From the NCBI GenBank assembly GCA_963826115.1, contig CAWGVS010000005.1, positions 1,056,001 to 1,120,000 on the forward strand: a stretch of 64,000 nt of DNA, written 5' to 3'. Positions 1 to 64,000 of the stretch are shown one piece after another. This DNA is from an uncultured Candidatus Rokubacteria bacterium (GTDB lineage: Bacteria; Methylomirabilota; Methylomirabilia; Rokubacteriales; DASRDR01). A model generated the notes under the pieces. It was not told where the DNA came from, did no database searches, and saw nothing but the letters and a program-made list of their open reading frames with translations. Position 1 is the first letter of the stretch, and the number at the start of each line of letters is the position of its first letter. The position numbers and the translations under genes were made by a program.

Positions 1-318
1 GGCGTCCCGCAAGGACCCGCAGAGCGGCTTCTCGCAGATCACGTGCTTGCCGGCGGCCAGACACTGGATCGTCTGGGCCGCGTGGAGGTGGGGCGGCGTG
101 CAGAGGTCCACGACGTCGACGCCGGGAAGCCGGCAGAGCGCGCCGACGTCGGTCAGCACGCGGTCCACGCCGTAGGCCGTCGCGACCTCGCGGGCCTTCG
201 CCTCGTCGAGGTCGCAGATCGCCGCGACCTCGAACAGCTCGGGCAGGCTCCGGTAGGCGTCCAGGTGCTGCCGGCCGATCCCGCAGCCGACGACCCCGAC
301 CCGCAGAGCGCCGCTCAC
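1..318 (-). CDS. Gfo/Idh/MocA family oxidoreductase (5' part; runs off window)
   Basis: Manual translation from GTG at 318: MSGALRVGVVGCGIGRQHL...DVVDLCTPPHLH...AGKHVICEKP. The start overlaps the upstream stop (GTGA). Confidence 0.9.
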   Translation of the reverse strand, partial: MSGALRVGVVGCGIGRQHLDAYRSLPELFEVAAICDLDEAKAREVATAYGVDRVLTDVGALCRLPGVDVVDLCTPPHLHAAQTIQCLAAGKHVICEKPLCGSLRDA

Positions 319-1445
319 CGGCGGCGTCGCGGTGCGGGACGGTCCCGGACGGCCCGCGCTCGGGCTCCGGGGGCCTTGCCGCTGGTTTCGAGGCGCACCG
401 CCTTCGCTTGCGCCTCCAGCGCGAGCCGGCAGGCCAGGAAGCAGTGGGCCTGGGGCATGGCCGTCTCCGTCCGCTCGAGGATGTCCGCGACGAGCTGACG
501 GCCGTACGGCAGGTCTCCGCCGCTCGCGTCGACGTGGCGGGCGCCCTTCCCGTCGACCAGGAACAGGTGGCTCGCGCCCGGCCGCCCGGCGATGTCCACG
601 TACTTGCGGAGCTCGATGTACCCCTCCGTGCCGAGCACGACGAGGCGGCCGTCCCCCCAGGTGCTGAGGCCGTCCGGCGTGTACCAGTCCACCCGCGCGT
701 AGCCGGTGCCGCCGTTGCCCCGGAGGACCACGTCGCCGAAGTCCTCGAACTCCGGCCACTGCGGGAACCCCCAGTTCGCCACCTGCGACGCCACCACCTC
801 CGCCTCCGTCGAGCCGGTCATGAAGAGGAACTGGTCCATCTGGTGCGAGGCGATGTCCGCGAGGATCCCGCCGCACCGCGCCCGCTCGAAGAACCACGCG
901 GGACGCGTCGGCGCGTTCAGGCGGTGCGGGCCGAGCCCCACGGTCTGGATCACCTTCCCGATGGCGCCGGCCTTGACCAGCTCCCCCGCCCGCACGGTGG
1001 CCGCGTTCTCGAACCGCTCGCTGAAGCACACCGAGTAGATCCGCCCCGTCTCGGCCTGGACGCGCCGCGCCTCCGCGAGCTGGGCCAGCGTCGTGAACGC
1101 CGGCTTGTCGCTCATGTAGTCCTTGCCGTGGCGCATCGCCGCGACACCCAGGGGGCCCCGGTCGCTCGGGATCGCCGCGCTCACCACGAGCTGGACGCGC
1201 GAGTCCTCGAGGATCTCCCGTCGGCTCCGGGCCCGTCGCGCGGCGGGGTACCGCCGCCCGTACTCGGCTGCGAGGTCGACCTCCTCGGCAAAGAACGCGA
1301 CGATCGCCGCGCCCGCTCGGAGCAGGAGGTCCGTCTGGGCGTAGATGTGATTGTGGTTGACCCCGACCACCCCGAACCGGACCGGCGGGCCCGCCGGCGC
1401 CGTGCCCCGCCGTACGGGCGCCCCCGAGGGCACGGTCCGACCCAC
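315..1445 (-). CDS. Gfo/Idh/MocA family oxidoreductase
   Basis: RFGVVG Rossmann start, GKDYMSDKP, GGILADIASHQMD motifs. Confidence 0.9.
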   Translation of the reverse strand: MGRTVPSGAPVRRGTAPAGPPVRFGVVGVNHNHIYAQTDLLLRAGAAIVAFFAEEVDLAAEYGRRYPAARRARSRREILEDSRVQLVVSAAIPSDRGPLGVAAMRHGKDYMSDKPAFTTLAQLAEARRVQAETGRIYSVCFSERFENAATVRAGELVKAGAIGKVIQTVGLGPHRLNAPTRPAWFFERARCGGILADIASHQMDQFLFMTGSTEAEVVASQVANWGFPQWPEFEDFGDVVLRGNGGTGYARVDWYTPDGLSTWGDGRLVVLGTEGYIELRKYVDIAGRPGASHLFLVDGKGARHVDASGGDLPYGRQLVADILERTETAMPQAHCFLACRLALEAQAKAVRLETSGKAPGARARAVRDRPAPRRRR

Positions 1446-2312
1446 CTAGCCCTTCATCCCGGTGGTGCTGATGCCCTGGACCAGATACCGCTGGAAGACG
1501 ATGAACACGAGGAGCACGGGCACCAGCGACAGCGCGGACATCGCGAAGATCGCGCCCCAGTCGGTGGCTCCCGAGGCGTCGGCGAACGACCGCAGCGCCA
1601 CCGAGATCGTGTAGAGCTTCGGCTCGTTCAGGTAGACGAGCGGGGTCAGGAAGTCCTCCCACGTCCAGTAGAAGGAGAAGATCGTCGCGGTGATGAGGGC
1701 GGGCCGGATCAGCGGCAGGATGATCCGGAAGAAGATCCCGAAGTGGCTGCAGCCGTCGATCTCCGCCGCCTCGTCGAGCTCCCGGGGAATCCCGCGGATG
1801 AACTGCATGATCATGAAGATGAAGAACGCCATCCCGAAGAACCGCGGCAGGAGCAGCGGGTAGAACGTGTTCACCAGGTTGAGCTTCGTGAAGAAGACGT
1901 ACTGCGGAATGATCGTCACCTGCACGGGCAGCATCAAGGTCAGCAGCATGCACGTGAACCAGAACCCCCGGCCGGCGAAGCGGACGCGCGCGAACCCGTA
2001 GGCGGCCAGCGCCGAGGACATCACCGCGGCCACCGTCCCCACCCCGGCGTAGATCAGCGAGTTCTTGTAGAACGTGGCGAAGGTGATGCCGCCGAACCCC
2101 TTCCACCCGGCGACGTAGTTCTCGGGGCTGAAGTTCCGGGGCACCAGCGACATGACGTTGGTCCAGATCTCCGACGGGCCCTTCAGCGAGCTGGCGAACA
2201 GCCAGATGATCGGGTACAGCATCACGAACCCCAGCGCGCCGACGCCCGCGTGGTAGACCACCGTCCGCAGAGCTGCCCGCGAGCGCGCCGGGCCCGACTC
2301 CGCCTGGCCCAT
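1446..2312 (-). CDS. carbohydrate ABC transporter permease (MalG-like)
   Basis: EAA loop IPRELDEAAEIDGC and TM segments; start MGQAESG overlaps the upstream stop. Confidence 0.9.
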   Translation of the reverse strand: MGQAESGPARSRAALRTVVYHAGVGALGFVMLYPIIWLFASSLKGPSEIWTNVMSLVPRNFSPENYVAGWKGFGGITFATFYKNSLIYAGVGTVAAVMSSALAAYGFARVRFAGRGFWFTCMLLTLMLPVQVTIIPQYVFFTKLNLVNTFYPLLLPRFFGMAFFIFMIMQFIRGIPRELDEAAEIDGCSHFGIFFRIILPLIRPALITATIFSFYWTWEDFLTPLVYLNEPKLYTISVALRSFADASGATDWGAIFAMSALSLVPVLLVFIVFQRYLVQGISTTGMKG

Positions 2313-3283
2313 CACCGGCCCTCCTTGACCTCGTAGAACACCCACCGCCCCGACGTCTTGAACAGGAAGGCCGTGCACAGGGCCACCGCGACGAGGAGCA
2401 CCCAGGCCATCGCCGAGGCGTACCCCATCTGGAAGCTCTCGAAGGCCCGGCGGTACAGGTACAGGGCGTAGAAGAGCGTGGTGTCCATCGGCCCGCCCCC
2501 CGTCACGATGAACGCCTGAGTGAAGACCATGAAGCCCGTGATGGTCTGCATGACGAGGTTGAAGAAGGTTACCGGGGACAGGAGCGGGAGCGTGATGCGG
2601 AAGAAGCGCGACCACGGGCCCGCCCCGTCGATGGCCGCCGCCTCGTACAGCTCGGCCGGGATCTGCCGGAGCCCGGCGAGGAAGATGAGCATCGGCGAGC
2701 CGAACTGCCAGATCGCCAGCACGATCAGGGTCCAGATCGCGAAGTCCGGGTGCCCGAGCCAGCTCACCCGCGGCACTCCCAGGAAGGACAGCAGCGCGTT
2801 CACGACGCCCTCCGTCCCGAACACCTGCCGCCACATCAGGGCCACCGCCACGCTGCCCGCCACGATCGACGGGGCGTAGAAGGCCGCACGGTACACCGCG
2901 ATCCCCCGGCGCTGGGTGTTCAGGAGCATCGCGAGCGCCAGGGCGAACGCCAGACGCAGCGGCACTGCCACCGCCACGTAGAAGAGGGTCACCGTGACCG
3001 ACTGGAGATAGCGTCGGTCCTGCGTGAACATGCGGTAGAAGTTCTCGAGCCCGACCCACCGCGGTGCGGTGAGGATGTCGTAGTCCGTGAAGGCGAGGTA
3101 CAGCGAGGCGATCATCGGCAGGAGGGTGAGCCCGAAGAATCCGATCAGCCACGGCGCGATGAACGCGTAGCCGGCAAGATTGCGAGCGCGCGCCCGGGCG
3201 CGTCCGGCGGCGACGCGCGCGTCCCCCACCCCCGCGCGGAGAAGGCCCTCCCCGGGAAGGGACGAGGCGGGGGCCCGGCTCAT
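2312..3283 (-). CDS. carbohydrate ABC transporter permease (MalF-like)
   Basis: WVGLENF, IPAELYEAAAIDGA, MGYASAMAW motifs. Confidence 0.9.
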   Translation of the reverse strand: MSRAPASSLPGEGLLRAGVGDARVAAGRARARARNLAGYAFIAPWLIGFFGLTLLPMIASLYLAFTDYDILTAPRWVGLENFYRMFTQDRRYLQSVTVTLFYVAVAVPLRLAFALALAMLLNTQRRGIAVYRAAFYAPSIVAGSVAVALMWRQVFGTEGVVNALLSFLGVPRVSWLGHPDFAIWTLIVLAIWQFGSPMLIFLAGLRQIPAELYEAAAIDGAGPWSRFFRITLPLLSPVTFFNLVMQTITGFMVFTQAFIVTGGGPMDTTLFYALYLYRRAFESFQMGYASAMAWVLLVAVALCTAFLFKTSGRWVFYEVKEGR

Positions 3284-3370
3284 CGCGCCGGGTCTCGGTC
3301 GGGATCGGGCGCGGCTGTGCGCATCCCGGCCGCCGCGCCCCGATCCCCCCCGCTCACGGAGCCCGCCGCG

Positions 3371-4705
3371 CTAGCGCTTGGCCTTCGCGAGGATGGCGTT
3401 GGCTTCCTGCCGCAAGAGCGCCGCAGCCTTGTCAGGGTCGAGCTTCCCGTACGCGACCGGGTCGACGACCTGCGGGTTGTAGACGTTCTTGACGATGTCG
3501 GCGTGGCCCGGCGGGTCCGGCGGCGGAATGGGCTGGACGTCCTTCCCCACCCGCTCGAGGTACGCGAACATCTCGGCCTGAGACTTGCCCAGCTTCGGCA
3601 TCAGCGCCTTCTGCACCTTGTTCGAGATCGGCACGCCGCGCTCGGCCAGGAGCGCGTCGTTCGCCTCGATCGAATTCGTGACGAAGTCGATGAACATGGC
3701 GGCTTCCTTGGGCTGCTTGGCCTGCGTCGTCACGCTGAAGAACTGGGACGGCTTGATGAAGTTCGCGGACTTGCCGCCAGGCACCCGCGGCAGCGGATGC
3801 AGGACGAAGTTCCGCTCGTCGCCGCCGGCCGCCTTCCAGACGGCCACGATCTGGTTGCTCCAGAAGTACGCCATCGCGGCCTTGCGCGAGACGATCGGGG
3901 TCAGCTCGACGCTCGTGTCCTGGTTGAAGCTGGCCATCTCGTCGGCGCGCGGCACCAGGGCGTTGGCCTTCTGGAGCCGGAGCAGCATGCCGAGGTAGTC
4001 GACGAACGGCTTGTCGCTCTCGTAGCCGATCTTGCTGCCGTCGGCGCTATACCGCCACTGCCCGGTCGACAGGAACACGGCCCCCCACAGCTGGTTGTCC
4101 CACGTCTGGGAGCCCATGCCCCAGACCCCCAGCTTCTGCTGGAGCGTGAGCGACACCTTCTCGAAATCGGCCCAGCTCCAGTTCGCCGCCGGCAGCTCGA
4201 CCCCGGCCTTCTTGAAGGCGTCGACGTCGAGGACCCAGCACTGGGAGTTCGACCCGAGGTTGACGGCGACCAGCTTGCCGTTCACGATCCCGCCCTTCAG
4301 GGCGGCCTCGGACACGTCGCGCACGTCGATGACGCCGCTCTTGACGTAGTCGTCGAGGGGCGCGATCAGGCCGCGCGAGGTCCACTCGCTGATGTAGGCG
4401 TAGTCCTGCTGCATCACGTCGGGCAGGTTGCGGCCCGCCGCCTGGGTGGTCATCTTCGTCCAGTAATCACCCCACCCGGCGAACTCGTAGGTGACCTTGA
4501 CGTTCGGGTACTTCTTCTGGAACAGCTCGATCGCCTTGATGGTCCGGTTGTGGCGGTCCTGTGAGCCCCACCACGCGACCCGCAGCTCGACGGGCGCGCC
4601 GGAGCTCGACTGGGCGGCGGCAGGGAGGGTGTGGACCGCGCCGGCCAGCCACAGGCCGGCGAGCACGGTCATCCAGGCGACGGTACGACCGACGTGACCA
4701 CGCAT
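3371..4705 (-). CDS. sugar ABC transporter substrate-binding protein (YesO/TogB-like)
   Basis: Signal peptide; LRVAWWGSQDRH, YWTKMTTQAAGRNLPDVMQQD, AERGVP. Confidence 0.88.
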   Translation of the reverse strand: MRGHVGRTVAWMTVLAGLWLAGAVHTLPAAAQSSSGAPVELRVAWWGSQDRHNRTIKAIELFQKKYPNVKVTYEFAGWGDYWTKMTTQAAGRNLPDVMQQDYAYISEWTSRGLIAPLDDYVKSGVIDVRDVSEAALKGGIVNGKLVAVNLGSNSQCWVLDVDAFKKAGVELPAANWSWADFEKVSLTLQQKLGVWGMGSQTWDNQLWGAVFLSTGQWRYSADGSKIGYESDKPFVDYLGMLLRLQKANALVPRADEMASFNQDTSVELTPIVSRKAAMAYFWSNQIVAVWKAAGGDERNFVLHPLPRVPGGKSANFIKPSQFFSVTTQAKQPKEAAMFIDFVTNSIEANDALLAERGVPISNKVQKALMPKLGKSQAEMFAYLERVGKDVQPIPPPDPPGHADIVKNVYNPQVVDPVAYGKLDPDKAAALLRQEANAILAKAKR

Positions 4706-4818
4706 GGCGGCCTCGCTTTCTGTCGGAGGTGAACGGCGCGACCAAGACGGGACCCGCAATCGCACCCCCCTACTCGGTCATCACGGCGCACGGCTGTCAA
4801 GAGCCATCCCGCCCGGTC

Positions 4819-6165
4819 TCACGCGGAAGCCGCGCCGCTCCCGCCGGGCAGCGGGAACAGCTCGTCGAGGGACACCCGCCGGCCGGTGCGGATGGACTCG
4901 TTGGCAGCGATCCCCACCAGCGCGGCCGCGGCTCCGTCGACATGGGACGCCGCGCGGTGATAGGCGTCGGGGGGCGGCGACGCTGAGAAGAGCTGCTCCA
5001 GCATGACGGGATCGGCGCCACCGTGGCCGCCCTCCCCCGGGTCCACGGGAACCTCGCGGGAAGCGCCAAACATCGGATGGACCGTGATCCTCACCGTCTT
5101 GAACGACCCCTTGCTCGCCCGGGCGCGGTCGGCGTCCTCCATGAGGTGGGTGACGTTCTCCGCCACGTCCATCTCGAGGCGTCCGCGGTCCCCGGTGACC
5201 GCGACCCGGAGGCCCTCCCACGGCGCGTACGTGACCAGGCAGTAGGAGAGGATCGCCCCGTTCCGGTATCGCGCCGTCACCGCCATGGTGTCCTCGATCG
5301 TGATCGGCTCGCCGAAGACGTTGCGGTCGCGGACGTATCCGCTCTCCGCCTCCGCCTCCAGGTACAGGCCGCGGAACGCGGCGGTCCGGTCCAGGAACAG
5401 GGCGAACGGGTCGCTCCGCGCCGCCTCGCTGCCCGTGTAGCGGGCGTAGGAGTACGACTCCCCCCGGGCCTCGGCGTTCGCGCGCCCGTAGAAGCCGAGG
5501 CCCCCCATGGCGAAGACGTCGCGGGCGTAGGACCCGATCCACCAGTTCACGAGGTCGAAGTGGTGGGTCGCCTTGTGAACGAGGAGCCCGCCGGAGCTCT
5601 CGCGCTCCCGGTGCCACCGCCGGAAGTAGTCGGCCCCGTGGCGGGTGTCGAGGAGCCACGAGAAGTCGACCAGCAGGGGCCGGCCCACGACGCCCTCCAT
5701 CAGCAGCCGACGGAAGGCGGTGTAGGCGGGCGCGTAGCGATAGTTGAACGTCACCCGGAGGGCCCGTCCGGTCCGGGCGATGGCGTCGAAGATCGCCCGC
5801 ATCTTCCCGGCGTCGGTCGTCATCGGCTTCTCGGTGATGACGTCGCAGCCGAGCTCCATCGCCCGCGTGATGTAGAGGTGATGCGTCGCGTCCACCGTGG
5901 TGACGATGACGGTGTCGGGACGTGTCTCGGCGATCATCCGGTCGAAGCTGGCGGCCGGGTACGTGGGGCGTGGCGCCCCGCCCGCCAGGGCGACGATCCG
6001 CCGGTTGTGCCAGTCCATTCGCGTCTGGCTCAGGTCGCACAGGCCGACGAGGTCGGACGTCTCCCGGTAGGTCCCGGCGAGCGCCTCGACGAACATCCCG
6101 GCGCGAGAGCCCGTCCCGACGATGGCGTAGCGGCGACGCGCTCGATCGACTGAGGAATCCAGCAT
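4819..6165 (-). CDS. Gfo/Idh/MocA family oxidoreductase (YteT-like)
   Basis: [38 protein letters not shown]. Confidence 0.9.
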
Positions 6166-6205
6166 GTATGTCGCTATGTTACGGCGGGTTCTCTCGCAGG
6201 ATGCT

Positions 6206-6865
6206 TCAGCCGGGCCGCTCTCCCGACGGCTCCCACACCAGGACGCGTATCGGCGTCGGTTCGAGCCCCGTGCAGGGGTTGTTCACCTGGGGGCAGTTCG
6301 CGATCACGGCGAGGACGTCCATCTCGGCCCGAAGGTCCACGAAGTCGCCGGGTCGCGAGAGGCCCTCCACGAAGACGGTGTCCGCGAGCCGACCATCCTC
6401 GCCCACGGGCACATTGGAGAAGAAGTTCAGGTTGGCCACGATGTCCCGGCGTCCCATCCCGTACCGGCCGAGCTGCCGGAGGAACGTCTCCCGGCATCCG
6501 GGGACGTCGCTCACGCCGTACATCAGATGGTTGCTCGGCGCGCTGCAGCATCCCCCGATCGTGTCGTGCCGCCCGCAGGTGTCCCCGACGATGGTGAGCA
6601 TCGGCCGCGCCACGTCGGAGTACAGCACGTTCCCCGTCGTGAGCCGGATGGTCCGCGCCTTCTTCATGGTGTTGGCGGCGTGGTACCGCTCTTCCGGATT
6701 CGTGGCGTGGTAGCAGAGGAAGTCGACGCCCTGCTTGCCCGCCTGATCGACGATGCGGAGGATCTGGCCACGTCTCACGACCTCGGCCCATCCCTCGCCC
6801 GGCGGGACCACGTCCTCGCGGACCACGGCGCCGGGGGGCGAGCCCGTCATCGGCGGCGCGCTCAC
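6206..6865 (-). CDS. DUF1989 / urea carboxylase-associated family protein
   Basis: [45 protein letters not shown]. Confidence 0.88.
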
Positions 6866-6872
6866 GCTCGGG

Positions 6873-8093
6873 TCAAGAAACCTTGGTGTACTTCCGGGCG
6901 TAGGCGTTGGCGCAGGCCGCCCGCAGCGCGGCCTCGTCGAGGGGGCGGCTGCGGAAGCGCTCGATCGACATCGGCCCGAGGTCCGGCTGGCACGCGCCGT
7001 CCACGATCAGGTCGGCGAGCGCGCGGCCCACCGACGCGGAGATCGAGAGGCCGCCGACGTTGCAGGCCGACGCGATGTAGAAGCCGCCCAGCGTGGCGAC
7101 CGGCCCCACGATGTGCTGGCCGTCCGGAGAGATGGTCGGAAGCCCGCCCCGGTGCTCGCGAAGCTTCGCGCCGCGGAGCGCCGGGAAGTGCGCGGCCACC
7201 TCGGCCGCCAGCCCCCACAGGACGTTCACGTCGAGGGGCACGTCGCGAATCTGGAACCCCTCCGGCTGGCGCCGCATGTCGACCTGGAGCGGATGGTCCT
7301 CGTAGCCGCCGAGCATCAGGCCCCCCTGCTCGGGGCGCGTGTACACGCTCGGCTCGTGGATGCGCACGATCGGGTGATGGGGCTCGATCCCCGGGATCGG
7401 CTCGGTGATGAACAGCTGGTGTCGGGTCGGGATCATGGGGATCTGGACGCCGACCTCGTCGGCCAGGAGACGCGACCACGCGCCCGCGGCATCGACGACC
7501 ACCGGGCTCTCGATCACGCCCCCCGGAGTACGCACGCCCCGGATCCGGCCCCCCTCGTGGAGGAACCCCGTCACCGCCGTGCCGGGCGCGAGCGTGACGC
7601 CCATCTCCCCGGCCGCCGCCGCGAACTCCCGGGCCACCAGCGGAGGATGGAAGTAGCCGTCCTCCGGCGAGAAGAGGATCGCCCTGGCGCCGGCGGCGCG
7701 AAAGTGCGGCGCCCGCCGCTCGGCCTCTGCCGCGGAGAGGAACTCGACCTTCACGCCGAACGACTCCGCCCGCGCCGCGTCCCGCCGGAGACGGGTCTCG
7801 CCGGCCTCGCTGAGCAGCACCCGCATGGCTCCGACGCGATGGAACCGGATCGAGCGCCCGGTCACGGCCTCGAACGCCGCCAGCGTCTCCACGGCCTCGT
7901 TGACCAGCTTCACCATGAGCTCGGTCGCGGCGACCTTCGACGTGAGCCCGGCGGCCCGGGGCGAGGTCTGGGACCCGAGGTCGTACCGGTCCAGCAGGAC
8001 CACGTCCCGGACGCCCCGCCGCGCGAGATGGTAGGCGGTGCTGGCTCCGAACCCTCCCGATCCGATGATCACGACCTCGGCGCGATTCCGCAT
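6873..8093 (-). CDS. FAD-dependent oxidoreductase (DAO / sarcosine oxidase beta-like)
   Basis: IIGSGGFGASTAYHLA, VVDAAGAWS, SPDGQHIVG. Confidence 0.88.
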   Translation of the reverse strand: MRNRAEVVIIGSGGFGASTAYHLARRGVRDVVLLDRYDLGSQTSPRAAGLTSKVAATELMVKLVNEAVETLAAFEAVTGRSIRFHRVGAMRVLLSEAGETRLRRDAARAESFGVKVEFLSAAEAERRAPHFRAAGARAILFSPEDGYFHPPLVAREFAAAAGEMGVTLAPGTAVTGFLHEGGRIRGVRTPGGVIESPVVVDAAGAWSRLLADEVGVQIPMIPTRHQLFITEPIPGIEPHHPIVRIHEPSVYTRPEQGGLMLGGYEDHPLQVDMRRQPEGFQIRDVPLDVNVLWGLAAEVAAHFPALRGAKLREHRGGLPTISPDGQHIVGPVATLGGFYIASACNVGGLSISASVGRALADLIVDGACQPDLGPMSIERFRSRPLDEAALRAACANAYARKYTKVS

Positions 8094-8166
8094 GCTCGCT
8101 GCTCCGTTCTCCGCGGGCCAGGCGTCGTCTTGCGATCGGTCCCCGGGCTCAGGCGGTCACCGATGA

Positions 8167-8195
8167 ATGCTAGTGACCGTGGCTCTCCGTGTCAA
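8167..8195 (-). promoter_or_regulatory. sigma70-type promoter for the FAD oxidoreductase-DUF1989 genes
   Basis: TTGACA (8195-8190), 17 bp spacer, TAGCAT (8172-8167). Confidence 0.65.
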
Positions 8196-8359
8196 ACCGC
8201 CGGACGATCGCGGCCGGGCCGCCGAACGTTCCCCCAAATCTGGATCACCGGTCCACGGCCTCCCGATAGGCCAGCGAGCGTAGGTGCCCGCCGTGCTTGA
8301 CGTCTCCTCCCGGCACGCCCGTTGCTCCTCCGTTGCGTAGCAAACGCGGGAGGGTGGTC

Positions 8360-8578
8360 ATGCGAGCGATGCCCGTCGCCCTGTTGTGCCTGACGCTGGG
8401 AGCCTGTGCGAGCACGTCGACCGGGCCCACCCCCAACCTTCCGCCTCGCTGCCCGGCTCCTCCGTACATCGAGGGCGGGTCGGGGTACCAGGTCCAGTCC
8501 TCGGGCGACGCCGCCTTCGCGGCCGTAGTGCTGCTGCTCGGTGTCCTGACCAGCCAGGCGGCGCCAACTTGCCCGTGA
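8360..8578 (+). CDS. small putative lipoprotein
   Basis: GGGAGG SD; hydrophobic leader ending LGAC; second hydrophobic stretch at the C-terminus. Confidence 0.55.
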   Translation: MRAMPVALLCLTLGACASTSTGPTPNLPPRCPAPPYIEGGSGYQVQSSGDAAFAAVVLLLGVLTSQAAPTCP

Positions 8579-8632
8579 GCGTTCGGGTCCCGCCGCGCGC
8601 CGCGAAGACCGGAATCCGGGCTGTTCGCGGGC

Positions 8633-9460
8633 CTACGCGCCCATCAGCGCGTTGAGGTCCGGCGTCGGGAGCGTGTGGTCGACATAGCCGAAGGTGCCGT
8701 GGTCCTTCACCTCGCGCGCGGCCGCGACGAGGCCGGTCATCGCCGCGCGGTAGAGCGAGCTGGCCAGGCTGATCCGCCGCACTCCCGCCGCCTCGAGCTC
8801 CCGCACGGTGAACGACTTCCCCTTGATGCCGGCCATGAAGTTGAACGGCCTGGAGATCGCCTGGCACACGCTCCGCACCGCCGCGAGGTCTGGGAGGCCG
8901 GGCGCGAAAAGCACGTCCGCGCCCGCCCGCTCGTACGCCTGAAGCCGTCGGATCGTGTCGTCCAGGCTCGGGTTGCCGCGGATGAAGTTCTCCGCGCGCC
9001 CGGTCAGGATGAACGGGAACGGCAGCGCCCGGGCGGCCCACACCGCGGCCGAGACCCGCTCGGTCGCGTGACCGATCTCGTAGATGCCGACCGTGGGGTC
9101 CCTCGAGAAGTCCTCGATGGAGCACCCGACGAGGCCGGCCTCGGCGGCCAGCCGGACGGTCTCCTCGGCCGCCGCCGGAGCGTCGCCGAACCCCTTCTCC
9201 AGGTCCGCGGACACCGGCAAGTCTGTCGCCTCGACGATGGCCCGCGCATGGGCGAGCGCCTCGTCCCGCGTCACGCGTCCGTCGCGCCGCCCGAGCGTCC
9301 CCGCGGAGGCGCCGCTCGAGGTCGCGAGGGCCGTGAACCCGAGCCCCGCCAGGACCCGCGCCGACCCCGCATCCCACGGATTGGGGATCACGAACGCGTG
9401 AGGCCCCTCGTGGAGCGCCCGGAACCGCGCCGCCTTCTCGGCCTGGCTCACCGTCGTCAT
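8633..9460 (-). CDS. isocitrate lyase/PEP mutase family protein
   Basis: IPNPWDAGSA, LPVSADLEKGFG, GCSIED, AGADVLFAPG; GGGGAGG SD. Confidence 0.9.
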   Translation of the reverse strand: MTTVSQAEKAARFRALHEGPHAFVIPNPWDAGSARVLAGLGFTALATSSGASAGTLGRRDGRVTRDEALAHARAIVEATDLPVSADLEKGFGDAPAAAEETVRLAAEAGLVGCSIEDFSRDPTVGIYEIGHATERVSAAVWAARALPFPFILTGRAENFIRGNPSLDDTIRRLQAYERAGADVLFAPGLPDLAAVRSVCQAISRPFNFMAGIKGKSFTVRELEAAGVRRISLASSLYRAAMTGLVAAAREVKDHGTFGYVDHTLPTPDLNALMGA

Positions 9461-9564
9461 GCTTGCCTCCCCGCGGACCTTGTCGCCCGCGACCCGCCAC
9501 CCGTAGCCGCGCGCCCGCTCCCTGGAGCATCCCACGCGCACGAGGACCCCGGAACCGAGCGCCG

Positions 9565-9594
9565 ATGCTAGCCTTCGCGACACGCAGTCGTCAA
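9565..9594 (-). promoter_or_regulatory. sigma70-type promoter for the PEP mutase family gene
   Basis: TTGACG, 18 bp spacer, TAGCAT. Confidence 0.5.
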
Positions 9595-9732
9595 CGCGCG
9601 GCCCCGGTCGATCCAAAGCGCGTCATTGTTGCGCACGATGGCCTGCCCCTCGACACCCGAATGCGTCCCAAAGTGCTGGAACCGGCCATCGCCTTCGACT
9701 ATCATGGGCGCGTTCTCCGTGAGCACCCCCCC

Positions 9733-10497
9733 GTGAGCTCCCAGCGCGTCCGCGAAGACCGGATCCTCGAGAAGCTTCGCCTAGGCACCCTGCCCTCGGC
9801 CACCCGGCTGGACACGCCGGAGGCTGTCCGCGCGGCCATCGGCACGAGGCCGAGCGGAGAGGGGCGGTGCCGGGGTTGCGACGAGGTCCAGGCCGATGCG
9901 TTGGTCTCGGAGCACTCGTGGCACTACCTCTGCTTCCTGTTCTGGCAAGGACGGAGCGAGGCGGTACGCCAGACCCACCGGGCGGCCACGCCCACTCCCG
10001 CCGAGGCGCGTGGCATCGTCCCCCAGCGCGCCCGCTGGGTCGTCGTGGTGAAGGTCAACCGCCCCGATGCCTTCGCGTCCCTTCGCCGGCACTTCGCCGG
10101 CAGCCCGTGGGTCGAGGTGGTCGTCGACCGGCGCCGTGGAGAGCGGAGGCAGGCGGCGGCCAAGGCCAACACGGAGCGACGGCGCGGAGGCCGCCGGATC
10201 GCGGACAACGATCCCACCCGGATCCCGAGCTTTCGCCGGGCCCACCGCGGCGACGACTTCGACGTCTACGAGGCGATCGCCCCTCAGCCCGGCCAGTGCC
10301 CCGTGTGCGGCGTCGGCGTGACCGTCGAGCTGCCGCGGTTCGCCGAGCCGCCGGTCCGGCTGGAACTGGAGATCGTGCACGAGGCCGTCCCGCCCGACAA
10401 GGCTCGCCACGCCGTGGAGCTCCAGTCCCTGTCGCCCACCGGCCGCGTCCTTCTGGCAACGCGGCTGTTCGCCCGAGCCCAGAACGAGTCCGCCTGA
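9733..10497 (+). CDS. hypothetical protein with CxxC...HxxC, DRRxxERR and CPxC motifs (start uncertain)
   Basis: CRGCDE...WHYLCF, VVVDRRRGERR, CPVCG; host-like codon usage. Confidence 0.6.
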   Translation: MSSQRVREDRILEKLRLGTLPSATRLDTPEAVRAAIGTRPSGEGRCRGCDEVQADALVSEHSWHYLCFLFWQGRSEAVRQTHRAATPTPAEARGIVPQRARWVVVVKVNRPDAFASLRRHFAGSPWVEVVVDRRRGERRQAAAKANTERRRGGRRIADNDPTRIPSFRRAHRGDDFDVYEAIAPQPGQCPVCGVGVTVELPRFAEPPVRLELEIVHEAVPPDKARHAVELQSLSPTGRVLLATRLFARAQNESA

Positions 10498-10597
10498 CCC
10501 ACCTCCCGACCGCCCCGCCCCGGGCGACCGGGGAATCGGGCTGGGCTCGGAGCGCCCAACGCACTAGCATCGGGTCTCGGCGGGACCCATTTCGCTT

Positions 10598-10846
10598 TTG
10601 TCGCTCCTCAGCGTCATCTTGGTGTGCCGGAACCCAGCGCCGCGAATCCGCCTCGCCCACGAAAGCCTGTGGGCGCAGGAGCCGAACCCGCCAGAGATCG
10701 TCGTGATCGACGGCGCGTCCCAGGGCGGCACCCGGGAGTGGCTCGAGCTCGAGCGGCCGCGCCTCTCCGCGCCGGTCTCCGAGCCGGACACCGGCTTGTA
10801 TGCGGCTGTGAACCGCGGTGTCGCGTTGGCGGGCGCGGACTGGGTA
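10598..10846 (+). pseudogene. glycosyltransferase family 2 N-terminal fragment
   Basis: LSVILVCRN...EIVVIDGASQGGT...SEPDTGLYAAVNRGVALAGADWV resembles the WcaE-like GT2 N-terminus; similarity ends just before the DxD region. Confidence 0.65.
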
Positions 10847-10884
10847 CCCCGGGCTATGCGTACCCGACGGCGAGACGACCACGC

Positions 10885-13800
10885 TCACTCGCGCAACTGA
10901 TGCAGTACCCTCTTGGCATCATCAAGGTCCGCTAGCGGGATCTCGCCGAACCAAGCGCAGATGGGCGCCAGCAGGTCGCGGGCCTTCAAAGCGTGCCCCT
11001 GATTGCGCCACATCGCGGCCAGGGTTGTAGCGATGCGCAGCTCAAATATGCGAGCCTCCTGTCCCCTGGCCACTGTCAATCCCCTGTGGAGGGCTGCCTC
11101 CGCCTCATCAAGATTCGATGAAGATACCAAGAGCTCAGCCTGCACACGGTATAGCTCGGCCTCCACGGATCGGACCCCAGTTCGCTCGACCATCTCGAGG
11201 AGATTTCCGATCAACGCCAGGCCATCCTCGACGCGGCCAGTTCGCTGGTACGCAGTTGCCAGCATTGCACCGTGGAATGGCAAATTCCACTGAGCTCCAG
11301 CGGCCTTGGCGCCTTCAATTCCGATCTGCAGCAGCGCGATTGCCTCCGCGAACCGACCCTCGAGTGCCATTGCCCATCCGCGATAGGTCGTCGCTTGTGC
11401 CTGCCAAAACTTCAGACTGTGCTCGATCGCAAGGGCATGTAGACGGTCCACATCCTGGACGAGACCTTTATGATCGAGCAAATGGCATTTGGTTCGGCAG
11501 CTTACGCCCAATGCAAATGCGACAGTGTGAGGATCCTGCAGCGAGCGAGCGCGTGTCATCGCCTCTTGCGCGCGTTCCTCAGCTGCCGACACATGGCCCT
11601 GCAGCGCAAGACAGACCGAAAGAAATGCAAGCGCTGCGGTCCTCACGTCCTCTCCAACGATGATAGGTCGGGATTGGGGACCAAGAATCCTGAGGGCCTC
11701 CTCAAAATGCGCGCTTGCGCCCCGAAGATCTCCAACATTAAGTAGACTGTCTCCGAGCGCGCGGTGAGCCATCATTTCGCCAGCCGCATCGCGCCGCCCA
11801 CGCGCAAACGCCAATAGTTCGTTCGCGGCCAATTGTGCCTGACGTACGTCCGCCCTAACGTGGTAGTGGACGAACCGCCCCGCGAGAATCTTTGGGAGTT
11901 GCGACGCGTCCTCCGTGAGTCGTGACAACTCATATGCACGAGCATATGCCGCGCCTGTCTCGCTCGCGCCGTGCCCCTTGGACGCGATACATGCGCCGCC
12001 AAGCGCAACTTGGAACTCTAGTTCTTGGCGCATGCGCGTCATCGTCGAAGGCAGTTGCTGCAGCAGATTGACCCCATTCGTGATATGCTTGACTGCTTCC
12101 GCATACGCCGAGGTGCTGACCGCCCGCTCACCAGCCTTGTGCCAGTAGTCGATGGCCGCATCAGGCAGATCCGCCTCAGCGTAATGGTGCGCCACGATCT
12201 CCGGCTCGATGTCTGCAGTCTCGGGAAAGTGCTCTACGAGCGTGCGGCCAATGAGGCCATGCAATTGCTGGCGACGACTTCGCACCAGACTCGCATAGGC
12301 GGCGTCCTGCACAAGCGCGTGCTTGAACTGATACGTGGCGTCGGGCGGAACGCCACGCTGGAAGATCAGCTCCGCGTGGACGAGTTGCGCCAGGGCGGCA
12401 TTCAGGTCCCTCGCCGGGAGCGCGGCGACAGCGGAGATCAGGGCGTAGGAGAACTCGCGGCCGATGGCGGCGCCGATCTGCGCCACGTCCTTCGCCGATG
12501 CCAGGCGGTCCAATCGTGCGAGGAGCGACGCATGCAGTGTCGAGGGAATGGCGAGCGGCGGCAATGGGCCCGTCAGCTCATAGCGGCCATCGGCTTCACG
12601 CAGCAGGCCACTTTCCAGGACCGTCATCGTCAGCTCTTCGATGAACAGGGGAACGCCGTCCGTGCGCGCCAAGATCTGATCGAGGAGCTCACGGGGCAGC
12701 GACTTACCGGTCACTCCGGCGATCAGCGCCTCGCCCTCGATCTTGTCGAGCCGGGTCAGGCCAATGCTCGATGTGTGCCGATGACTCGGCCAGGGCGGCG
12801 TGAATTCTGGGCGGGCCGTGGCCAGCATCAAGATCCGCGCGCTCTTGATCTGATCGATGGCCAGCGACAACAGCTCCAGCGACGTCGGGTCAATCCAGTG
12901 CAGAGTCCTCGAACACCATCAGCACAGGCCGGTGCGCGGCAAGTTGCTTCAGGTGGGCCAGGAGCGAACCTAGGGTGCGTTCCTTCATGCGCTGAGGCGT
13001 GACCTTCGGCAGGGGGTAGCGGTCGCCGCCAGGGATTGACAGCAGCGCCGCAAACAGCGGCATGTCTTCTGCGGGGTCTTCGCTCGATTGCCTCAGCAAC
13101 GCTTCGAGCTTGTCCAGCTTGGTCTGTGGAGCGTCATCTCGCTCGATACCGGCCGCCCGGATGAGCTGGCCAATGATCGGATACAGAGCACTGTCTTGAT
13201 GGTAGGGCGAGCAGTGGTACAGCAGCCGCGTGTAGGGCTCCGACCTGAGACGCTCCTGCAGGGCCCGCGTCAGCCGCGACTTGCCAATACCCGGTTCACC
13301 GGTCACCAGTACGACGCGCCCTTCCCCTCGCTTGGCCTGCTCCCACCGGCGCCATAGCAGATCGAGCTCCTCATCGCGCCCCAGAAGCCGAGAGCCCATG
13401 GCGGCACGTCGTACCTCGAAGCGGTTCTCGATCTTGCTTGGCTTGATGACCTGGCGCACGAGCAAAGGCTCGCCAAATCCCTTCAGCGTCTGCGAGCCGA
13501 GATCGCGGTATTCGAACAGTGCCCCGACCAACCGATGCGTCTCGGGCGCGATGACGACTGTATTGGGCTCGGCGAGCGACTGCAGGCGGGCCGCGAGGTT
13601 GGTCGTCTCGCCAATCGCGGCGTTCTCCTGCGTCACGCCCTCGCGGCCAAGATCACCGACGACAACCACACCTGAGGCGATGCCGATGCGCGCCTGCAGG
13701 GTCACACCGGGAGCCGCTTGCACGGTTCCCACAGCATCCAGGATTGCGAGCCCGGCCCGCACCGCACGTTCCGCGTCATCCTCGTGCGCAGCGGGATATC

Positions 13801-14218
13801 CGAAGTAGGCGAGCACTCCGTCTCCGAGATACTGCGCGACCATCCCGTCCAGACTCTTGATCTCATTGGCGCAGCAGGTCTGGAATGCACTCACGACATC
13901 GCGCTGCTCCTCGGGATCGAGTCGGGTCGAGAGAGCGCTCGACCCCACCATGTCGCAGAACATGATCGTGAGCTGGCGACGTTCAGCCGAGGAGGCCGGA
14001 GTGACCGGCGCGGTTGGACGCGGGCCTGTCGACGGTGCCATCGCTGGCTTGCTTGGAGCGAGACCAACCCCGCACTCGGAACAGAACCGAGCCTGAGCTG
14101 AATTGGCATGCCCACAGGCAGGGCAAACACGCGGGAGTGGCGAGCCGCAGTGCTCGCAAAACTTGCCGCCTTCTCTCAGGCGTGAGTTACAGGTTGGGCA
14201 CTGCATCGCCGTTCCCAC
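10885..14218 (-). CDS. double zinc ribbon + class III nucleotidyl cyclase + AAA_16 (STAND) + TPR protein; +1 frameshift near 12904
   Basis: CPTC..CEHC..CPAC..CSEC; FCDMVGS, LGDGVL, TNLAARL; GEPGIGKS. Removing one base gives FEDLHWIDPTSLELL and joins ORFs 12890..14218 and 10885..12870. Confidence 0.85.
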
Positions 14219-14370
14219 AATTGCTCCGGGTCAGCCTAGCACCATGACGACATCGTCAGGGCAGCCTGGGCGACCGCGGGCCGGGCCACGGCCGGGAGAC
14301 TGCTCACCAGAATGATTGCCGCGAAGGTGCGGAGGTCAGCATGCAGGGGTCTTCGAGAACCGTCGTCGAG

Positions 14371-14414
14371 GCCCCGCCCGCCGGGTAGAGGGTTACCTAC
14401 CGGCGGGCGGGGGC
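14371..14414. terminator. GC-rich hairpin downstream of the peptide ABC operon
   Basis: ccccgcccgccgg ... ccggcgggcgggg inverted repeat just past the SBP stop codon. Confidence 0.55.
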
Positions 14415-14419
14415 GGTCT

Positions 14420-16159
14420 TCAGCTCCGCTCGACCATGTAGAGGTGGGCCAGCATGTCGTTGTAGATGTTCCCCTCGATCACCTGCTCGCCCGCCTTGTT
14501 CTTCTCGATGCCCCGCACGGACGGCTTGGAGACCGCATAGCGCACGACCCAGGTGACCGGGACGTAGCCGCCGTCGCTCTGGAGGATCTCCTCGGCGCGG
14601 GCGTAGTTCTCGAGCCGCTTCTTCGTATCGCGCGTGTCACGGCCGGCCTCGAGCTCCTTGTCGAACGCCTCGTTCCCCCACGCCTGGCGCTTGCCCGTCG
14701 TCCGCTTCGAGTAGAACGTGTCGAAGTACTCGTTGTGGGGATCCGGGTAGTCCATGAACCAGCGGATCCAGACGAGCTGGAGATCCTGCTTCCAGAGCCG
14801 CTCCCGGAAGACGCGCTGCTCCAGCACCTCGAGCTCGGTCTTCATGTTGAGGTTTTCGAGAAGGATGGCCTGGACCGCCTCGGCCATGGGCTGGGACTGG
14901 AGCGCCTCCTGTCGCATCGACAGCACGATCTTCGGCCAGTTCTTCCCGCCCTCGTACGGCGTCCCCTTGAGCGCCGCCATCGCGAGCTTCGGGTCGAACC
15001 GCTGGACGTCGCGGATCTTCTTGTCCTCGAGATAGCCGGGAAAGCCCGGCGGAATCATGCAATGGGCGGGCAGCGCGAAGCCCTGGGCGACCTTGGCGAC
15101 GGACTCTCGATCCACCGCGTGCCCCAGCGCCTTCCGAACCTGCAAGTTGTCGAAGGGCGGCTTGGTGACCTGGGGGGTGAGGTACCACGTCCCCGGATAC
15201 GGGTAGCGGAACACCTCGCCGGCGGTCTTCGGATTGTCCCGGAAGCGCTTCAGGTCGGCGGCCTGAAGGATCGTGAGGTCGATCTCGTTGTTCTCGTAGG
15301 GCAGGACCCCGGCCGCGAACGGGATGATCGGGATGATCACCTTCTCGAGGGTGACCTCCTTGGCCCCGAAGAAGTGCGGGTTCTTCTTGAGGACCATGTG
15401 CTTGCCGTGCTCCCACGTCTCGAGGACGAACGGTCCGTTGGAGACGATGTTCCCCGGCTCGGTCCACTTGTCGCCGTGCTTCTCGATGGCGCCCTTATGA
15501 CCCGGGAACGCCGCCAGGTAGGCGGAGAGCACCGGGAAGTAGCCGCGCGGTCCCTCGAGCGTGACCTCGAGCGTCCAATCGTCCTTGGCCTTGACGCCGA
15601 CCTGCCCGGCATCGGTGACCTGCCCCTTGTTGAACGCCTCGCCGTTCTTGATGTCGTACAGGAACGCGGCGTAGGGTGCCTTCGTGGCCGGATCGAGCTG
15701 GCGCTTCCAGGAGTACTCGAAGTCGCGCGCGGTGCACGGGCTGTTGTCGGACCACTTGGAGTCCTTCCGGATCGAGAAGGTCCACATCGACCCGTCGCTG
15801 TTCGACGTGACCTTGCTCGCGACGGACGGCACCGCCTGGAAGTCCGCGTTGAACTTCATGAGCCCGGCCCAGAGGGACGAAACCCCGTTGCAGTACAGAT
15901 CCTTGTTGAAGTCGTGGCTCGAGGGATCCACCTGCGAGAACGCGAAACCGCCGCCTCCGTACCGGAACGTTTGCTCCTTGGCGAGCTTCTCGCCCGGCGC
16001 AAGCGTCGGTGCCGAGGACGCCGGCCTGGGATTGAAGCCGGCCGCCCCCATGGCGGCCAGCCCGGCGGCGATCCGGAGGAAACCGCGGCGATCGACGCCG
16101 GCGGCGCCCAGGCGCGCGGCCAGGAGATCCAGCTCTCGGTCGGGAACCGGTCGCCTCAT
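14420..16159 (-). CDS. peptide ABC transporter substrate-binding protein (OppA-like, Tat signal)
   Basis: DRRGFL twin-arginine motif, KWSD..TARDFEYSWKR, SNGPFVL, VRKALGHAVDR. Confidence 0.9.
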   Translation of the reverse strand: MRRPVPDRELDLLAARLGAAGVDRRGFLRIAAGLAAMGAAGFNPRPASSAPTLAPGEKLAKEQTFRYGGGGFAFSQVDPSSHDFNKDLYCNGVSSLWAGLMKFNADFQAVPSVASKVTSNSDGSMWTFSIRKDSKWSDNSPCTARDFEYSWKRQLDPATKAPYAAFLYDIKNGEAFNKGQVTDAGQVGVKAKDDWTLEVTLEGPRGYFPVLSAYLAAFPGHKGAIEKHGDKWTEPGNIVSNGPFVLETWEHGKHMVLKKNPHFFGAKEVTLEKVIIPIIPFAAGVLPYENNEIDLTILQAADLKRFRDNPKTAGEVFRYPYPGTWYLTPQVTKPPFDNLQVRKALGHAVDRESVAKVAQGFALPAHCMIPPGFPGYLEDKKIRDVQRFDPKLAMAALKGTPYEGGKNWPKIVLSMRQEALQSQPMAEAVQAILLENLNMKTELEVLEQRVFRERLWKQDLQLVWIRWFMDYPDPHNEYFDTFYSKRTTGKRQAWGNEAFDKELEAGRDTRDTKKRLENYARAEEILQSDGGYVPVTWVVRYAVSKPSVRGIEKNKAGEQVIEGNIYNDMLAHLYMVERS

Positions 16160-16316
16160 CAGGTGCCTCCTTTGTGGGAGCCAGCCCGCCTGGCACGCGC
16201 GGCGGGTGTCGGCTCGCGGTTATCCACGCCGAGGCCCGCGGCTCGCATGCCCGGGCCGGGCGGCGTCCCCCTGAACGTCCGGTTATCGGCGACCCGCCTC
16301 CCGCGAGGCGCCGCCG

Positions 16317-17249
16317 CTACTTCAGCTTGGGGTCCAGGGCGTCCCGGACCCCGTCACCCAGAAACGTGAACGACAGCATCGTGACGCCAATGGCGATGGA
16401 CGGGAACACGCAGAGGTGCCAGTACGTCCGGAGGTACTGCTGTCCCTCCCCCACCATCTGACCCCAGGACGGCGTCGGGGGATTGATACCCACGCCGATG
16501 AACGAAAGCGCGGCCTCCGTGAAGATCGCCTGGGGGATCCCGAACGTGATGGCGACGATGATCGGGGTGAGCGCGCTCGGAAGGATGTGACGCAGCAGCA
16601 CGCGACGGAACCCCCCGCCGAGGGCGCGGGCGCCCTCGACGAACTCCTTCTCCTTGATGGCAAGCACCTGGGCGCGCGTCTGCCGGGCGATGCCGACCCA
16701 CCCGGTGAGGCCGATCGCGATGAAGATGTTGACGAGGCCCGCGCCCAGCATGGACATGACGAGGATCACGAACAGCAGATTGGGAAAAGCGTACATGACG
16801 TCCACGAAGCGCATCAGCACGAGGTCCACGCGGCCCCCCAGGTAGCCGGACAGGGAGCCGATCGGCACGCCGATCAGCACGACGATCAGCTGGGCGCCCA
16901 ACCCGACCAGCATCGACACGCGAGCCCCATAGATGATCCGGGAGAGGAGGTCGCGTCCGACGTGATCGGTGCCGAGCGGGTAGTCGCGCGAGGGCCCTTC
17001 GTTCAGACGGGCGAAGTTCGTCTTCGTGTAGGGCAACGGGGCGAGGACGTCCGCCAGCAGCGCGACGAGGCACAAGATGAGGACGACGATTCCGCCCGCC
17101 ACCGCCAGCCGGTTGCGCAGGAGACGCCGGAAGGCGTCCCGCCAGAGGCTCGACGACTCGGCTCGCGCGAGGCCCGCGGCCCGCGCGGCGTCGAGGACCG
17201 CCCCGGTCCGAAGGCTACTGGTACCGGATGCGGGGGTCGAGAGTGCCAT
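16317..17249 (-). CDS. peptide ABC transporter permease (OppC/DppC-like)
   Basis: LGTDHVGRDLLSRIIYGARVS, EFVEGARALG, PPTPSWG. Confidence 0.9.
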   Translation of the reverse strand: MALSTPASGTSSLRTGAVLDAARAAGLARAESSSLWRDAFRRLLRNRLAVAGGIVVLILCLVALLADVLAPLPYTKTNFARLNEGPSRDYPLGTDHVGRDLLSRIIYGARVSMLVGLGAQLIVVLIGVPIGSLSGYLGGRVDLVLMRFVDVMYAFPNLLFVILVMSMLGAGLVNIFIAIGLTGWVGIARQTRAQVLAIKEKEFVEGARALGGGFRRVLLRHILPSALTPIIVAITFGIPQAIFTEAALSFIGVGINPPTPSWGQMVGEGQQYLRTYWHLCVFPSIAIGVTMLSFTFLGDGVRDALDPKLK

Positions 17250-18145
17250 AGACGAGGTCGACGACGAGGTTCATCGTCGCGAGGAACGCGCCGTACACGA
17301 GAACGACGGCCATGATCATGGGATAGTCGCGGCCGGTCATCGAGAGCACGAAGAACTGTCCCATGCCTGGCACCCGGAAGATGGCCTCCACGAAGAACGA
17401 GCCGGTGCCGACGGCGGCGAACAAGGGGCCCAGGAGCGTCACGATCGGGATCAGCGCGTTCTTCAGAGCGTGCTTGAAGATCACCGGCGGCTCAGCGAGC
17501 CCCTTCGCGCGCGCGGTGAGCGTGAAATCCGACCGGATGACCTCGAGCATGCTGGCGCGCGTGTACCGGGCGACCAGGCCCATGGGGGCCAGCGACAGAG
17601 TGAGTGGTCGGCAGGACCCAGTTGCGGGGTGAGTCCCACCCCCCGGTCGGGAAGAGCGGGATGACGAACGAGAACATCACGATGGCGAAGACGGCCAGGA
17701 CGAAGTTCGGCACGGCCACGCCGAACGTCGCGACGCAGACCGACACGTAGTCCCAGGCCCGGTTCTGGTGCATGGCGGCCAGGATGCCGAGCGCCAGTCC
17801 TCCGACGACAGCCAGGACGAAGGCCATCGTGCCCAGCCAGAGCGAAACGGGGAACGTCTGGGCGATGATCTCGCTGACCGTTCGGGTCTTGTAGACAAAC
17901 GACTGGCCGAAGTCCCCTCGGGCGGCCTTGCCGACGAAGATGAGGAACTGCTGGTAGAGCGGCCGGTCGAGGCCGTAGGCCTTGGCGAGGTTTTTCTGGG
18001 CCTCGGGAGGCAGAGGATTTGCGCCTTCTGCCACGGGATCGAGCGGACTTCCTGGCGTCGCATGCATCACCAGGAAGGTCACGAGCGCCATGGCCAGGAG
18101 CGTCGGGGCCAGCCACAGGACGCGAGACGCCGCGTATTGGAGCAC
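17215..18145 (-). CDS. peptide ABC transporter permease (OppB/DppB-like); +1 frameshift near 17605
   Basis: YGLDRPLYQQF, GDFGQS; removing one base gives WVLPTLTLSLAPMGLVARYTRASM...TARAKGL...RDYPMI. Confidence 0.85.
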
Positions 18146-18303
18146 CCGAATCCCCCCAGGGGTGCCCTACTATCGGGTGCGGTCCGGAGGGAGTCAAGAG
18201 GTCCGTCGCGTCGGCCACGGCCCCGGAGGTCCTCGACAGTCACGTGGCGCGCGCCTGGCGCGTCGGCGGGCGCCGTGGTAGGAGTGTCGCGAGAGGGATC
18301 TCG

Positions 18304-19125
18304 GTGAACGTCACGCTTCTCGGAACCGGATGCCCGCCGCCGAATCCGGCCCGTCGTGGCCCCGCGACCCTCGTTCGCGCCGGCGCGGAGACGCTCCTCG
18401 TGGATGCCGGATCCGGGGTGGCCGTGCAGCTGCTCCGCGCCGGGGTCCGGGCGAGCCAGCTCCAGCGTGTCCTGCTCACCCATTTGCACTCCGACCACGT
18501 CATCGACCTCGGCCATCTCGTGCTGACCCGCTGGATCGTCGGCGAGAACACGCCGCTCGAGGTGTTCGGCCCGGCCGGCACGGCCGCCCACGTGGAGCGG
18601 CTCCTCGCTCTCTGGGCCTGGGACGTCGAGGTCCGGCGCTCGCACATGCGCGAGCGCGAGCCGCCCCGCGTGCGCGTGACGGAGATCGAGGAGGGCCTGG
18701 TGTTCGAGCGGGACGGCGTGCGCGTCACCGCGTTCCTCGTGGAGCACGAGCCCGTGAAACCCGCGTTCGGGTTTCGCTTCGACGCGCCCGGCCGCCGCGT
18801 CGTGATCTCGGGGGACACGCGGCCCTCGGAGAACCTGATCCGGCACGCGCAGCAGGCGGACCTCCTGATCCACGAGTGCACCGACATGACCTTCGCGGCG
18901 TGGACGCCCGGGTGCGGCTGGCCGACGCGAGAGGCGAAGGTGCGCGACCTGCAGGCCTATCACACGGGACCGGACGAGGTCGGCGCGGTTGCAGCCGAGG
19001 CTCGCGCGCGCCATCTGGTGCTCACGCACCTGATGCCGGGCTCCGAGCCCGGTGACCTGATCGATCGAGCCCGCGCGCGCTTCGCCGGTCCGATCACGGT
19101 CGGCGAGGACCTCGCCGCGCTGTAG
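18304..19125 (+). CDS. MBL-fold metallo-hydrolase (RNase Z/BN-like)
   Basis: LLGTGCP, THLHSDH, SGDT, LLIHEC, YHT, LVLTH. Confidence 0.88.
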   Translation: MNVTLLGTGCPPPNPARRGPATLVRAGAETLLVDAGSGVAVQLLRAGVRASQLQRVLLTHLHSDHVIDLGHLVLTRWIVGENTPLEVFGPAGTAAHVERLLALWAWDVEVRRSHMREREPPRVRVTEIEEGLVFERDGVRVTAFLVEHEPVKPAFGFRFDAPGRRVVISGDTRPSENLIRHAQQADLLIHECTDMTFAAWTPGCGWPTREAKVRDLQAYHTGPDEVGAVAAEARARHLVLTHLMPGSEPGDLIDRARARFAGPITVGEDLAAL

Positions 19126-19539
19126 GCGCGGAGGGCCTACGCCGAGCGCTCGCGGTTACGGCGCCTCCGGCCCCTCAGATGTCACGGCCAGCGCTTTGGG
19201 CCCCCCGCGCGCCCGGCCTCCGCCTCCTCGACAAAGACCCGCGCGTCCGCACGTAGGCCGTCCCAGCCACGTTTCTGTATCCCCTCCCCCGTCCCCCGCT
19301 CGCGGGCGCGCGGCATCGGCCGCGCACCCGAACAACAGCGCGGCGCAGCCGCGTCGGAGGGCGAGGGGGTCAGGACGTGAGGCCCGGAACCCGACCGACA
19401 GGTCCCGCGTGCAGAGTGCGTTCGATGAGCTAGGAGGCCGCCTAGCGTCCGACCCGTGCTTCCTGGTAGGGTCAGGCTGGCGTTCCCCTCGGAATGGCAG
19501 CCGCGTCCCACTGGCCTCAGTCGACGGAAGGATTCATCG

Positions 19540-20529
19540 ATGCTCGCCCGGCTCATGGCCGCGACCATCCTCGCCCTGGCCCTCCTCGCCGCGCCGCTCG
19601 CCGTTGCGGCACAGCCGGCGGGGAAAGGCCACCGGATCGGCTTTCTGGGCGTGGGCTCGCGCGAGGGCCGGGCGTTCTTGATTGACGGCTTTCTCCAGGG
19701 GCTGCGCGAGCACGGCTACGTCGAGGGCCGAAACATCTTCATCGAGTACCGCTTCTCCGAGGACCGCAACGATCGGCTGCCCGCGCTCGCGGCGGAACTG
19801 GTCGATCAGAAGGTGGAGCTCATCCTGGCGTCCGGTACCCCGGCGAGCTTTGCGGCCAGGCAGGCCACCCGTACGATTCCGATCGTCATGGGAAGCCTGG
19901 CCGCCAATCCGGTCGAGACCGGCCTCATCGTCAGCCTGGCGCGGCCCGGTGGCAACATCACCGGGATGACGCAGATGGCCGCGCAGCTCGGCGGGAAGCG
20001 GCTGGAGCTGCTCAAGGAGACCGTGCCGGGTCTGTCGCGCGTGGCTGTCTTCTGGAATCCCGACAACCCCGCCTACGGGCCCATCCTGAAAGAGCTCGAG
20101 GCGGCGGCCCCCGTGCTGGGGGTGGAGCTTCGCCGCGTGGAGGTGCGAGTTCCCGAGGATTTCGAGGCCGCCTTTCAGGGCGCGACCAGGCAGCGTGCCG
20201 GGGCGCTGATCGTCCCCAGCGACCCCCTGGTCACCAACCGGCCCCGCACGGTCGCGGACCTGGCGCTCAGATATCGACTGCCAACGATGTTCGAGAACAA
20301 GGAGTTCACGGAAGTCGGGGGCCTCCTGTCTCTCGGGGTTGACCTCGTCGACTCGTACCGGCGCGCCGCGAGCCATGTGGACAAGATCCTGAAGGGGGCC
20401 AAGCCCGGCGACCTGCCGATGGAGCAGCCCACGAAGTTCGACCTGTTCGTCAACCTGAAGACAGCCAAGGCCCTCGGCCTCACGATCCCGCCGTCGGTGC
20501 TCGCGCGGGCGGACGAGATACTTAAGTGA
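19540..20529 (+). CDS. ABC_sub_bind-type substrate-binding protein (orphan, copy 1)
   Basis: GYVEGRNI, SLARPGGNITG, KRLELLKE, DLPMEQPTKFDL, LGLTIPPSVLARADEI. Confidence 0.88.
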   Translation: MLARLMAATILALALLAAPLAVAAQPAGKGHRIGFLGVGSREGRAFLIDGFLQGLREHGYVEGRNIFIEYRFSEDRNDRLPALAAELVDQKVELILASGTPASFAARQATRTIPIVMGSLAANPVETGLIVSLARPGGNITGMTQMAAQLGGKRLELLKETVPGLSRVAVFWNPDNPAYGPILKELEAAAPVLGVELRRVEVRVPEDFEAAFQGATRQRAGALIVPSDPLVTNRPRTVADLALRYRLPTMFENKEFTEVGGLLSLGVDLVDSYRRAASHVDKILKGAKPGDLPMEQPTKFDLFVNLKTAKALGLTIPPSVLARADEILK

Positions 20530-21509
20530 TGGACCGGCGAGCCTTCGTTGCTGGCACCCTGACCCTCCTCGCCGCGCCGCTCGCCACGGAGGCGCAGCCG
20601 GCGGGTAAGGTCTTCCGGATCGGCGTGCTCAGCCCGGGCTTGGCCCAAGGCTCGTTGGTCGAGATGGCGGCCCTCCGGACCGGGCTCGGCGAGGTCGGGT
20701 ACGTCGAGGGCCAGAACATCCGCATCGACTGGCAATTTGCCGAGGGCAGCCCTCAGCGGCTGAACGAGCTCGCGGCCGAGCTCGTCCGTCTCAAGCCTGA
20801 CGTGATCTTCACGATCAACACCCCCGCCGCGGCGGCCGCCAAGAGCGCGACCAGCACGATGCCCATCGTCTTCGTGAGAGTCAGCGATCCCATCGGGGCG
20901 GGGCTGGTCCCGAGCCTGGCGCGGCCGGGAGGGAACGTGACGGGCCTGGCTTCGTTCGTGGCCGAGATGGGCCCGAAACGCCTGGAGCTTCTCAAGCAGG
21001 CCATTCCGCGCCTCTCCCGGGTCGCTGTGCTCTGGAATGCTCCGAGCAAGGGCGCGCAGCTGGTATTCACGGAGCTCAAGGCGGCGGGTCCCCGCCTCGG
21101 CGTGCAGATCCAAGACGCGGGCGTGCGAGACCCGAATGAGCTGGCGGGCGTCTTCGGCGCCGCGGCCGAGGCACGGGCCAGTGCCCTGGTCGTGATCGAT
21201 GACCTGGTGATCGATTCATACCGGACCGAGATCCTGGCCCTGGCCGCGAAGCACCGGCTCGGGGTGGCCTCCATATATCGGGAGTACACGAACGCGGGGG
21301 GTCTCATGGCCTACGGTCCCAGCCTGTCGGATACGTATCGGCGCGCCGCGACCTACGTCGACAGGATTCTCCGCGGCGCCAGGCCGGCCGATCTTCCAGT
21401 CCAGCAACCCGCAAAGTTTGACTTCGTGATCAACCTCAAGACCGCCAAGACCCTCGGCCTGACGATCCCGCCCTCACTGCTCGCGCGGGCGGATGAGGTC
21501 ATTCAGTGA
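20529..21509 (+). CDS. ABC_sub_bind-type substrate-binding protein (orphan, copy 2)
   Basis: MDRRAFV start overlapping the upstream stop; same family motifs; ends IPPSLLARADEVIQ. Confidence 0.88.
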   Translation: MDRRAFVAGTLTLLAAPLATEAQPAGKVFRIGVLSPGLAQGSLVEMAALRTGLGEVGYVEGQNIRIDWQFAEGSPQRLNELAAELVRLKPDVIFTINTPAAAAAKSATSTMPIVFVRVSDPIGAGLVPSLARPGGNVTGLASFVAEMGPKRLELLKQAIPRLSRVAVLWNAPSKGAQLVFTELKAAGPRLGVQIQDAGVRDPNELAGVFGAAAEARASALVVIDDLVIDSYRTEILALAAKHRLGVASIYREYTNAGGLMAYGPSLSDTYRRAATYVDRILRGARPADLPVQQPAKFDFVINLKTAKTLGLTIPPSLLARADEVIQ

Positions 21510-21578
21510 CCAGCAGGGCGCGCTTCTTGCTGGGGCGATCCCATCGCAGCCAGTCTCGCCTGAGTAAGGCATTGTCTC

Positions 21579-22481
21579 GTGGAGCCTGATCGGGCGAGCT
21601 GGACCGCGAGATTGGCCGCCTACGCGCGCGCATATCACTACGCCCACGACTCACGCCGGGTATTCGAGGACTTCCTGGCGGGCGCGCTCATCACGCGAGA
21701 AGACCGGGAGACCATGGACACACAGTGGGCACCCGCGGCGGCCGACTCTCAGCCGAGACGGCCGGGCGGCGCCCACATGCTCGGCAGAGCGCGCTACAAC
21801 GAGGACAAACTCTTCGGCGCGATCGACAAAGGCATCTCACAGTACGTCATCGTCGGCGCTGGCATGGACACCTTCGCGCTACGGCGGCCCGACCTCCAGG
21901 AGCGTCTCCGGATCTTCGAGCTCGATCACCCCGCGACGCAGGCGTTGAAGCGGGACCGGCTGTCTCAGGCCGCCCTGGCTCTACCACCCCACCTCCACTT
22001 CTGCCCGACTGATTTCGAGCGCGAGAGCGTCGGATCCTCACTGTCCCGATCGCCATTCGACCCCGGGGTTCCGACGTTCTTCTCATGGCTGGGCGTCACG
22101 TACTACCTGACGCGCGAGGCGATTCGCAACACGCTCACGTCGATCTCGACCGTGGCAGCGCCGAACAGTGAACTCGTCATGGACTACGCGGATGCGGCCG
22201 CGCTTCTTCCAGACAATCAGTCTCCCCAGATCCGGGACCTCTTCTTGCGACTCCAGAGCGTGGGCGAGCCCCTGATATCCGGTTTCCACCCGTGCACACT
22301 GACTGAAGAGCTCGCAGCGCTCGGGTTCGACCTCTTGGAGGATTTGGACGCCAAGGTGCAAGAAGCACGCTACTTTGCGGGTCGAGTCGATGGGTTCCGT
22401 CCGGTTGAGTTCGCTCACTTGGCGCATGCACGTCGGATCCCGCCTCCGATGCTGGCGCGGGCGGATGAGGTGATCCAGTAG
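21579..22481 (+). CDS. SAM-dependent methyltransferase (LCM/TIGR00027-like) with binding-protein-derived C-terminal tail
   Basis: QYVIVGAGMDTFA, IFELDHPATQ, FSWLGVTYYL; ends IPPPMLARADEVIQ. Confidence 0.85.
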   Translation: MEPDRASWTARLAAYARAYHYAHDSRRVFEDFLAGALITREDRETMDTQWAPAAADSQPRRPGGAHMLGRARYNEDKLFGAIDKGISQYVIVGAGMDTFALRRPDLQERLRIFELDHPATQALKRDRLSQAALALPPHLHFCPTDFERESVGSSLSRSPFDPGVPTFFSWLGVTYYLTREAIRNTLTSISTVAAPNSELVMDYADAAALLPDNQSPQIRDLFLRLQSVGEPLISGFHPCTLTEELAALGFDLLEDLDAKVQEARYFAGRVDGFRPVEFAHLAHARRIPPPMLARADEVIQ

Positions 22482-23474
22482 GTGGACCGGCGCGCCTTCC
22501 TCGCCGGCTCCCTGGGCGCCCTCGCCGCGCCGGTCGCCGCGGGGGCGCAGCAGGCAGACCGCATTTGGCGGGTCGGCCTCCTCATTCCGTTCGCCGAGAG
22601 CGACGCGGAAGCGCAGACCCAGGTTGCAGCGTTCCTGGGGGCCCTGCGGACACTTGGTTGGGACGAAGGTCGAAATGTGCGCATCGATTATCGTTGGGCT
22701 GCGCGGGATACCACTCGTATTCGGGCATCTGCGAAGGAGCTGGTGGAGCTTCGGCCCGACGTGATTCTCGCCCGCACCACCCCAGTGACCGCCGCACTCC
22801 AAAGAGAGACCAGCACCATCCCGATAGTCTTCGTTGTCGTCTCTGATCCCGTTGGCGACGGCCTCGTCGCGACTGTCGCGCGTCCTGGTGGCAACATCAC
22901 GGGATTCACCAATGTGGATGCTTCGCTAGGCGGCAAATGGCTGCAGTTGCTCAAGGAGATCGCACCTCGCATCAAGAAGATCGCGTTCCTTTTCGATCCC
23001 AGGATGGCCCCCGGTGGGGGAGTGTATTACCGTCGTCTGATCGAGGACGCTGCTCCATCCATCGGGGTACAGGCGATCGAGACCGCGGTGCATGACGCCG
23101 CGGATATCAAGCGCGCCATCGAGGGGTTCGTGCGGGAACCGAACGGTGGTCTTGTTGTGCTACCCGATGTGACGACCATTAATCACCGCAGGACGACGAT
23201 TTCGCTGGCGGCCAACCATCGCCTGCCGGCCATCTATCCGACCGACTACTTCACGAAGGATGGCGGTCTAATATCCTACGGAGCCGACTATCTGGACTTG
23301 TATAGAAAGTCAGCGTCATATGTGGATCGCATCCTTCGCGGTGCGAAGCCGATTGACCTTCCAGTGCAGGGACCGATCAAGTTCCAGTTAACCGTCAACC
23401 TGAAGACCGCCAAAGCGCTCGGCCTCACGATCCCGCCCGCGGTGCTCGCACGGGCAGATGAAGTGATTCAGTGA
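22482..23474 (+). CDS. ABC_sub_bind-type substrate-binding protein (orphan, copy 3)
   Basis: MDRRAFLAG; ARPGGNITGF; ends IPPAVLARADEVIQ. Confidence 0.88.
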   Translation: MDRRAFLAGSLGALAAPVAAGAQQADRIWRVGLLIPFAESDAEAQTQVAAFLGALRTLGWDEGRNVRIDYRWAARDTTRIRASAKELVELRPDVILARTTPVTAALQRETSTIPIVFVVVSDPVGDGLVATVARPGGNITGFTNVDASLGGKWLQLLKEIAPRIKKIAFLFDPRMAPGGGVYYRRLIEDAAPSIGVQAIETAVHDAADIKRAIEGFVREPNGGLVVLPDVTTINHRRTTISLAANHRLPAIYPTDYFTKDGGLISYGADYLDLYRKSASYVDRILRGAKPIDLPVQGPIKFQLTVNLKTAKALGLTIPPAVLARADEVIQ

Positions 23475-23564
23475 CGCGCCCACGCACGCGACCGGAAAGG
23501 GCCGGCAGCGCCCCTTGACGCCCCCGCCCCGACCCCAAGGGGGGGGCGGCCTCTCCTGGGTGTC

Positions 23565-23798
23565 CTGACTGCAGCCGGCGTCCGCTACCGGGAGCCCGAG
23601 CGACTCCGGCACACGTTCGCCAGCACGATGCTGTCGCGTAATGCCCCGCTGCTCTACGTGCAGAAGCAGGGTGGCTGGCGAAGCGCGGCCGTGCTCCTGC
23701 GCGTCTACAGCCGCTGGCTCCCCCCGGATATCGACGGGGGGTCGATGCAACCGTCCGCAACCCCCGCGCAACCGGCCGTGGTCGCGCCGCGGAAGTAG
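23565..23798 (+). pseudogene. tyrosine integrase C-terminal remnant
   Basis: Manual translation LTAAGVRYREPERLRHTFASTMLSRNAPLLYVQKQGGWRSAAVLLRVYSRW...* contains the LRH box, GW and the catalytic Tyr; no N-terminal part. Confidence 0.75.
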
Positions 23799-23805
23799 CG
23801 GGAAT

Positions 23806-23842
23806 CTATGACCCGCCGAGCAGCGGGCGAAACTTCCAGAAG
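23806..23842 (-). repeat. left attachment site: displaced copy of the 3' end of gene 29877..31295
   Basis: Encodes FWKFRPLLGGS*; 23811-23842 matches 29879-29910 at 28/32 nt, with an identical 12-bp core AACTTCCAGAAG. Confidence 0.8.
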
Positions 23843-24059
23843 CACTTGGCCCCCACGCGCGTGCTCGAAAATCCGGCACGTTACAAGACAGCGGCCCGAA
23901 ATCTATCCCCTGGCAACATAACCACACGCGGCCTCGACCTGCGTACGTCACGACTTGCGCGACACCACCGTGAGCTCCCATTAACGCCGGGTCAGCTGGA
24001 CGCATTCCAGCGGCCCGGCGACAGGTCTCCCAGTACCACCGTGCTATCCTAGCGACACA

Positions 24060-24293
24060 ATGACCTCATCAGCTGAACACACCAATCTGCCTGAAGTGAT
24101 CTTCCTCGTCGAGGAAGCCCCCGAGGGCGGTTTCACCGCACGGGCCCTGGGAGAATCAATCTTCACCGAGGCCAACGACATGGAAGACCTCCATGCGAAG
24201 GTCCGAGACGCGGTTCACTGTCACTTCGACGAGGGCAAGACTCCGAAGGTCATCCGGCTCCATTTCGTCCGTGAGGAAGTCATCAAGGCTTGA
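24060..24293 (+). CDS. HicB-like antitoxin (short, no DNA-binding domain)
   Basis: EVIFLVEEAPEGGFTARALGESIFTEA...VRDAVHCHF; stop overlaps the hicA start. Confidence 0.75.
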   Translation: MTSSAEHTNLPEVIFLVEEAPEGGFTARALGESIFTEANDMEDLHAKVRDAVHCHFDEGKTPKVIRLHFVREEVIKA

Positions 24294-24535
24294 GGCTGCC
24301 GCGGGACGTCTCTGGGGAGGATCTCGCGAAGGCACTCGGTGATCTCGGCTACCGGATCACTCGCCAATCCGGTAGCCATCTCAGACTGACCACGCTCGAA
24401 CGCGGCGAGCACCACGTCACCATCCCTCGCCACGCTGCGCTCCGGGTTGGGACACTGTCCGGTCTCCTCGGCGACGTGGCCCAGCATTTCGCCCTGAGCC
24501 GAGAGGAGCTGATCGAGCGGTTGTTTGGGCGATAG
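24290..24535 (+). CDS. hicA: HicA family toxin
   Basis: LPRDVSGEDLAKAL..LGYRITRQSGSHLRL...VTIPRH..LRVGTL; TTG start. Confidence 0.85.
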   Translation: MRLPRDVSGEDLAKALGDLGYRITRQSGSHLRLTTLERGEHHVTIPRHAALRVGTLSGLLGDVAQHFALSREELIERLFGR

Positions 24536-24580
24536 ACGACCAGGAGCGAGGTCGGCTGAAGTCCCGACACTGCGCATTCG

Positions 24581-27500
24581 TCAGCCACGCTCCGTCAGCG
24601 CCGCCTCCGCCTGCGCCAGCCAGAAGCCCATCTCCATCTCTCGATACATATTCGTGGCCGCGGTCAGGTGCTCGTGGGCCTTCGGACGATCACCGGTGCG
24701 GCGATAGAGTTTGCCGAGGCCGAGGTGGCAGTGGGCGACGAGGGGGCGCATGCCGCGCGGCTCGGCGAGCTCCAGCGCCCGGCGGTAGTGGGCCTCGCCG
24801 CTGTCGGCGTCCAACCGGTCGGGATGGGTCGCGATGTCGCCGAGCAGGTGCCGCGCGTCAGCCGCGAACCCGTGCTGCCCCGGAGAGGATTCGACCGCGC
24901 GGTCGGCCAGGCGCTGCGCTTCGTCGAGCCGGCCGAGCAGCAGACCGGCGCGACCCAGCGAGTGGTAGTCCCAACTGCGATAGGCGATGAACCCCCTTGC
25001 CGCCTGACGTTCGAGAAGCCGCTCGCCCTCCCGGAGCCGGTCCAGCGCCTCACTCGCTTCGCCAAGCTGCGCCAATGCCCAGGCGGAGGAGGCGACCGCG
25101 GTGGGAAGCTGAAAGACGACGTTTCGCGGCCGCACCACCGCAATCCACTGCTCGATCAGTGTCCGCGCGTTCGGCCAGTCGCCCTTGAGGAGGCGAAGCG
25201 TGCCCGCGGCGAGGTGGGCCCAGCCGACGGTGTGCGCGTGCTGTGTCGGCTCGGCAAGCCGGATCGCGTCGGCTTCATACGTGGCCGCCTCGATGAACCG
25301 GCCAAGTTGGGCGAGGCTCATGGCCAGGTAGGAGCGGTCGAGGACCGATGGCGGGACGGCCAGGCCGAAATACTCGGAGGCCAAGTCGGCCGGCAGCGCC
25401 GCGAGGTTGCCCGTCGCCAGCTCGACCACTCGCTCGTACTCGCCCCGGTAGTAATGCCCTTCAACGAGACAGCTCGTGGCGAGAATTCGGAGCCTCACAT
25501 CCCCGAGACGCCCGGCGATCGCCAGCGCGCGAGTGCCGGTCACGAGCGCGTCGTCCAATTCGCCGAGATCGTTCAGGGCCATCGTCACGAACGCGCCGGC
25601 GCGGCCTCGCCGGCGGTCATCGTTCAACCGTTCGGCGAGGGCCTCGGCTTCGCGCAAGCGGTCCCGCACTCGCTGGACTTCACCGAGTTGGTTCAGCACT
25701 GGCCGCAGTTCGAGGCGGATCTCGAAGCTCTGCTCCAGCATGGACGGGCTCTCCGGCAGCGCCTCGAGGACCCCCAGCGCCTGCTCGAACCAGACCCGAG
25801 CATCCGAGAGCGCCGATCGCGCGGCCGCCTTGAGCCCGGCCTGCCGGGTATAGTCCACCGCCTTCTCCCGCAACTCACCCCGGACCGCGTGATGAGCGAG
25901 CCGCTCGATCTCTGCGCCAAGGCGGTCTTGGTGGAGCGTCTCGATTGCTTCGACGATCCGCGCGTGCAGCTCGCGGCGCCGCTCCTGCAGCAAGCCGCCG
26001 TACGCGACCTCGTGCGTGAGCGCGTGCCGGAACGTGTACTCGAGATCCGGGAACAGCCGCGTCTCGTAGAGGAATTCGGTCGCCTGAAGCTGGGCGAGCC
26101 CCTGGCGGAGACGGTCCTCGGGCTCGTCGGCCACAGCCTGGAGCAGCGAGAAGGGAACGTCGGTGCCGATCACCGCGGCCGCCTGCAGCAGTCGTTTGTC
26201 CTCCGGGTCCAGTCGGTCGATCCGGGCCGCCAGCATCGCCTGGGCCGTGGCCGGGACCCGGAGGCCTTGGACGATCCGGGTCACGCGATATGCTCCACGC
26301 TCCCCCGCCAGGACTCCCGTCTCGACCAGCGATCGAACGCTCTCCTCCACGAAGAACGGGTTGCCCTCGGTCCGCTCGATCACGAGCCGCTTGAGCGGGG
26401 CGAGCGCGGTGTCGTTCCCGAGCAGGGCGTCGAGCAAGGCCTCGGCGCTCTCGGGCGCCAGGGGATTGATCTGGAGCTGCCGGTAGTAGGTCTTGCTCCC
26501 CCAGCCGTGGCGGTACTCCGGGCGGTAGTTTACGAGGAGGAGCAGCCTGGCCGTGGGCAGGCTCTCCACCAGGCTGTCCAAGAAGGCCTGAGTCTCGGCG
26601 TCGATCCAGTGCAAGTCCTCGAACAGGACCACGAGCGGCTGCACCTGGCTCTCGCGCAGGAGCAGACGCTTGACGCCGTCAAGGATACGCTGGCGGCGCT
26701 GGGGCGGATCGAGGCGTGCCCAGTGCTCGTCCTCGATCGGGACGTCAAGCAGCCACAGAATCGGGAAGACGCAGGGCTCAAGCTGCCGGTCGAGAGAGAG
26801 GAGCCTGCCCGTCACCTTCTCGCCGATCTTGCGGGCATCGTCGGTGCTCTCGATCTGGAAGTACGCTCGGAGCAGCTCGATGAGGGGCAGGTAGTTCGTC
26901 GCCTTGCCGTAGGAGACGGAGCCGGACTCGAGGATCAGCCAGCCCTCGGCGCGATCGGAGTGACTGAACTCCCAAAAGAGCCGGGACTTCCCGACACCGG
27001 GCTCCCCCACGAGGGCCACCACCTGTCCGTGACCGGCTCGCGCGCGCTCGAGCGCCTGGCGGAGCTGATCCAGCTCGCTCTCTCGGCCCACGAATTGGGC
27101 CAGGCCGCGGACGGCCGCGGCCTGGAAGCGCGAGCGGACCGTGGCGGCCCGGGTCAGTTCGTAGACCTCGAGCAACATCTCCAGCCCCTTGACCCGCACC
27201 GGGCCGAGCGATTTGACCTCGACGTAGCCTTCGGCCAGCGCCAGCGTCTCGGGCGTGATCACGATCGCGCCGGGGTCGGCGAGCTGCTCCATCCGCGCGG
27301 CCAGGTGCGTCGTCTGGCCGACGGCGGTGTAGTCCATACGGAGATCGCTGCCTATGGCGCGGACGACGACCTCGCCTGAGTTCAGCCCGACGCGGATCTT
27401 GACGACGGCCGCATGAGAGCGCCGCACCTCGTCCGCGTACGTCTTCACGCGCTCCTGCATCCTGAGTGCCGCGTAGCATGCCCGCACCGCATGGTCCTCG

Positions 27501-27949
27501 TGGGCCAGCGGCGCACCGAACAGCGCCATGATCCCGTCGCCCATCACCTGGTTGACGGTGCCCTCGTAGCGGTGGACGGCCTCCATCATCCGCTCGAGCA
27601 CGGGATCCAGGAGCTTCCGTGCCTCCTCGGGGTCGCGGTCGGCGAGCAATTCCATCGAGCCCTTTAGATCGCCGAAGAGCACCGTCACCTGCTTCCGCTC
27701 GCCTTCGAGGGCACTCTTCGAGGTGAGGATCTTCTCGGCGAGGTGCTTCGGGGTGTAGGCCCCTGGTGAGCTGAAACGTGGCTGCGTCGAGGCCAGCTCG
27801 GCCAGCGGATGGGCGCACTCGGAGCAGAACTTCGCGGTCGGGGACGCCTGGGCGCCGCAATTCGCGCAGGTTCGGGCGAGAGGAGCGGCACATTCCTCGC
27901 AGAACTTCGCCTGCGGGCGATTCTCATGCTGGCACCGGGAGCATTTCAT
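24581..27949 (-). CDS. double zinc ribbon + class III nucleotidyl cyclase + AAA_16 (STAND) + TPR protein
   Basis: MKCSRCQHEN..CEEC..CANC..CSEC; FGDLKGS, MGDGIM, THLAARM; GEPGVGKS; FEDLHWID; GNPFF; TPR-like C-terminus. Confidence 0.9.
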   Translation of the reverse strand: MKCSRCQHENRPQAKFCEECAAPLARTCANCGAQASPTAKFCSECAHPLAELASTQPRFSSPGAYTPKHLAEKILTSKSALEGERKQVTVLFGDLKGSMELLADRDPEEARKLLDPVLERMMEAVHRYEGTVNQVMGDGIMALFGAPLAHEDHAVRACYAALRMQERVKTYADEVRRSHAAVVKIRVGLNSGEVVVRAIGSDLRMDYTAVGQTTHLAARMEQLADPGAIVITPETLALAEGYVEVKSLGPVRVKGLEMLLEVYELTRAATVRSRFQAAAVRGLAQFVGRESELDQLRQALERARAGHGQVVALVGEPGVGKSRLFWEFSHSDRAEGWLILESGSVSYGKATNYLPLIELLRAYFQIESTDDARKIGEKVTGRLLSLDRQLEPCVFPILWLLDVPIEDEHWARLDPPQRRQRILDGVKRLLLRESQVQPLVVLFEDLHWIDAETQAFLDSLVESLPTARLLLLVNYRPEYRHGWGSKTYYRQLQINPLAPESAEALLDALLGNDTALAPLKRLVIERTEGNPFFVEESVRSLVETGVLAGERGAYRVTRIVQGLRVPATAQAMLAARIDRLDPEDKRLLQAAAVIGTDVPFSLLQAVADEPEDRLRQGLAQLQATEFLYETRLFPDLEYTFRHALTHEVAYGGLLQERRRELHARIVEAIETLHQDRLGAEIERLAHHAVRGELREKAVDYTRQAGLKAAARSALSDARVWFEQALGVLEALPESPSMLEQSFEIRLELRPVLNQLGEVQRVRDRLREAEALAERLNDDRRRGRAGAFVTMALNDLGELDDALVTGTRALAIAGRLGDVRLRILATSCLVEGHYYRGEYERVVELATGNLAALPADLASEYFGLAVPPSVLDRSYLAMSLAQLGRFIEAATYEADAIRLAEPTQHAHTVGWAHLAAGTLRLLKGDWPNARTLIEQWIAVVRPRNVVFQLPTAVASSAWALAQLGEASEALDRLREGERLLERQAARGFIAYRSWDYHSLGRAGLLLGRLDEAQRLADRAVESSPGQHGFAADARHLLGDIATHPDRLDADSGEAHYRRALELAEPRGMRPLVAHCHLGLGKLYRRTGDRPKAHEHLTAATNMYREMEMGFWLAQAEAALTERG

Positions 27950-28930
27950 GGGCCGGAGCTCCTCGACCGGGCAGCACTGCAAGCAGCAGAAGGCGGGGCT
28001 CCCGCTCCTTGCGGCAGGAGCTGATGACTGGAGCCAGAGAAGAACGCGGGAAGTCTGCAGCGCAAGATTAAGGAAGAGGGCCGTGTGCGAGCTAAGTCCC
28101 CGAATCCAGAAACGACCGAACGGCCCTCGCATGCATTCGTTGCCCAGTGCCTATCCAAGCCTGAGGGCCGTCGGAGGGCTGTAGTCGAAGAAGACGCCCC
28201 CGCACATCTCCTATGGCCAGGCGCCCAAACCTGTTGGCGGTCTCGACGGGCCAGGGGCAGTATCCGCGCGCATCGGATTCGACCAGGGTCTGCAGTGGCT
28301 ACGATGTTTCGGCGGGCCGACGGCAGAAGTATGGCCAGTCCGGAAGGTGGAACCTCGGCGAAAGAGACTTGATGCGACGCACGGCAAGATAAAGGCCGGG
28401 GCCTGATCCGCCTCAAGTCCGCGAATCTATGCACCATCGGAAGGCCCCGAAGCCGTTCGAGGGCGCGCCCTGTTTCGAGTGTCGGGGCCGCTCGGGGGCC
28501 GCGCTCACGGCCTAGAATCGCGTGGCGCCGAATGGCTCCATCGGCCTCGCTCGTGTGCTGCGACCTCCGCACTGCCCACACCATCGAGCCATAGCCGACC
28601 CTGTCGGCACAGGCTCTTGGCCGATGTCGCGAGAGGGTCTCGCCGAACCGCTTCACTTTGCGTCGCACCGCTGCACCTTGCCGCAGTCCGGCACCCCACC
28701 GAGGATCGTATCGACGGCGCGCTCCCCTCGCCAATCGCCGACTTGGCGCGAGGTTCGGGCACTCGCGACCGCCAAACCCACAACCTAGCATGCCTATTGG
28801 TAGCACGACCCGTACCGATATGAGTTCCGACCTGATCGCGTCCCCGGTGCCCCAGATCTCCCTTGCCTCGCGGCGGCGGCTTCGCTACCGTGCGAGGCAG
28901 CGTGGGGCTGGGCCGCGTCGGGGACATCCC

Positions 28931-29848
28931 ATGACGCTTGGACTCCCGGTCCTGTGGAGGAGGTACCTGTCCGAGTTGCGAATCGACCGAGCCGTGGCGG
29001 ACAGGACGCGCCGTGCCTACGAGACGGGCTGGAACTCCTTCGTGGCCACCTCGCGGTCGATGGGCTGGCGTCTCCGGGACGCCGGCGACATCAGCTACGA
29101 GCGGCTCCTGGAGTGGCAGCTCACCCTGAAGGAGGTGGGGAAGCAGGACTGGACCTGCCGGACGTACCTCATGGCCCTCAAGGGCTTCACCCGGTGGCTC
29201 AATACCAACGGGCACCTCGTCACCGACCCGGGCGCCCGGTTCCGCACCCCTCGGCTCAAGCGCACGATTCCGATCCTCCCTGCGTTCCACGACCTCGCCA
29301 CCCAGCTCGCCAGCGAACCGAGCCTCCGGAACCGCGCCATCCTCGCGATCGCGCTTTACGGGGGCCTTCGTGCCGCCGAGATCGCGGGGCTCCGTCGCGC
29401 CCACTTCGTGCCGGACCAGGGGCTCATCGGGTTCGTGGGCAAAGGCCAACGTCAGCGCTCGGTGGCACTTCCGCCCCAGGCGCTCGAGATCATCCAGATG
29501 TACCTGGCCACCAGCACAACGATCCATAACGGCGCCAATCGGAACGGCCACACCGTCCCTGCCGACTCGCCGCTCCTCCGCAAGGAGGACGGGAGCGGCG
29601 CCGGGCTCAGCTACCTCGTCATCAACCGCGTCATGACCCGCTGGACGCGGCGGCATCTCGGCGTCCGCCTCACCCCGCACAAGCTCCGCCACGCCTACGG
29701 CAAGCACTGCGTCGACCGCGGCGTCGACATCCGGATCATCGCCGAGGCGCTCGGTCACGAGTCGCTCGAATCGACCAAGATCTACACCCAGGTGTCCTTC
29801 GAGCGCACCCGCCGCATCGCCGAGTTATTTGCCCTCCCGGGGAGCTAA
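28931..29848 (+). CDS. tyrosine recombinase/integrase (XerC/D-like)
   Basis: YGGLRAAEI, GKG, TPHKLRHAYG, LGHESLESTKIYT; all catalytic residues present. Confidence 0.9.
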   Translation: MTLGLPVLWRRYLSELRIDRAVADRTRRAYETGWNSFVATSRSMGWRLRDAGDISYERLLEWQLTLKEVGKQDWTCRTYLMALKGFTRWLNTNGHLVTDPGARFRTPRLKRTIPILPAFHDLATQLASEPSLRNRAILAIALYGGLRAAEIAGLRRAHFVPDQGLIGFVGKGQRQRSVALPPQALEIIQMYLATSTTIHNGANRNGHTVPADSPLLRKEDGSGAGLSYLVINRVMTRWTRRHLGVRLTPHKLRHAYGKHCVDRGVDIRIIAEALGHESLESTKIYTQVSFERTRRIAELFALPGS

Positions 29849-29876
29849 ATAACCCGGTGCGAAATCGTCAACGAAA

Positions 29877-31295
29877 TCACCCGCCTAGCAAAGGGCGGAA
29901 CTTCCAGAAGTAGTTCGCGAGGCCGCCGCCCTCGTGGAAGCGGCGGAACGTGAGCTCGACCGGGACGTCGAACGTCACCGAGTCGGGGTCGGCGTCCGTC
30001 AGCTGGGTGTAGAAGCGGCCCCCGCCCTCGAGGTCCGCGGCCACCATGACCGTCGGCGGATCGGGCGACGGCACCAGGTGATCCTTGGTGAACGTGAAGA
30101 CGCGGCCGCGCCGGGAGAGCCGGTGCTCCACGAGCTCCTTGCCGGAGCAGCGCCAGCACACGCGCCGGCGGGGATACTGGATGGCCCCGCACGCCACGCA
30201 GCGCTGGCCGTAGAGGCGGAGGTCCTGGCGCTCCTCGCGCTCCATCACCGGGAGGCTCGTGAACGCCCGGATGGGATCGGTCTCGACCAACCGGCGGAAC
30301 TGGAGATACTTCCCGTAGTGCCGGAGCGGCCGCCCGGCGGCCACCTGGGCGGCGACGCCGCGGCTCCGGTCGAGGCGACGAACGGCGTCCGTCGCCTCGA
30401 AGAGGAGCGCGTCGGCGCCGGCGCCGTAGCCCACCACGAGGATCCGGTCGCCCGGCTCCGCCTCCTCGAGACACGCGGCGAGCGCCAGGATCGCCGCCGC
30501 CACGCCGGTGTTCCCGACGCGCGAGAGGAGCGAAACCCTCGGGAGCGCATCCTCGCCCAGGCCGATGCTGCGCAGGATCGGTCCGGCCAGGCGCGGGTCC
30601 GGCGCGTACACGGCCGCGCGGCGGATCTCGCGCGCCCCCACCCCGGTGTCGGCGAACAGGCGCCGCGCCGCCTCCGCCATCTGCCGCTCGTAGCCGTAGG
30701 CACGGACGAACGTGGGATCGCCCTGCTCGGGGAAGCGCGCGCCGGCAAGCCGCCAGACGTCGGAAAACTCGTGAGTGTGGGCGGCCGCGCCAACGAACCG
30801 CGCGAGTACGCCCGGCCCGGTCCCGAGCCGCACCGCAGCGGCCGCATCCCCCCAGACCGTCTCGAGCTCGCTGCCGGGGGGCGCCAGACGCATGTCGGCC
30901 GCGGCAACCATTGCCTCGCGCGCCGAGCCCGCGCGGACCGCGTCGAGGCCCAGCCGGAGTCCGGTCGTGCCGGCGCGGAGACTGCCCCCCAGGTCGGCGA
31001 CGGCGACGGAGGGCCCGCAGTCGAGCACGCTGGCGAGCACGGCGGCCGCCGATTTCTCCGCGTAGGGCGACGTCGTGCTGGCGAGCGCGACGAAGTCGAG
31101 GTGAGCGGCGCCCGCGGGCCCGAGCGCGGCGAGGCCCGCTTCCACGGCCATCGTGAGGCTGTCCTCGTCGTGGTTCGCGACCGCCCGCTCGCCCTGGCCC
31201 GGCCCGCCCCAGGCGCCGCCGAGGGTCTCGCCCGACAGCCGGTACCGCGGAACGTGCACCCCGATCCCGGTGATGCCGATCGGCGGGGCGCTCAC
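29877..31295 (-). CDS. HMG-CoA synthase-like thiolase-fold protein fused to a DUF35 zinc ribbon/OB-fold
   Basis: GVHVPRYRL, DEDSLTMAVEA, VGNTG, GYGAGADA; C-terminal RCVACGAIQYPRRRVCWRC...VELTFRR...YFWK. Confidence 0.85.
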   Translation of the reverse strand: MSAPPIGITGIGVHVPRYRLSGETLGGAWGGPGQGERAVANHDEDSLTMAVEAGLAALGPAGAAHLDFVALASTTSPYAEKSAAAVLASVLDCGPSVAVADLGGSLRAGTTGLRLGLDAVRAGSAREAMVAAADMRLAPPGSELETVWGDAAAAVRLGTGPGVLARFVGAAAHTHEFSDVWRLAGARFPEQGDPTFVRAYGYERQMAEAARRLFADTGVGAREIRRAAVYAPDPRLAGPILRSIGLGEDALPRVSLLSRVGNTGVAAAILALAACLEEAEPGDRILVVGYGAGADALLFEATDAVRRLDRSRGVAAQVAAGRPLRHYGKYLQFRRLVETDPIRAFTSLPVMEREERQDLRLYGQRCVACGAIQYPRRRVCWRCSGKELVEHRLSRRGRVFTFTKDHLVPSPDPPTVMVAADLEGGGRFYTQLTDADPDSVTFDVPVELTFRRFHEGGGLANYFWKFRPLLGG

Positions 31296-31329
31296 GGAGA
31301 CACCGGGGGAGTTCCCGCGTCGGACCGGG

Positions 31330-32130
31330 TCAGCGAGGCGGCCCCATCGTCGCGGCCGTGGCCGAGAGCGTCACGCTGACCGCGCTCTGTCGCGGCGCGG
31401 CGCCGCCCGCCTCGGGCGACTGCTTGACCACGTGGCCGTCGCGCGGTCCGATGACGGCTCCCAGGCGCAGCCCCGCCGCCTCGAGGTCGCGCGTCGCTGC
31501 GTCGAGCCGGGCTCCGACCAGGTTCGGCACGACGGCATCTCCTCGCCGCGCGGGATCCGGCGTGGGGTCCCCGCTCGCGCGCGTGGGGAGATTGGGCGGC
31601 GCCGCCCGCGCGCCCCGGGGCGCGCCCCCGCCCTCGGCCGTCGCGAGGCGCGCCTCGGCCAGGATCGCCCGGAGACGCTCCGCCTCCGTGCGCGTCCGGG
31701 CGGCCATGACCGCGGCCTCGTGGGCAGCGAGGAGCGCGTGCTGCTCGAGGGTGTCACGCCGGAGCAGGTCGGTGGTGGGCACGTCCGGGATCTTGGTCAC
31801 CTCGGCGAGGATCCCGAGCGCGTCGGTCGTGGCCGTCTGGGCGAGCCGCCGGTAGCCGCCCAGCGCCTGGTGCGCCGACTCGCTCTCGTCGAGGTACGGC
31901 TTGAGCGCGGGAGGCACCGGGTCGCGCTCGGGGGCGAGCGCCTTGATGAGGGCGAGGGTCTTCTCGCCCTCCTCGAACGCGGCGGTTGCCCCGTCGTCCG
32001 CGCTGCGCGCGGCGTCGTACGCCCGTCGTCCGACGTCGGTCAGCGGCGCGGCGCCCGCCGGCCCCGCCGTCAGCGCAAGCGCGAGGCCGACCGCGAGGAG
32101 ACCGGGTCGACACCTCGCGCGCGGCGTCAC
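31330..32130 (-). CDS. exported protein with C-terminal PASTA domain
   Basis: Signal peptide; VVPNLVG...LEAAGLRLG...VVKQSPEAG; GGAG SD. Confidence 0.75.
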   Translation of the reverse strand: MTPRARCRPGLLAVGLALALTAGPAGAAPLTDVGRRAYDAARSADDGATAAFEEGEKTLALIKALAPERDPVPPALKPYLDESESAHQALGGYRRLAQTATTDALGILAEVTKIPDVPTTDLLRRDTLEQHALLAAHEAAVMAARTRTEAERLRAILAEARLATAEGGGAPRGARAAPPNLPTRASGDPTPDPARRGDAVVPNLVGARLDAATRDLEAAGLRLGAVIGPRDGHVVKQSPEAGGAAPRQSAVSVTLSATAATMGPPR

Positions 32131-32138
32131 TCTGGTGT

Positions 32139-32376
32139 CTCCGCCACGCGCTCCGCGATGTCAGCCTCTTGGTGGGGAGCGCTGCTCCCCCTCCCACCCT
32201 CCCAGCGGCCAAGCGTCCGCGTCCCGCCCGCCGTCACTCGAGGGCCTCCGCCGAGAGCTCCGCGATGTCAGCCTCTTGGTGGGGAGCGCTGCTCCCCCCC
32301 ACACCCCCCCAGCGGTCCGGCACCCGCGTCCCGCCAGCCGTCACTCGAGGGCCTCCGCCACGAGCTCCGCGATGTC
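32139..32376. repeat. 107-bp tandem repeat (two full units + partial) with REP-like hairpin
   Basis: Units start at 32139, 32246 and 32353; each full unit contains GGGGAGC-GCT-GCTCCCC and a copy of the 3' end of gene 32341..34356. Confidence 0.85.
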
Positions 32377-34356
32377 CTTCACCTGCAGCGTGTCCTCGGC
32401 GCCCTTGACCTTGCGGCCGAGATCGACCATGGCGAGGCAAAACGGGCAGGCGGTCCCCACGGTAGTCGCCTTGGTCTCGAGGAGCTCGGCCACGCGGATC
32501 TCGTTCACGCGCTCCTTGCCCCGGATCTCCATCCACATGTGACCGCCCCCGCCGCCGCAGCAGAGCCCCTTGTTGCGCGCGCGGGGCGGGTCGATGACCT
32601 CGAGCCCCGGGATCGCGCGGAGGCTCGACCGGGGCGCGTCGTAGATCTCGTTGTAGCGGCCGATGTAGCAGGAGTCGTGGTACGCGAGGAGCTCCTCGCG
32701 AGGACGGGTCAGGCGGAGCCGGCCGTCCCGGACCAGCTGGGCGATCAGGACGGAGTGGTGCACGACCTCGAACTCGCCGCCGAACTGCCGGTACTCGTTC
32801 CCGATGGTGTTGAAGCAGTGGGGGCAGGCGGCCAGCACCTTCCGGAACCGGTAGCGCTTGAGGTTCCCGACGTTCTCCTTGGCGAGCGTCTGGTAGAGGT
32901 ACTCCTCGCCGAGCCGCCGCGCGGCGTCGCCGCTGCATCGCTCGCCCTGCATGACCGCGAAGGAGACCCCCGCGGCCCGGAGCACCTTCACCACCGCCTT
33001 GGCAATGCTCTGGTTCCGCCGATCGTAGGAGGCCGAGCACCCGACCCAGTAGAGGTACTCGACCTCCTGCCCCTCCTGGATCCTCGGCACCTCGAGCCCC
33101 TCCGCCCAGGCCAGGCGGTCCTCGGCGGCCAGCCCCCACGGGTTGCCCGCGCGCTGCATGTTCTGGAGGCTCATCCCCGCCGTGCCCGGAAGCGCGCCCT
33201 CGGAAAGCGCCAGGTAGCGCCGGAGGTCGACGATGGTGTCCACGATGTCGATGAACGCCGGGCACGCCTCGACGCACGCCATGCAGGTCGTGCAGGCCCA
33301 CAGCTCCTCGGCCGTGATCGTCTCGCCGTGGATCGCGCGCCCGTTCCCCTCGTGCATCAGGCCGCGGAGCTTCAGGATCACCTGCTTCGGCGACAGCGGG
33401 GTGCCCGCGAGATGGGCCGGGCAGACGTCCTGGCAGCGGCCGCACATGGTGCAGGCGTCGAAGTCGAGCCGGCGCTTCCAGGAGAACTCCTCGAGCTTCG
33501 AGACGCCGAGGGACTCCGCCTCCTCGATGTTCAGGATCGGCGTGAGCTCCCCGCGCGGCGTGAGCTTCACGAGGAACGTGTTGAGCGGCGTCGTGATCAG
33601 GTGGACGAAGTACGTGTGCGGGATCAGCGCGATGAAGCCGAAGGAGATCGTGAAGTGGAAGAGCCAGGTCCCCAGGTGGAGGCCGCGGAGGGCGCCCTCG
33701 CGCATCCCGAGGCCCAGGAAGAACTGCCCGAGCGCCCAGCCGACCGGCGACCAGGGCGCCCACCAGGGTTTCACGACCGCCAGGCGGCAGGCCTCCAGCA
33801 CGAACCCCGTCACGTTGATGGCGAACAGGAGCGCCAGGAGCCACGCGAAGGACGGCGTCGGGTCGATCCGGGCGGGCCGGACGACGAACCGACGGTAGAG
33901 CGCGAGCCCGAGCCCCACCACGAAGAACAGGCCGAACAGGTCGAGCGAGAGCTCGTAGAAGAGGTAGAACGGGCCCTGGAGCAGCTTGAAGTCGAGCCCG
34001 AACGGGAGGCGCACCGTGATGTCGTAGTCGATCGTCGCGAGGATCGTCCCGAGGAGGAGCGCGCAGAACCCCCAGAACATGAGGGCGTGCATCACGCCCG
34101 GGTAGCGCTGGGTCAGGATCCGCCCCTGGAGGAGCCCGTGGCGGACGAGGAACGCGAGGCGCTCCGGGATGCGGTCCCACCGCGCCTCGGGCTTGCCCTC
34201 CCGCCACAGCGCGATCCGCTGCCACATGCCCAGGAGGAAGACGCCGACGGCGACGACCGAGAGCGCGTACAGCAGGAACTGCGCCCACGGTGGGACGTTC
34301 CAGAAGGTATCGCGGAACGGGACGTCGGAGAGGGCCAACCCGGCGGGGGCGCTCAC
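32341..34356 (-). CDS. membrane Fe-S oxidoreductase (FadF/HdrD-like: TM domain + 2x[4Fe-4S] + CCG domains)
   Basis: CTMCGRCQDVCP, CTTCMACVEACP, YHDSCYIGR, CCGGGGG, TACPFC. Confidence 0.9.
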   Translation of the reverse strand: MSAPAGLALSDVPFRDTFWNVPPWAQFLLYALSVVAVGVFLLGMWQRIALWREGKPEARWDRIPERLAFLVRHGLLQGRILTQRYPGVMHALMFWGFCALLLGTILATIDYDITVRLPFGLDFKLLQGPFYLFYELSLDLFGLFFVVGLGLALYRRFVVRPARIDPTPSFAWLLALLFAINVTGFVLEACRLAVVKPWWAPWSPVGWALGQFFLGLGMREGALRGLHLGTWLFHFTISFGFIALIPHTYFVHLITTPLNTFLVKLTPRGELTPILNIEEAESLGVSKLEEFSWKRRLDFDACTMCGRCQDVCPAHLAGTPLSPKQVILKLRGLMHEGNGRAIHGETITAEELWACTTCMACVEACPAFIDIVDTIVDLRRYLALSEGALPGTAGMSLQNMQRAGNPWGLAAEDRLAWAEGLEVPRIQEGQEVEYLYWVGCSASYDRRNQSIAKAVVKVLRAAGVSFAVMQGERCSGDAARRLGEEYLYQTLAKENVGNLKRYRFRKVLAACPHCFNTIGNEYRQFGGEFEVVHHSVLIAQLVRDGRLRLTRPREELLAYHDSCYIGRYNEIYDAPRSSLRAIPGLEVIDPPRARNKGLCCGGGGGHMWMEIRGKERVNEIRVAELLETKATTVGTACPFCLAMVDLGRKVKGAEDTLQVKDIAELVAEALE

Positions 34357-34414
34357 GCCCCGAGATTACAGCACGCCGCCGAGACGAGGGTCAAGGCGCG
34401 CGACCGCGCCGCCC

Positions 34415-35429
34415 TCACGGTGACGTCCGCGGGTCGAGCCTGATCCGCGCCGCGATCGCTCCGGACCGCCGTGTAGGGATCCGTTCGGCCGGCCTCCACG
34501 TCGCCGAGGAGCGTCTCGAGCGCACCGCCGTCGCCGAGCGCGCGGTCCACCGCCTGGCGCAGCTCGGCCTGGATGAGCTCGCGGAGCTCGCGCGCCCGCC
34601 GCGCCTGGCGGCGGCGCTCCAGCGTGCCGCTCGCCTCGAGCGCCGCGCGGTGGCGCCCGACGACCTCGAGGAGCTCGGCGACCCCGACGTCGTGGACCGC
34701 TTCCGTCGACAGGATCGGCACCTCCCAGTCGAGGTCCCGCGAAGCCTGCTGGCCCTCCCGGTGGAGGTGGACCATGTACTTGAGCTCGGTGAGAAGGCGC
34801 GCCGCCCCCTCGCGGTCGGCCTTGTTCACGACGAGGATGTCCGCCGCCTCGAGGAGGCCCGCCTTCATGGTCTGGATGCCGTCACCCGACTCCGGCACCA
34901 GCACCACCACCGTGGTGTCGGCCAGCCGCGCGATGTCGAGCTCCGTCTGCCCCACGCCCACGGTCTCCACGACGATCCAGTCGAACCCGGCGGCGTCGAG
35001 GAGCTTCTGAGTGTCGGCGGTGGCGCGAGAGAGCCCGCCCAGGCTCCCGCGCGTCGCCATGCTCCGGATGAACACGCCCGGGTCGAGAGTGTGGGCCTGC
35101 ATGCGGATCCGGTCGCCCAGCACCGCGCCGCCGGTGAAGGGACTCGTCGGGTCGACCGCGATGATGCCGATCGTGGCGCCGGTCTTCCGGATCGCGGCCG
35201 TGAGCCGGTCCACGAGGGTGCTCTTCCCCGCCCCCGGGGGCCCGGTGATGCCGACCGTGTACGCGCGTCCGGTCCGCGGGTGAGCCCGGCGCATCATCTC
35301 GCCGAGGCCAGGCTCGCGGCTCTCGACCCGCGTGATGAGTCGCGCGAGTGCCCGGCGGTCCCCGGCGAGCATTCGCTCGACGAGCGCGCCCGTCTTGGCG
35401 TCGAGTGCGCGGTCCCCGGCCTCGCTCAC
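34415..35429 (-). CDS. meaB: methylmalonyl-CoA mutase-associated GTPase; probable +1 indel at 34460 near the C-terminus
   Basis: GITGPPGAGKST, AVDPTSPFTGGAVLGDRIRM, ETVGVGQ, NKAD. Removing one base gives the end VRAIAARIRLDPRTSP* at 34415; otherwise the frame reads to 34353. Confidence 0.85.
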
Positions 35430-36613
35430 GCGACGACCCCATCTCGCCGAAGCGCCGCGATCGCGGCCGCGTCGTAGCCGAGCTCGCGCAGCACCGCGTC
35501 GGTGTGCTCGCCCAGCTCCGGCGGCGCCGACTCGACACGCGCGGGCGTGCCCGACATCCGGACCGGGAACGCGACCTGGGGCACCCGCCCGAGCTTCGGG
35601 TGCTGGACCTCGGTGAAGAGGCCGCGGTGGACGAGCTGCGGGTCCTGGACCACCTCGTCCAGCGCGAGCACCGGGCCGGCGCACACGTCGCCCCGCTGGA
35701 GGAGCTCGACCCACTCCGCGCGGGTGCGGGTGCGGAACAGCCCGCGGAGCTCCGACTCGACCCGATCGCGCTCGGGCCCCTCGGCGTGCTGGCGCGACTG
35801 GAGGTCCTCCCGCCCCGCGAGCCGGCAGAAGTTCGCCCAGAACTGGGGCTCGAGCGCTCCCAGCGTCACGTGCCCGCCGTCCGACGTCTCGTAGACGCCG
35901 TAGCTCGGCCACCCGCCGTTCAGGCGCTCGCGCCCGCGCTCGGGCACGTGTCCGGTCGCGAAGTACGCGGCGAGGTGCGGGATCAGCCAGGACACGACGC
36001 CGTCGGTCATCGACACGTCGACGAACTGCCCCTGGCCGGACTCGTGCCGGTGGTGGAGGGCCGCGGCGATGGCGAACGCCGCCATCAGGGCGCCGCCGCC
36101 GAGGTCCGCCGCCTGGACGCCCGGCGTCAGCGGCGGCCCGTCGCGCGGGCCGGTGACGGACAAGGCGCCCGCGTAGCCCATGTAGTTCACGTCGTGGCCG
36201 ACGAGGTTCCGGTACGGGCCGTCCTGCCCATAGCCGGAGACCGCGCAGTAGACGAGCCGCGGGTTCTCGGAGCGGAGCGCCTCCCAGCCGAGGCCGAGAC
36301 GGTCCATCACCCCTGGGCGGAAGCTCTCGAGGAGGACATCCGCCGTGCGGACCAGGCGGCGGAAGACCGTCTTGCCGGCCTCCGTCTTGAGGTCGATCGA
36401 CACGCTCTTCTTGTTCCGGTTGAGCAGGAGGAAGTAGGCGCCCACGTCGGACCCGCCCCAGAACGGCGGCGTCCGTCGCGCGTAGTCGCCACGTCCCGGT
36501 TCCTCGACCTTGATGACCTCGGCGCCGAGGTCGGCGAAGAGGAGCGAGCAGTACGGCCCGGGCAGGAGGCGCGAGAGGTCGAGCAGCCGGAGCCCCCCGA
36601 ACGCGCCCACCAT
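35426..36613 (-). CDS. CaiB/BaiF family CoA transferase
   Basis: LDLSRLLPGP, NRNKKS, ESFRPGV, GHDVNY, PELGEHT. Confidence 0.92.
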   Translation of the reverse strand: MVGAFGGLRLLDLSRLLPGPYCSLLFADLGAEVIKVEEPGRGDYARRTPPFWGGSDVGAYFLLLNRNKKSVSIDLKTEAGKTVFRRLVRTADVLLESFRPGVMDRLGLGWEALRSENPRLVYCAVSGYGQDGPYRNLVGHDVNYMGYAGALSVTGPRDGPPLTPGVQAADLGGGALMAAFAIAAALHHRHESGQGQFVDVSMTDGVVSWLIPHLAAYFATGHVPERGRERLNGGWPSYGVYETSDGGHVTLGALEPQFWANFCRLAGREDLQSRQHAEGPERDRVESELRGLFRTRTRAEWVELLQRGDVCAGPVLALDEVVQDPQLVHRGLFTEVQHPKLGRVPQVAFPVRMSGTPARVESAPPELGEHTDAVLRELGYDAAAIAALRRDGVVA

Positions 36614-36711
36614 GGGGCGATTATAGACTCAGACGCGCGGAGTCGGGTGGGGCGGCGACGCCGCCGAGGCGCCCGATGGCCGCCCCAGACGGCGCGGTGG
36701 TGGCCGGATGG

Positions 36712-37185
36712 CTAGTTCATCGGCTTCCGGAACGCGTTGTGGCAGGCTGCCGCACGTCGTGCGGCCGAAGTCCTTCATCAGGGCCTCGACCTTCGGCCTG
36801 GTCCTTCGCCCGGGCGGCGTCGCGGATTTCCTCGGCCTTTGCCTGGAGCGTCTTCGCCGCCGCCTCGAAGTCCGCCGACTTCTCCCAGATCTCGGCCTTG
36901 GCGTTCGACTTGTCGGTCATCGAGCCCTTCGGGAACAGCGACGGGAATGTGCTGGGCGTTGATCGCGATGGTCTCGGCGTTGACGGCCATCGCCTCGACG
37001 TTCCCGGCCTTGAGCTTGTCGTTCAGGTCCTTGGCGTTGGCGCCGTTGAGCTTCATGAGTCGCTGGCGGTCGGCGACCGGGTCGCCGGACCCAATGTGCA
37101 TCTGAGCCTGGCTCACGACGACCCCGAGGAGCAGAGCGACGAGGCCAACGGCGAACACGCTGGCACGAGTGACGAAGCGCTTCAT
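36712..37185 (-). CDS. cytochrome c' (class II); three +1 indels (near 36944, 36795, 36746)
   Basis: Signal peptide, RQRLMK, IPSLFPKGS, AKAEIWE..DF and C-terminal CGxCHNAFRK reconstructed across three frames. Confidence 0.8.
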
Positions 37186-37243
37186 CGAGCCTCCTTCGAC
37201 GGGCCGGCCGGCGTGGTCCCGGCCCGATGTGGGGTGGACGAGG

Positions 37244-38173
37244 TCACTGCTTGGTGACCTTGTTGCGCACGGCGGGAATCGTCTTCAGGTACTTCGCGAT
37301 CGCGAGCCGGTCCTGCTTCGTGAGGTGCTTGTAGCCGGCGGCGGTGCCCTCGATCACCTCCGACATGAGCCCGCCGGCCACGTCGCCGTCCGGCTTGTTC
37401 CCCGTCTCGAGGTACTCGGCGATCTCGTCCTCGGACCACGTGAGGCCGGTGTCCTTGTCGGGCGTGATGTTCGGAACGGGGTCGCCTTCGGGCCCCTTCT
37501 CCGTTCCCCCGAGAAACCGCGTGTTGTCGGTCGCCTGAGTCACCCCGCGCGGCGTGTGGCACTCCCCGCAGTGCCCCACCGCGCGCACCAGGTACTCGCC
37601 GCGTGCCACTCCGCTGGTGGGCGCCGAGGCCGGGGGCGTCTCGCGCGGAGCGAAGGCCGTCAGCCACGTCGGCAGAAAGACGCTTTCGAACAGCGGCATC
37701 GTGATCTTCTTCGGCGTGTTCGGACGGTTCACCGCGGGCAGGCTCCTCAGGAACGCCACGAGCGCGCGGAGGTCCTCGGCGGCCATCCCGTTGAAGACCG
37801 TGTACGGATGCACCGGGATGAGCCGCTCACCGTTCGGCCTCCGGCCGAGCCGGATCGCCGTGACGATCTGCTCGTCCGTCCAGTCGCCGATCCCCGTCTG
37901 CTTGTCGGGGGTGATATTCGAGGAATACACGGTCCCGAAGGGCCCCTCGTACTTCCGTCCGCCGCTGTTCACGGGACGGTCCTTCTCGGTGTGGCAGCCG
38001 CAGCCCCCGGTGGCGCCGAACACATACTTGCCGCGGGCCACCAGGTCGCGGTTCGCCGGCGCCTGGGCGGCCGCGGGCCGGGCCGCGGCCACGCCGAGGC
38101 CGAGCGCGACGCACGCGAGGGCCAGGGCGCGGACACCCTGCCGACGCCGTCGGGACTCGGTGAGCACACCCAT
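37244..38173 (-). CDS. diheme cytochrome c (ADH cytochrome subunit-like)
   Basis: GCGCHT and CGECHT heme motifs; NITPDKQTGIGDWT. Confidence 0.88.
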   Translation of the reverse strand: MGVLTESRRRRQGVRALALACVALGLGVAAARPAAAQAPANRDLVARGKYVFGATGGCGCHTEKDRPVNSGGRKYEGPFGTVYSSNITPDKQTGIGDWTDEQIVTAIRLGRRPNGERLIPVHPYTVFNGMAAEDLRALVAFLRSLPAVNRPNTPKKITMPLFESVFLPTWLTAFAPRETPPASAPTSGVARGEYLVRAVGHCGECHTPRGVTQATDNTRFLGGTEKGPEGDPVPNITPDKDTGLTWSEDEIAEYLETGNKPDGDVAGGLMSEVIEGTAAGYKHLTKQDRLAIAKYLKTIPAVRNKVTKQ

Positions 38174-38194
38174 GGGTCTAACTCCTAGAACGCG

Positions 38195-38731
38195 TCAACC
38201 GGCGGACGGGTTCCACTGGCCCGGGTGATCCGCCCGCGCGTCCTCCGCGAACGGCGCCCCGTCGAGGCGCGCCTCGAGGAGGAGCGCGTCCTCCCCCGTG
38301 TCGACGTAGTAGCCACGGCGCCGGCCGACCTCGTGGAAGCCGAGCCCCTCGTAGAGCCGGCGCGCCTCGACGTTGTCCGGGCGCACCTCCAGGAAGGCCC
38401 GGCGGGCGCCGGCGGCGCGGTGCCGGACGAGCAGGGTGCCGAGGAGCAGCCGGGCGATCCCCTCGCCGCGCCACGCCGGGTCGACGGCCAGGTTCGTGAC
38501 GTGGACCTCGTCGGCCACGGCCCACAGGCAGAGATAGCCCACCACCGAGGCCGCCCCCGCCGCATCGCCGGGGCGCTCCGCCCGGGCCACCCAGAGGCTC
38601 GCGACGCGGTTCCGCTCGAGCTCGTGGACGAACGCCTGGCGCGACCACGGCGTGGGGAAGGACGCGCGCTCGATCTCCAGGACCGCGTCGAGATCCTGGT
38701 GCCGCATCGGCTCAATTCGGACGTCCGGCAT
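38195..38731 (-). CDS. rimI: ribosomal protein S18 alanine N-acetyltransferase
   Basis: IERASFPTPWS, HVTNLAV, LEVR..N..A..LY..GF, RRGYY...EDA; downstream of tsaB. Confidence 0.88.
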   Translation of the reverse strand: MPDVRIEPMRHQDLDAVLEIERASFPTPWSRQAFVHELERNRVASLWVARAERPGDAAGAASVVGYLCLWAVADEVHVTNLAVDPAWRGEGIARLLLGTLLVRHRAAGARRAFLEVRPDNVEARRLYEGLGFHEVGRRRGYYVDTGEDALLLEARLDGAPFAEDARADHPGQWNPSAG

Positions 38732-39431
38732 CCTGTCGTCGCTCACGCGCGAGCTCGGCCTCCGACGGACGGAGGTACAGGGGGACGAGGCTCGCCACGT
38801 CGACGGCCTCGCCCCGGGCGAGGGCCTGGCTGCCGAGCTCGCCCACGGTGACCGCCGACGGGAGCCGCAGGTCCGCCGGCCCGAGGCACGCGCGCGCACC
38901 GAGCACGTCCTGGAACACCGACCCGTACGGCACGACCGCGTCGCCCACGAAGACCACCGGCCCGGGGACGGCGGCGCCGAGCTCGTCCGCGAGAGTCGCG
39001 GGCGCGATCGCACGCGGGGCCTCCAGCACCTCGAGCCGCCCGTCCAGCGTCCGGTAGAGCCCCGCGTAGACCTCGTTCTTCTTCGCGTCCAGGACGGGGC
39101 AGACGGGATACGCGCAGTACGGGAGCCGCCACGCCAGCGCCTCGAGCGTGGGCACGCCCGCGACCGGCTTGCCGGTGGCGAACGCCAGGCCCTTCACCGT
39201 GCTGAGACCGATCCGGAGACCGGTGAACGAGCCGGGACCCAGCGCAACGGCAAATGCGTCGATCTGCGGAAGCTCCCACCGGGCCGCCCGGAGCACGCCG
39301 TCGATGGCGGCCATCAAGCGCTCGCCGTGGGTCACGGCGATGCTGACCCGGGACTCCGCGACCACGGCGCCGGAGTCGAGAACCGCCACCGCCCCGGTCA
39401 CCGTGGACGTCTCGATCGCAAGGACACGCAC
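38712..39431 (-). CDS. tsaB: t6A37 threonylcarbamoyltransferase complex subunit
   Basis: LAIETST, HGERL, GPGSFTGLRIG, DAKKNEVY, PLYLRPSEAE. Confidence 0.92.
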   Translation of the reverse strand: MRVLAIETSTVTGAVAVLDSGAVVAESRVSIAVTHGERLMAAIDGVLRAARWELPQIDAFAVALGPGSFTGLRIGLSTVKGLAFATGKPVAGVPTLEALAWRLPYCAYPVCPVLDAKKNEVYAGLYRTLDGRLEVLEAPRAIAPATLADELGAAVPGPVVFVGDAVVPYGSVFQDVLGARACLGPADLRLPSAVTVGELGSQALARGEAVDVASLVPLYLRPSEAELARERRQDAGRPN

Positions 39432-39437
39432 CCTCGC

Positions 39438-39467
39438 AGTCTAGCGACCGGTGGGAGAGAGCGTCAA
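39438..39467 (-). promoter_or_regulatory. sigma70 promoter of tsaB (leaderless)
   Basis: TTGACG, 18 bp spacer, TAGACT, 6 nt, GTG. Confidence 0.6.
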
Positions 39468-39545
39468 GGAATGGGGCGCAACTCCACGTCCCGGTTGACA
39501 TGCGCGGTCCTCGGAGCCACGATAGTCCCCACCACCAGCGGGGCC

Positions 39546-39737
39546 ATGCAGAGGCGTCCGAGCGCAGCAGTCCGGTTCTGCAACAACCCCGCGTGCGAGC
39601 GCTGTGACCTGCATCTCCGCCCGGGGGAGATCCTCCGGAAGGACGGCCGCGAGGTGTGCCCCGCATGCCACGAGGACCTGGTGATCCAGGAGCGACGGAT
39701 CCGCGCCGTCCGCTCGAGCGGAAGGCCTCGGCGGTGA
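39546..39737 (+). CDS. small zinc-finger-like protein (63 aa)
   Basis: CNNPACERC...CPACH; stop overlaps the next start (GTGA); TTGACA at 39495. Confidence 0.65.
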   Translation: MQRRPSAAVRFCNNPACERCDLHLRPGEILRKDGREVCPACHEDLVIQERRIRAVRSSGRPRR

Positions 39738-40477
39738 CGGAGCGCCGGAGCGTGCCCTCTCGCTCGCGCCCGACGCCGCCCGCGGGACGCCCCGAGCCCG
39801 CCGCGCCGGTCACCGCTCCGGGCCCGGGCGCGCGTGAGCGGATCCACCTCGACATCCTGCGCCGGACCGGTGCGTATCGCACCGGGGACCACTTCCTCCT
39901 GCCGTCGGGACACCACGCGCCCGAGTTCATCGACAAGGCGCTGGTCACCACCGAGCCCTCGTTCACCGAGGGGCTCGGCGACGTCATCGCCAAGCACTTC
40001 GCGCCGTGGCCCGCCGACATCGTCCTGTCGACGGGCCCGGGCGCCCTGATCCTCGCCCACTGCGTCGCGCGGGCGCTGCCGTCCCGCCCGATCCTCGTCT
40101 ACGCGACCAAGGGGTTCACCGAGCAGGGACGCCGGGTGCGCCTGCCGGACGAGTTCACGCGCTTCGTCGTGAGAGGCAGCAAGGTCCTGGTCGTCGAGGA
40201 CCTCATCACGACGGGCGAGACGATCCGGCTCCTGATCCAGATGGTCGAGGCCGCGGGGGGATCGGTGGTCGGGATCGGCTGCCTCTGGCAGCGGGCGACG
40301 AAGGTCGACCTGGGGACGGACGTCTTCAGCCTGGTGAAGCGGGACTTTCCCACCTACGAGCCGGCGAGCTGTCCCCTGTGCGCCCGGGGACTCGCGCTGA
40401 ACGCGGAGTTCGCGCGCGCCGAACCCCCGGTCGAGGAGTCGCTCGAGCCGCCGCGCGCGCGCCGGCGACCGTCCTAG
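39734..40477 (+). CDS. orotate phosphoribosyltransferase-like PRTase
   Basis: HFLLPSGHH, VLVVEDLITTGETI PRPP motif, C-terminal CPLC. Confidence 0.75.
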   Translation: MTERRSVPSRSRPTPPAGRPEPAAPVTAPGPGARERIHLDILRRTGAYRTGDHFLLPSGHHAPEFIDKALVTTEPSFTEGLGDVIAKHFAPWPADIVLSTGPGALILAHCVARALPSRPILVYATKGFTEQGRRVRLPDEFTRFVVRGSKVLVVEDLITTGETIRLLIQMVEAAGGSVVGIGCLWQRATKVDLGTDVFSLVKRDFPTYEPASCPLCARGLALNAEFARAEPPVEESLEPPRARRRPS

Positions 40478-40532
40478 CCGAGCCGCGCGGCACCGGCCCT
40501 GACGGGCCAGCCGGGCCGCAGAAGAGCCCGGC

Positions 40533-42659
40533 TCAGGACGCGACCGACTCCCTGGACTCCGCCGGCTGCGGCGTCGGCACGAGCGCGGCGTCGACCGCCT
40601 TCTCGAAGGCGTCCCGGAGGCGCTCCAGCCGCCGCGTGAAGGTGAGGCCGATCCTCGCGAACGCCTCGAACACGGCCTCGCGTCCCCCGTCGATCGACAG
40701 GTGGACGACCCGCGGCAGCTTGTCGAGGTCCATCTGGACGCGCTCCTGGAGCTGCTGGAACACCTGCTGCACCTCTTCCTTGCCCTTCCGAACCGAGCCG
40801 AAGATCGGCAGGACGAAGAGGTCCGCGCGCCCGCGCAGCCGCGACAGCGCCGCGGTGGCCACGGGGATCACCTCGACGCCGAGCTCGTCCAGGTAACGCC
40901 GGAGGCACTCCCCCACCCGCTCGGTGAGGAACGCCTCGGGCACCGCCACCGCGCGCCGGAGCCCAGGCCGGAACAGGGCCGCCCACGGGGTCCGCCACGC
41001 GCCGCCGGCGTTGACCTCGCGGCGAAGGCTCTCGAGGTAGGCCGGGCCGAACTCGCCCTCCCACCAGCGCTCGAGGGACGTGTCCGCGAACGGCGACTGG
41101 GCGGCCACCGTCTCCGGATCGCCGTGGACCTCCTTCACGTACTCGTGGAAGTGCTTGTGGGCGATCATGTACGAGATCGAGTCCACCAGCCGCTCGGGGG
41201 ACCACTTCCCGCCCATCGACTCCCTGAGCGTCCGGATGAACGCCCGCCGCCTGACACCGTCCGTCGTCAGGATGAAGTGCCGGATCACCTTCAAGGCGAT
41301 CCGGGCCAGCTGCCAGTCGAATCGTCCAGCCGCCCGCTGCTCCCGCTCGGGACGCTCCTGGAAGGGTCGGAGCGCCTGCATCACCCGCGCGCTGTAGTTG
41401 TCGTACCGGTAGAGCGACCGGATGAGCCAGTTGTAGCCCCGCTGGACCTCTTCCACCGTCATGAGCTTCGGCGTGAAGTTCAGGTCGGCGGCGCCGTGAC
41501 CGAGGACCGTGGCCGAGTCGTACGGCAGGAGCCGCCCCTCCTTCTGGAGCCGCGCGTGCAGCGGCGTCTTCTCGATCGCCGTCAGGACGCCGCAGGTCGT
41601 GAAGGGGATCCCGGCCTCCATCAGGAAGTCGAACTGCTCCTCGAAGATCCGGTGGTCGTCGTGGTCGAATCCGACGATCATGCCGGCCACGATCATGAGG
41701 TTGTGGGACTGGATCAGCCGGACGCTGTCCAGCAGCGGCCGGTGGGCGTTCTGGCGCTTCTTCGACTCCATGAGGCTGTCGATGCGCGGCGACTCGATTC
41801 CCACGAAGATGCTGGTGAAGTTCGCCTCGCGCAGGAGCTCGAGCAGCCTCGGCCGCTCCGCGACCGTGATGGTCATCTCGGCGGAGAACTGGATGGGGTA
41901 GTTGTTTTTCCGGCCGAACTCCCCGAGCGCCTCCAGGAGCTGCTCCGCGAACTTCTGGTTCCCGATGAGGTTGGCGTCGGAGAAGCTGATGTACTTCCCA
42001 CCCAGGGCGGCGATCGTCTCGATCTCCTTGAGGACCTGGGGAATCGACTTGAGCCTCGGGACCCGGCCGTCGGTGACGATGATGTCGCAGAACTCGCACG
42101 CGAACGGGCAGCCCCGCGTCGTCTGGATGAAGTGGTAGAGGTAGTCGTCCTTCTTGATGAGGTCGAAGCGTGGGATCGGCGACTTCTGCATGTCGATGTT
42201 GCCGACCTGCTTGTACACGGGCTTGGGAGTGCTGCCCTTGAGGAGGTCCGCGCAGTACTCGGGCCAGGTGTACTCGGTCTCGCCGTCGAAGACCACGTCG
42301 AACGTGCCGTCGACGAACCGCTCCGGGCAGAGGGTCGGGTACGGCCCGCCGACGACGACCGTCTTCCCCCGGCGCCGGAACTCCTGGGCCAGCTCGCGGG
42401 CCCGGATGTACTGCGGGCTCCAGCACCCGATCGCGACGATGTCGGCGTCCGTGTCGAAGTTGACCGGCTCGACGTTCTCGTCCTGGAGCTCGACCGGGAT
42501 CTCGCGCGGCGTCAGGCCGGCCACCGTGGCGAGCCCGAGCGGCGCCTGTCCGCACTTGACGCCGACGATGTCGTGAATCCCCTGGAATCCCCACAGCGAG
42601 CGTGGGAACTGCGGGTTCACGAACAGGATCTTCGGAATCTTTCGGGCCGAGGCGATCAT
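40533..42659 (-). CDS. B12-binding-domain radical SAM protein (DUF4070-type) with C-terminal extension
   Basis: PLGLATVAGLTP, VVGGPY, RGCPFACEFC, GIES, GMIVGFDHD. Confidence 0.88.
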   Translation of the reverse strand: MIASARKIPKILFVNPQFPRSLWGFQGIHDIVGVKCGQAPLGLATVAGLTPREIPVELQDENVEPVNFDTDADIVAIGCWSPQYIRARELAQEFRRRGKTVVVGGPYPTLCPERFVDGTFDVVFDGETEYTWPEYCADLLKGSTPKPVYKQVGNIDMQKSPIPRFDLIKKDDYLYHFIQTTRGCPFACEFCDIIVTDGRVPRLKSIPQVLKEIETIAALGGKYISFSDANLIGNQKFAEQLLEALGEFGRKNNYPIQFSAEMTITVAERPRLLELLREANFTSIFVGIESPRIDSLMESKKRQNAHRPLLDSVRLIQSHNLMIVAGMIVGFDHDDHRIFEEQFDFLMEAGIPFTTCGVLTAIEKTPLHARLQKEGRLLPYDSATVLGHGAADLNFTPKLMTVEEVQRGYNWLIRSLYRYDNYSARVMQALRPFQERPEREQRAAGRFDWQLARIALKVIRHFILTTDGVRRRAFIRTLRESMGGKWSPERLVDSISYMIAHKHFHEYVKEVHGDPETVAAQSPFADTSLERWWEGEFGPAYLESLRREVNAGGAWRTPWAALFRPGLRRAVAVPEAFLTERVGECLRRYLDELGVEVIPVATAALSRLRGRADLFVLPIFGSVRKGKEEVQQVFQQLQERVQMDLDKLPRVVHLSIDGGREAVFEAFARIGLTFTRRLERLRDAFEKAVDAALVPTPQPAESRESVAS

Positions 42660-42855
42660 CCGGACCTCCGTGGGCAACTCGCAGAGGACGAAGTAGAAAG
42701 GCGTCCGATAGTCGCAACACGGTAGCACTCGGGCTCGCGGACTGTCAACGACGCCGGGCCCCCGGAACGGCTCCCGCGCCCCCCGCCGGGACTACCAGAC
42801 CCCCAACCCGTAGGGGGCACTCTGAGCCTCCTCCGCTGCCCGTTGCATTTTCGGC

Positions 42856-42884
42856 TTGACAGCCTGTCGCCCCTCCCCTAGCAT
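42856..42884 (+). promoter_or_regulatory. sigma70 promoter upstream of the micro-ORF
   Basis: TTGACA (42856-61), 17 bp spacer, TAGCAT (42879-84). Confidence 0.7.
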
Positions 42885-42946
42885 CCGGCCAGACACGTGA
42901 GCGCGCGCGCGACCGCGCGGGCCGCGAGGGGAGGAGGTGACGGTCG

Positions 42947-42982
42947 ATGGCGAAGAAGAAGGCGACGAAGAAGAAGAAGTAA
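42947..42982 (+). CDS. 11-aa Lys-rich micropeptide MAKKKATKKKK
   Basis: Near-perfect SD GGAGGAGGTGA 6 nt before ATG; all AAG Lys codons; TAA stop; flanked by a promoter and a hairpin. Confidence 0.65.
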   Translation: MAKKKATKKKK

Positions 42983-43002
42983 GCGCGGCAACCACTCCAC
43001 CT

Positions 43003-43044
43003 CGGAGGCCCCGCAGCCACACTGGCGGGGCCTCCGCGCGTTTC
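43003..43044 (+). terminator. hairpin after the micro-ORF
   Basis: CGGAGGCCCCGC / GCGGGGCCTCCG 12-bp stem followed by cgcgtttc. Confidence 0.55.
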
Positions 43045-43095
43045 GGGCGGCGGCCGGCCCGCCGGGCCCGGAGGAGCCTCTGGTAGGGTAACCCC

Positions 43096-44043
43096 GTGCC
43101 TTCCCCCGAACGCGAGCTTCGCGAGCACGAGGCCTACGGCCTCCTCTTTCTCACGAGCCTCATCTGGGCCGGCAACTTCATCGCCGGCAAGATCGCGTTG
43201 GAGGTGGTCGGCCCCATCACGCTGACCGCCCTCCGGACCGTCCTCGCCACCGGCGTCCTTCTCTGGTACGTGCGGTTCAGCTACCAGACCTGGCCGAGCG
43301 TCGCCTCGGGGGACCTCCGGATCTTCCTCACCCTCGCCCTCACCGGCCTCGTGACCAACACCACCCTCTGGTACTACGGCCTCCACCGGACGCTGGCCAT
43401 CAATGCCGCCATCCTCGGGGCCATGGGCCCGGTGTTCGTCGCCCTGCTCTCCGCCACGTGGCTCCGCGAGCGGCTCTCGCGCCTCAACGTCCTGGGCATC
43501 CTCGTCTCGTCGGCGGGCGTCGTTCTGACCGTGACCCGCGGCTCCCTCCGGGCCCTCCTGGACCTCGATCTCCACACCGGCGACTTCTTCGTCCTGGCGG
43601 GCCAGAGCATCTGGGCGGTCTACTCCGTCTACGCCCGCCAGGTGTCTCGCCGATATCCCCCGACCGTGATCACCACGGGAACGTACATCGTCTCGGCCGC
43701 CTTCCTGGTGCCGCTCTCGCTGTTCGAGCGCCCCTGGACCCAGCTGCCTCACCTGACGGTCGGGGCGACCCTGGCCATTCTCTACGCGGCCACCCTGGTG
43801 ACCGTCTCCCACATCTGGTTCTACTGGGGGATCCGCGTCGTCTCCGCCGCCGTGGCGTCCCTCACGGTGAACCTGATCCCCTTCCAGGTGCTCGCGGTGT
43901 CGTGGCTGCTCCTCGGCGAGCCCGTGACCTGGGCCCACGTGGTCGGCGCGCTGGTGGTGATCGCGGGCGTCCTGCTCGCCACCCGCAAGAGCGCGCCCGC
44001 TCCCGTGGCGCCCGAGACGTCCGGGACGGCGGAGCGCGCCTAG
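43096..44043 (+). CDS. DMT/EamA family transporter
   Basis: IWAGNF, about 10 TM segments, LRERL, LLGEP. Confidence 0.9.
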   Translation: MPSPERELREHEAYGLLFLTSLIWAGNFIAGKIALEVVGPITLTALRTVLATGVLLWYVRFSYQTWPSVASGDLRIFLTLALTGLVTNTTLWYYGLHRTLAINAAILGAMGPVFVALLSATWLRERLSRLNVLGILVSSAGVVLTVTRGSLRALLDLDLHTGDFFVLAGQSIWAVYSVYARQVSRRYPPTVITTGTYIVSAAFLVPLSLFERPWTQLPHLTVGATLAILYAATLVTVSHIWFYWGIRVVSAAVASLTVNLIPFQVLAVSWLLLGEPVTWAHVVGALVVIAGVLLATRKSAPAPVAPETSGTAERA

Positions 44044-45800
44044 GTGCGACGCCCCGGCCGCGAGACGCCCGCCGGCCGAACGAGGGCCGCGATCGCTCGA
44101 GAGAGCGGCGCGAGACCGAGGAGCCGCCGCACGTAGGGCCCCTCGCCCCGGCCCCCCTTCGCCCGGATCATCCCGGCCACGCGCGCCCGGGTCGCGGGCG
44201 ACCACCCCTCGAGCCCCGGTACCAGCGCGATCGCGAGCGCCCACTGGCGGAAGGCCCGGCGCTCGGCCCCGGTCCACCCCGCGAGCCGGCCCACCCCGAG
44301 GGCCCGACTCGCGCGCCGGACCGCGCGGCGCGTGGCCGCCTGCCGGTCGCCCCCGTGCCGCCGCGCCACCTCGCGGGTGACCAGCGCGGCCAGATCGCGC
44401 GCGCGAACCCGGCGCTCCGGCTCCGCGCTGCCCCCGGGCAGCGTGAGGCACGCCTCGTCCCGCGCCAGTCGACGGAGCACGGAGAGGGGCGAGCGGTACC
44501 GCCGGTCGCGAGCGATCTTCGCCCGCTCGGCCTCCAGCACGCGGCGCACCGCCTCGCTCCGCGGATGGAATCCGAGGTGCTCGTAGAAGTAGAACGCGCC
44601 CGACCGCAGCGCCTCCGGGTTGTCCGTCCCCAGCTGGTAGGGGTCCACCACGACGGTCCGCATGCGGAAGACCTGGTGGTACGTGCGCAGGACCTGGCCG
44701 AGGATCCAGGCCGACTCCCCCTGCCGGAACGACTCGAAGATGTTGAACCCGAACTCCAGCGTCTCGAACAGGCACCAGCCGCCGCCGTAGCCCACCGGGA
44801 CGCCGTTCTTGATCGCGAGGAACGCGTAGTAGCCCTCGAACGGCAGCCGGAATTCCGGCTGGAGCCCGATGAGCACGCCCCGGAGGCCCCGGCCCATCTC
44901 CGCCACCAGCACGTCCTCCGGGTTGGGATAGGAGAAGGCGTGCAGCTCCCGGGAGCGCGTGGCCATCGCGACGCGGGCCGTCTCGATGAGCTCCGCGGCG
45001 AGTCTCGGCGGCGCGCGGCGGAGCGACGGCAAGGGGCGCGTCGCCTCCCGCCGGAGGTCGATGCCGGCGCGCCGGAGCGCCGCCCCCTGCAAGAACACGC
45101 GGGCCGGGGCGTGCTTTGCGCCCGTCCGCGCGACGCGGGAATCCAGGCGGAAACGGACCGGGAGCGCGAGGCTCTCGTAGAGCCAGTCCCGGAAGCCTGC
45201 GTCGAGTGGTCCGCGGTCGAACGCCTCGACCAGCACCTGGAGGTCCGTGAGGCGCCGCCCGGCTCGCGCGACGTCGAGCCACTGGCGCACGGTGAACCCG
45301 CCTTCGCTGAAGGCGTCGCTCTCGGACGGCGTCACCAGGAGATCGAGCGCGTCGGCGAGCTTCTCCGGCTCGGCCACCGACGGCCAGCCGATGTCCGCGC
45401 GCCCGCCGAGACGGTCCGCCAGCCACCGGCTGAGCGGAAGTCCGTACGGATACTCCGCCGTCGTGCCCGCAACGCCGGTGTCGTGGAGCCGCGCCAGAGA
45501 CCGCGCGGGGAGAGTCCGGACGCGCTCCGGGAAGCGTCGCAGGAGGTCGTCGACCCGGCCGAGGATCTCCCGGTCGTCCGGGTAGGCCTGAAGAAAGCAG
45601 AGCGATTCGTGGAGGCGGAGGAGCGACGCGGGCTCGGGAACGGGCGCCGTCCGGAGCGCCGCCAGGAGCCGTCGCTTCTCGGCGCGGGCCTCGGGCGTGA
45701 ACCGCGGGGTGAGGGCGGCCAGCGCGGCCACCAGCCCAGCCCCGTCCGGAGACGATCCCACGGGGCGACGCGCCCGCCGAGGGTTGCCCGCGCGCGCCAT
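44040..45800 (-). CDS. hypothetical protein (about 586 aa)
   Basis: Long ORF with host-like codon usage downstream of nrdR; motifs FNIFESFRQGES, DPYQLG..N.EA..SGAFYFY..LGF. Confidence 0.7.
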   Translation of the reverse strand: MARAGNPRRARRPVGSSPDGAGLVAALAALTPRFTPEARAEKRRLLAALRTAPVPEPASLLRLHESLCFLQAYPDDREILGRVDDLLRRFPERVRTLPARSLARLHDTGVAGTTAEYPYGLPLSRWLADRLGGRADIGWPSVAEPEKLADALDLLVTPSESDAFSEGGFTVRQWLDVARAGRRLTDLQVLVEAFDRGPLDAGFRDWLYESLALPVRFRLDSRVARTGAKHAPARVFLQGAALRRAGIDLRREATRPLPSLRRAPPRLAAELIETARVAMATRSRELHAFSYPNPEDVLVAEMGRGLRGVLIGLQPEFRLPFEGYYAFLAIKNGVPVGYGGGWCLFETLEFGFNIFESFRQGESAWILGQVLRTYHQVFRMRTVVVDPYQLGTDNPEALRSGAFYFYEHLGFHPRSEAVRRVLEAERAKIARDRRYRSPLSVLRRLARDEACLTLPGGSAEPERRVRARDLAALVTREVARRHGGDRQAATRRAVRRASRALGVGRLAGWTGAERRAFRQWALAIALVPGLEGWSPATRARVAGMIRAKGGRGEGPYVRRLLGLAPLSRAIAALVRPAGVSRPGRRT

Positions 45801-45831
45801 CACCCGGGTCGGCGGATCCCGGCGCCCTGTC

Positions 45832-46329
45832 CTACAGGCGCGCCTTCCGCCGCTTGGCCTTCTCCGGCTCCTTCGGCTCCTTCTTGATGAGGCCCTTCAC
45901 CTCGTCCATGAACTGGGTCACGTCGTTGAACTGCCGGTAGACGGAGGCGAAGCGGACGTAGGCCACCTGGTCCAGCTGCTGGAGGCGCGCCATCACGAGC
46001 TCCCCCAGCTCTCGGCTCGAGACTTCCTTCTCGGCTCGCTCGTGGAGCTTCGCCTCGATGTCGCTCACGACGTCGTCAACGGCCTGGACGCCGACCGATC
46101 GTTTCTCGCAGGCCTTCAGGACCGAGTTCCGGAGCTTGGCGCGGTCGAAGGGCTCCCGCCGGCCGTCACGCTTGACGACCATCGGGAGGATGTCCTCGAT
46201 GTACTCGTAGGTCGTGTAGCGGCGGTTGCACTTCAAGCACTCGCGGCGGCGCCGGATGAACTCCCCGTCGCGGCCGACGCGGGAGTCGACGACCCGGTCC
46301 TCCGTGTGCCCGCAGAACGGACACTTCAC
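45832..46329 (-). CDS. nrdR: transcriptional repressor NrdR
   Basis: KCPFCG..DRVVDSR, RRRREC..C..RYTTYE, ATP cone [17 protein letters not shown]. Confidence 0.96.
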
Positions 46330-47579
46330 CCGAGGCGCTCCGGGTAGAGCGGGAACCGGCCCGCGAGCGAGGCGACGTCGGCCCGCACGGAGGCCTCCGC
46401 CTTCTGGTCGCCCTTCGCGCGCAGGACGCGGTCGATGAAGCCCGCGATGGCCTCCATCTCGGGCTCCTTCATCCCCCGGGTGGTGACCGCGGGCGTGCCG
46501 ACCCGGATGCCGCTCGTCACCATGGGGCTCCGCGTCTCGAACGGGATCGTGTTCTTGTTCACGGTGATCCAGGACCGGTCGAGCGCCTCCTGGGCCTCCT
46601 TGCCGGTGAGCCCGGTCGCCGTGAGGTCGACCAGCATCAGGTGAGTGTCGGTGCCCCCGGTCACGAGGCGGTGCCCGTGCTGCATCAGCGCGGCGGCGAG
46701 CGCCTGGGCGTTCGTCACGATCTGGCGCTGGTACGCGCGCCAGTCGGGCGTCAGGGCCTCCCGGAAGCCGACGGCCTTGGCCGCGATCACGTGCATCAGC
46801 GGGCCGCCCTGCATGCCGGGCATGACGACCTTGTCGAGGGCTGGGCCGTGCGCGGCGCGGCACATGACCATCCCGCCCCGCGGCCCGCGGAGCGTCTTGT
46901 GCGTGGTCGAGGTCACGAAGTCGGCGTACGGGACGGGCGTCGGGTGGAGCCCTGCCGCGACCAGGCCGGCGGGGTGGGCGATGTCGGCCATCAGGAGGCA
47001 GCCGACCTCGTCGGCGATCTCCCGGAAGGGCTTGAAGTCGATCGCCCTGGGGAACGCCGAGCCACCCGTCACCAGCAGCTTCGGGCGATGCTCACGGCAG
47101 AGGGCCCGCACCTGGTCGATGTCGATCCGCTCGTCCTCGCGCCGGACCCCGTACGGGACGATCCGGTAGAGCTTGCCCGAGAAGTTGATCGGGTTGCCCA
47201 TGGTGAGGTGGCCGCCGTGGGAGAGGTTCGGCGCGACGATGGTGTCGCCCGGCGTCAGCACGGTGAAGTAGGCGGCCATGTTGGCCTGGGATCCGGAGTG
47301 CGGCTGGACGTTCACGTGCTCGGCGCCGAAGAGCTCCTTGGCGCGCTGGATCGCCAGCTCCTCCACCGTGTCGACGTTCTCGCAGCCGCCGTAGTACCGG
47401 CGGCCCGGGTACCCCTCCGCGTACTTGTTGGTCATGACGGAGCCGACGGCCTCGAGCACCGCCTCGGAGACGAAGTTCTCCGACGCGATCAGCTCGAGGT
47501 TCCGGGACTGCCGCTCCGTCTCGAGCCGGATGGCCTTCGCCACCTCGGGATCCGTCTGTTCGAGCCACCGCATGGGCAT
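46326..47579 (-). CDS. glyA: serine hydroxymethyltransferase
   Basis: [38 protein letters not shown]. Confidence 0.97.
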
Positions 47580-47676
47580 TCGTCTCCTGTCGCCGGGGTC
47601 AGATCGCCCACAACCGTACTGGGCCCCCCTAGGGAGTGTCAAGGCGCGCCGCGATCGCGCCGCTATAATGGGCGCC

Positions 47677-47985
47677 GTGGCCCGCCTGGTCCGCGTCGCG
47701 ACGGTTGGGGAGATCCCGGTCGGCCGGGGCAAGTCCGTCGAAGTCGACGGCGTTCCCCTCGCCGTCTTCAACGACGGCGGCGAGTACCGGGTGCTGGAGG
47801 GCTCGTGCCCGCACGAGGGCGGTCCCCTCGGGCACGGCGCCCTCCTCGGAAACAGCATCGTGTGCCCGTGGCACGGCTTCGACTTCGACGTCCGCACCGG
47901 CGCCTGCGACGTCGCGCCCGACCTTTCCGTGACGGTGTACCCGGTGCACGTCACGGGCACCGACGTCCTCGTCGAGCTGCCCTGA
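47677..47985 (+). CDS. Rieske [2Fe-2S] ferredoxin
   Basis: CPHEGGPL and CPWHG. Confidence 0.88.
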
Positions 47986-47992
47986 CCCGCCC

Positions 47993-49243
47993 GTGCGCCG
48001 CCGCCTCCTGCCGATCGGGATCGGGCTGGCAGTCGCCGCCGCCGTCGCGTACGGCACCTGGGCGTGGGTCGCCTCGCGGCACCGCGTCTCCACCGAGGAC
48101 GCGTACGTCGAGGGCGCGGTGGTGGCGATCAGCGCCCGCGTCCCCGGCCCCGTCGCCCGCGTTCACGTGCGGGACAACGAGCGTGTCCAGGTCGGCCAGC
48201 TCCTGATCGAGATCGACCCGCGCGATTTCGAGATCCGCGTCGCGCAGGCGCGCGCGACCCTCGCCATGGCGGTCGCCGATGCGCGCGGCGCGCACTCCGA
48301 GGTGCCGCTCGCCCGCGAGAGCACGCAGAGCCGGGTCCAGCAGGCGCGCGCGACCCTGGCCGCGTCGCGGGTCGCGGTGGACGTGAGCCGCGCGGAGGCG
48401 GACGAGGCACGGGCGCGCGCCCAGAGTCGCCGCGCCGCCGTGGCCGCCGCGCACGCGGAGGTCGGCCTCGCCGAGTCGACCGCGGACCGCACGCAGCTCG
48501 ACCTCGACCGCGCCAGCCGGCTGGTGTCCGGCGGGCTCATCGCGCAGCAGGAGCACGATGCCGCCCGCGCCGCGCACCGCGCCGCCGTGGCGACTCTGGA
48601 GGCCGCCCACCGGAGGCTCGCCCAGGCGGAGCGCGACGCGGAGGCCGCGGAGGTCGAGACCCACCGTCGCACCCTCTCCGTCCAGCAGGCCGAGCGGCGG
48701 GTCGAGGAGGCGGAGGCCCAGGTGGCGGACGCCCAGTCCCAGCAGACCCAGGTGCCCGTCAAGGAAGCCGCGGCCGGCCGCGCGGGCGCCAGCGTGGAGC
48801 AGGCGCAGGCCGAGCTGGCGGCGGCCGAGCTCCAGCTCACGAAGACGCGGATCGTGGCGCCGGCCGCCGGGCTCGTCGCGAAGAAGACCGTGGAGTCCGG
48901 TCAGATGGTCCAGGTCGGCCAGCCGCTCCTGGCCATCGTGCCGCTCGAGGGCGTCTGGGTGGTCGCGAACCTCAAGGAGACGCAGATGGGGCGCGTTCGC
49001 GCCGGTCAGCCCGCCACCATCCGCGTGGACACGTTCCCGGACCGCGTCTTCCGCGGCCGCGTGGAGTCGATCAGCGCGGGCACCGGCGCTCGCTTCAGCC
49101 TCCTGCCGCCGGAGAACGCGTCGGGCAACTGGGTGAAGGTGGTCCAGCGGGTGCCCGTCAAGATCGTGCTCGAGGACTACCAGGCCAACCCGCACCTCCT
49201 GCGGGCCGGCATGTCCGCCGTCGTCACGATCGACGTCCGCTAG
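47993..49243 (+). CDS. HlyD/EmrA family efflux adaptor
   Basis: [34 protein letters not shown]. Confidence 0.92.
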
Positions 49244-49282
49244 TGCGGACGGGCTCCGGCTTCCCGACGGGTCGCGGCGGGC

Positions 49283-50887
49283 GTGGCCTCGCAGCCTGAC
49301 GCGTACGCCGGTCAGGGCATGACCCCGACGCAGCGCTGGGGCGTCACCGCCGCCGTCATGCTGGTGGCGACCATGCAGATCCTCGACACCAGCGTGACGA
49401 ACGTCGCGCTGCCCCACATGCAGGGCAGCCTGTCGGCGTCCCTGGACGAGATCACCTGGGTCCTCACGTCCTTCATCGCGGCCAACGCCGTCATCCTCCC
49501 GGTCACGGGCTGGCTCGTCGCCCAGCTGGGCCGCCGGCGCTTCTTCCTGATCGCGACCGCCACCTTCATGGTCAGCTCGCTCCTCTCGGGCGCGGCCCCG
49601 AGCCTCGAGCTCCTGGTCGGCGCCCGGCTCCTCCAGGGCCTCGGGGGCGGCCCGCTGATCCCGCTCGCGCAGGCCATCCTGCTCGAGATCTTCCCGCCGC
49701 GTCAGCGCGGGACGGCGATGGCGATCTGGGGTCTCGGGATCATGGTCGCGCCCATCGCGGGGCCCACCGTCGGCGGCTGGATCACGGAGAACTACTCCTG
49801 GCGCTGGATCTTCTACATCAACCTCCCCTTCGGCGCGCTCGCCCTCGCGCTCGGCAGCATCTTCCTCGCGGACCTGCCCGCCGCGTCGCGGGACGACGCC
49901 GCGCGGGTCCGGTTCGACGGCGTCGGCCTCGCGCTCCTCGTGGCGGGGATCGGATCGCTCCAGGTCGCGCTCGACCAGGGCGAGCGGCTCGACTGGTTCG
50001 ACTCGTCCTTCATCACGACCCTCGTCGTCGTGGCCGTGGTCGCCCTCGCCGCGTTCACGCTGTGGGAGCTCCGCGCGGCCTCCCACCCGCTCGTCGACCT
50101 CCGGGTCCTCGCCAACACCACGTTCGCCGTGGGCACCCTCCTGATCACCCTCGTGGGCTTCGGCCTCTTCTCGAGCTTCCTCCTCCTGACCTTCTACACG
50201 GAGCACCTCCTCCGCTACGACGCCCTCACTGCCGGCTGGGTGCTGGCGCCCGGCGGCGTCGGCTCGCTGATCTCGCTGAGCATCGGGGGACGCCTGGTCG
50301 ACCGCCTCGACCCGCGCTGGCTCGTCTCGACGGGCACGGCGATCATCGCCTACTCCCTCTACCTCATGGGCACGCTGAGCCTCGGCGCGGACTTCTGGGC
50401 GGTCCTCTGGCCCCGCTTCGTCCAGGGGTTCGGCATGGGGCTCGTGTTCGTCCCGCTGACCACGATGTCCCTGACCGCGGTGTCGGCCGCGGAGCTGCCC
50501 ACGGCCAGCGGGCTCTTCAACGTGGTCCGGAACGTCGGGGGAAGCGTGGGAATCGCGGTGACGACGACCTGGCTCGCGCGCCAGACCCAGGTGCACATGA
50601 AGACCCTGATGGGGCACGTGACGCCCTGGAGCGCGGCGACCGCGGAGCGCCTCGGCCGGCTGCAGGACATCTACCTCGCCGGAGGCGCCGACGCCGAGAC
50701 CGCCCAGCGCCAGGCCCTCCGGCACCTCTACGACGAGGTGCAGCGCCAGGCCTCGATGAACGCGTTCGCCGACGACTTCCTGTTTCTCGCGGCGGTCTTC
50801 ACCCTGATGGTCCCGCTCGTCTGGGTGATGCGCCGGCCGGCCGACGTGCCGCGGCCGCAGCAACCCGTCGAGGTCGAGGCGGTCTGA
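49283..50887 (+). CDS. DHA2 family MFS efflux permease (EmrB-like)
   Basis: MQILDTSVTNVALPHM, GPTVGGWI, WRWIFYINLP. Confidence 0.92.
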   Translation: MASQPDAYAGQGMTPTQRWGVTAAVMLVATMQILDTSVTNVALPHMQGSLSASLDEITWVLTSFIAANAVILPVTGWLVAQLGRRRFFLIATATFMVSSLLSGAAPSLELLVGARLLQGLGGGPLIPLAQAILLEIFPPRQRGTAMAIWGLGIMVAPIAGPTVGGWITENYSWRWIFYINLPFGALALALGSIFLADLPAASRDDAARVRFDGVGLALLVAGIGSLQVALDQGERLDWFDSSFITTLVVVAVVALAAFTLWELRAASHPLVDLRVLANTTFAVGTLLITLVGFGLFSSFLLLTFYTEHLLRYDALTAGWVLAPGGVGSLISLSIGGRLVDRLDPRWLVSTGTAIIAYSLYLMGTLSLGADFWAVLWPRFVQGFGMGLVFVPLTTMSLTAVSAAELPTASGLFNVVRNVGGSVGIAVTTTWLARQTQVHMKTLMGHVTPWSAATAERLGRLQDIYLAGGADAETAQRQALRHLYDEVQRQASMNAFADDFLFLAAVFTLMVPLVWVMRRPADVPRPQQPVEVEAV

Positions 50888-50909
50888 GCGCCGGCGCCCG
50901 CGACCTCCG

Positions 50910-51170
50910 TCAGGCGGGGCCGCGCCGGGTCACGATCGTCCACGACCCGTCGGCCGACGTCAGGACCTCGAGCACGGCGTGTCCCGCGCCGGCGAGGCTC
51001 CGCGGCACGTCGCGCGCCGACGTCTCGTTGTCGACGATCACGCGCAGGAGCGCGCCCGCCGGCAGTCCCTCCAGCGCGAGCCGCGCCTTGAGGAACGTGT
51101 AGGGGCAGACCTCGCCGCGGAGATCCAGCGCCTCGACCGCGTCGCCGCCGGGAACCGTCGCCTCCGTCAC
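50910..51170 (-). CDS. TusA/SirA family sulfur carrier
   Basis: LDLRGEVCPY motif. Confidence 0.82.
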   Translation of the reverse strand: MTEATVPGGDAVEALDLRGEVCPYTFLKARLALEGLPAGALLRVIVDNETSARDVPRSLAGAGHAVLEVLTSADGSWTIVTRRGPA

Positions 51171-51259
51171 GTCTGGAATCGTAACTCGCCACGAGCGCCC
51201 GGGCGGCGTAAGATAGGCCGTCGACGCCGATCCCGAGCTCCACACAAAGGAGACCCCGC

Positions 51260-52480
51260 GTGAGCACCCAGCATTGGCGACGTGGACTCGACCGCCCCAT
51301 CCTCATGATCCCCGGTCCGACCGAGGTCCCCTGGCGCGTCATCCGCGCCATGGCGCAGCCGGCGATGATCCAGTACGAGCCGCCGTTCGACGACGAGATC
51401 CTCGAGCCCGCGTGCCTGGACCTGCGGCAGATCTTCCAGACCTCGGGCGAGGTCCTCGCGATGCCCGGGTCGGGACGGACCGGGCTCGAGGCGGCGACCA
51501 TCTCGCTCGTCGAGCCGGGTGACCGCGTCGTCGTGGTCGTCGCCGGCGTCTTCGGGAGCCTGATGAAGGAGGTCATGGAGCGCGCGGGCGCGGCCGTGAC
51601 CGCCTTCGACGTGGAGCTCGGCCGGCCGATCGACATGGAAGGCCTGGAGCGGACCGTCGCGAAGGTGCGGCCGAAGATGGTGACGCTCGTCCACAACGAG
51701 ACGTCGACCGGTGTGACCTACCCGGCGGGCGCGGTCGGCGAGATCACGCGCCGTCACGGCGCGCTCTTCCTGCTCGACACGGTCTCCTCGCTGGCGGGCC
51801 TCGACGTCCAGACGGACGCGTGGCACGTCGACGTCAACATGACGGGCTCCCAGAAGTGTCTCGCCATGCCGCTCGGCCTCGCGATCGTCTCGGTGTCGCC
51901 GCGCGCGTTCGAGGCGATGGAGCGGCGGAGCCGCCCCTCGGCGAGCTACGCGAACGACCTGGTCCGCTGGAAGCGCCAGTGGGTGCCGGCCTCCCGGGGC
52001 GGCGGCGTTCCGGAGGGTGGCCGCCGCAACCAGCCCGTCTCCATGCCGACCCACCTCGCCCAGGCCATGCGCGAGGCGGTCAGCCTCATCCTCGAGGAGG
52101 GCATGCCCAACCGCATCCGGCGCCACCGGATCGCGGGCAAGGCGTTCCGCGCCGGGCTTGCGGCGCTCAAGGTCGACCTCTTCGGCGATCCGTCGATCGC
52201 CTCGGACAGCGTGTCGGCCTTCCGCGTCCCCGGGGGGCTCCAGGCGACGGCGGTCGTGCGGCGAATGCGGGATGCCTACGGCATCCTCATCTCGACCGGC
52301 ATCGAGAAGATGCGCGAGACGATGCTCCGAGTCGGAACCATGGGCATGACGGCGAGCCCGCTGTACGTGCTCCCCACGCTCTCCGCTCTCGGCATGGCGT
52401 TCCGGGACCTCGGGTACCGGGCCGAGACGGGTGAGGCGCTGGGCGCCGCGCAGGCCGTCTTCGACGCGGAGACGCCCTGA
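51260..52480 (+). CDS. class V PLP aminotransferase (alanine-glyoxylate/serine-pyruvate type)
   Basis: MIPGPT, VHNETSTG, DTVSSL, TGSQKCL, RVGTMG; AAGGAG SD. Confidence 0.9.
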   Translation: MSTQHWRRGLDRPILMIPGPTEVPWRVIRAMAQPAMIQYEPPFDDEILEPACLDLRQIFQTSGEVLAMPGSGRTGLEAATISLVEPGDRVVVVVAGVFGSLMKEVMERAGAAVTAFDVELGRPIDMEGLERTVAKVRPKMVTLVHNETSTGVTYPAGAVGEITRRHGALFLLDTVSSLAGLDVQTDAWHVDVNMTGSQKCLAMPLGLAIVSVSPRAFEAMERRSRPSASYANDLVRWKRQWVPASRGGGVPEGGRRNQPVSMPTHLAQAMREAVSLILEEGMPNRIRRHRIAGKAFRAGLAALKVDLFGDPSIASDSVSAFRVPGGLQATAVVRRMRDAYGILISTGIEKMRETMLRVGTMGMTASPLYVLPTLSALGMAFRDLGYRAETGEALGAAQAVFDAETP

Positions 52481-52557
52481 TCGGCTAGCTGGAGGGGGGC
52501 GCCCCCGGGAGTCGGATCGACCCCGGCCGCGCGGCCGGGGAGCCGGTCGGCCGGCGC

Positions 52558-53364
52558 CTATTGGCTGCGGGGAAGCTGCCCGGCCTGGAGGTTCACCAGG
52601 CGAGCGGCGAGGAACGTCGCGCGAGCCGCGCCGGGGCTGACGCTCGACGCGTAGACGGACCGAATCGCGTCGAGATCGAGGGCTGTCAACGTCGACGCGC
52701 CCGAGCCCGGTGGCGCTCCGGGACCCCCGGTCATCAGCGAGCCCTCGGGCCCGCCGATCAGGCGCGCGTCGATGTGGCAGAGCCCCAGCACCGCGTGGCC
52801 CGCCACGTCGTGAGCGTAGGCCGAGACGTTGCGGCCCCGGCCCTCGACCACCCGCACGCCCATCAGGAGTCCGCGGCCCGCGAACCGGTACTGGACGCAC
52901 CCCGCGTCCGACGAGCATCCCGCGGCCCGCGGCGACGTGACCTCCGTGACCGTCACCTCGTTCACGCCCGGCTGCGGGTCGATCTCCGGCGTGACCTCGA
53001 GGACGACGGTCATCGCGCCGCCGGTCACGCCCTCGAGCTGACCGAGCGTGGCCGCGAGCGCGCCCTGCATCTGGCCGGGCACGGTGGTCGACGCGCGCAC
53101 CCTCACCTGCGCCCCGCGGGGAAATCCGCTCCAGAACCCCTGGAGAGGGCACTCGGTGGCGCCGTCGCGCGGGATGAGCGGGCCCGCCCCGAGGAAGAGG
53201 GCGTCCACCACGTCGGGCGTGCGGGTCGCCTCGGCCTCCGCGCGGCGGTTCTCGGCGAGGCGGGCCGCCTCGGTGGGCGACTGCCCCTGCCCGCAGCCCG
53301 CCAGCAGCCACACGGCGGCAGCGCCGACCCCGATCTGGCGCACCCACGCGCGGGCGCGGAGCAC
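52558..53364 (-). CDS. putative lipoprotein with zincin-like motif variant
   Basis: Lipobox LAGC; HDVAGHAVLGLCH...SLM...LTALDLDAIRSVY. Confidence 0.6.
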   Translation of the reverse strand: MLRARAWVRQIGVGAAAVWLLAGCGQGQSPTEAARLAENRRAEAEATRTPDVVDALFLGAGPLIPRDGATECPLQGFWSGFPRGAQVRVRASTTVPGQMQGALAATLGQLEGVTGGAMTVVLEVTPEIDPQPGVNEVTVTEVTSPRAAGCSSDAGCVQYRFAGRGLLMGVRVVEGRGRNVSAYAHDVAGHAVLGLCHIDARLIGGPEGSLMTGGPGAPPGSGASTLTALDLDAIRSVYASSVSPGAARATFLAARLVNLQAGQLPRSQ

Positions 53365-53597
53365 GCCAACACCCTCCCCATTCGGCCACATGTGTCCGAT
53401 CATACCTCAAACCGAGGCGCCACTGGAGCGCGGAACCGGCGCCCCGCTCGGCCCGGACGGGATAGGATGCCAGGACGGGCCCGGGAGGTCGGCCGGGCCG
53501 CGGGACATCGTCGCGGCGGTGCATGCAGAGCCGCAACCCGCCCCTGGAGCGGATGAGATTGGACGACCCGCTGCACCGGAAAGCCAGCCGCTTTGCG

Positions 53598-54595
53598 ATG
53601 GTGGGCTCGGGACGAGCCTGGCTCGCGTCCTTCGCTGCCTTCGTCCTGGCCTCCTTACCCACAGCGCCGCCGACCTCCGCCCAGCCCGGAAAGGTCTACA
53701 CGGTCGGCCTCGTGACCTCGGGAACTCGGGATCAAGCCGCGCCGTTTCTGAGCGCGCTCGAGGGCGCTCTGGAGAAGCTGGGCTACGTGGAAGGGCAGAA
53801 CCTCGCCTCGAGTATCGGTTCACGGGCGGGAACAGCGAGCGGCTCGCCGAGCTGATGGCCGAGCTCGTCCGCCTGAACGTGGACGCCATCGTCGCCGGCA
53901 GCAACCAGACGGTGGCCGTCGCGAGACGGGCGACCGGCTCCATCCCCATCGTGATGGCCCTCGCGGCCGATCCCGTGGGCGCCGGCTTCGTGGCGAGCCT
54001 CGCACGGCCCGGAGGGAACGTGACGGGGCTCTCCGTCGACGTCAGCCCCGACATCGCGGGCAAGCGCCTGGCCCTGCTGAAGGAGATCGTGCCCACCGTA
54101 TCCCGCGTCGCGGTTCTGTGGGAACCCGCCTCGCCCGAATCGTCCGCGTACTGGCAGGCCGCGCAGCGGGCGGCCGTCCCTCTCCAGCTCGGTCTCGCCT
54201 CGTTCGAGATCAGGCGGCCGGGCGACGTCGACGCCGCGCTGGAAAGTGTCGGCCGCGACGGTGCGAACGGTCTCTCGGTTTTCTTGTCATCCCTGACGTT
54301 GCGGCACGTGTCCAGCGTGACGGCCTTCGCGCTCCGCCGTCGGATCCCGGCCATCTACGGCAACCGGGCCTTCGCCGAGGGCGGCGGTTTGATCTCCTAC
54401 GGCCCCGACCTGACGGACTCTTATCGCCGCACCGCGACCTACCTCGACAAGATCTTCCGTGGAAGCACGCCGGCCCAGTTGCCTGTGGAGCAGCCCACGC
54501 GCTTTGAGCTCGTGCTCAACCTCAGGACGGCCAGGGCGCTGGGCCTGACGATTCCGCCCGCGGTGCGGGCCAGGGCCGACGTGGTCATCGAGTAG
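53598..54595 (+). CDS. ABC_sub_bind-type substrate-binding protein (orphan, copy 4); -1 indel near 53807
   Basis: GYVEGQNLA/LEYRF junction across frames; SLARPGGNVTG; ends IPPAVRARADVVIE. Confidence 0.8.
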
Positions 54596-54657
54596 CGGCG
54601 CGTTCGGGGCGCCCGCCGGCACCGGGTTAAGATGTATTGGACAGGAGGAGGCGACAA

Positions 54658-55407
54658 GTGGCCGACAAGAAAGCGATTCTCTACCACCGCCCCGGCTGAA
54701 GCTCCTGCGCCAAGACGAGAGAGTTGCTCTCGTCATGGGATGTCCCCTTCGACTCGGTCGACATCCAGGCCGTGCCGGAGGCGCGCGCCGAGCTGGCCCG
54801 CCTCGGCGTGCCGGGGGTCCCTGCCGTCGTCACGGCCCGGGGCGTCGTCCACGGCTGGAACCCGAAGGCGGTCGCGGACCTGGTGGGCGTCCAGTACGAC
54901 GGCGGTGAGCGCCTGTCCCCCGCCGCGCTGGCCGCGCGGCTCGACCAAGTGCTCGGCGCGGCCGGCCGGGCGGTCCAGACGGTCGAGCCCGAGCACCTCT
55001 CGCTTCAGCATCCCGGCCGCGACCGCTCGCTCCACCAGCTCGCCTATCACCTGTTTCGGCTGAGTCTCGCCTTCCGCGACGCGATGGTCGAGCGCCGCCT
55101 GCTCAAGGCGTGGAACGACGAGCTGGCCCCCGCGGGGCTACCCGACGGGCCCGCGCTGGCAGGCTACGGCGCCGCCGTGCGAGGCGCGCTGCGCGCCTGG
55201 TTCGAGACGGAGGGCGCGATCGAGGGGACGGTCGAGACCTACTACGGTTCCCAGAGCGCCCACGAGCTGCTCGAGCGCACCACCTGGCACGCGCTCCAGC
55301 ACCTGCGCCAGATCCACGCGCTCCTCGATGACGCGGGCGCCTCGCCGGGCGAGCCCCTCGACCCCGCGCTCCTGGACAGACTGCCCCTGCCCAAAGCGAT
55401 CTGGTAG
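54658..55407 (+). CDS. putative selenoprotein: glutaredoxin-like (UxxC) domain fused to a DinB-like domain
   Basis: AGGAGGAG SD, GTG 54658, in-frame TGA 54697-99 in YHRPG-U-SSC, SECIS-like hairpin 54710-54738; downstream LAYHLF and RTTWHALQHLRQ. Confidence 0.8.
54710..54738 (+). promoter_or_regulatory. candidate bacterial SECIS element
   Basis: Stem GACGAGAG/CTCTCGTC with AGUUG loop starting 22 nt after UGA; lower pairs CCA/TGG. Confidence 0.65.
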
Positions 55408-55438
55408 GCGCCGCCGCGCGGCGCGCGACGCCGGCGGG

Positions 55439-58333
55439 CTAGTGCGGGAGCGCCTCCCAGAGGAGCTCCGCGGGATGCTTCGCCACCCGGCCCGTGGTGT
55501 GCTCCACCTGCTGGCGGCACGAGATGCCCGGCGCGCAGACGGCGACGTCCGCCGCCGCGGCACGCACAGCCGGCGCCAGGCGGCGCTCGGCGATCTTCAC
55601 GGACAGGTCGTAGTGCTCCGCCTCGAATCCGAACGAGCCCGCCATCCCGCAGCAGCCGGCGTCGACCTCGGTGACCTGGTAGCCCGCGGCCTTCAGGACG
55701 GCCACGGTCGGCGCCGTCCCGACCATCGCCTTCTGGTGGCAATGGCCGTGGAGGAGCGCCGGCCGGCCGTTGGCGGCGAACCGGGGCCGCTCGCCCTTCG
55801 CCCACTCCCGCTGGAGGAACTCCTCGAGCAGGAAGCTCTGCCGGGCGACCAGCCGGGCGTCCTCGGTGCGGACCAGCTCGGGATACTCGTCGCGGAGCGT
55901 GAGGAGACACGACGGCTCGAGGCCGACGATCGGCCGCCCCTGGCGCGCGGCGGGCGCGAGCCGGGCGACGTTGTCGGCCGCCACGCGGCGCGCCTCGTCG
56001 AGCATCCCCTTCGAGATCATCGGCCGCCCGCAGCATCCGCGGTCGGCGAGGCTCACGCGGTACCCGAGCGTCTCCAGGAGCCGGGTCGCGGCAATGGCGA
56101 CGTCCGGCGTCTGGTACGTGTTGAACGTGTCGTGGAAGAGCACGACCTCGCCCTTGGTTCCGGCCCCCTCGGGCCGCCGGCGGCCGAACCACCGCTCGAA
56201 CGAGCGCGACGCGAAGGCCGGGAGCGGGCGCCGCCGGTCGATGCCGGCCACCCGCTCGAGGAGCCAGCGGTGGGGCGCCGACCGCACGATCCAGTTCGAG
56301 ACCGGCGCGAGCGCCGATCCCACCCGCGCGAGCGCGTGAATCCGCCCGAACAGGCGGTTGCGGAGGGGCAGCCCGTTGGCCCGGTAGTAGTGGGCGAGGA
56401 ACTCGTACTTGATCTTCGCCATGTCGACGTTGGCCGGGCACTCGGCCTTGCACGCCTTGCACTCGAGGCACAGATCCAGCACCTCGTAGAGCCGGCGGCC
56501 AGTGAACTCCGAGCGCGGCACCTTGCCGGAGAGCACCGCGCGGAGCGCGTTGGCGCGCCCGCGCGTCGAGTGCTCCTCGTCGAGCGTCGCCATGTACGAG
56601 GGGCACATCGTGCCCTCGAGCTTCTTCCGGCAGACGCCGATCCCGTTGCACATCTCGATGGCGCCGGCGAATCCTCCGGCGCTCGAGAAGTCGAGGAGGG
56701 TGTCCGGCTGCCACGCCCGGTACTCCGGCCCGAAGCGGAGGTGCTCGGTCATCGGCGGCGCGTCGACGATGTTCCCCGGGTTCAGGATGCCCTTCGGGTC
56801 GAACGCGCGCTTCACCTGCCGGAAGGCGTCGTAGAGGCGGGGCCCGTAGAGCGTCTCGTTGAACGGGCTCCGCGCCCGGCCGTCCCCGTGCTCGCCCGAG
56901 AGCCCCCCGCCGAACTCCATGACGAGGGCCGTGATCTCCTCGGCGATCGCGCGCATCTTCCGGATCTCGCCCGCGTCCTTCAGGTTGATCAGCGGGCGGA
57001 TGTGGAGGCAGCCGACCGAGCAGTGGCCGTAGTAGCCCGCGCGCGCGCCGTGCCGGTCGAGCACCGCGCGGAACCGCTCGATGAACGGGCCGAGCTTCGC
57101 CGGCTCGACGGCCGTGTCCTCGACGAAGGCAATGGGCTTCCGGTCGCCCTTGGTGCCGAGGAGCAGCCCCAGGCCCGCCTTCCGGAGCTTCCAGATCGAC
57201 TGCTGCTCGGCCGGGTCGTAGGCGATGTGGGCCGCGTAGCCGATGCGCTTCCGCGCGCGGAGGTCCTCCAGCGCCTCGACCTTCGATCGCACCTCCGCCT
57301 CGGTCTCGCCGGAGTACTCGACGATCATGATGGCCGAGGGGTCGCCCTGGACGAAGCCCATGCGCGCGCGCTGCTCGATGTTCTCGCGCGCGAGGTCGAG
57401 GATCATCTTGTCGGTGACCTCGACCGCGTACGGACCGGTGGTCAGGAGGTCGACCGACGACTCGAGGGCCGCCTGCAGGTCGTCGTAGTGGATCACGTCG
57501 AGCGCCGTGAACTTCGGGCGACGGACGAGGCGCATCTTCATCTCGACCACCGCGACGAGCGTGCCCTCGGACCCCACCGCCAGCCGATGGAGCCCGAACG
57601 GCTGCGGCTTCACGAGCTCGTCCAGGTTGTAGCCGGACACGCGGCGCATCAGCGTCGGGTAGCGCGCGCGAATCTCGTCGGCGTGCTGAGCGACCAGCCG
57701 GCGCACCTCGCGGTAGATCTGCCCCTCGAGGCCGTCGGCGCGGCACTTCGCCTCGAGCTCGGCCGGCGACAGGTCCCGCAGCGTGATCTCGGACCCGTCG
57801 GCGAGGAGGCAGGTGAGCTCCAGCACGTGGTCGATGGTCTTCCCGTACGCGATGGAGTGGGAGCCTGCGGAGTTGTTCCCGGACATCCCGCCGATCGTCG
57901 CCCGGTTGGACGTCGAGGTGTCCGGCCCGAAGAGCAGGCCCATCGGCCGCACGTGGTGGTTCAGCTCGTCCTGGATCACGCCGGGCTGGACGCGGCACCA
58001 GAGCTCCTCGCGGTTCACCTCGAGGACCTGGTTCATGTACTTCGAGAAGTCCAGCACGACGGCATGATTGACGGTCTGGCCGATCAGGCTCGTGCCGCCG
58101 CCCCGTGGGAGCACCGGGACGTTGTAGCGGTTGGCCAGCTCCAGCACCGCCTGGACGTCGCCCTTCGAGCGGGGCAGCACCACGCCGATCGGCTCGACCT
58201 GGTACATCGAGGCGTCGGTGGAGTAGAGGAGGCGCGAGTAGTCGTCGAAGCGCACCTCGCCCTCGACGACGCGGCGGAGCTCCCGCTCCAGGTCGCTCCC
58301 GATCTTGCCGTTGACCGTTCCGGTTCCGCCCAC
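55439..58333 (-). CDS. FAD-binding (Fe-S) oxidoreductase (GlcD/GlcF fusion, YdiJ-like)
   Basis: YSTDASMY, PRGGGTS, GSEGTL, SGEHGDG, CNGIGVC, CLECKACKAECP, CCGMAGSFG. Confidence 0.92.
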   Translation of the reverse strand: MGGTGTVNGKIGSDLERELRRVVEGEVRFDDYSRLLYSTDASMYQVEPIGVVLPRSKGDVQAVLELANRYNVPVLPRGGGTSLIGQTVNHAVVLDFSKYMNQVLEVNREELWCRVQPGVIQDELNHHVRPMGLLFGPDTSTSNRATIGGMSGNNSAGSHSIAYGKTIDHVLELTCLLADGSEITLRDLSPAELEAKCRADGLEGQIYREVRRLVAQHADEIRARYPTLMRRVSGYNLDELVKPQPFGLHRLAVGSEGTLVAVVEMKMRLVRRPKFTALDVIHYDDLQAALESSVDLLTTGPYAVEVTDKMILDLARENIEQRARMGFVQGDPSAIMIVEYSGETEAEVRSKVEALEDLRARKRIGYAAHIAYDPAEQQSIWKLRKAGLGLLLGTKGDRKPIAFVEDTAVEPAKLGPFIERFRAVLDRHGARAGYYGHCSVGCLHIRPLINLKDAGEIRKMRAIAEEITALVMEFGGGLSGEHGDGRARSPFNETLYGPRLYDAFRQVKRAFDPKGILNPGNIVDAPPMTEHLRFGPEYRAWQPDTLLDFSSAGGFAGAIEMCNGIGVCRKKLEGTMCPSYMATLDEEHSTRGRANALRAVLSGKVPRSEFTGRRLYEVLDLCLECKACKAECPANVDMAKIKYEFLAHYYRANGLPLRNRLFGRIHALARVGSALAPVSNWIVRSAPHRWLLERVAGIDRRRPLPAFASRSFERWFGRRRPEGAGTKGEVVLFHDTFNTYQTPDVAIAATRLLETLGYRVSLADRGCCGRPMISKGMLDEARRVAADNVARLAPAARQGRPIVGLEPSCLLTLRDEYPELVRTEDARLVARQSFLLEEFLQREWAKGERPRFAANGRPALLHGHCHQKAMVGTAPTVAVLKAAGYQVTEVDAGCCGMAGSFGFEAEHYDLSVKIAERRLAPAVRAAAADVAVCAPGISCRQQVEHTTGRVAKHPAELLWEALPH

Positions 58334-58354
58334 GCCGCCCTCCGGGCCCGCCGC

Positions 58355-58819
58355 CTACTTCTTGGCCTTCTCGATCGCCTCGCGGAGCTCCGCCGCCTCC
58401 TTCTTGTCGAGCGGCTCGAGCCGCGTGAGCACCGCGCGGGCCTCGTCGAGCTTCCCCATCTTCACGTAGGCCTCGCCCAGGTACTCGAGGGCTTCCGCGT
58501 AGTCCGGCCGGAGCTTCAGCGCGCGGTCGTACGCCTTGATCGCCTCCGGGTACTTGCCCTGCTGGCGCAGCGAGTACCCGAGGCCGTTCCACGCCTCCGG
58601 GAAGGCCTCGCGCTGCTTGATCGCGGCTTCGTACGACTGGGACGCTTTCCGCCAGTCCTTCTTCTTCTGGGCGTCGAGTCCCTCCTGGAACAGCCGCTCG
58701 GCCGACGTCGGCACGCCCGGCGGCGGCGCCGCCGGCGTCGGACCGTCCGCCCACGCCGAGGCCGCGAGGCAAAGGAGCCCCGCGCCGATCACTCGTCCGA
58801 TCCACGCTCGTCGCATCAT
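58355..58819 (-). CDS. exported tetratricopeptide repeat protein
   Basis: Signal peptide; EAWNGLGY, EALEYLGEAY; GAGGAGG SD. Confidence 0.82.
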   Translation of the reverse strand: MMRRAWIGRVIGAGLLCLAASAWADGPTPAAPPPGVPTSAERLFQEGLDAQKKKDWRKASQSYEAAIKQREAFPEAWNGLGYSLRQQGKYPEAIKAYDRALKLRPDYAEALEYLGEAYVKMGKLDEARAVLTRLEPLDKKEAAELREAIEKAKK

Positions 58820-58871
58820 GCCGCCTCCTCGTTCCGTCCAGTCTTCCGCCGCCTGGCCGGCGTTCCGGCCG

Positions 58872-60101
58872 TCATTGTCGCACAGCCTCGGTAGCGCCTT
58901 CCGCCCGCGCGTAGCCAACGAGCTCGACGTACCCCCCACCCCCGACCGGGCGCCCCTCCGCCCGGCCCTCGACGCGGACCGCGCCCTCCCAGTAGCGGAC
59001 CGCGACGTCGAGCTCCTGGTCCACGAGGAGCGGCGTCACGACGAGATCGAGCCCCGCGATCGGCACGCGGAGCCGCCAGCGCATGGGATAGCGCGTCCCG
59101 CCCCGCGGGCTCGTCCATCGGTCGAGGACCTCCACCTCGACGGCGTCGCGCTCGAGGAGGCGTGTCGCGCCGTCGCCGGCGACCAGGGTGCCCTGGCTCG
59201 TCGACGCCACGCCCCCGTCGCGCTGGCGCAGGCGATAGAGCATCAGCTCGCGGCCATCGTCGAGCTGGAGCGCGAACCAGTCCCAGCCCACCAGATCGGC
59301 GCCGAGAGCGCTCGTGCTCCACTCCCGGTCCATCCACGCGACCCCGTCGACGGAGACGGCGGCGCCACCCGCCCGCACCGTTCCCGAGACCGGCATCCGC
59401 GTCAGCGAGTAGTAGTAGGAGGCGTTGCCTGGCTCGGCGCTCTTCCGGGAGAGCCCCCGGTCGCCGTGAAGCACCGGCGGCTTCCCCGGGGACAGCGCGA
59501 GGTCGAGTCCGAGCTCGCCGTCACCCGCGTGGAGCCGCAGCGGCCAGCCCCCCGGCGACGCCTCCGCGCTCCAGTCGCCGACCCACACCCGGAGCGGCTC
59601 CCCCGCCGAGCCCGCCAGGTCCAGGGCGCCCCGCCCCCAACGGTCACGCGCCCGGAAGCGGGCGCCGTCGACATCCGTCAGCGCGAGGTGGGCCATGTAG
59701 ACGTCGCGCGTGGCCCACGCGGAGCGACGCGGCGCGATGGTCGGCGCGAGGGCCGTGCGGAAGAACGTCAGCTGGAAGCCGAACCGTCGCGCGGTGCCCG
59801 GCTCGCCGGGGGTCCGGAGGTGCCCCGTCCAGTACCACCACTCGGAGCGGAACGCCGGATGCGGACCGTGGTCCACCGGGAACGCGAGCGGCCGGGGAGC
59901 GAGCGCGCGCTCGAAACCCTCGACGCCGGTGCCGCCGAGGGCCTCGCTCACCGAGACCGTGGCCCGGAGCGCGGGCGCTGCGCGCCCGGTGTCGAGGCGA
60001 ATCACGAGCGCGAGCCCCGCGCCCAGGACCAGGACGGCAGCCAGCACGCCCGCGAGCAGCCCGACGCCCGGTCTCGGCGAGATCACGCCCTCACTCCTCA
60101 C
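58872..60101 (-). CDS. AttH/CrtC-like lipocalin-fold secreted protein
   Basis: FPVDHGPHP.FRSEWWY, GFQLTFFR, ASYYYS, WMDREWS, GWDWF, YWEG. Confidence 0.88.
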   Translation of the reverse strand: MRSEGVISPRPGVGLLAGVLAAVLVLGAGLALVIRLDTGRAAPALRATVSVSEALGGTGVEGFERALAPRPLAFPVDHGPHPAFRSEWWYWTGHLRTPGEPGTARRFGFQLTFFRTALAPTIAPRRSAWATRDVYMAHLALTDVDGARFRARDRWGRGALDLAGSAGEPLRVWVGDWSAEASPGGWPLRLHAGDGELGLDLALSPGKPPVLHGDRGLSRKSAEPGNASYYYSLTRMPVSGTVRAGGAAVSVDGVAWMDREWSTSALGADLVGWDWFALQLDDGRELMLYRLRQRDGGVASTSQGTLVAGDGATRLLERDAVEVEVLDRWTSPRGGTRYPMRWRLRVPIAGLDLVVTPLLVDQELDVAVRYWEGAVRVEGRAEGRPVGGGGYVELVGYARAEGATEAVRQ

Positions 60102-62643
60102 GCAGCGCGGGCGCTGGCGGGGTCCGCGCCATGCGCCAGGCCGGATAGGCGCCGGCCGCGAGGGCGGCGAGGAGCGCCAGCCCGACCGCCTGGAGCAGGA
60201 CGTCCGCGGGCACCGTCGTCTCGATCGACCAGCCGAACGCCCGGCGGTTGATGACGTGGATCAACACGAGGGCGAGGCCGATCCCCACGGGAACCGCGAG
60301 CAGGCCGGCGACGCCTCCGAGAAACCCGGTCTCGGCCAGCACGAGCCGCCACACCTCTCGCGGCGTCAGCCCCTGAGCGCGGAGCACGCCCAGCTCGCGC
60401 GCTCGCTCGAGCTGGAGCGCCAGGAGGGCGCTCAGCACGCCGACGATCGCCACCACCGTCGCGACAAGACGCAGCACCGCCGTGATCGCGAAGGTGCGGT
60501 CGAAGACCTCGAGCGACGCCTCGCGGAGCGCTCGGTTCGAGCGGATGAGGAGGTCTTGCGTCTCCCCCGCCCGCGCGCGCAGCGCCTGGACGGCCGCCTC
60601 CCGGTCCGCTCCGGGCGTCAGCACGATTCCCAGGGACGAGACCCCTCGGTCCTCCCAGTTCGCCTCGTAGGTCCGCCGGCTCACCATGACGACCCCTTGA
60701 TCCGAGCCGTAGTCCGCGAACACGCCGGCAACCGGGAAGCCGCGGTCGCCCCGGTCGGTGCGGAGGGTCAGCGTGCTGCCGACCGCGAGACCGTGCCGGT
60801 AGGCGTAGGGCTCCGACACGATCGCCGCGCCGCCCTCCTGGAAGGCGGGCCACACCTCGTCCGGCGAACCCGCGCGGAAGCGGAACTGGCGGTAGGTCCC
60901 CGGACCGATGCCGAGCGCCACGAGCTGGGTCGGCCCGAACGGCGAGCCGACGCGCACCCCCCGGTAGGTGCCGACGGCCTCCACGCCTGGCGCGTCGCGA
61001 AGCCGCGCGATGACCGCCGGGTCGAGAGCGGAGTCGCCGCCCCGGCCCGCTCGGAGAGTCGGCGCGGCCACGTAGACGTCGGCGGCGAGCGACGTCTCGA
61101 GCCAGCGCTCGACGGTGGCGCGGAAGCTCCGGATCATCACGCCGACCCCGACTGTCGCCGCGACCGCCACCATCAGCGCCGCGACCGCCACGCCGGTCCT
61201 CGACAGCCGGGCGACGACGCCGCGCGCCGCCATCCGGCCCGGCAGCCCGAGGAGCCACCCGAGCCCCGGCGCCGCCGCCCGGGCCGCGCCCACCATGACG
61301 AGCGGCGTGAGGAGCGCGGCGCCCAGGATGCCGGTGAACAGTCCGACGTAGCTCCACGCGAGGCTCCGTCCGGCTAACGCCACCACGACGCCCCCCACCG
61401 CGAGCGCCGCGGCGCCGGCGAGCGCGGCCCGCGGCGCCGCCCCTCGCGCGCGCGCCTCGAGGGCCACGCGCCTCAGCGCGGCGCCGGGAGGCGTGACGCT
61501 CGCCTCCGCCGCGGGGACAAGCGCCGCGAGGAGCGTCGCCCCGATGCCGAGCGCCGCGCCCTTCGCCAGCACGCCGGGAGACAGGGCCAGGTCGCGGACG
61601 ACGACCGTGAAGTAGAGGTCGTTCATGGTCCGGGTCACGAGGCGCACGAGCCCGCCCCCGAGCCCCACACCGGCGCCGAGCCCGATGACCGTCGCGGCGA
61701 GTCCGAGGAGGAGCGCCTCGACAAGGACGATCGCGACGATCTCCGCCCGCGTGACGCCGAGCGCCCGCAGCATCCCGATCGTCGCCCGGCGCTGGACCAC
61801 CGAGAACGTCATGGTGTTGTAGGCGAGGAACAGCCCGACCATCAGCGCCAGGAGCGACAGGGCCGTCAGGTTCACGTCGAAGGCGCGCGTCAGCTCCTCG
61901 ACGAACTCGCTCCGTGCGGCCGCGGTCACCACCTCGACCCCAGGCGGCAGCACGGCGCGGACCCGGGCCAGCGTCGCTTCCCCGGCCGCGCCGAACGGGA
62001 GCGCGAGGTCGATGCGCGAGAGGCGCCCGGGACGGCCCAGGATCTCCTGGGCCGTCGACACGTCCGCGACCACCAGCCCGCGGAGGGCCTGGCGGCTCCG
62101 CGAGTCCGCGGGCTCGATGAGCCCGACCACGCGCGCCGGGCGCGCCTGGCCCGCGACGCGAAGGACCAGCGAGCCGGATACGACAACGCCCAGGTCGGCC
62201 GCGGTCTCGCGGCTCACCAGCACCGCGCCCGGCTGGGTGACCAATGCCGTCAGGGCCCGAGCGCCTCCGGCCGCCGCGCGGCCGAGGTACGGGCGAAACG
62301 GCGCCTCGCTGAACGGGTCCACGCCGAGGAGCTGGAGCGCCCGATCGGGCGCGCCCTCGACGCCGACCCACGCCTCCACTGCCGGCGCGATCGGCTCCAC
62401 GCCGACCTCGCGGGCGAGGCGTGTCACCACGCGCTCGTCGAGGCCGGCCGGGCCCCCCACGACGTGATGGGTCGCGCGCCCGGTGACGCCTTCCGTGGCG
62501 AGTCCGAAGGCTCGGCGCGCGCTCGCGCTCGCCAGGTCGATCGACACGACGACCGCGACGCCGAGGGCGATCCCGAGGACGGCCAGCGCCGCCTGCCACG
62601 GGTGGCGCGCGAGATGCCGCGCGCTGGCGCGGAACAGCGTCAT
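60091..62643 (-). CDS. FtsX/MacB-like ABC transporter permease (AttF/G-like)
   Basis: [41 protein letters not shown]. Confidence 0.88.
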
Positions 62644-63359
62644 CGGAACCCGGGCGCCGCCGCTTGGGCCTCGACGACGTGGCCGTGATCGAGACGCAGC
62701 ACCCGGTCCGCGAACCCCGCCACCTCGGGACTGTGCGTCGCAATGACCATCGTGCGCCCGGCGCGCCGGGTGAGCCGGTCGAGGAGATCCAGCACCTGCC
62801 GACCGGTGTCGACGTCGAGGTTCCCCGTGGGCTCGTCGGCCAGCACGAGCACGGGCTCGTGAACCAGCGCCCGCGCGACCGCGACCCGCTGCTGCTCGCC
62901 GCCGGAGAGCTCCTCGGGGAACGCACGCGCCCGATCCCCGAGCCCGATCTCGTCGAGGAGGGCTCCGGCCCGGGCGCGCACCGTGTCGCGCGGCTTGCCG
63001 ATCAACTCGAGGGGCAGGTGGAGGTTCTCCTCCACCGTCAGCGTGGGAATCAGGTTGAAGAACTGGAAGACGAAGCCGACGTGGCGGCGACGGAACAGCG
63101 TGCGGGCCGCCTCCGACGCCTCGGCGAGCGAGAGGCCGTCGACGACGACCTGGCCCGCCGTGGGCACGTCGATGCCGCCGATCAGGTTCAGCAGCGTGGA
63201 CTTGCCCGAGCCGCTCCGGCCCACGAGGGCGCACAGCTCGCCGCGCGGGATCGTCACGTCGACGCCGCGCAGGACCGCGCGATCGGCGTCGCCTTCCCGG
63301 TAGGCCTTCGTGACCCCGCGAAGCTCGACGAGGGGCGTCGCGGGGGACGGCGACCTCAT
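62640..63359 (-). CDS. ABC transporter ATP-binding protein (LolD/AttE-like)
   Basis: [35 protein letters not shown]. Confidence 0.92.
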
Positions 63360-64000
63360 TCGGCCGCGGTGAGCGCCCCGAAGTGGCAGAGCCGGATGTC
63401 GAGCCGTTCCACGGTCGCCCGGGCCTCGCGGTCGCACAGCGCCGCCAGCTCGACGTCGCGCTGGCGCCCGTAGCGGCTGTAGGCGAGGTCGTCGTCGAAG
63501 ACGCCCGGGTGGCACATGAGCTCGGTGACGCCGAGGGGCAGCGTCGCGAGCTGGTCCAGGAGGCGCTCGGTCGTCCAGTACGGCTCGACCTGCGCGTCGC
63601 CGATGAACGCGTCGGTGGTGGCGATGTCCCGGCGCCGCAAGCCGTCGCGGAAGCCCGGGTCCTGGCTCCGGAGCGGAAGCCTCGCCGCCAGGACGACGTC
63701 GACGACCGCGTCCATCACGCGCGGCAGCCGGTGCGCGTGATGGTGGCTGTCGAGGTGCGTGGGCCCGCGCCCGAACCGGCGCGTGAAGAGCTCGATCTGC
63801 GCCTCGCACTCCCGCCGGACCTCGTCCGGGCGGGCGCGCGCCCCGAGCGCCGTCAGGTCCCGCCCGAGCCGGCCCTCGTCGTCGACCAGCGAGGGGACCG
63901 TGTCCGGCGATGACACCGGGCGTCCCCACGTGAGGTTGAAGTGGAGGCCGAGCCCCAGACGCGGCAGCGCCGCGGCCTCGGCGTCGAGCTCCGGCTGCGG
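63356..64000 (-). CDS. ChbG/YdjC/HpnK family deacetylase (5' end outside window)
   Basis: [25 protein letters not shown]. Confidence 0.88.

Follow-up and report, generated by a model that had tools for sequence, protein, structure and literature searches.

Gene content and setting of the array

The window, a 64,000-base stretch of DNA, belongs to a 2.1-Mb contig (C5) in the 6.24-Mb metagenome-assembled genome of a soil Rokubacteria bacterium, with a contamination estimate of 5.3%. Three orphan binding-protein genes of the PF04392 (ABC_sub_bind) family, SBP1 to SBP3, and one methyltransferase gene of the TIGR00027/LCM type, MT, lie head to tail on the + strand. The window's own genome is designated G000. 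The comparison genomes G001, G003, G004, G008, G012, and G013 are from the same genus, L025 is a metagenome locus, and P-numbers denote MT protein homologues. The features of the locus are as follows.

~9460-29900, no strand: variable island that holds the array; its flanks are syntenic in G004, G008, and G013
19540-20529, + strand: SBP1, orphan PF04392 gene (Pfam E 6.9e-50), ending in IPPSVLARADEILK and a stop; tail at 20485-20529
20526-21509, + strand: SBP2, starting at GTG 20526 or ATG 20529 and overlapping the SBP1 stop (Pfam E 7.1e-53); tail at 21465-21509
21510-21578, + strand: spacer of 69 bases that includes a "decayed start-like" stretch; orthologous in G013
21579-22481, + strand: MT; its core, 21579-22436 (286 codons), encodes an LCM/TIGR00027 SAM-dependent methyltransferase
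22437-22481, + strand: SBP-derived tail of MT, IPPPMLARADEVIQ and a stop, which gives the MT frame its last 14 codons and stop codon
22437-22460, + strand: 24-base segment present in G000 and missing from the short-tailed relatives (junction alignment of G013, G000, and G008; L025 sequence)
22467-22476, + strand: 16S complement, 10 bases that match the 16S rRNA 3' end perfectly
22482-23474, + strand: SBP3 (Pfam E 1.1e-46); tail at 23430-23474
23574-23711, + strand: C-terminal piece of 46 residues from a tyrosine recombinase, PF00589

The distance between the flanks of the island is 4 kb in G004 and 10-11 kb in G008 and G013. SBP1 to SBP3 match PF04392 with 160-180 bits (cut-off 25.9), and since the alignments reach position 292 or 293 of the 293 in the model, the tail lies within the SBP domain. 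MT matches PF04072 with an E value of 2.9e-44 and 151.6 bits (cut-off 22.3), and TIGR00027 with 161.4 bits (cut-off 93.55) over residues 8-266, which align to profile positions 2-257 of 259. The tail of MT (residues 287-300) falls outside both models. As read from the translations, SBP2 begins with MDRRAF(VAG) and SBP3 with VDRRAFLAG, twin-arginine-type starts that form a putative Tat signal. The three SBPs score 134-151 bits against the TrpX model, below its cut-off of 390.

The three tandem genes had been predicted to lack a permease of their own, and this is borne out. The nearest PF02653 permease is ~30 kb away (C5:1043281-1045020), and the Opp-type PF00528 permeases 1.4-3.2 kb upstream of the array are on the opposite strand. 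Searches for both families found no adjacent co-oriented permease, and on this count the SBPs do not belong to a complete ABC importer. Inside the array there are no promoter-like sites and no terminator-like sites on the + strand, and we therefore read it as one transcription unit. The array is a run of orphan periplasmic SBP genes, all in one orientation and probably co-transcribed, in a mosaic accessory island. No Rfam family matches within 19000-24600. In the literature open to full-text search for Rokubacteria binding proteins and PF04392, no paper on such arrays was found.

The methyltransferase tail and its breakpoint

Each of the four genes ends in a 45-base tail, as originally predicted, at the coordinates listed above. 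The MT and SBP2 tails are identical at 36/45 bases, in agreement with the earlier count, and the remaining pairs among the four are identical at 33-38/45. MT also directly abuts the next gene, as had been proposed: its TAG stop at 22479-22481 is followed by GTG at 22482, the start of SBP3. The 16S complement, defined against the 16S 3' end read in the same genome, ends 5 bases before this GTG, and its position makes it a probable ribosome-binding site for SBP3. The MT tail has probably been kept for this sequence rather than for any service to the methyltransferase.

When the tail peptide pattern was searched in all six frames of the 6.24-Mb genome, 16 matches were found, each with its end 1-2 residues short of a stop codon. 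Twelve of them close frames with at least 314 upstream codons, one belongs to MT, and the other three to SBP pieces that are short or broken. The tail is therefore found away from full-length SBPs, as the original prediction anticipated, but MT is the only unrelated gene that runs into it in frame without a stop.

The expectation that MT homologues lack the tail was also correct. Among the 35 closest homologues (at least 62% identity), the full in-frame tail occurs only in the window's own protein, and 13 of the 35 end in HARL, HARLE, or HARLQ. HARL is the end seen in the more distant homologues, at 65-70% identity. An MT paralogue in the same genome ends in MMRATV. When 120 listed homologues are considered, the tail motif is present in 2, and the second of these is frameshifted. 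The close MT relatives from G013, L025, P0002, and P0004 have a shorter, SBP-like end, RAD(V/G)IIE or RAGVIIE, directly followed by the stop. In G013 and L025 the MT stop overlaps an ATG, after which an N-terminal SBP remnant is recognized by the profile (iE 5e-5 and 3e-4, respectively). An SBP-like end together with the remnant of an SBP start in close relatives indicates that MT has long been situated beside SBP junction sequence.

The position 22436/22437 is a double homology breakpoint. On its left side, window positions 21280-22436 match the MT locus of G013 with 89.6% DNA identity, and the match stops exactly at 22436. On its right side, homology to the tail of the G008 gene SBPx and to SBP3 starts at 22436, with 95.2% identity. 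The counterpart of the MT tail in G008 is the end of the intact SBPx gene, which precedes SBP3 there. The two flanks share 1-3 bases at the joint, and the CGG at 22434-22436 recurs as the last three bases (22458-22460) of the 24-base segment in G000. By these alignments, the tail of MT derives from an SBP and is foreign to the enzyme gene, and the breakpoint is located exactly at 22436/7. The tail is 40/45 identical to several SBP tails, that of SBPx in G008 among them. A donor could not be named from the tail alone, since a 40/45 match is reached by at least five different tails.

An artefact would be a trivial source of such a joint, as the sequence was assembled from a metagenome with many SBP paralogues and an estimated contamination of 5.3%, and among the public contig pieces listed none bridges 22436/7. 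None of the 22 public read runs listed contained half of the sampled words, and the four that were assembled gave short, low-depth contigs that provide no check of the junction. One public run contained a joint that "skips 993"; it was rejected, as it links two tails across 21 foreign letters and derives from other SBP genes. Against an assembly chimera, no repeat lies to the left of the joint that could mislead an assembler, the reading frame is kept, the stop and the next start are intact, and the contig extends over 2.1 Mb. Independent assemblies also contain MT joined to SBP tail/start sequence in other forms. We regard an assembly chimera as very unlikely.

Three forms of the MT-to-tail junction are found: an out-of-frame form with ~22 tail codons in P0035, the form with 14 codons in G000, and one with 6 in G013 and L025. 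The existence of three forms points to several events rather than one. In a maximum-likelihood tree, G000 is nested among the short-tailed forms (support 91/84), and the alternative of the short forms as a single clade is not rejected by the AU test (p 0.112). L025 additionally has a deletion of ~55 bases in the region of the 69-base spacer.

Judged by its dN/dS of 0.23 against G013, MT is functional and under purifying selection. A close MT is present in 3/251 genomes of the class; the species-genome scan found only the G013 and G008 loci, and the metagenome scan found one close locus, L025. The gene is often damaged: it is truncated or frameshifted in 7 of the 35 closest homologues, the G008 copy is cut by an IS630-like gene, and the L025 copy is frameshifted. 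That the fused gene in G000 is intact and selected could be taken to mean that the tail does something for the enzyme, for instance as a docking peptide also present in the SBPs. This is highly improbable, because MT is a cytoplasmic enzyme whereas the SBPs are putatively exported, the fusion is confined to G000 among the 120 listed homologues, and the relatives retain only 0-6 tail residues.

The original prediction further held that MT had replaced the interior of an SBP gene. On the 3' side this agrees with the tail, stop, and next SBP start found in G000, G013, and L025. On the 5' side the proposed decayed start after SBP2 does not rise above chance: compared with six real SBP starts, it scores no better than 3000 random 50-mers from C5 (P 0.48 by best score and 0.28 by mean score). 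An SBP profile search likewise found nothing in the 50 bases after the SBP2 stop or upstream of the G008 MT copy. The stretch upstream of the G008 copy resembles a signal-peptide remnant by eye, a likeness that was not counted as evidence.

Decay and rearrangement of the binding-protein genes

G000 contains 20 full-length SBP paralogues. SBP1 has orthologues with 85-93% identity in G003, G004, G012, and G008, where its neighbours differ. No genus orthologue of SBP2 was found at 85% identity or above, the best match being 78%. SBP3 is 95.2% and 93.5% identical to a G008 gene that is split by an IS630-like insertion, and its dN/dS is 0.29.

SBP remnants are abundant in the genus. A profile search of G000 with relaxed filters revealed ~6 remnants with only the 3' end, compared with one that has only the 5' end. 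Over all loci compared, remnants extend 14, 20, 22, 25, 47, 58, 67, and ~96 codons before the stop. In G013, G001, and G004, 38/111 matches to the SBP C terminus begin at query residue 11 or later, and 13/111 span only the last 35 residues or fewer. Since 3' remnants are this common, chimeric reading frames can be expected to arise as a by-product. Two long frames that end in SBP tails, in G013 and G001, were considered as further fusions and rejected: one is an SBP with a frameshift that follows a TPR gene, and the other is a remnant whose stop is lost.

The gene order varies from genome to genome: it is SBP2-MT-SBP3 in G000 and SBPa-SBPb-MT in G013, and the G008 order is SBPx-SBP3-SBPb-like. 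Such differences are also expected if the tail-stop-start junction were a short patch of homology at which RecA-type recombination swaps whole genes among arrays and species, with MT as a captured cassette flanked by two tails. Tail sequence does bound the MT block on both sides in G000 and G013, and the SBP neighbours of MT, upstream as well as downstream, are non-orthologous in the two genomes, being different paralogues with ~45% amino acid identity. The accessory blocks are 90-95% identical between species, against 78-86% for the core flanks. Across the 20 paralogues, synonymous codon identity amounts to 0.57 in the tail and 0.46 elsewhere in the gene, an excess that covers the last ~30 codons. 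The SBPb-like gene of G001 retains a 25-residue tail remnant of an earlier, now lost, upstream neighbour. The left edge of the shared block falls within the last ~30 bases of an SBP tail, where 29/30 bases are identical as opposed to at most 26 for 22 other SBPs, a weak signal. The homology-block edges at 22436, ~21480, and ~23467 all lie in tails, although these are few cases and have no control set.

Other observations argue against exchange guided by the tails. With 33-40/45 identical bases and short exact runs, the tails offer little homology for RecA, and to the left of the joint at 22436/7 homology is absent. The breakpoints of the remnants are scattered from 14 to ~96 codons before the stop. 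Where stop and start overlap, any rearrangement that spares the genes has to end at the junction, and selection alone could yield the pattern. On balance, RecA-type swapping at the tails is unlikely. It is also unlikely, though conceivable, that in this genus the ~45-base tail and the overlapping stop/start, with the ribosome-binding site for the following gene and sufficient identity for an occasional homologous exchange, would make up a portable module for recombination and expression, an integrase-free cassette system of coding repeats. Were that so, whole genes could move between arrays and species, with the occasional capture of an unrelated gene, MT being one example. If tails do guide recombination, they would provide a simple natural system of gene shuffling without a dedicated recombinase.

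The original prediction compared the junction to the capture site of an integron, where a tyrosine recombinase would recognize the tail/start junction in the manner of an attC site and insert promoterless cassettes. The array genes do lie close together in one orientation and apparently lack promoters of their own, and a recombinase fragment is located 100 bases after the array. The predicted integrase remnant therefore exists, but the match is weak: PF00589 aligns over profile positions 121-166 of 172 with an E value of 1.3e-5 and 25.5 bits, under the Pfam cut-off of 27.1. Beside the array there is no intact IntI-type recombinase, only this piece of 46 residues. Eight folds, of four junctions on both strands, contained no stable hairpin when compared with shuffled sequences (z -1.2 to +1.7), and Rfam gave no match. 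The boundaries do not share a crossover point, as both the remnant lengths and the edges of the homology blocks differ. The tail falls within the SBP fold model, and a single unrelated gene carries it in the genome. An integron-like capture site is extremely improbable and the claim is not upheld.

Proposed origin and comparison with known systems

The reading we favour, with a probability of roughly 0.7, is that a rearrangement joined MT to the last 14 codons of a destroyed SBP gene, as a by-product of a fast-decaying family and not through a new gene-capture system. MT would be an ordinary gene for a cytoplasmic TIGR00027 enzyme that came to lie within an SBP array. A deletion or an illegitimate (microhomology) join would then have fused MT, after codon 286, to the final 14 codons of the SBP that once preceded SBP3, a gene still intact in G008. 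MT would thereby have lost its own end and come to stop at the SBP stop codon, directly before the start of SBP3. Three points here are inferred: what kind of event it was, which way the change ran, and why selection kept the tail.

The case illustrates base by base how a large, fast-turning family of paralogues makes chimeric frames. It is also a warning for annotation, as the last 14 residues of MT are borrowed. One stretch of DNA has two roles, as the conserved end of an SBP and as a perfect 16S rRNA complement before the next gene, and this dual role may be the reason why remnants outlast their source genes.

Chimeric frames formed by deletion or illegitimate joining resemble the present one in having one exact joint with 1-3 shared bases and a near-complete upstream gene that borrows 14 codons and a stop from a remnant. 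Here, in contrast, the borrowed piece is from a many-copy family, and relatives contain two more forms of the joint, which implies repeated rearrangement of this neighbourhood. Homology-facilitated illegitimate recombination is known from natural transformation. It would agree with a tail and SBP3 side that is homologous to common recipient sequences and another side without homology; it differs in that no donor or recipient can be named here, and the joint is accounted for just as well by a plain internal deletion.

Integron arrays (IntI, attI, attC) have in common with this array the packed, co-oriented, promoterless genes, a repeat at each boundary, and a recombinase relic nearby. In the present array the repeat is coding, all but one of the "cassettes" belong to one family, and there is no hairpin, intact integrase, or fixed crossover.

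The orphan toxin-immunity arrays of rhs and cdi loci have a conserved coding motif at the junction, and their C-terminal modules are swapped by homologous recombination. As in these arrays, a conserved coding stretch is situated at the gene junctions, and displaced genes retain a fragment of the former upstream gene. The genes here encode binding proteins instead of toxins, and it is the end of the preceding gene that is conserved, where rhs and cdi arrays conserve the start of the swapped module. Swapping takes place in the rhs/cdi arrays; in the SBP arrays it is hypothetical. The Bug/TctC proteins are an expanded family of orphan periplasmic binding proteins. Like the family studied here, they are represented by tens of paralogues in a genome, most of which have no permease or ATPase next to them; the difference is that the genes of the present array belong to PF04392.

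Gene content of the array

The source genome (G000; 6.24 Mb, 72% G+C, 12 contigs) carries the array on contig C5, where the window spans positions 1056001–1120000. Three PF04392 binding-protein genes (SBP1–3) and one LCM-type methyltransferase gene (MT) lie in tandem.

Features of the array and of its 3′ side
19540–20529, + strand: SBP1, PF04392, E 7e-50
20526–21509, + strand: SBP2, PF04392, E 7e-53
Between 21509 and 21579: SBP2–MT spacer, 69 bases
21579–22481, + strand: MT, PF04072 and TIGR00027
22482–23474, + strand: SBP3, PF04392, E 1e-46
3′ of the array: tyrosine-recombinase fragment, 46 residues, scoring under the Pfam cut-off
24075–24535, + strand, 3′ of the array: HicA toxin gene, PF07927, E 2.5e-9
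24581–28132, − strand, 3′ of the array: cyclase/AAA/TPR gene, 1183 residues

The last 45 bases of each SBP gene, here called the tail, are found at 20485–20529, 21465–21509 and 23430–23474, and a fourth copy closes MT at 22437–22481, as originally noted. The SBP2 and MT tails share 36 of 45 bases, the remaining tail pairs 33–38. Because the PF04392 matches of SBP1–3 run to the last profile positions, the tail is native to the SBP domain. The match of MT to TIGR00027 (161 bits; cut-off 93.55) ends at residue 266. Against TrpX, the only named equivalog, SBP1–3 score 134–151 bits, far below the cut-off of 390. MT does abut the next start, its TAG stop being followed immediately by the GTG of SBP3. 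Inside the array there are no promoter-like sites and no + strand terminator-like sites, and an Rfam search of 19000–24600 gave zero matches.

The SBP genes were correctly described as having no permease of their own nearby: the closest PF02653 permease is ~30 kb away, and the Opp-type permeases 1.4–3.2 kb upstream are on the opposite strand. One of the latter, an OppB-type gene (17215–18145, − strand), is broken up over two frames that overlap (PF00528 positions 1–54 and 66–183), through either a real frameshift or an assembly indel error. Elsewhere in the window, a fourth PF04392 gene (53465–54595, + strand) has its N-terminal part in another frame than the rest and ends in IPPAVRARADVVIE.

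A 71-residue frame without a Pfam match precedes the HicA gene and could, by its position, be a candidate HicB partner. The 1183-residue protein consists of a zinc ribbon, an adenylate/guanylate cyclase domain, an AAA_16 domain and TPR repeats. Its family is large in these genomes, with dozens of copies, 70–80% identical, in the comparison genomes G004 and G008. Next to the MT and SBP loci of G008 and G013, which are of the same genus as G000, lie copies of its gene or their 3′ ends.

Origin of the methyltransferase tail

Across six frames of the whole G000 genome, the tail peptide pattern occurs 16 times, always 1–2 residues from a stop: 12 matches are at the ends of full-length frames, one is MT, and the other three belong to SBP pieces that are short or broken. 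The other LCM gene of the genome ends in MMRATV. We classed the 35 closest database homologues of MT (≥62% identity) by their C-terminal end. HARL, HARLE or HARLQ closes 13 of them, and (H)A/T-RL with a short unrelated extension another four; eight have HARR followed by ADE, ADVIIE, ADGIIE, THE, TVD or VDDQSK, two end otherwise, and seven are truncated or frameshifted. The full tail is present in a single one, the window's own protein. Among the matches listed, the tail motif is found in 2 of 120 proteins, the second being P0035, a frameshifted MT copy with TAKALGFTIPPAVLARADEVIS after the enzyme end in another frame.

The G013 orthologue of MT is 90% identical over residues 1–287 and ends HARRAGVIIE. 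At DNA level, its locus (L002 1202–2358) matches window 21280–22436 with 89.6% identity, and the homology halts at 22436; the 35 kb around this gene contain no other window match beyond paralogue-level SBP ends. In G008, an intact gene ending TIPPAVLARADEVIQ (SBPx) precedes an SBP3 orthologue that is split by an IS630-like insertion. Here, L016 1455–2200 corresponds to window 22436–23181 (95.2% identity) and L016 3303–3593 to 23177–23467 (93.5%). As the G013 homology ends where the G008 homology begins, 22436/7 joins two blocks of different history. The two flanks have 1–3 bases in common at this joint, which is known from one assembly, with no bridging piece among the public contigs listed (short and low-depth). 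Homologues mostly without the tail and homology blocks meeting at 22436/7 bear out the original prediction that the tail is SBP-derived and show that it is foreign to the enzyme. The MT tail is a fragment of an SBP gene that has been destroyed, and was gained by rearrangement.

The MT stop of G013, like that of the metagenome contig L025, overlaps an ATG (…GAATGATGG…). Next come an SBP N-terminal remnant (profile iE 5e-5 and 3e-4, on the scale of the entire six-frame genome) and, beyond it, an alpha/beta-hydrolase gene. Given this overlap and the start remnant, the six-residue MT end (R)AD/G-VIIE of both seems to be the last part of an SBP tail, and MT had apparently adjoined SBP junction sequence earlier. 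Relative to both, G000 has 24 additional bases (22437–22460), with CGG directly before them and again as their last three bases. This fits a long tail that came first and was shortened by a small deletion running from one CGG repeat to the other. It also fits a short tail that came first and gave way, in G000, to the tail of SBPx through a deletion reaching there from the MT end. In the protein tree, G000 falls within the short forms (support 91/84); a single clade of the short forms is not rejected by an AU test (p 0.112).

SBP2 and the SBP gene upstream of MT in G013 (SBPb) are different paralogues, with paralogue-level identity up to the last 30 bases, of which 29 are identical (≤26 for 22 other SBPs). 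The SBP2–MT spacer is orthologous in G013. L025 retains only ~100 bases of SBP tail upstream of MT and has a ~55-base deletion in the spacer. The G008 copy of MT (72%) has a TPR gene upstream and is truncated by an IS630-like transposase gene (L003 314–1370, contig C81); the one that interrupts the SBP3 orthologue (L016 2200–3303, contig C32) has flanks overlapping by 5 bases. A decayed start had been proposed 3′ of SBP2 and is unproven: 48% (best score) or 28% (mean) of 3000 random 50-mers from C5 match or beat its alignment to six real SBP starts, and the SBP profile is silent there.

Mosaic island and SBP decay

The array is part of a variable segment (~9460–29900) whose flanks are syntenic in G004, G008 and G013, being 4 kb apart in G004 and 10–11 kb apart in the other two. 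Flank identity between these genomes is 78–86%, compared with 90% for the MT block and 95% for the SBP3 block, and segments 10851–13853 and 18425–18957 are 93–95% identical to different G008 contigs (C102 and C95). Being more similar than the flanks, these accessory pieces seem to have been shared at a later time than the core, and the island is a mosaic of such pieces. Across the class, a close MT is limited to 3 of 251 genomes. Purifying selection acts on both MT (G000 against G013; dN/dS 0.23, dS 0.19) and SBP3 (G000 against G008; dN/dS 0.29).

G000 has 20 full-length PF04392 genes, among them two further tandem arrays. It also has one frameshifted full SBP gene and the pieces listed here, including a single 5′ remnant (98 residues).

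Partial SBP genes in G000 (contig coordinates)
C5 26601–26777, − strand, outside the window: 3′ remnant, 58 residues, first codon directly past a GNAT acetyltransferase gene stop
C5 762072–762215, − strand, outside the window: 3′ remnant, 47 residues, first codon directly past an asparaginase gene stop
C12 354849 onward, + strand: 5′ remnant, third gene at the end of the C12 array, only the first ~98 codons left
3′ remnant: 67-residue piece
3′ remnants: a 22-residue tail and a weakly matched one of 20 residues (iE 0.35)
3′ remnant: partial piece, last residues absent

The remnants adjoining the GNAT and asparaginase genes are both in frame with the preceding gene, which could be chance (~1 in 9). 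With the last 74 residues of SBP2 as query, G013, G001 and G004 gave 111 matches, some of them halves of frameshifted genes; in 38 the alignment begins no earlier than residue 11, and 13 extend over no more than the last 35. In G001, only a 25-residue tail remnant lies upstream of an SBPb-like gene, and L025 has another SBP remnant of ~96 residues. Remnant lengths vary, so that breakpoints fall 14 to ~96 codons before the stop. The SBP family is constantly duplicated, broken and reshuffled.

The tail as a proposed ribosome-binding site and the integron analogy

At identical residues, the last 15 codons of the 20 paralogues show a codon identity of 0.57 and the remainder of the gene one of 0.46, against 0.45 and 0.43 expected from codon usage. 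Gene conversion could account for this modest excess, as could a second DNA function. The 16S rRNA of G000 ends in …GGATCACCTCCTTTCT, and 22467–22476 is an exact 10-base complement of this end, covering most of the E-V-I codons and lying 5 bases before the SBP3 start. From this match we infer that the tail is a putative ribosome-binding site of the next gene, which would explain the survival of tail plus next gene as a unit.

The array had been likened to an integron followed by an integrase remnant. A tyrosine-recombinase sequence does follow it, but as a fragment below the Pfam cut-off. Single-strand folding of the four junctions, for both strands, gave no more stability than shuffled sequences (z −1.2 to +1.7). 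No single crossover point common to all breakpoints was found, and only one "cassette" is something other than an SBP gene. A dedicated, integron-like capture system is not supported; in a looser version, of low probability, the tails would provide short stretches of homology that make exchange between arrays easier.

Follow-up and report, generated by a model that had tools for sequence, protein, structure and literature searches.

The question raised by this locus is why the last codons of a protein-coding gene occur twice, about 6 kb apart, with a tyrosine recombinase gene lying between the two copies. The window, that is, the whole analysed stretch of 64,000 nucleotides, belongs to a soil Rokubacteria/Methylomirabilota genome. 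The preferred answer, to which we assign a probability of about 0.82, is that an island was inserted in the gene's last codons by its own integrase, the attP site bringing a stand-in end that keeps the gene whole. The features concerned are listed below by window coordinates.

10500–23561, no strand: older part of a variable region (synteny, ORFs, GC content), missing at this position in the relative G002
23562–23798, plus: 78-aa C-terminal remnant of another tyrosine integrase, unrelated to the first (type 2; Pfam Phage_integrase)
23806–23830, minus: former gene end, now displaced (..F R P L L G G S stop); in the relative G008 a homologous end has remained joined to the gene
23831–23842, no strand: attR core, 12 bp (core match and repeat search)
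23843–24059, no strand: distal (attP) arm of the element, in which a ...GCCCCCACGCGCG... stretch adjoining the core is conserved
24060–24293, plus: putative HicB-like/DUF1902 antitoxin, 77 aa, with a 4-nt overlap with hicA
24290–24535, plus: HicA-family toxin, 81 aa (HicA_toxin PF07927, 37.5 bits against a cut-off of 27, E = 2.5e-9)
24581–27949, minus: protein of 1122 aa with a double zinc ribbon, class III nucleotide cyclase, AAA_16 ATPase and TPR (Pfam, NCBIfam, PADLOC)
27950–28789, no strand: spacer without a supported gene, where just 28340–28501 resembles another element (70% to locus L054)
28790–29848, plus: type-1 integrase (Xer-like tyrosine recombinase), start uncertain (28790, about 28820 or 28931)
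29877–29898, minus: substitute gene end brought in by the element (..F R P L L G G stop), bearing a CTAGG signature common to type-1 elements elsewhere
29899–29910, no strand: attL core, 12 bp, identical to 23831–23842
29877–31295, minus: target gene, 472 aa, a thiolase-fold (HMG-CoA-synthase-like) domain fused to DUF35 (zinc ribbon and OB fold; Pfam)

Both direct reading and a script show that the minus-strand gene ends ...YFWKFRPLLGG-stop, and that the reverse complement of 23806–23841, FWKFRPLLGGS-stop, repeats the last codons of this thiolase-like/DUF35 gene. The sequence-only reading had claimed this recurrence, a shared 12-bp core and exclusively synonymous mismatches beside it, and all three statements held. 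The core AACTTCCAGAAG, searched with up to one mismatch, has its sole matches in the 64-kb window at 23831–23842 and 29899–29910, and two matches were reached in none of 100 dinucleotide shuffles. It is contained in a 43-nt repeat with 81% identity, the longest direct repeat within 23300–30400, whose copies are spaced 6068 bp apart and whose match is the only one of its kind across the 6.24-Mb genome (E = 2.5e-4). Past the core the copies differ by TTC/TTT, CCT/CCG, TTG/CTG and CTA/CTC, four synonymous differences out of four, and then end TGA versus TCA-TAG. The element is flanked by direct repeats (attL/attR), one of which lies inside the target gene. The replacement end had also been described as using AT-richer codons, which is correct for three of the four changes but not for TTC/TTT, which goes in the opposite direction. 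The palindrome reported around the core, ACTTC-CA-GAAGT (5+2+5), is complete in the right copy only, the left copy ending ...GAAGC; it overlaps the conserved codons Y-F-W-K-F. The CTAGG-containing gene end is also found in G011, G015, G016, G020 and contig G019:C20, and gene ends not adjoining a type-1 integrase read CTCGG.

The intact Xer-like recombinase noticed beside the right copy has an ORF ending 28 nt from the gene's stop codon. Regarding its start, an arginine-rich stretch before 28931 is conserved in type-1 integrase homologs, and the 69 nt upstream of 28931 are 80–98% conserved. The protein matches Phage_integrase (PF00589, 79.8 bits against a cut-off of 27.1, E = 2.6e-22) and Phage_int_SAM_1, and comprises a core-binding (SAM-like) and a catalytic domain, without a recognised arm-binding domain. 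Alignment to XerA (4a8e) and XerD (1a0p) finds the RHR/H/Y motifs in place: GLRxxE, KGxxxR, HxLRH, LGH and IYT are kept, with GLRAAE, KGQRQR, HKLRH, LGH and KIYT of the integrase aligning to the corresponding XerA motifs. Each residue of the R...K...HxxR...H/W...Y set presumably has its catalytic role here. Five pairwise comparisons between integrase homologs gave dN/dS values of 0.15–0.25, indicating purifying selection. An identification as XerC, XerD or XerA proper was rejected, as the NCBIfam scores fall below all equivalog cut-offs (XerC, 150.5 versus 335; XerD, 130.7 versus 330; XerA, 116.2 versus 220), and "Xer-like" denotes resemblance only.

The target gene matches ACP_syn_III_C, zf-ChsH2 and OB_ChsH2_C in Pfam, and NCBIfam HMG-CoA synthase models match it below their cut-offs. 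It is single-copy, with one tblastn match in its own genome, and orthologs were found in 29 of the 41 genomes searched.

Between its junctions, the element has a GC content of 67.2%, lower than in the genome (71.9%) and in the target gene (74.9%). The HicB-like protein had no match in Pfam and NCBIfam searches; a language-model score of 0.90 to DUF1902/HicB clusters is a lead only. In G019:C20, an 82% identical copy of its gene adjoins hicA, which is 89% identical to the window's gene. Stabilisation of the island is the probable role of the HicA/HicB-like pair. The cyclase-AAA-TPR gene has numerous genomic paralogs (31 tblastn segments), and no effector partner for its product was seen. Pycsar or another PADLOC defence system was considered and rejected, the PycC models matching the generic cyclase domain only (residues ~74–236 of 1122). 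In the spacer, no conserved gene or RNA was detected beyond the 160-nt match to L054, and two Rfam matches were sub-threshold. No excisionase, replication or transfer gene was recognised in the element.

The association of recombinase homologs with the gene end, a check proposed by the sequence-only reading, was borne out. The order search found an integrase homolog at E<=1e-40 in 6 of 183 genomes. In four of the six (G000, G011, G015, G079) the integrase converges on the target gene, and in G117 and G019:C20 it adjoins a gene-end fragment only. Type-1 integrase sequence lies beside the gene as remnants in G003, G016 and G020, the G020 contig reaching just 61 nt past the stop. A metagenome scan returned 30 loci, several of them near-duplicates, and 23 of these contained the integrase 3′ end with downstream DNA: 15 lie beside the gene, five beside a gene-end fragment and three beside neither. 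The integrase lineage is linked to the same target in independent genomes. Being encoded on the element beside the att site and absent from most relatives, the integrase is not the host's dimer resolvase. Cargo differs between these islands, with type I restriction-modification genes, named from translations, in L054, hicBA and cyclase genes in G019:C20, and the HicA pair and one cyclase gene in the window. A toxin-antitoxin pair, a cyclase-ATPase-TPR gene and type I restriction-modification may thus be swappable cargo. The attP-borne ends may track the host C-terminus, with …FRPLLGG/FRPVLGG in one family and …FRPA in another. Frameshifted or truncated integrases occur in L073–75, L077–78, L085–88, G117 and G019:C20, and a second core copy was not found in L054 and L061–L078 with up to 1–3 mismatches; many relatives of the element look immobilised. 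A homology boundary in L061/L067, 1.2 kb upstream of the integrase, has a GCAGGCCCCCGCA stretch like the core-side arm in G000 and L079, which is suggestive only.

The state of the site before insertion can be approached through relatives. The gene is present in G002, G005 and G018 with no PF00589 match on its contig, and G002 resumes synteny with the window at ~10483 after 1.2 kb, bridging the site. The attB sequence of these relatives is presumably the one that this strain had before insertion. In G008 the gene continues directly into a homolog of the left copy and a type-2 remnant (71% over 199 bp), an arrangement that appears to be the state before type-1 insertion. The empty site anticipated by the sequence-only reading was seen in relatives, but the joint of 23842 to 29899 was not among the joints listed from the public runs (15 of 73; runs X1–X4); the runs are kept as contigs, which places starts, ends and rare forms beyond judgement, and no public run held half of the query words. 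The circular junction that it had predicted (integrase end, core, cacttggcc...) was encountered with small differences. A contig of run X1 rejoins 29910 to about 23843–23850, with 9 of 309 aligned letters differing from the window, and comes from a variant, not necessarily from the window's strain. In G019:C20 a single core is enclosed in a 27-nt overlap of the two element ends, forming a natural attP-form junction. The window's distal arm has a homolog at this junction, and the letters following the core in the X1 contig and in L079 are similar to the arm; L079 is a probable further attP-form case. The ends of the element are joined through one core in both G019:C20 and X1, as a circle or a tandem array, and the X1 junction could represent an array rather than a circle, as in the degenerate array of G019:C20.

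The left copy does not simply border host DNA: it abuts the type-2 integrase remnant at 23562–23798. The remnant covers positions 122–166 of 172 of the Phage_integrase profile (E = 7.7e-6, just under the cut-off). Homologous remnants adjoin the gene in G008, G019:C19 and G017, and in four of the 28 loci examined a fuller type-2 homolog, its open frame 100 to 442 aa long, converges on the gene; this count leaves out L117, from a genome flagged unpublished. The 78-aa query is unspecific, with matches in 54 of 183 genomes, a tally that takes in the unpublished genomes G038, G045 and G176, none of which underlies any claim. The remnant is a vestige of an element that occupied this site earlier. 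Farther out, 10500–23561 contains a split second cyclase-AAA-TPR gene, peptide ABC transporter genes, an MBL-fold gene, three ABC substrate-binding genes and a methyltransferase gene. The 6.07-kb element is the innermost, gene-proximal part of a composite variable region of ~19.4 kb (10500–29898), and the second integrase remnant at the left copy, together with the absence of this region in a syntenic relative, indicates a reused hot spot.

Of the other explanations, the most serious is that the island is a fixed relic, a real insertion in an ancestor of several species of the genus that has been inherited vertically and no longer excises, its integrase having persisted fortuitously or in a different function. 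In favour of this, the congeners G003, G011 and G014 have remnants of the type-1 integrase, or junctions, at this gene, the integrases of many homologous loci are frameshifted or truncated, and the empty-site joint is lacking among the joints listed. In G014 the integrase has been lost and the distal junction is 92% identical, versus 86% for the adjacent gene, which fits common descent and suggests that the insertion may predate species splits and be partly vertically inherited. However, the uninterrupted integrase ORF has kept its catalytic motifs and is under purifying selection, the cargo varies between genomes, and the attP-form junction in the public run belongs to a 97%-identical element. 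Besides, the integrase dS between G000 and its L054 homolog (0.38) is lower than that of the neighbouring host gene (0.575). Integrase divergence roughly tracks host-gene divergence, a pattern that fits either horizontal or vertical spread. On balance, we consider a fixed relic improbable.

It might also be supposed that the mobile unit was larger, either the whole ~19.4-kb block or the 6-kb element plus the type-2 remnant region, moving as one composite island. The whole block is missing at this position in G002, its overall GC is low (66.4%, against the genome's 71.9%), and tandem and composite arrays occur at the site in G019:C20, L087 and G008. Against such a unit, no core-like copy with up to three mismatches was found near 10500, the far end of the region, the type-2 integrase is down to 78 aa, and the 6,068-bp unit has both junctions, its ends meeting in G019:C20 and X1; it is very unlikely that the block moved as a whole. 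Finally, the core encodes highly conserved residues and the exact identity is short (12 bp), as would be expected of a coincidental match, or of a gene end duplicated locally, with no connection to the recombinase, yet the shuffles, the recurrence of the same junction sequences with the same integrase in other genera and the joining of element ends through one core elsewhere leave almost nothing in favour of this explanation.

Insertion by the island's own integrase remains the preferred reading, and the earlier interpretation of the copies as the attL/attR pair of a minimal integrative element is supported by the target association, the unoccupied relatives and the attP-form junctions. The 6,068-bp island would have entered the last codons of the gene by site-specific recombination catalysed by its type-1 recombinase, with strand exchange probably within or beside the core CTTCTGGAAGTT, which codes for the conserved F-W-K-F. 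In the window, the exchange must lie within or beside the 12-bp block at 29899–29910. The attP site would bring a stand-in for the final eight codons, leaving the C-terminus nearly unchanged (GG-stop instead of GGS-stop) and the previous gene end 6 kb away. A different integrase lineage would have used the same gene end earlier, so placing the island at the inner edge of the composite region. The lack of a recognised arm-binding domain and the resemblance of attP to attB on both sides of the core suggest that the site, some 30 bp long, is simple and dif/lox-like. The exact crossover point, present-day mobility in this strain and the way in which the island moves between cells are matters that we infer from sequence.

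It is well supported that this is an element of a known, ordinary kind at a previously undescribed target. Among the entries listed by literature searches, none dealt with this target gene or with integrative elements of Rokubacteria. Neither the target, which the sequence-only reading called unusual, nor its recoded end involves a new principle, attP-borne replacement gene ends being textbook knowledge and described for icd and tRNA genes in PMC10111431. The understanding of integration into genes is unchanged by the window's element. It provides a cleanly delimited mobile element with an integrase and its own att site, at a hot spot of insertion of which the literature entries listed gave no example for this uncultured soil phylum, and a stand-in of only eight codons that has been kept synonymous. 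A compact integrase with a short defined site in a conserved gene could mark islands in these genomes and, if active, could become a genetic tool for a group having none. More tentatively, and with somewhat less than even odds, type-1 islands (about 2 to over 6 kb) may constitute a lineage of soil Methylomirabilota/Rokubacteria that needs no more for its movement than a two-domain Xer-like recombinase and a simple ~30-bp coding-derived site, with swappable cargo and a host-tracking gene end; together with the second integrase lineage, it would make this gene end the phylum's equivalent of a hot spot at a tRNA gene.

Among known systems, lambdoid phage 21 and e14-type elements integrate into icd of E. 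coli. The window's element shares with icd integration a tyrosine integrase acting at the 3′ part of a protein-coding gene, an attP that restores the end and so keeps the gene functional, and a displaced end at the far junction; the general principle is given in PMC10111431. It differs in replacing a very short segment (8 codons, 12-bp identity block) and not a long one, in lacking phage genes, in its two-domain Xer-like integrase, and in target gene and phylum. The dusA-specific integrases (PMC4482086) likewise form a lineage bound to a single site within a conserved protein-coding gene of many genomes, with variable cargo, but insert at the 5′ end and not at the 3′ end, and presumably belong to an unrelated integrase family. 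Islands in tRNA and tmRNA genes share the attP-restored 3′ end, tandem arrays, reuse of a hot spot by several integrases and decaying integrase remnants; here, in contrast, the target is protein-coding, so the stand-in end is codon-constrained, with every difference synonymous. XerC, XerD and XerA are the closest relatives of the integrase in sequence and structure, with the same domain layout and, apparently, a similarly simple core site, whereas the window's integrase, scoring far under the cut-offs of the resolvase models, is element-encoded beside its att site.

The target gene, a thiolase-like/DUF35 gene present once in the genome (G000), encodes 472 amino acids on the minus strand (29877-31295), with the C-terminus ...GLANYFWKFRPLLGG followed by the stop codon. 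The sequence-only reading had claimed that this gene end recurs at 23806-23841, and the direct reading confirmed it, the reverse complement there being FWKFRPLLGGS plus a stop. A search of the window for the 12-mer AACTTCCAGAAG with at most one mismatch returned 23831-23842 and 29899-29910 as the sole matches, and two matches appeared in 0 of 100 dinucleotide-preserving shuffles. Around this core the two copies, spaced 6068 bp apart, are similar over 43 nt (81% identity). No direct repeat within 23300-30400 is longer, and the match is unique in the 6.24-Mb, 12-contig genome (E 2.5e-4). The four codon differences 3' of the core (right/left copy: TTC/TTT, CCT/CCG, TTG/CTG, CTA/CTC) are all synonymous, as had been stated; the right copy stops at TGA, where the left copy has TCA TAG. 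The supposed AT-richness of the right copy holds for three of these changes, the remaining one going in the opposite direction, and the small palindrome is real in the right copy and overlaps conserved codons. The reading as an integrative element in a gene 3' end is supported, and insertion by site-specific recombination can be regarded as secure.

Genes of the element and its target, from Pfam, NCBIfam and PADLOC scans
29877-31295, minus strand: target gene, a thiolase-fold, HMG-CoA-synthase-like domain fused to a DUF35 pair (zf-ChsH2 and OB_ChsH2_C)
ends at 29848, plus strand: tyrosine recombinase with a SAM-like N-domain; XerC/XerD/XerA are the nearest models, with scores far below the equivalog cut-offs
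24581-27949, minus strand: 1122-aa zinc-ribbon / class III cyclase / AAA_16 / TPR protein
24290-24535, plus strand: HicA toxin
24060-24293, plus strand: 77-aa protein with a 4-nt overlap with hicA

The 77-aa protein had no family match in these scans, and its resemblance to DUF1902/HicB clusters came from a language model only (0.90). The alignment of the recombinase (the type-1 integrase) with XerA (4a8e) and XerD (1a0p) showed the catalytic motifs in place. The 69 nt upstream of its ATG at 28931 (28862-28930) show a conservation of 80-98% throughout the homologous loci and encode an arginine-rich N-terminal extension (...LASRRRLRYRARQRGAGPRRG.P) ahead of the SAM-like domain of type-1 integrases; since the arginine-rich stretch also lies within the ORF of the homolog in the L066 locus, the true start is probably near 28790-28820. 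This extension might be an extra DNA-binding tail. The element occurs once in the genome, and its cyclase gene has many paralogs (31 tblastn segments). The GC content is 67.2% in the element, 71.9% in the genome and 74.9% in the target gene.

Orthologs of the target gene were found in 29 of 41 related genomes, and the DNA downstream of 16 ortholog loci was inspected, four of these being left unclassified. Type-1 integrase sequence lies immediately 3' of the gene in five loci (G011, G003, G015, G020 and G016). It covers residues 18-305 in G015 by tblastn, a 73-aa remnant in G003 and a stub in G016; the contigs of G011 and G020 stop at the integrase sequence. Three loci (G017, G019:C19 and G008) contain a remnant of a second, type-2 integrase, with G023 as a possible fourth. 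Of the 183 genomes in the order-wide search with the type-1 protein, six have homologs at E<=1e-40. The integrase is convergent with the target gene in G000, G011, G015 and G079, the last belonging to another family and having a target gene 59% identical; in G117 and G019:C20 the homolog adjoins a gene-end fragment, with the gene absent. A metagenome scan gave 30 loci, seven of which stop within the integrase. Among the 23 informative ones, the gene is convergent just 3' of the integrase in 15, five (L079, L085-88) possess the gene-end fragment only, and three (L080, L081, L083) have neither. The predicted association of recombinase homologs with this gene is therefore borne out (15/23 metagenome loci, 4/6 genomes), the independent cases being fewer than these counts because several metagenome loci are near-duplicates (L073-75, L077-78, L080-81, L085-88); L054 and L069 may also represent the same population as that of G015. 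The short and unspecific type-2 query placed 4 of 28 loci at the target gene (G154, G173, G103, G162) and 24 elsewhere.

Attachment site sequences on the gene strand, from aligned junctions
Unoccupied or pre-insertion ends: left of core ...GCGAACTAC; core TTCTGGAAGTT; right of core TCGCCCGCTGCTCGG...
attP-type arms: left of core ...GGCCAAGTGC; core TTCTGGAAGTT; right of core CCGCCCTTTGCTAGG...

In the aligned junctions attP resembles the target on both flanks of the core; by hand count, about 6 of 9 left-hand and 11 of 15 right-hand positions match. Such two-sided likeness would be the requirement of a simple recombinase using two similar half-sites. The right side of attP is in frame with the target and its changes are synonymous only. 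To judge from the alignment, the exchange would have to fall within CTTCTGGAAGTT, or at most reach out to the next shared CGCCC. Every type-1 junction observed within this family of genomes has the CTAGG of the replacement end.

Joined ends of the element were also detected. The gene order in G019:C20 is a cyclase fragment, hicA, hicB, the att site, a type-1 integrase with stops and cyclase genes. Its alignment with the left end of the G000 element reaches the core (window 24372-23816), that with the right end starts at the core (window 29910-29001), and the two share 27 nt of the G019 sequence; the hicB-to-core distance is 219 nt in G019, against 218 nt in G000. Ahead of this junction come another gene-end copy and an integrase stub, so the locus is a degenerate tandem array that lies apart from the gene. 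The junction predicted earlier for the circular form was found in a 592-nt contig from the public run X1, which matches 29602-29910 and continues through CACTTTGCC into about 23850 (the window sequence after the left core is cacttggcc). This contig shows nine differences in 309 aligned letters, against none in other X1 pieces, and hence represents a variant element; X1 could also be the sample from which the window itself derives. That a mere 12 identical bases produced a false join seems unlikely for contigs built from 31-letter words. In the 1.5-kb L079 the order is integrase, replacement end, core and ...GCAGCCCCCACGCAG. The last is similar to the arm of G000 (...GGCCCCCACGCGCG), and L079 probably represents a further attP form.

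The left copy has a history of its own. The last 78 residues of the type-2 integrase are encoded at 23562-23798 on the plus strand, 8 bases left of this copy (PF00589 positions 122-166 of 172, E 7.7e-6), the remnant being cut off by an ABC substrate-binding gene ending at 23474. This makes the left copy a junction of an older element in its own right, and at least two integrase lineages have used the gene end as a hot spot. In G008 the gene is directly followed by sequence homologous to the left copy and the type-2 remnant (199 bp, 71%), the state expected before type-1 insertion. This G008 locus, L039 (G008:C48), contains two copies of the core TTCTGGAAGTT at gene-oriented positions 1457 and 2798, 1.34 kb apart, each trailed by a similar stretch of ~35 nt (...TTCGAATCCCGG...). 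They bracket the type-2 integrase remnant and an ORF named from its sequence as alpha/beta-hydrolase-like, and the whole has the look of a small type-2 element in decay, with its two junctions preserved. In G014 the target gene is truncated and a trio of recombinase genes has intruded: L043 (G014:C10) contains, at 14715-17407, three consecutive tyrosine-recombinase-like ORFs in a 'recombinase in trio' arrangement, and a methyltransferase. These genes separate the truncated target from the distal junction that survives, which shows the entry of a different mobile element at this hot spot. The surviving 98-bp stretch, 92% identical to window 23788-23885, runs from the element arm across the left copy into the beginning of the type-2 remnant. 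In the metagenome contig L087 (2006-2350 and 8172-8402), an internally deleted type-1 integrase with a gene-end fragment is 5.8 kb away from the true end of the gene, next to which other sequence follows; here too the site is occupied in a tandem or composite way.

The site is a hypervariable spot. In G002, synteny with window 10483-9682 and on to 868 resumes 1.2 kb past the gene end, so the 19.4 kb from ~10500 to 29898 are extra relative to that genome; the same synteny is rejoined after about 1 kb in G003 and 10.5 kb in G008. The expected empty site has counterparts in G002, G005 and G018, where the gene's contig lacks a PF00589 match; in public runs no empty-site joint was among the matches listed. 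The far end of the variable region has a second zinc-ribbon/cyclase/AAA/TPR gene (10885-14218, minus strand), which falls into two ORFs (12890-14218 and 10885-12870) and is probably frameshifted. A methyltransferase-like ORF (21579-22481, plus strand) shares the tail MLARADEVIQ plus stop with three ABC substrate-binding genes (19456-20529, 20526-21509, 22482-23474); these conserved 3' ends of ~45 nt also match G014, which suggests that shared gene ends recombined with one another. Outside the window, at G000:C12:629422-634079, a type-2-like integrase matched weakly (42% identity); another cyclase-AAA-TPR paralog (75% nucleotide identity) is ~1 kb away, and islands of an integrase with a cyclase gene may recur in this genome.

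The odds that the window's copy is mobile at present are about even. An old or immobile copy would agree with the common type-1 remnants in congeners, the conserved G014 junction, the frameshifts in many integrase homologs and the lack of an empty-site joint among the matches listed for public runs. Besides, the islands of L054 and L061-L078 yielded no distal core, and L061 and L067 look like 2.2-kb integrase-only relics, since upstream of the integrase they share only 1.2 kb. Activity is favoured, however, by the intact integrase of the window, a dN/dS of 0.15-0.25 in five pairwise comparisons of integrase homologs and the existence of the attP form. On the same side, dS between G000 and the L054 homolog is lower for the integrase (0.38) than for the adjacent host gene (0.575), and the cargo varies, with type I restriction-modification genes, named from translations, in L054.

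Among the records listed, the literature search found no description of the target gene as an insertion site, nor of such elements in Rokubacteria. The element is the same kind of system as the gene-end-restoring attP sites of icd and tRNA genes (PMC10111431) and the dusA islands, where a single integrase lineage is tied to one protein-coding gene (PMC4482086). It differs from these systems in its target gene, its phylum (Candidatus Rokubacteria / Methylomirabilota), the very short replaced segment and the two-domain Xer-like enzyme.
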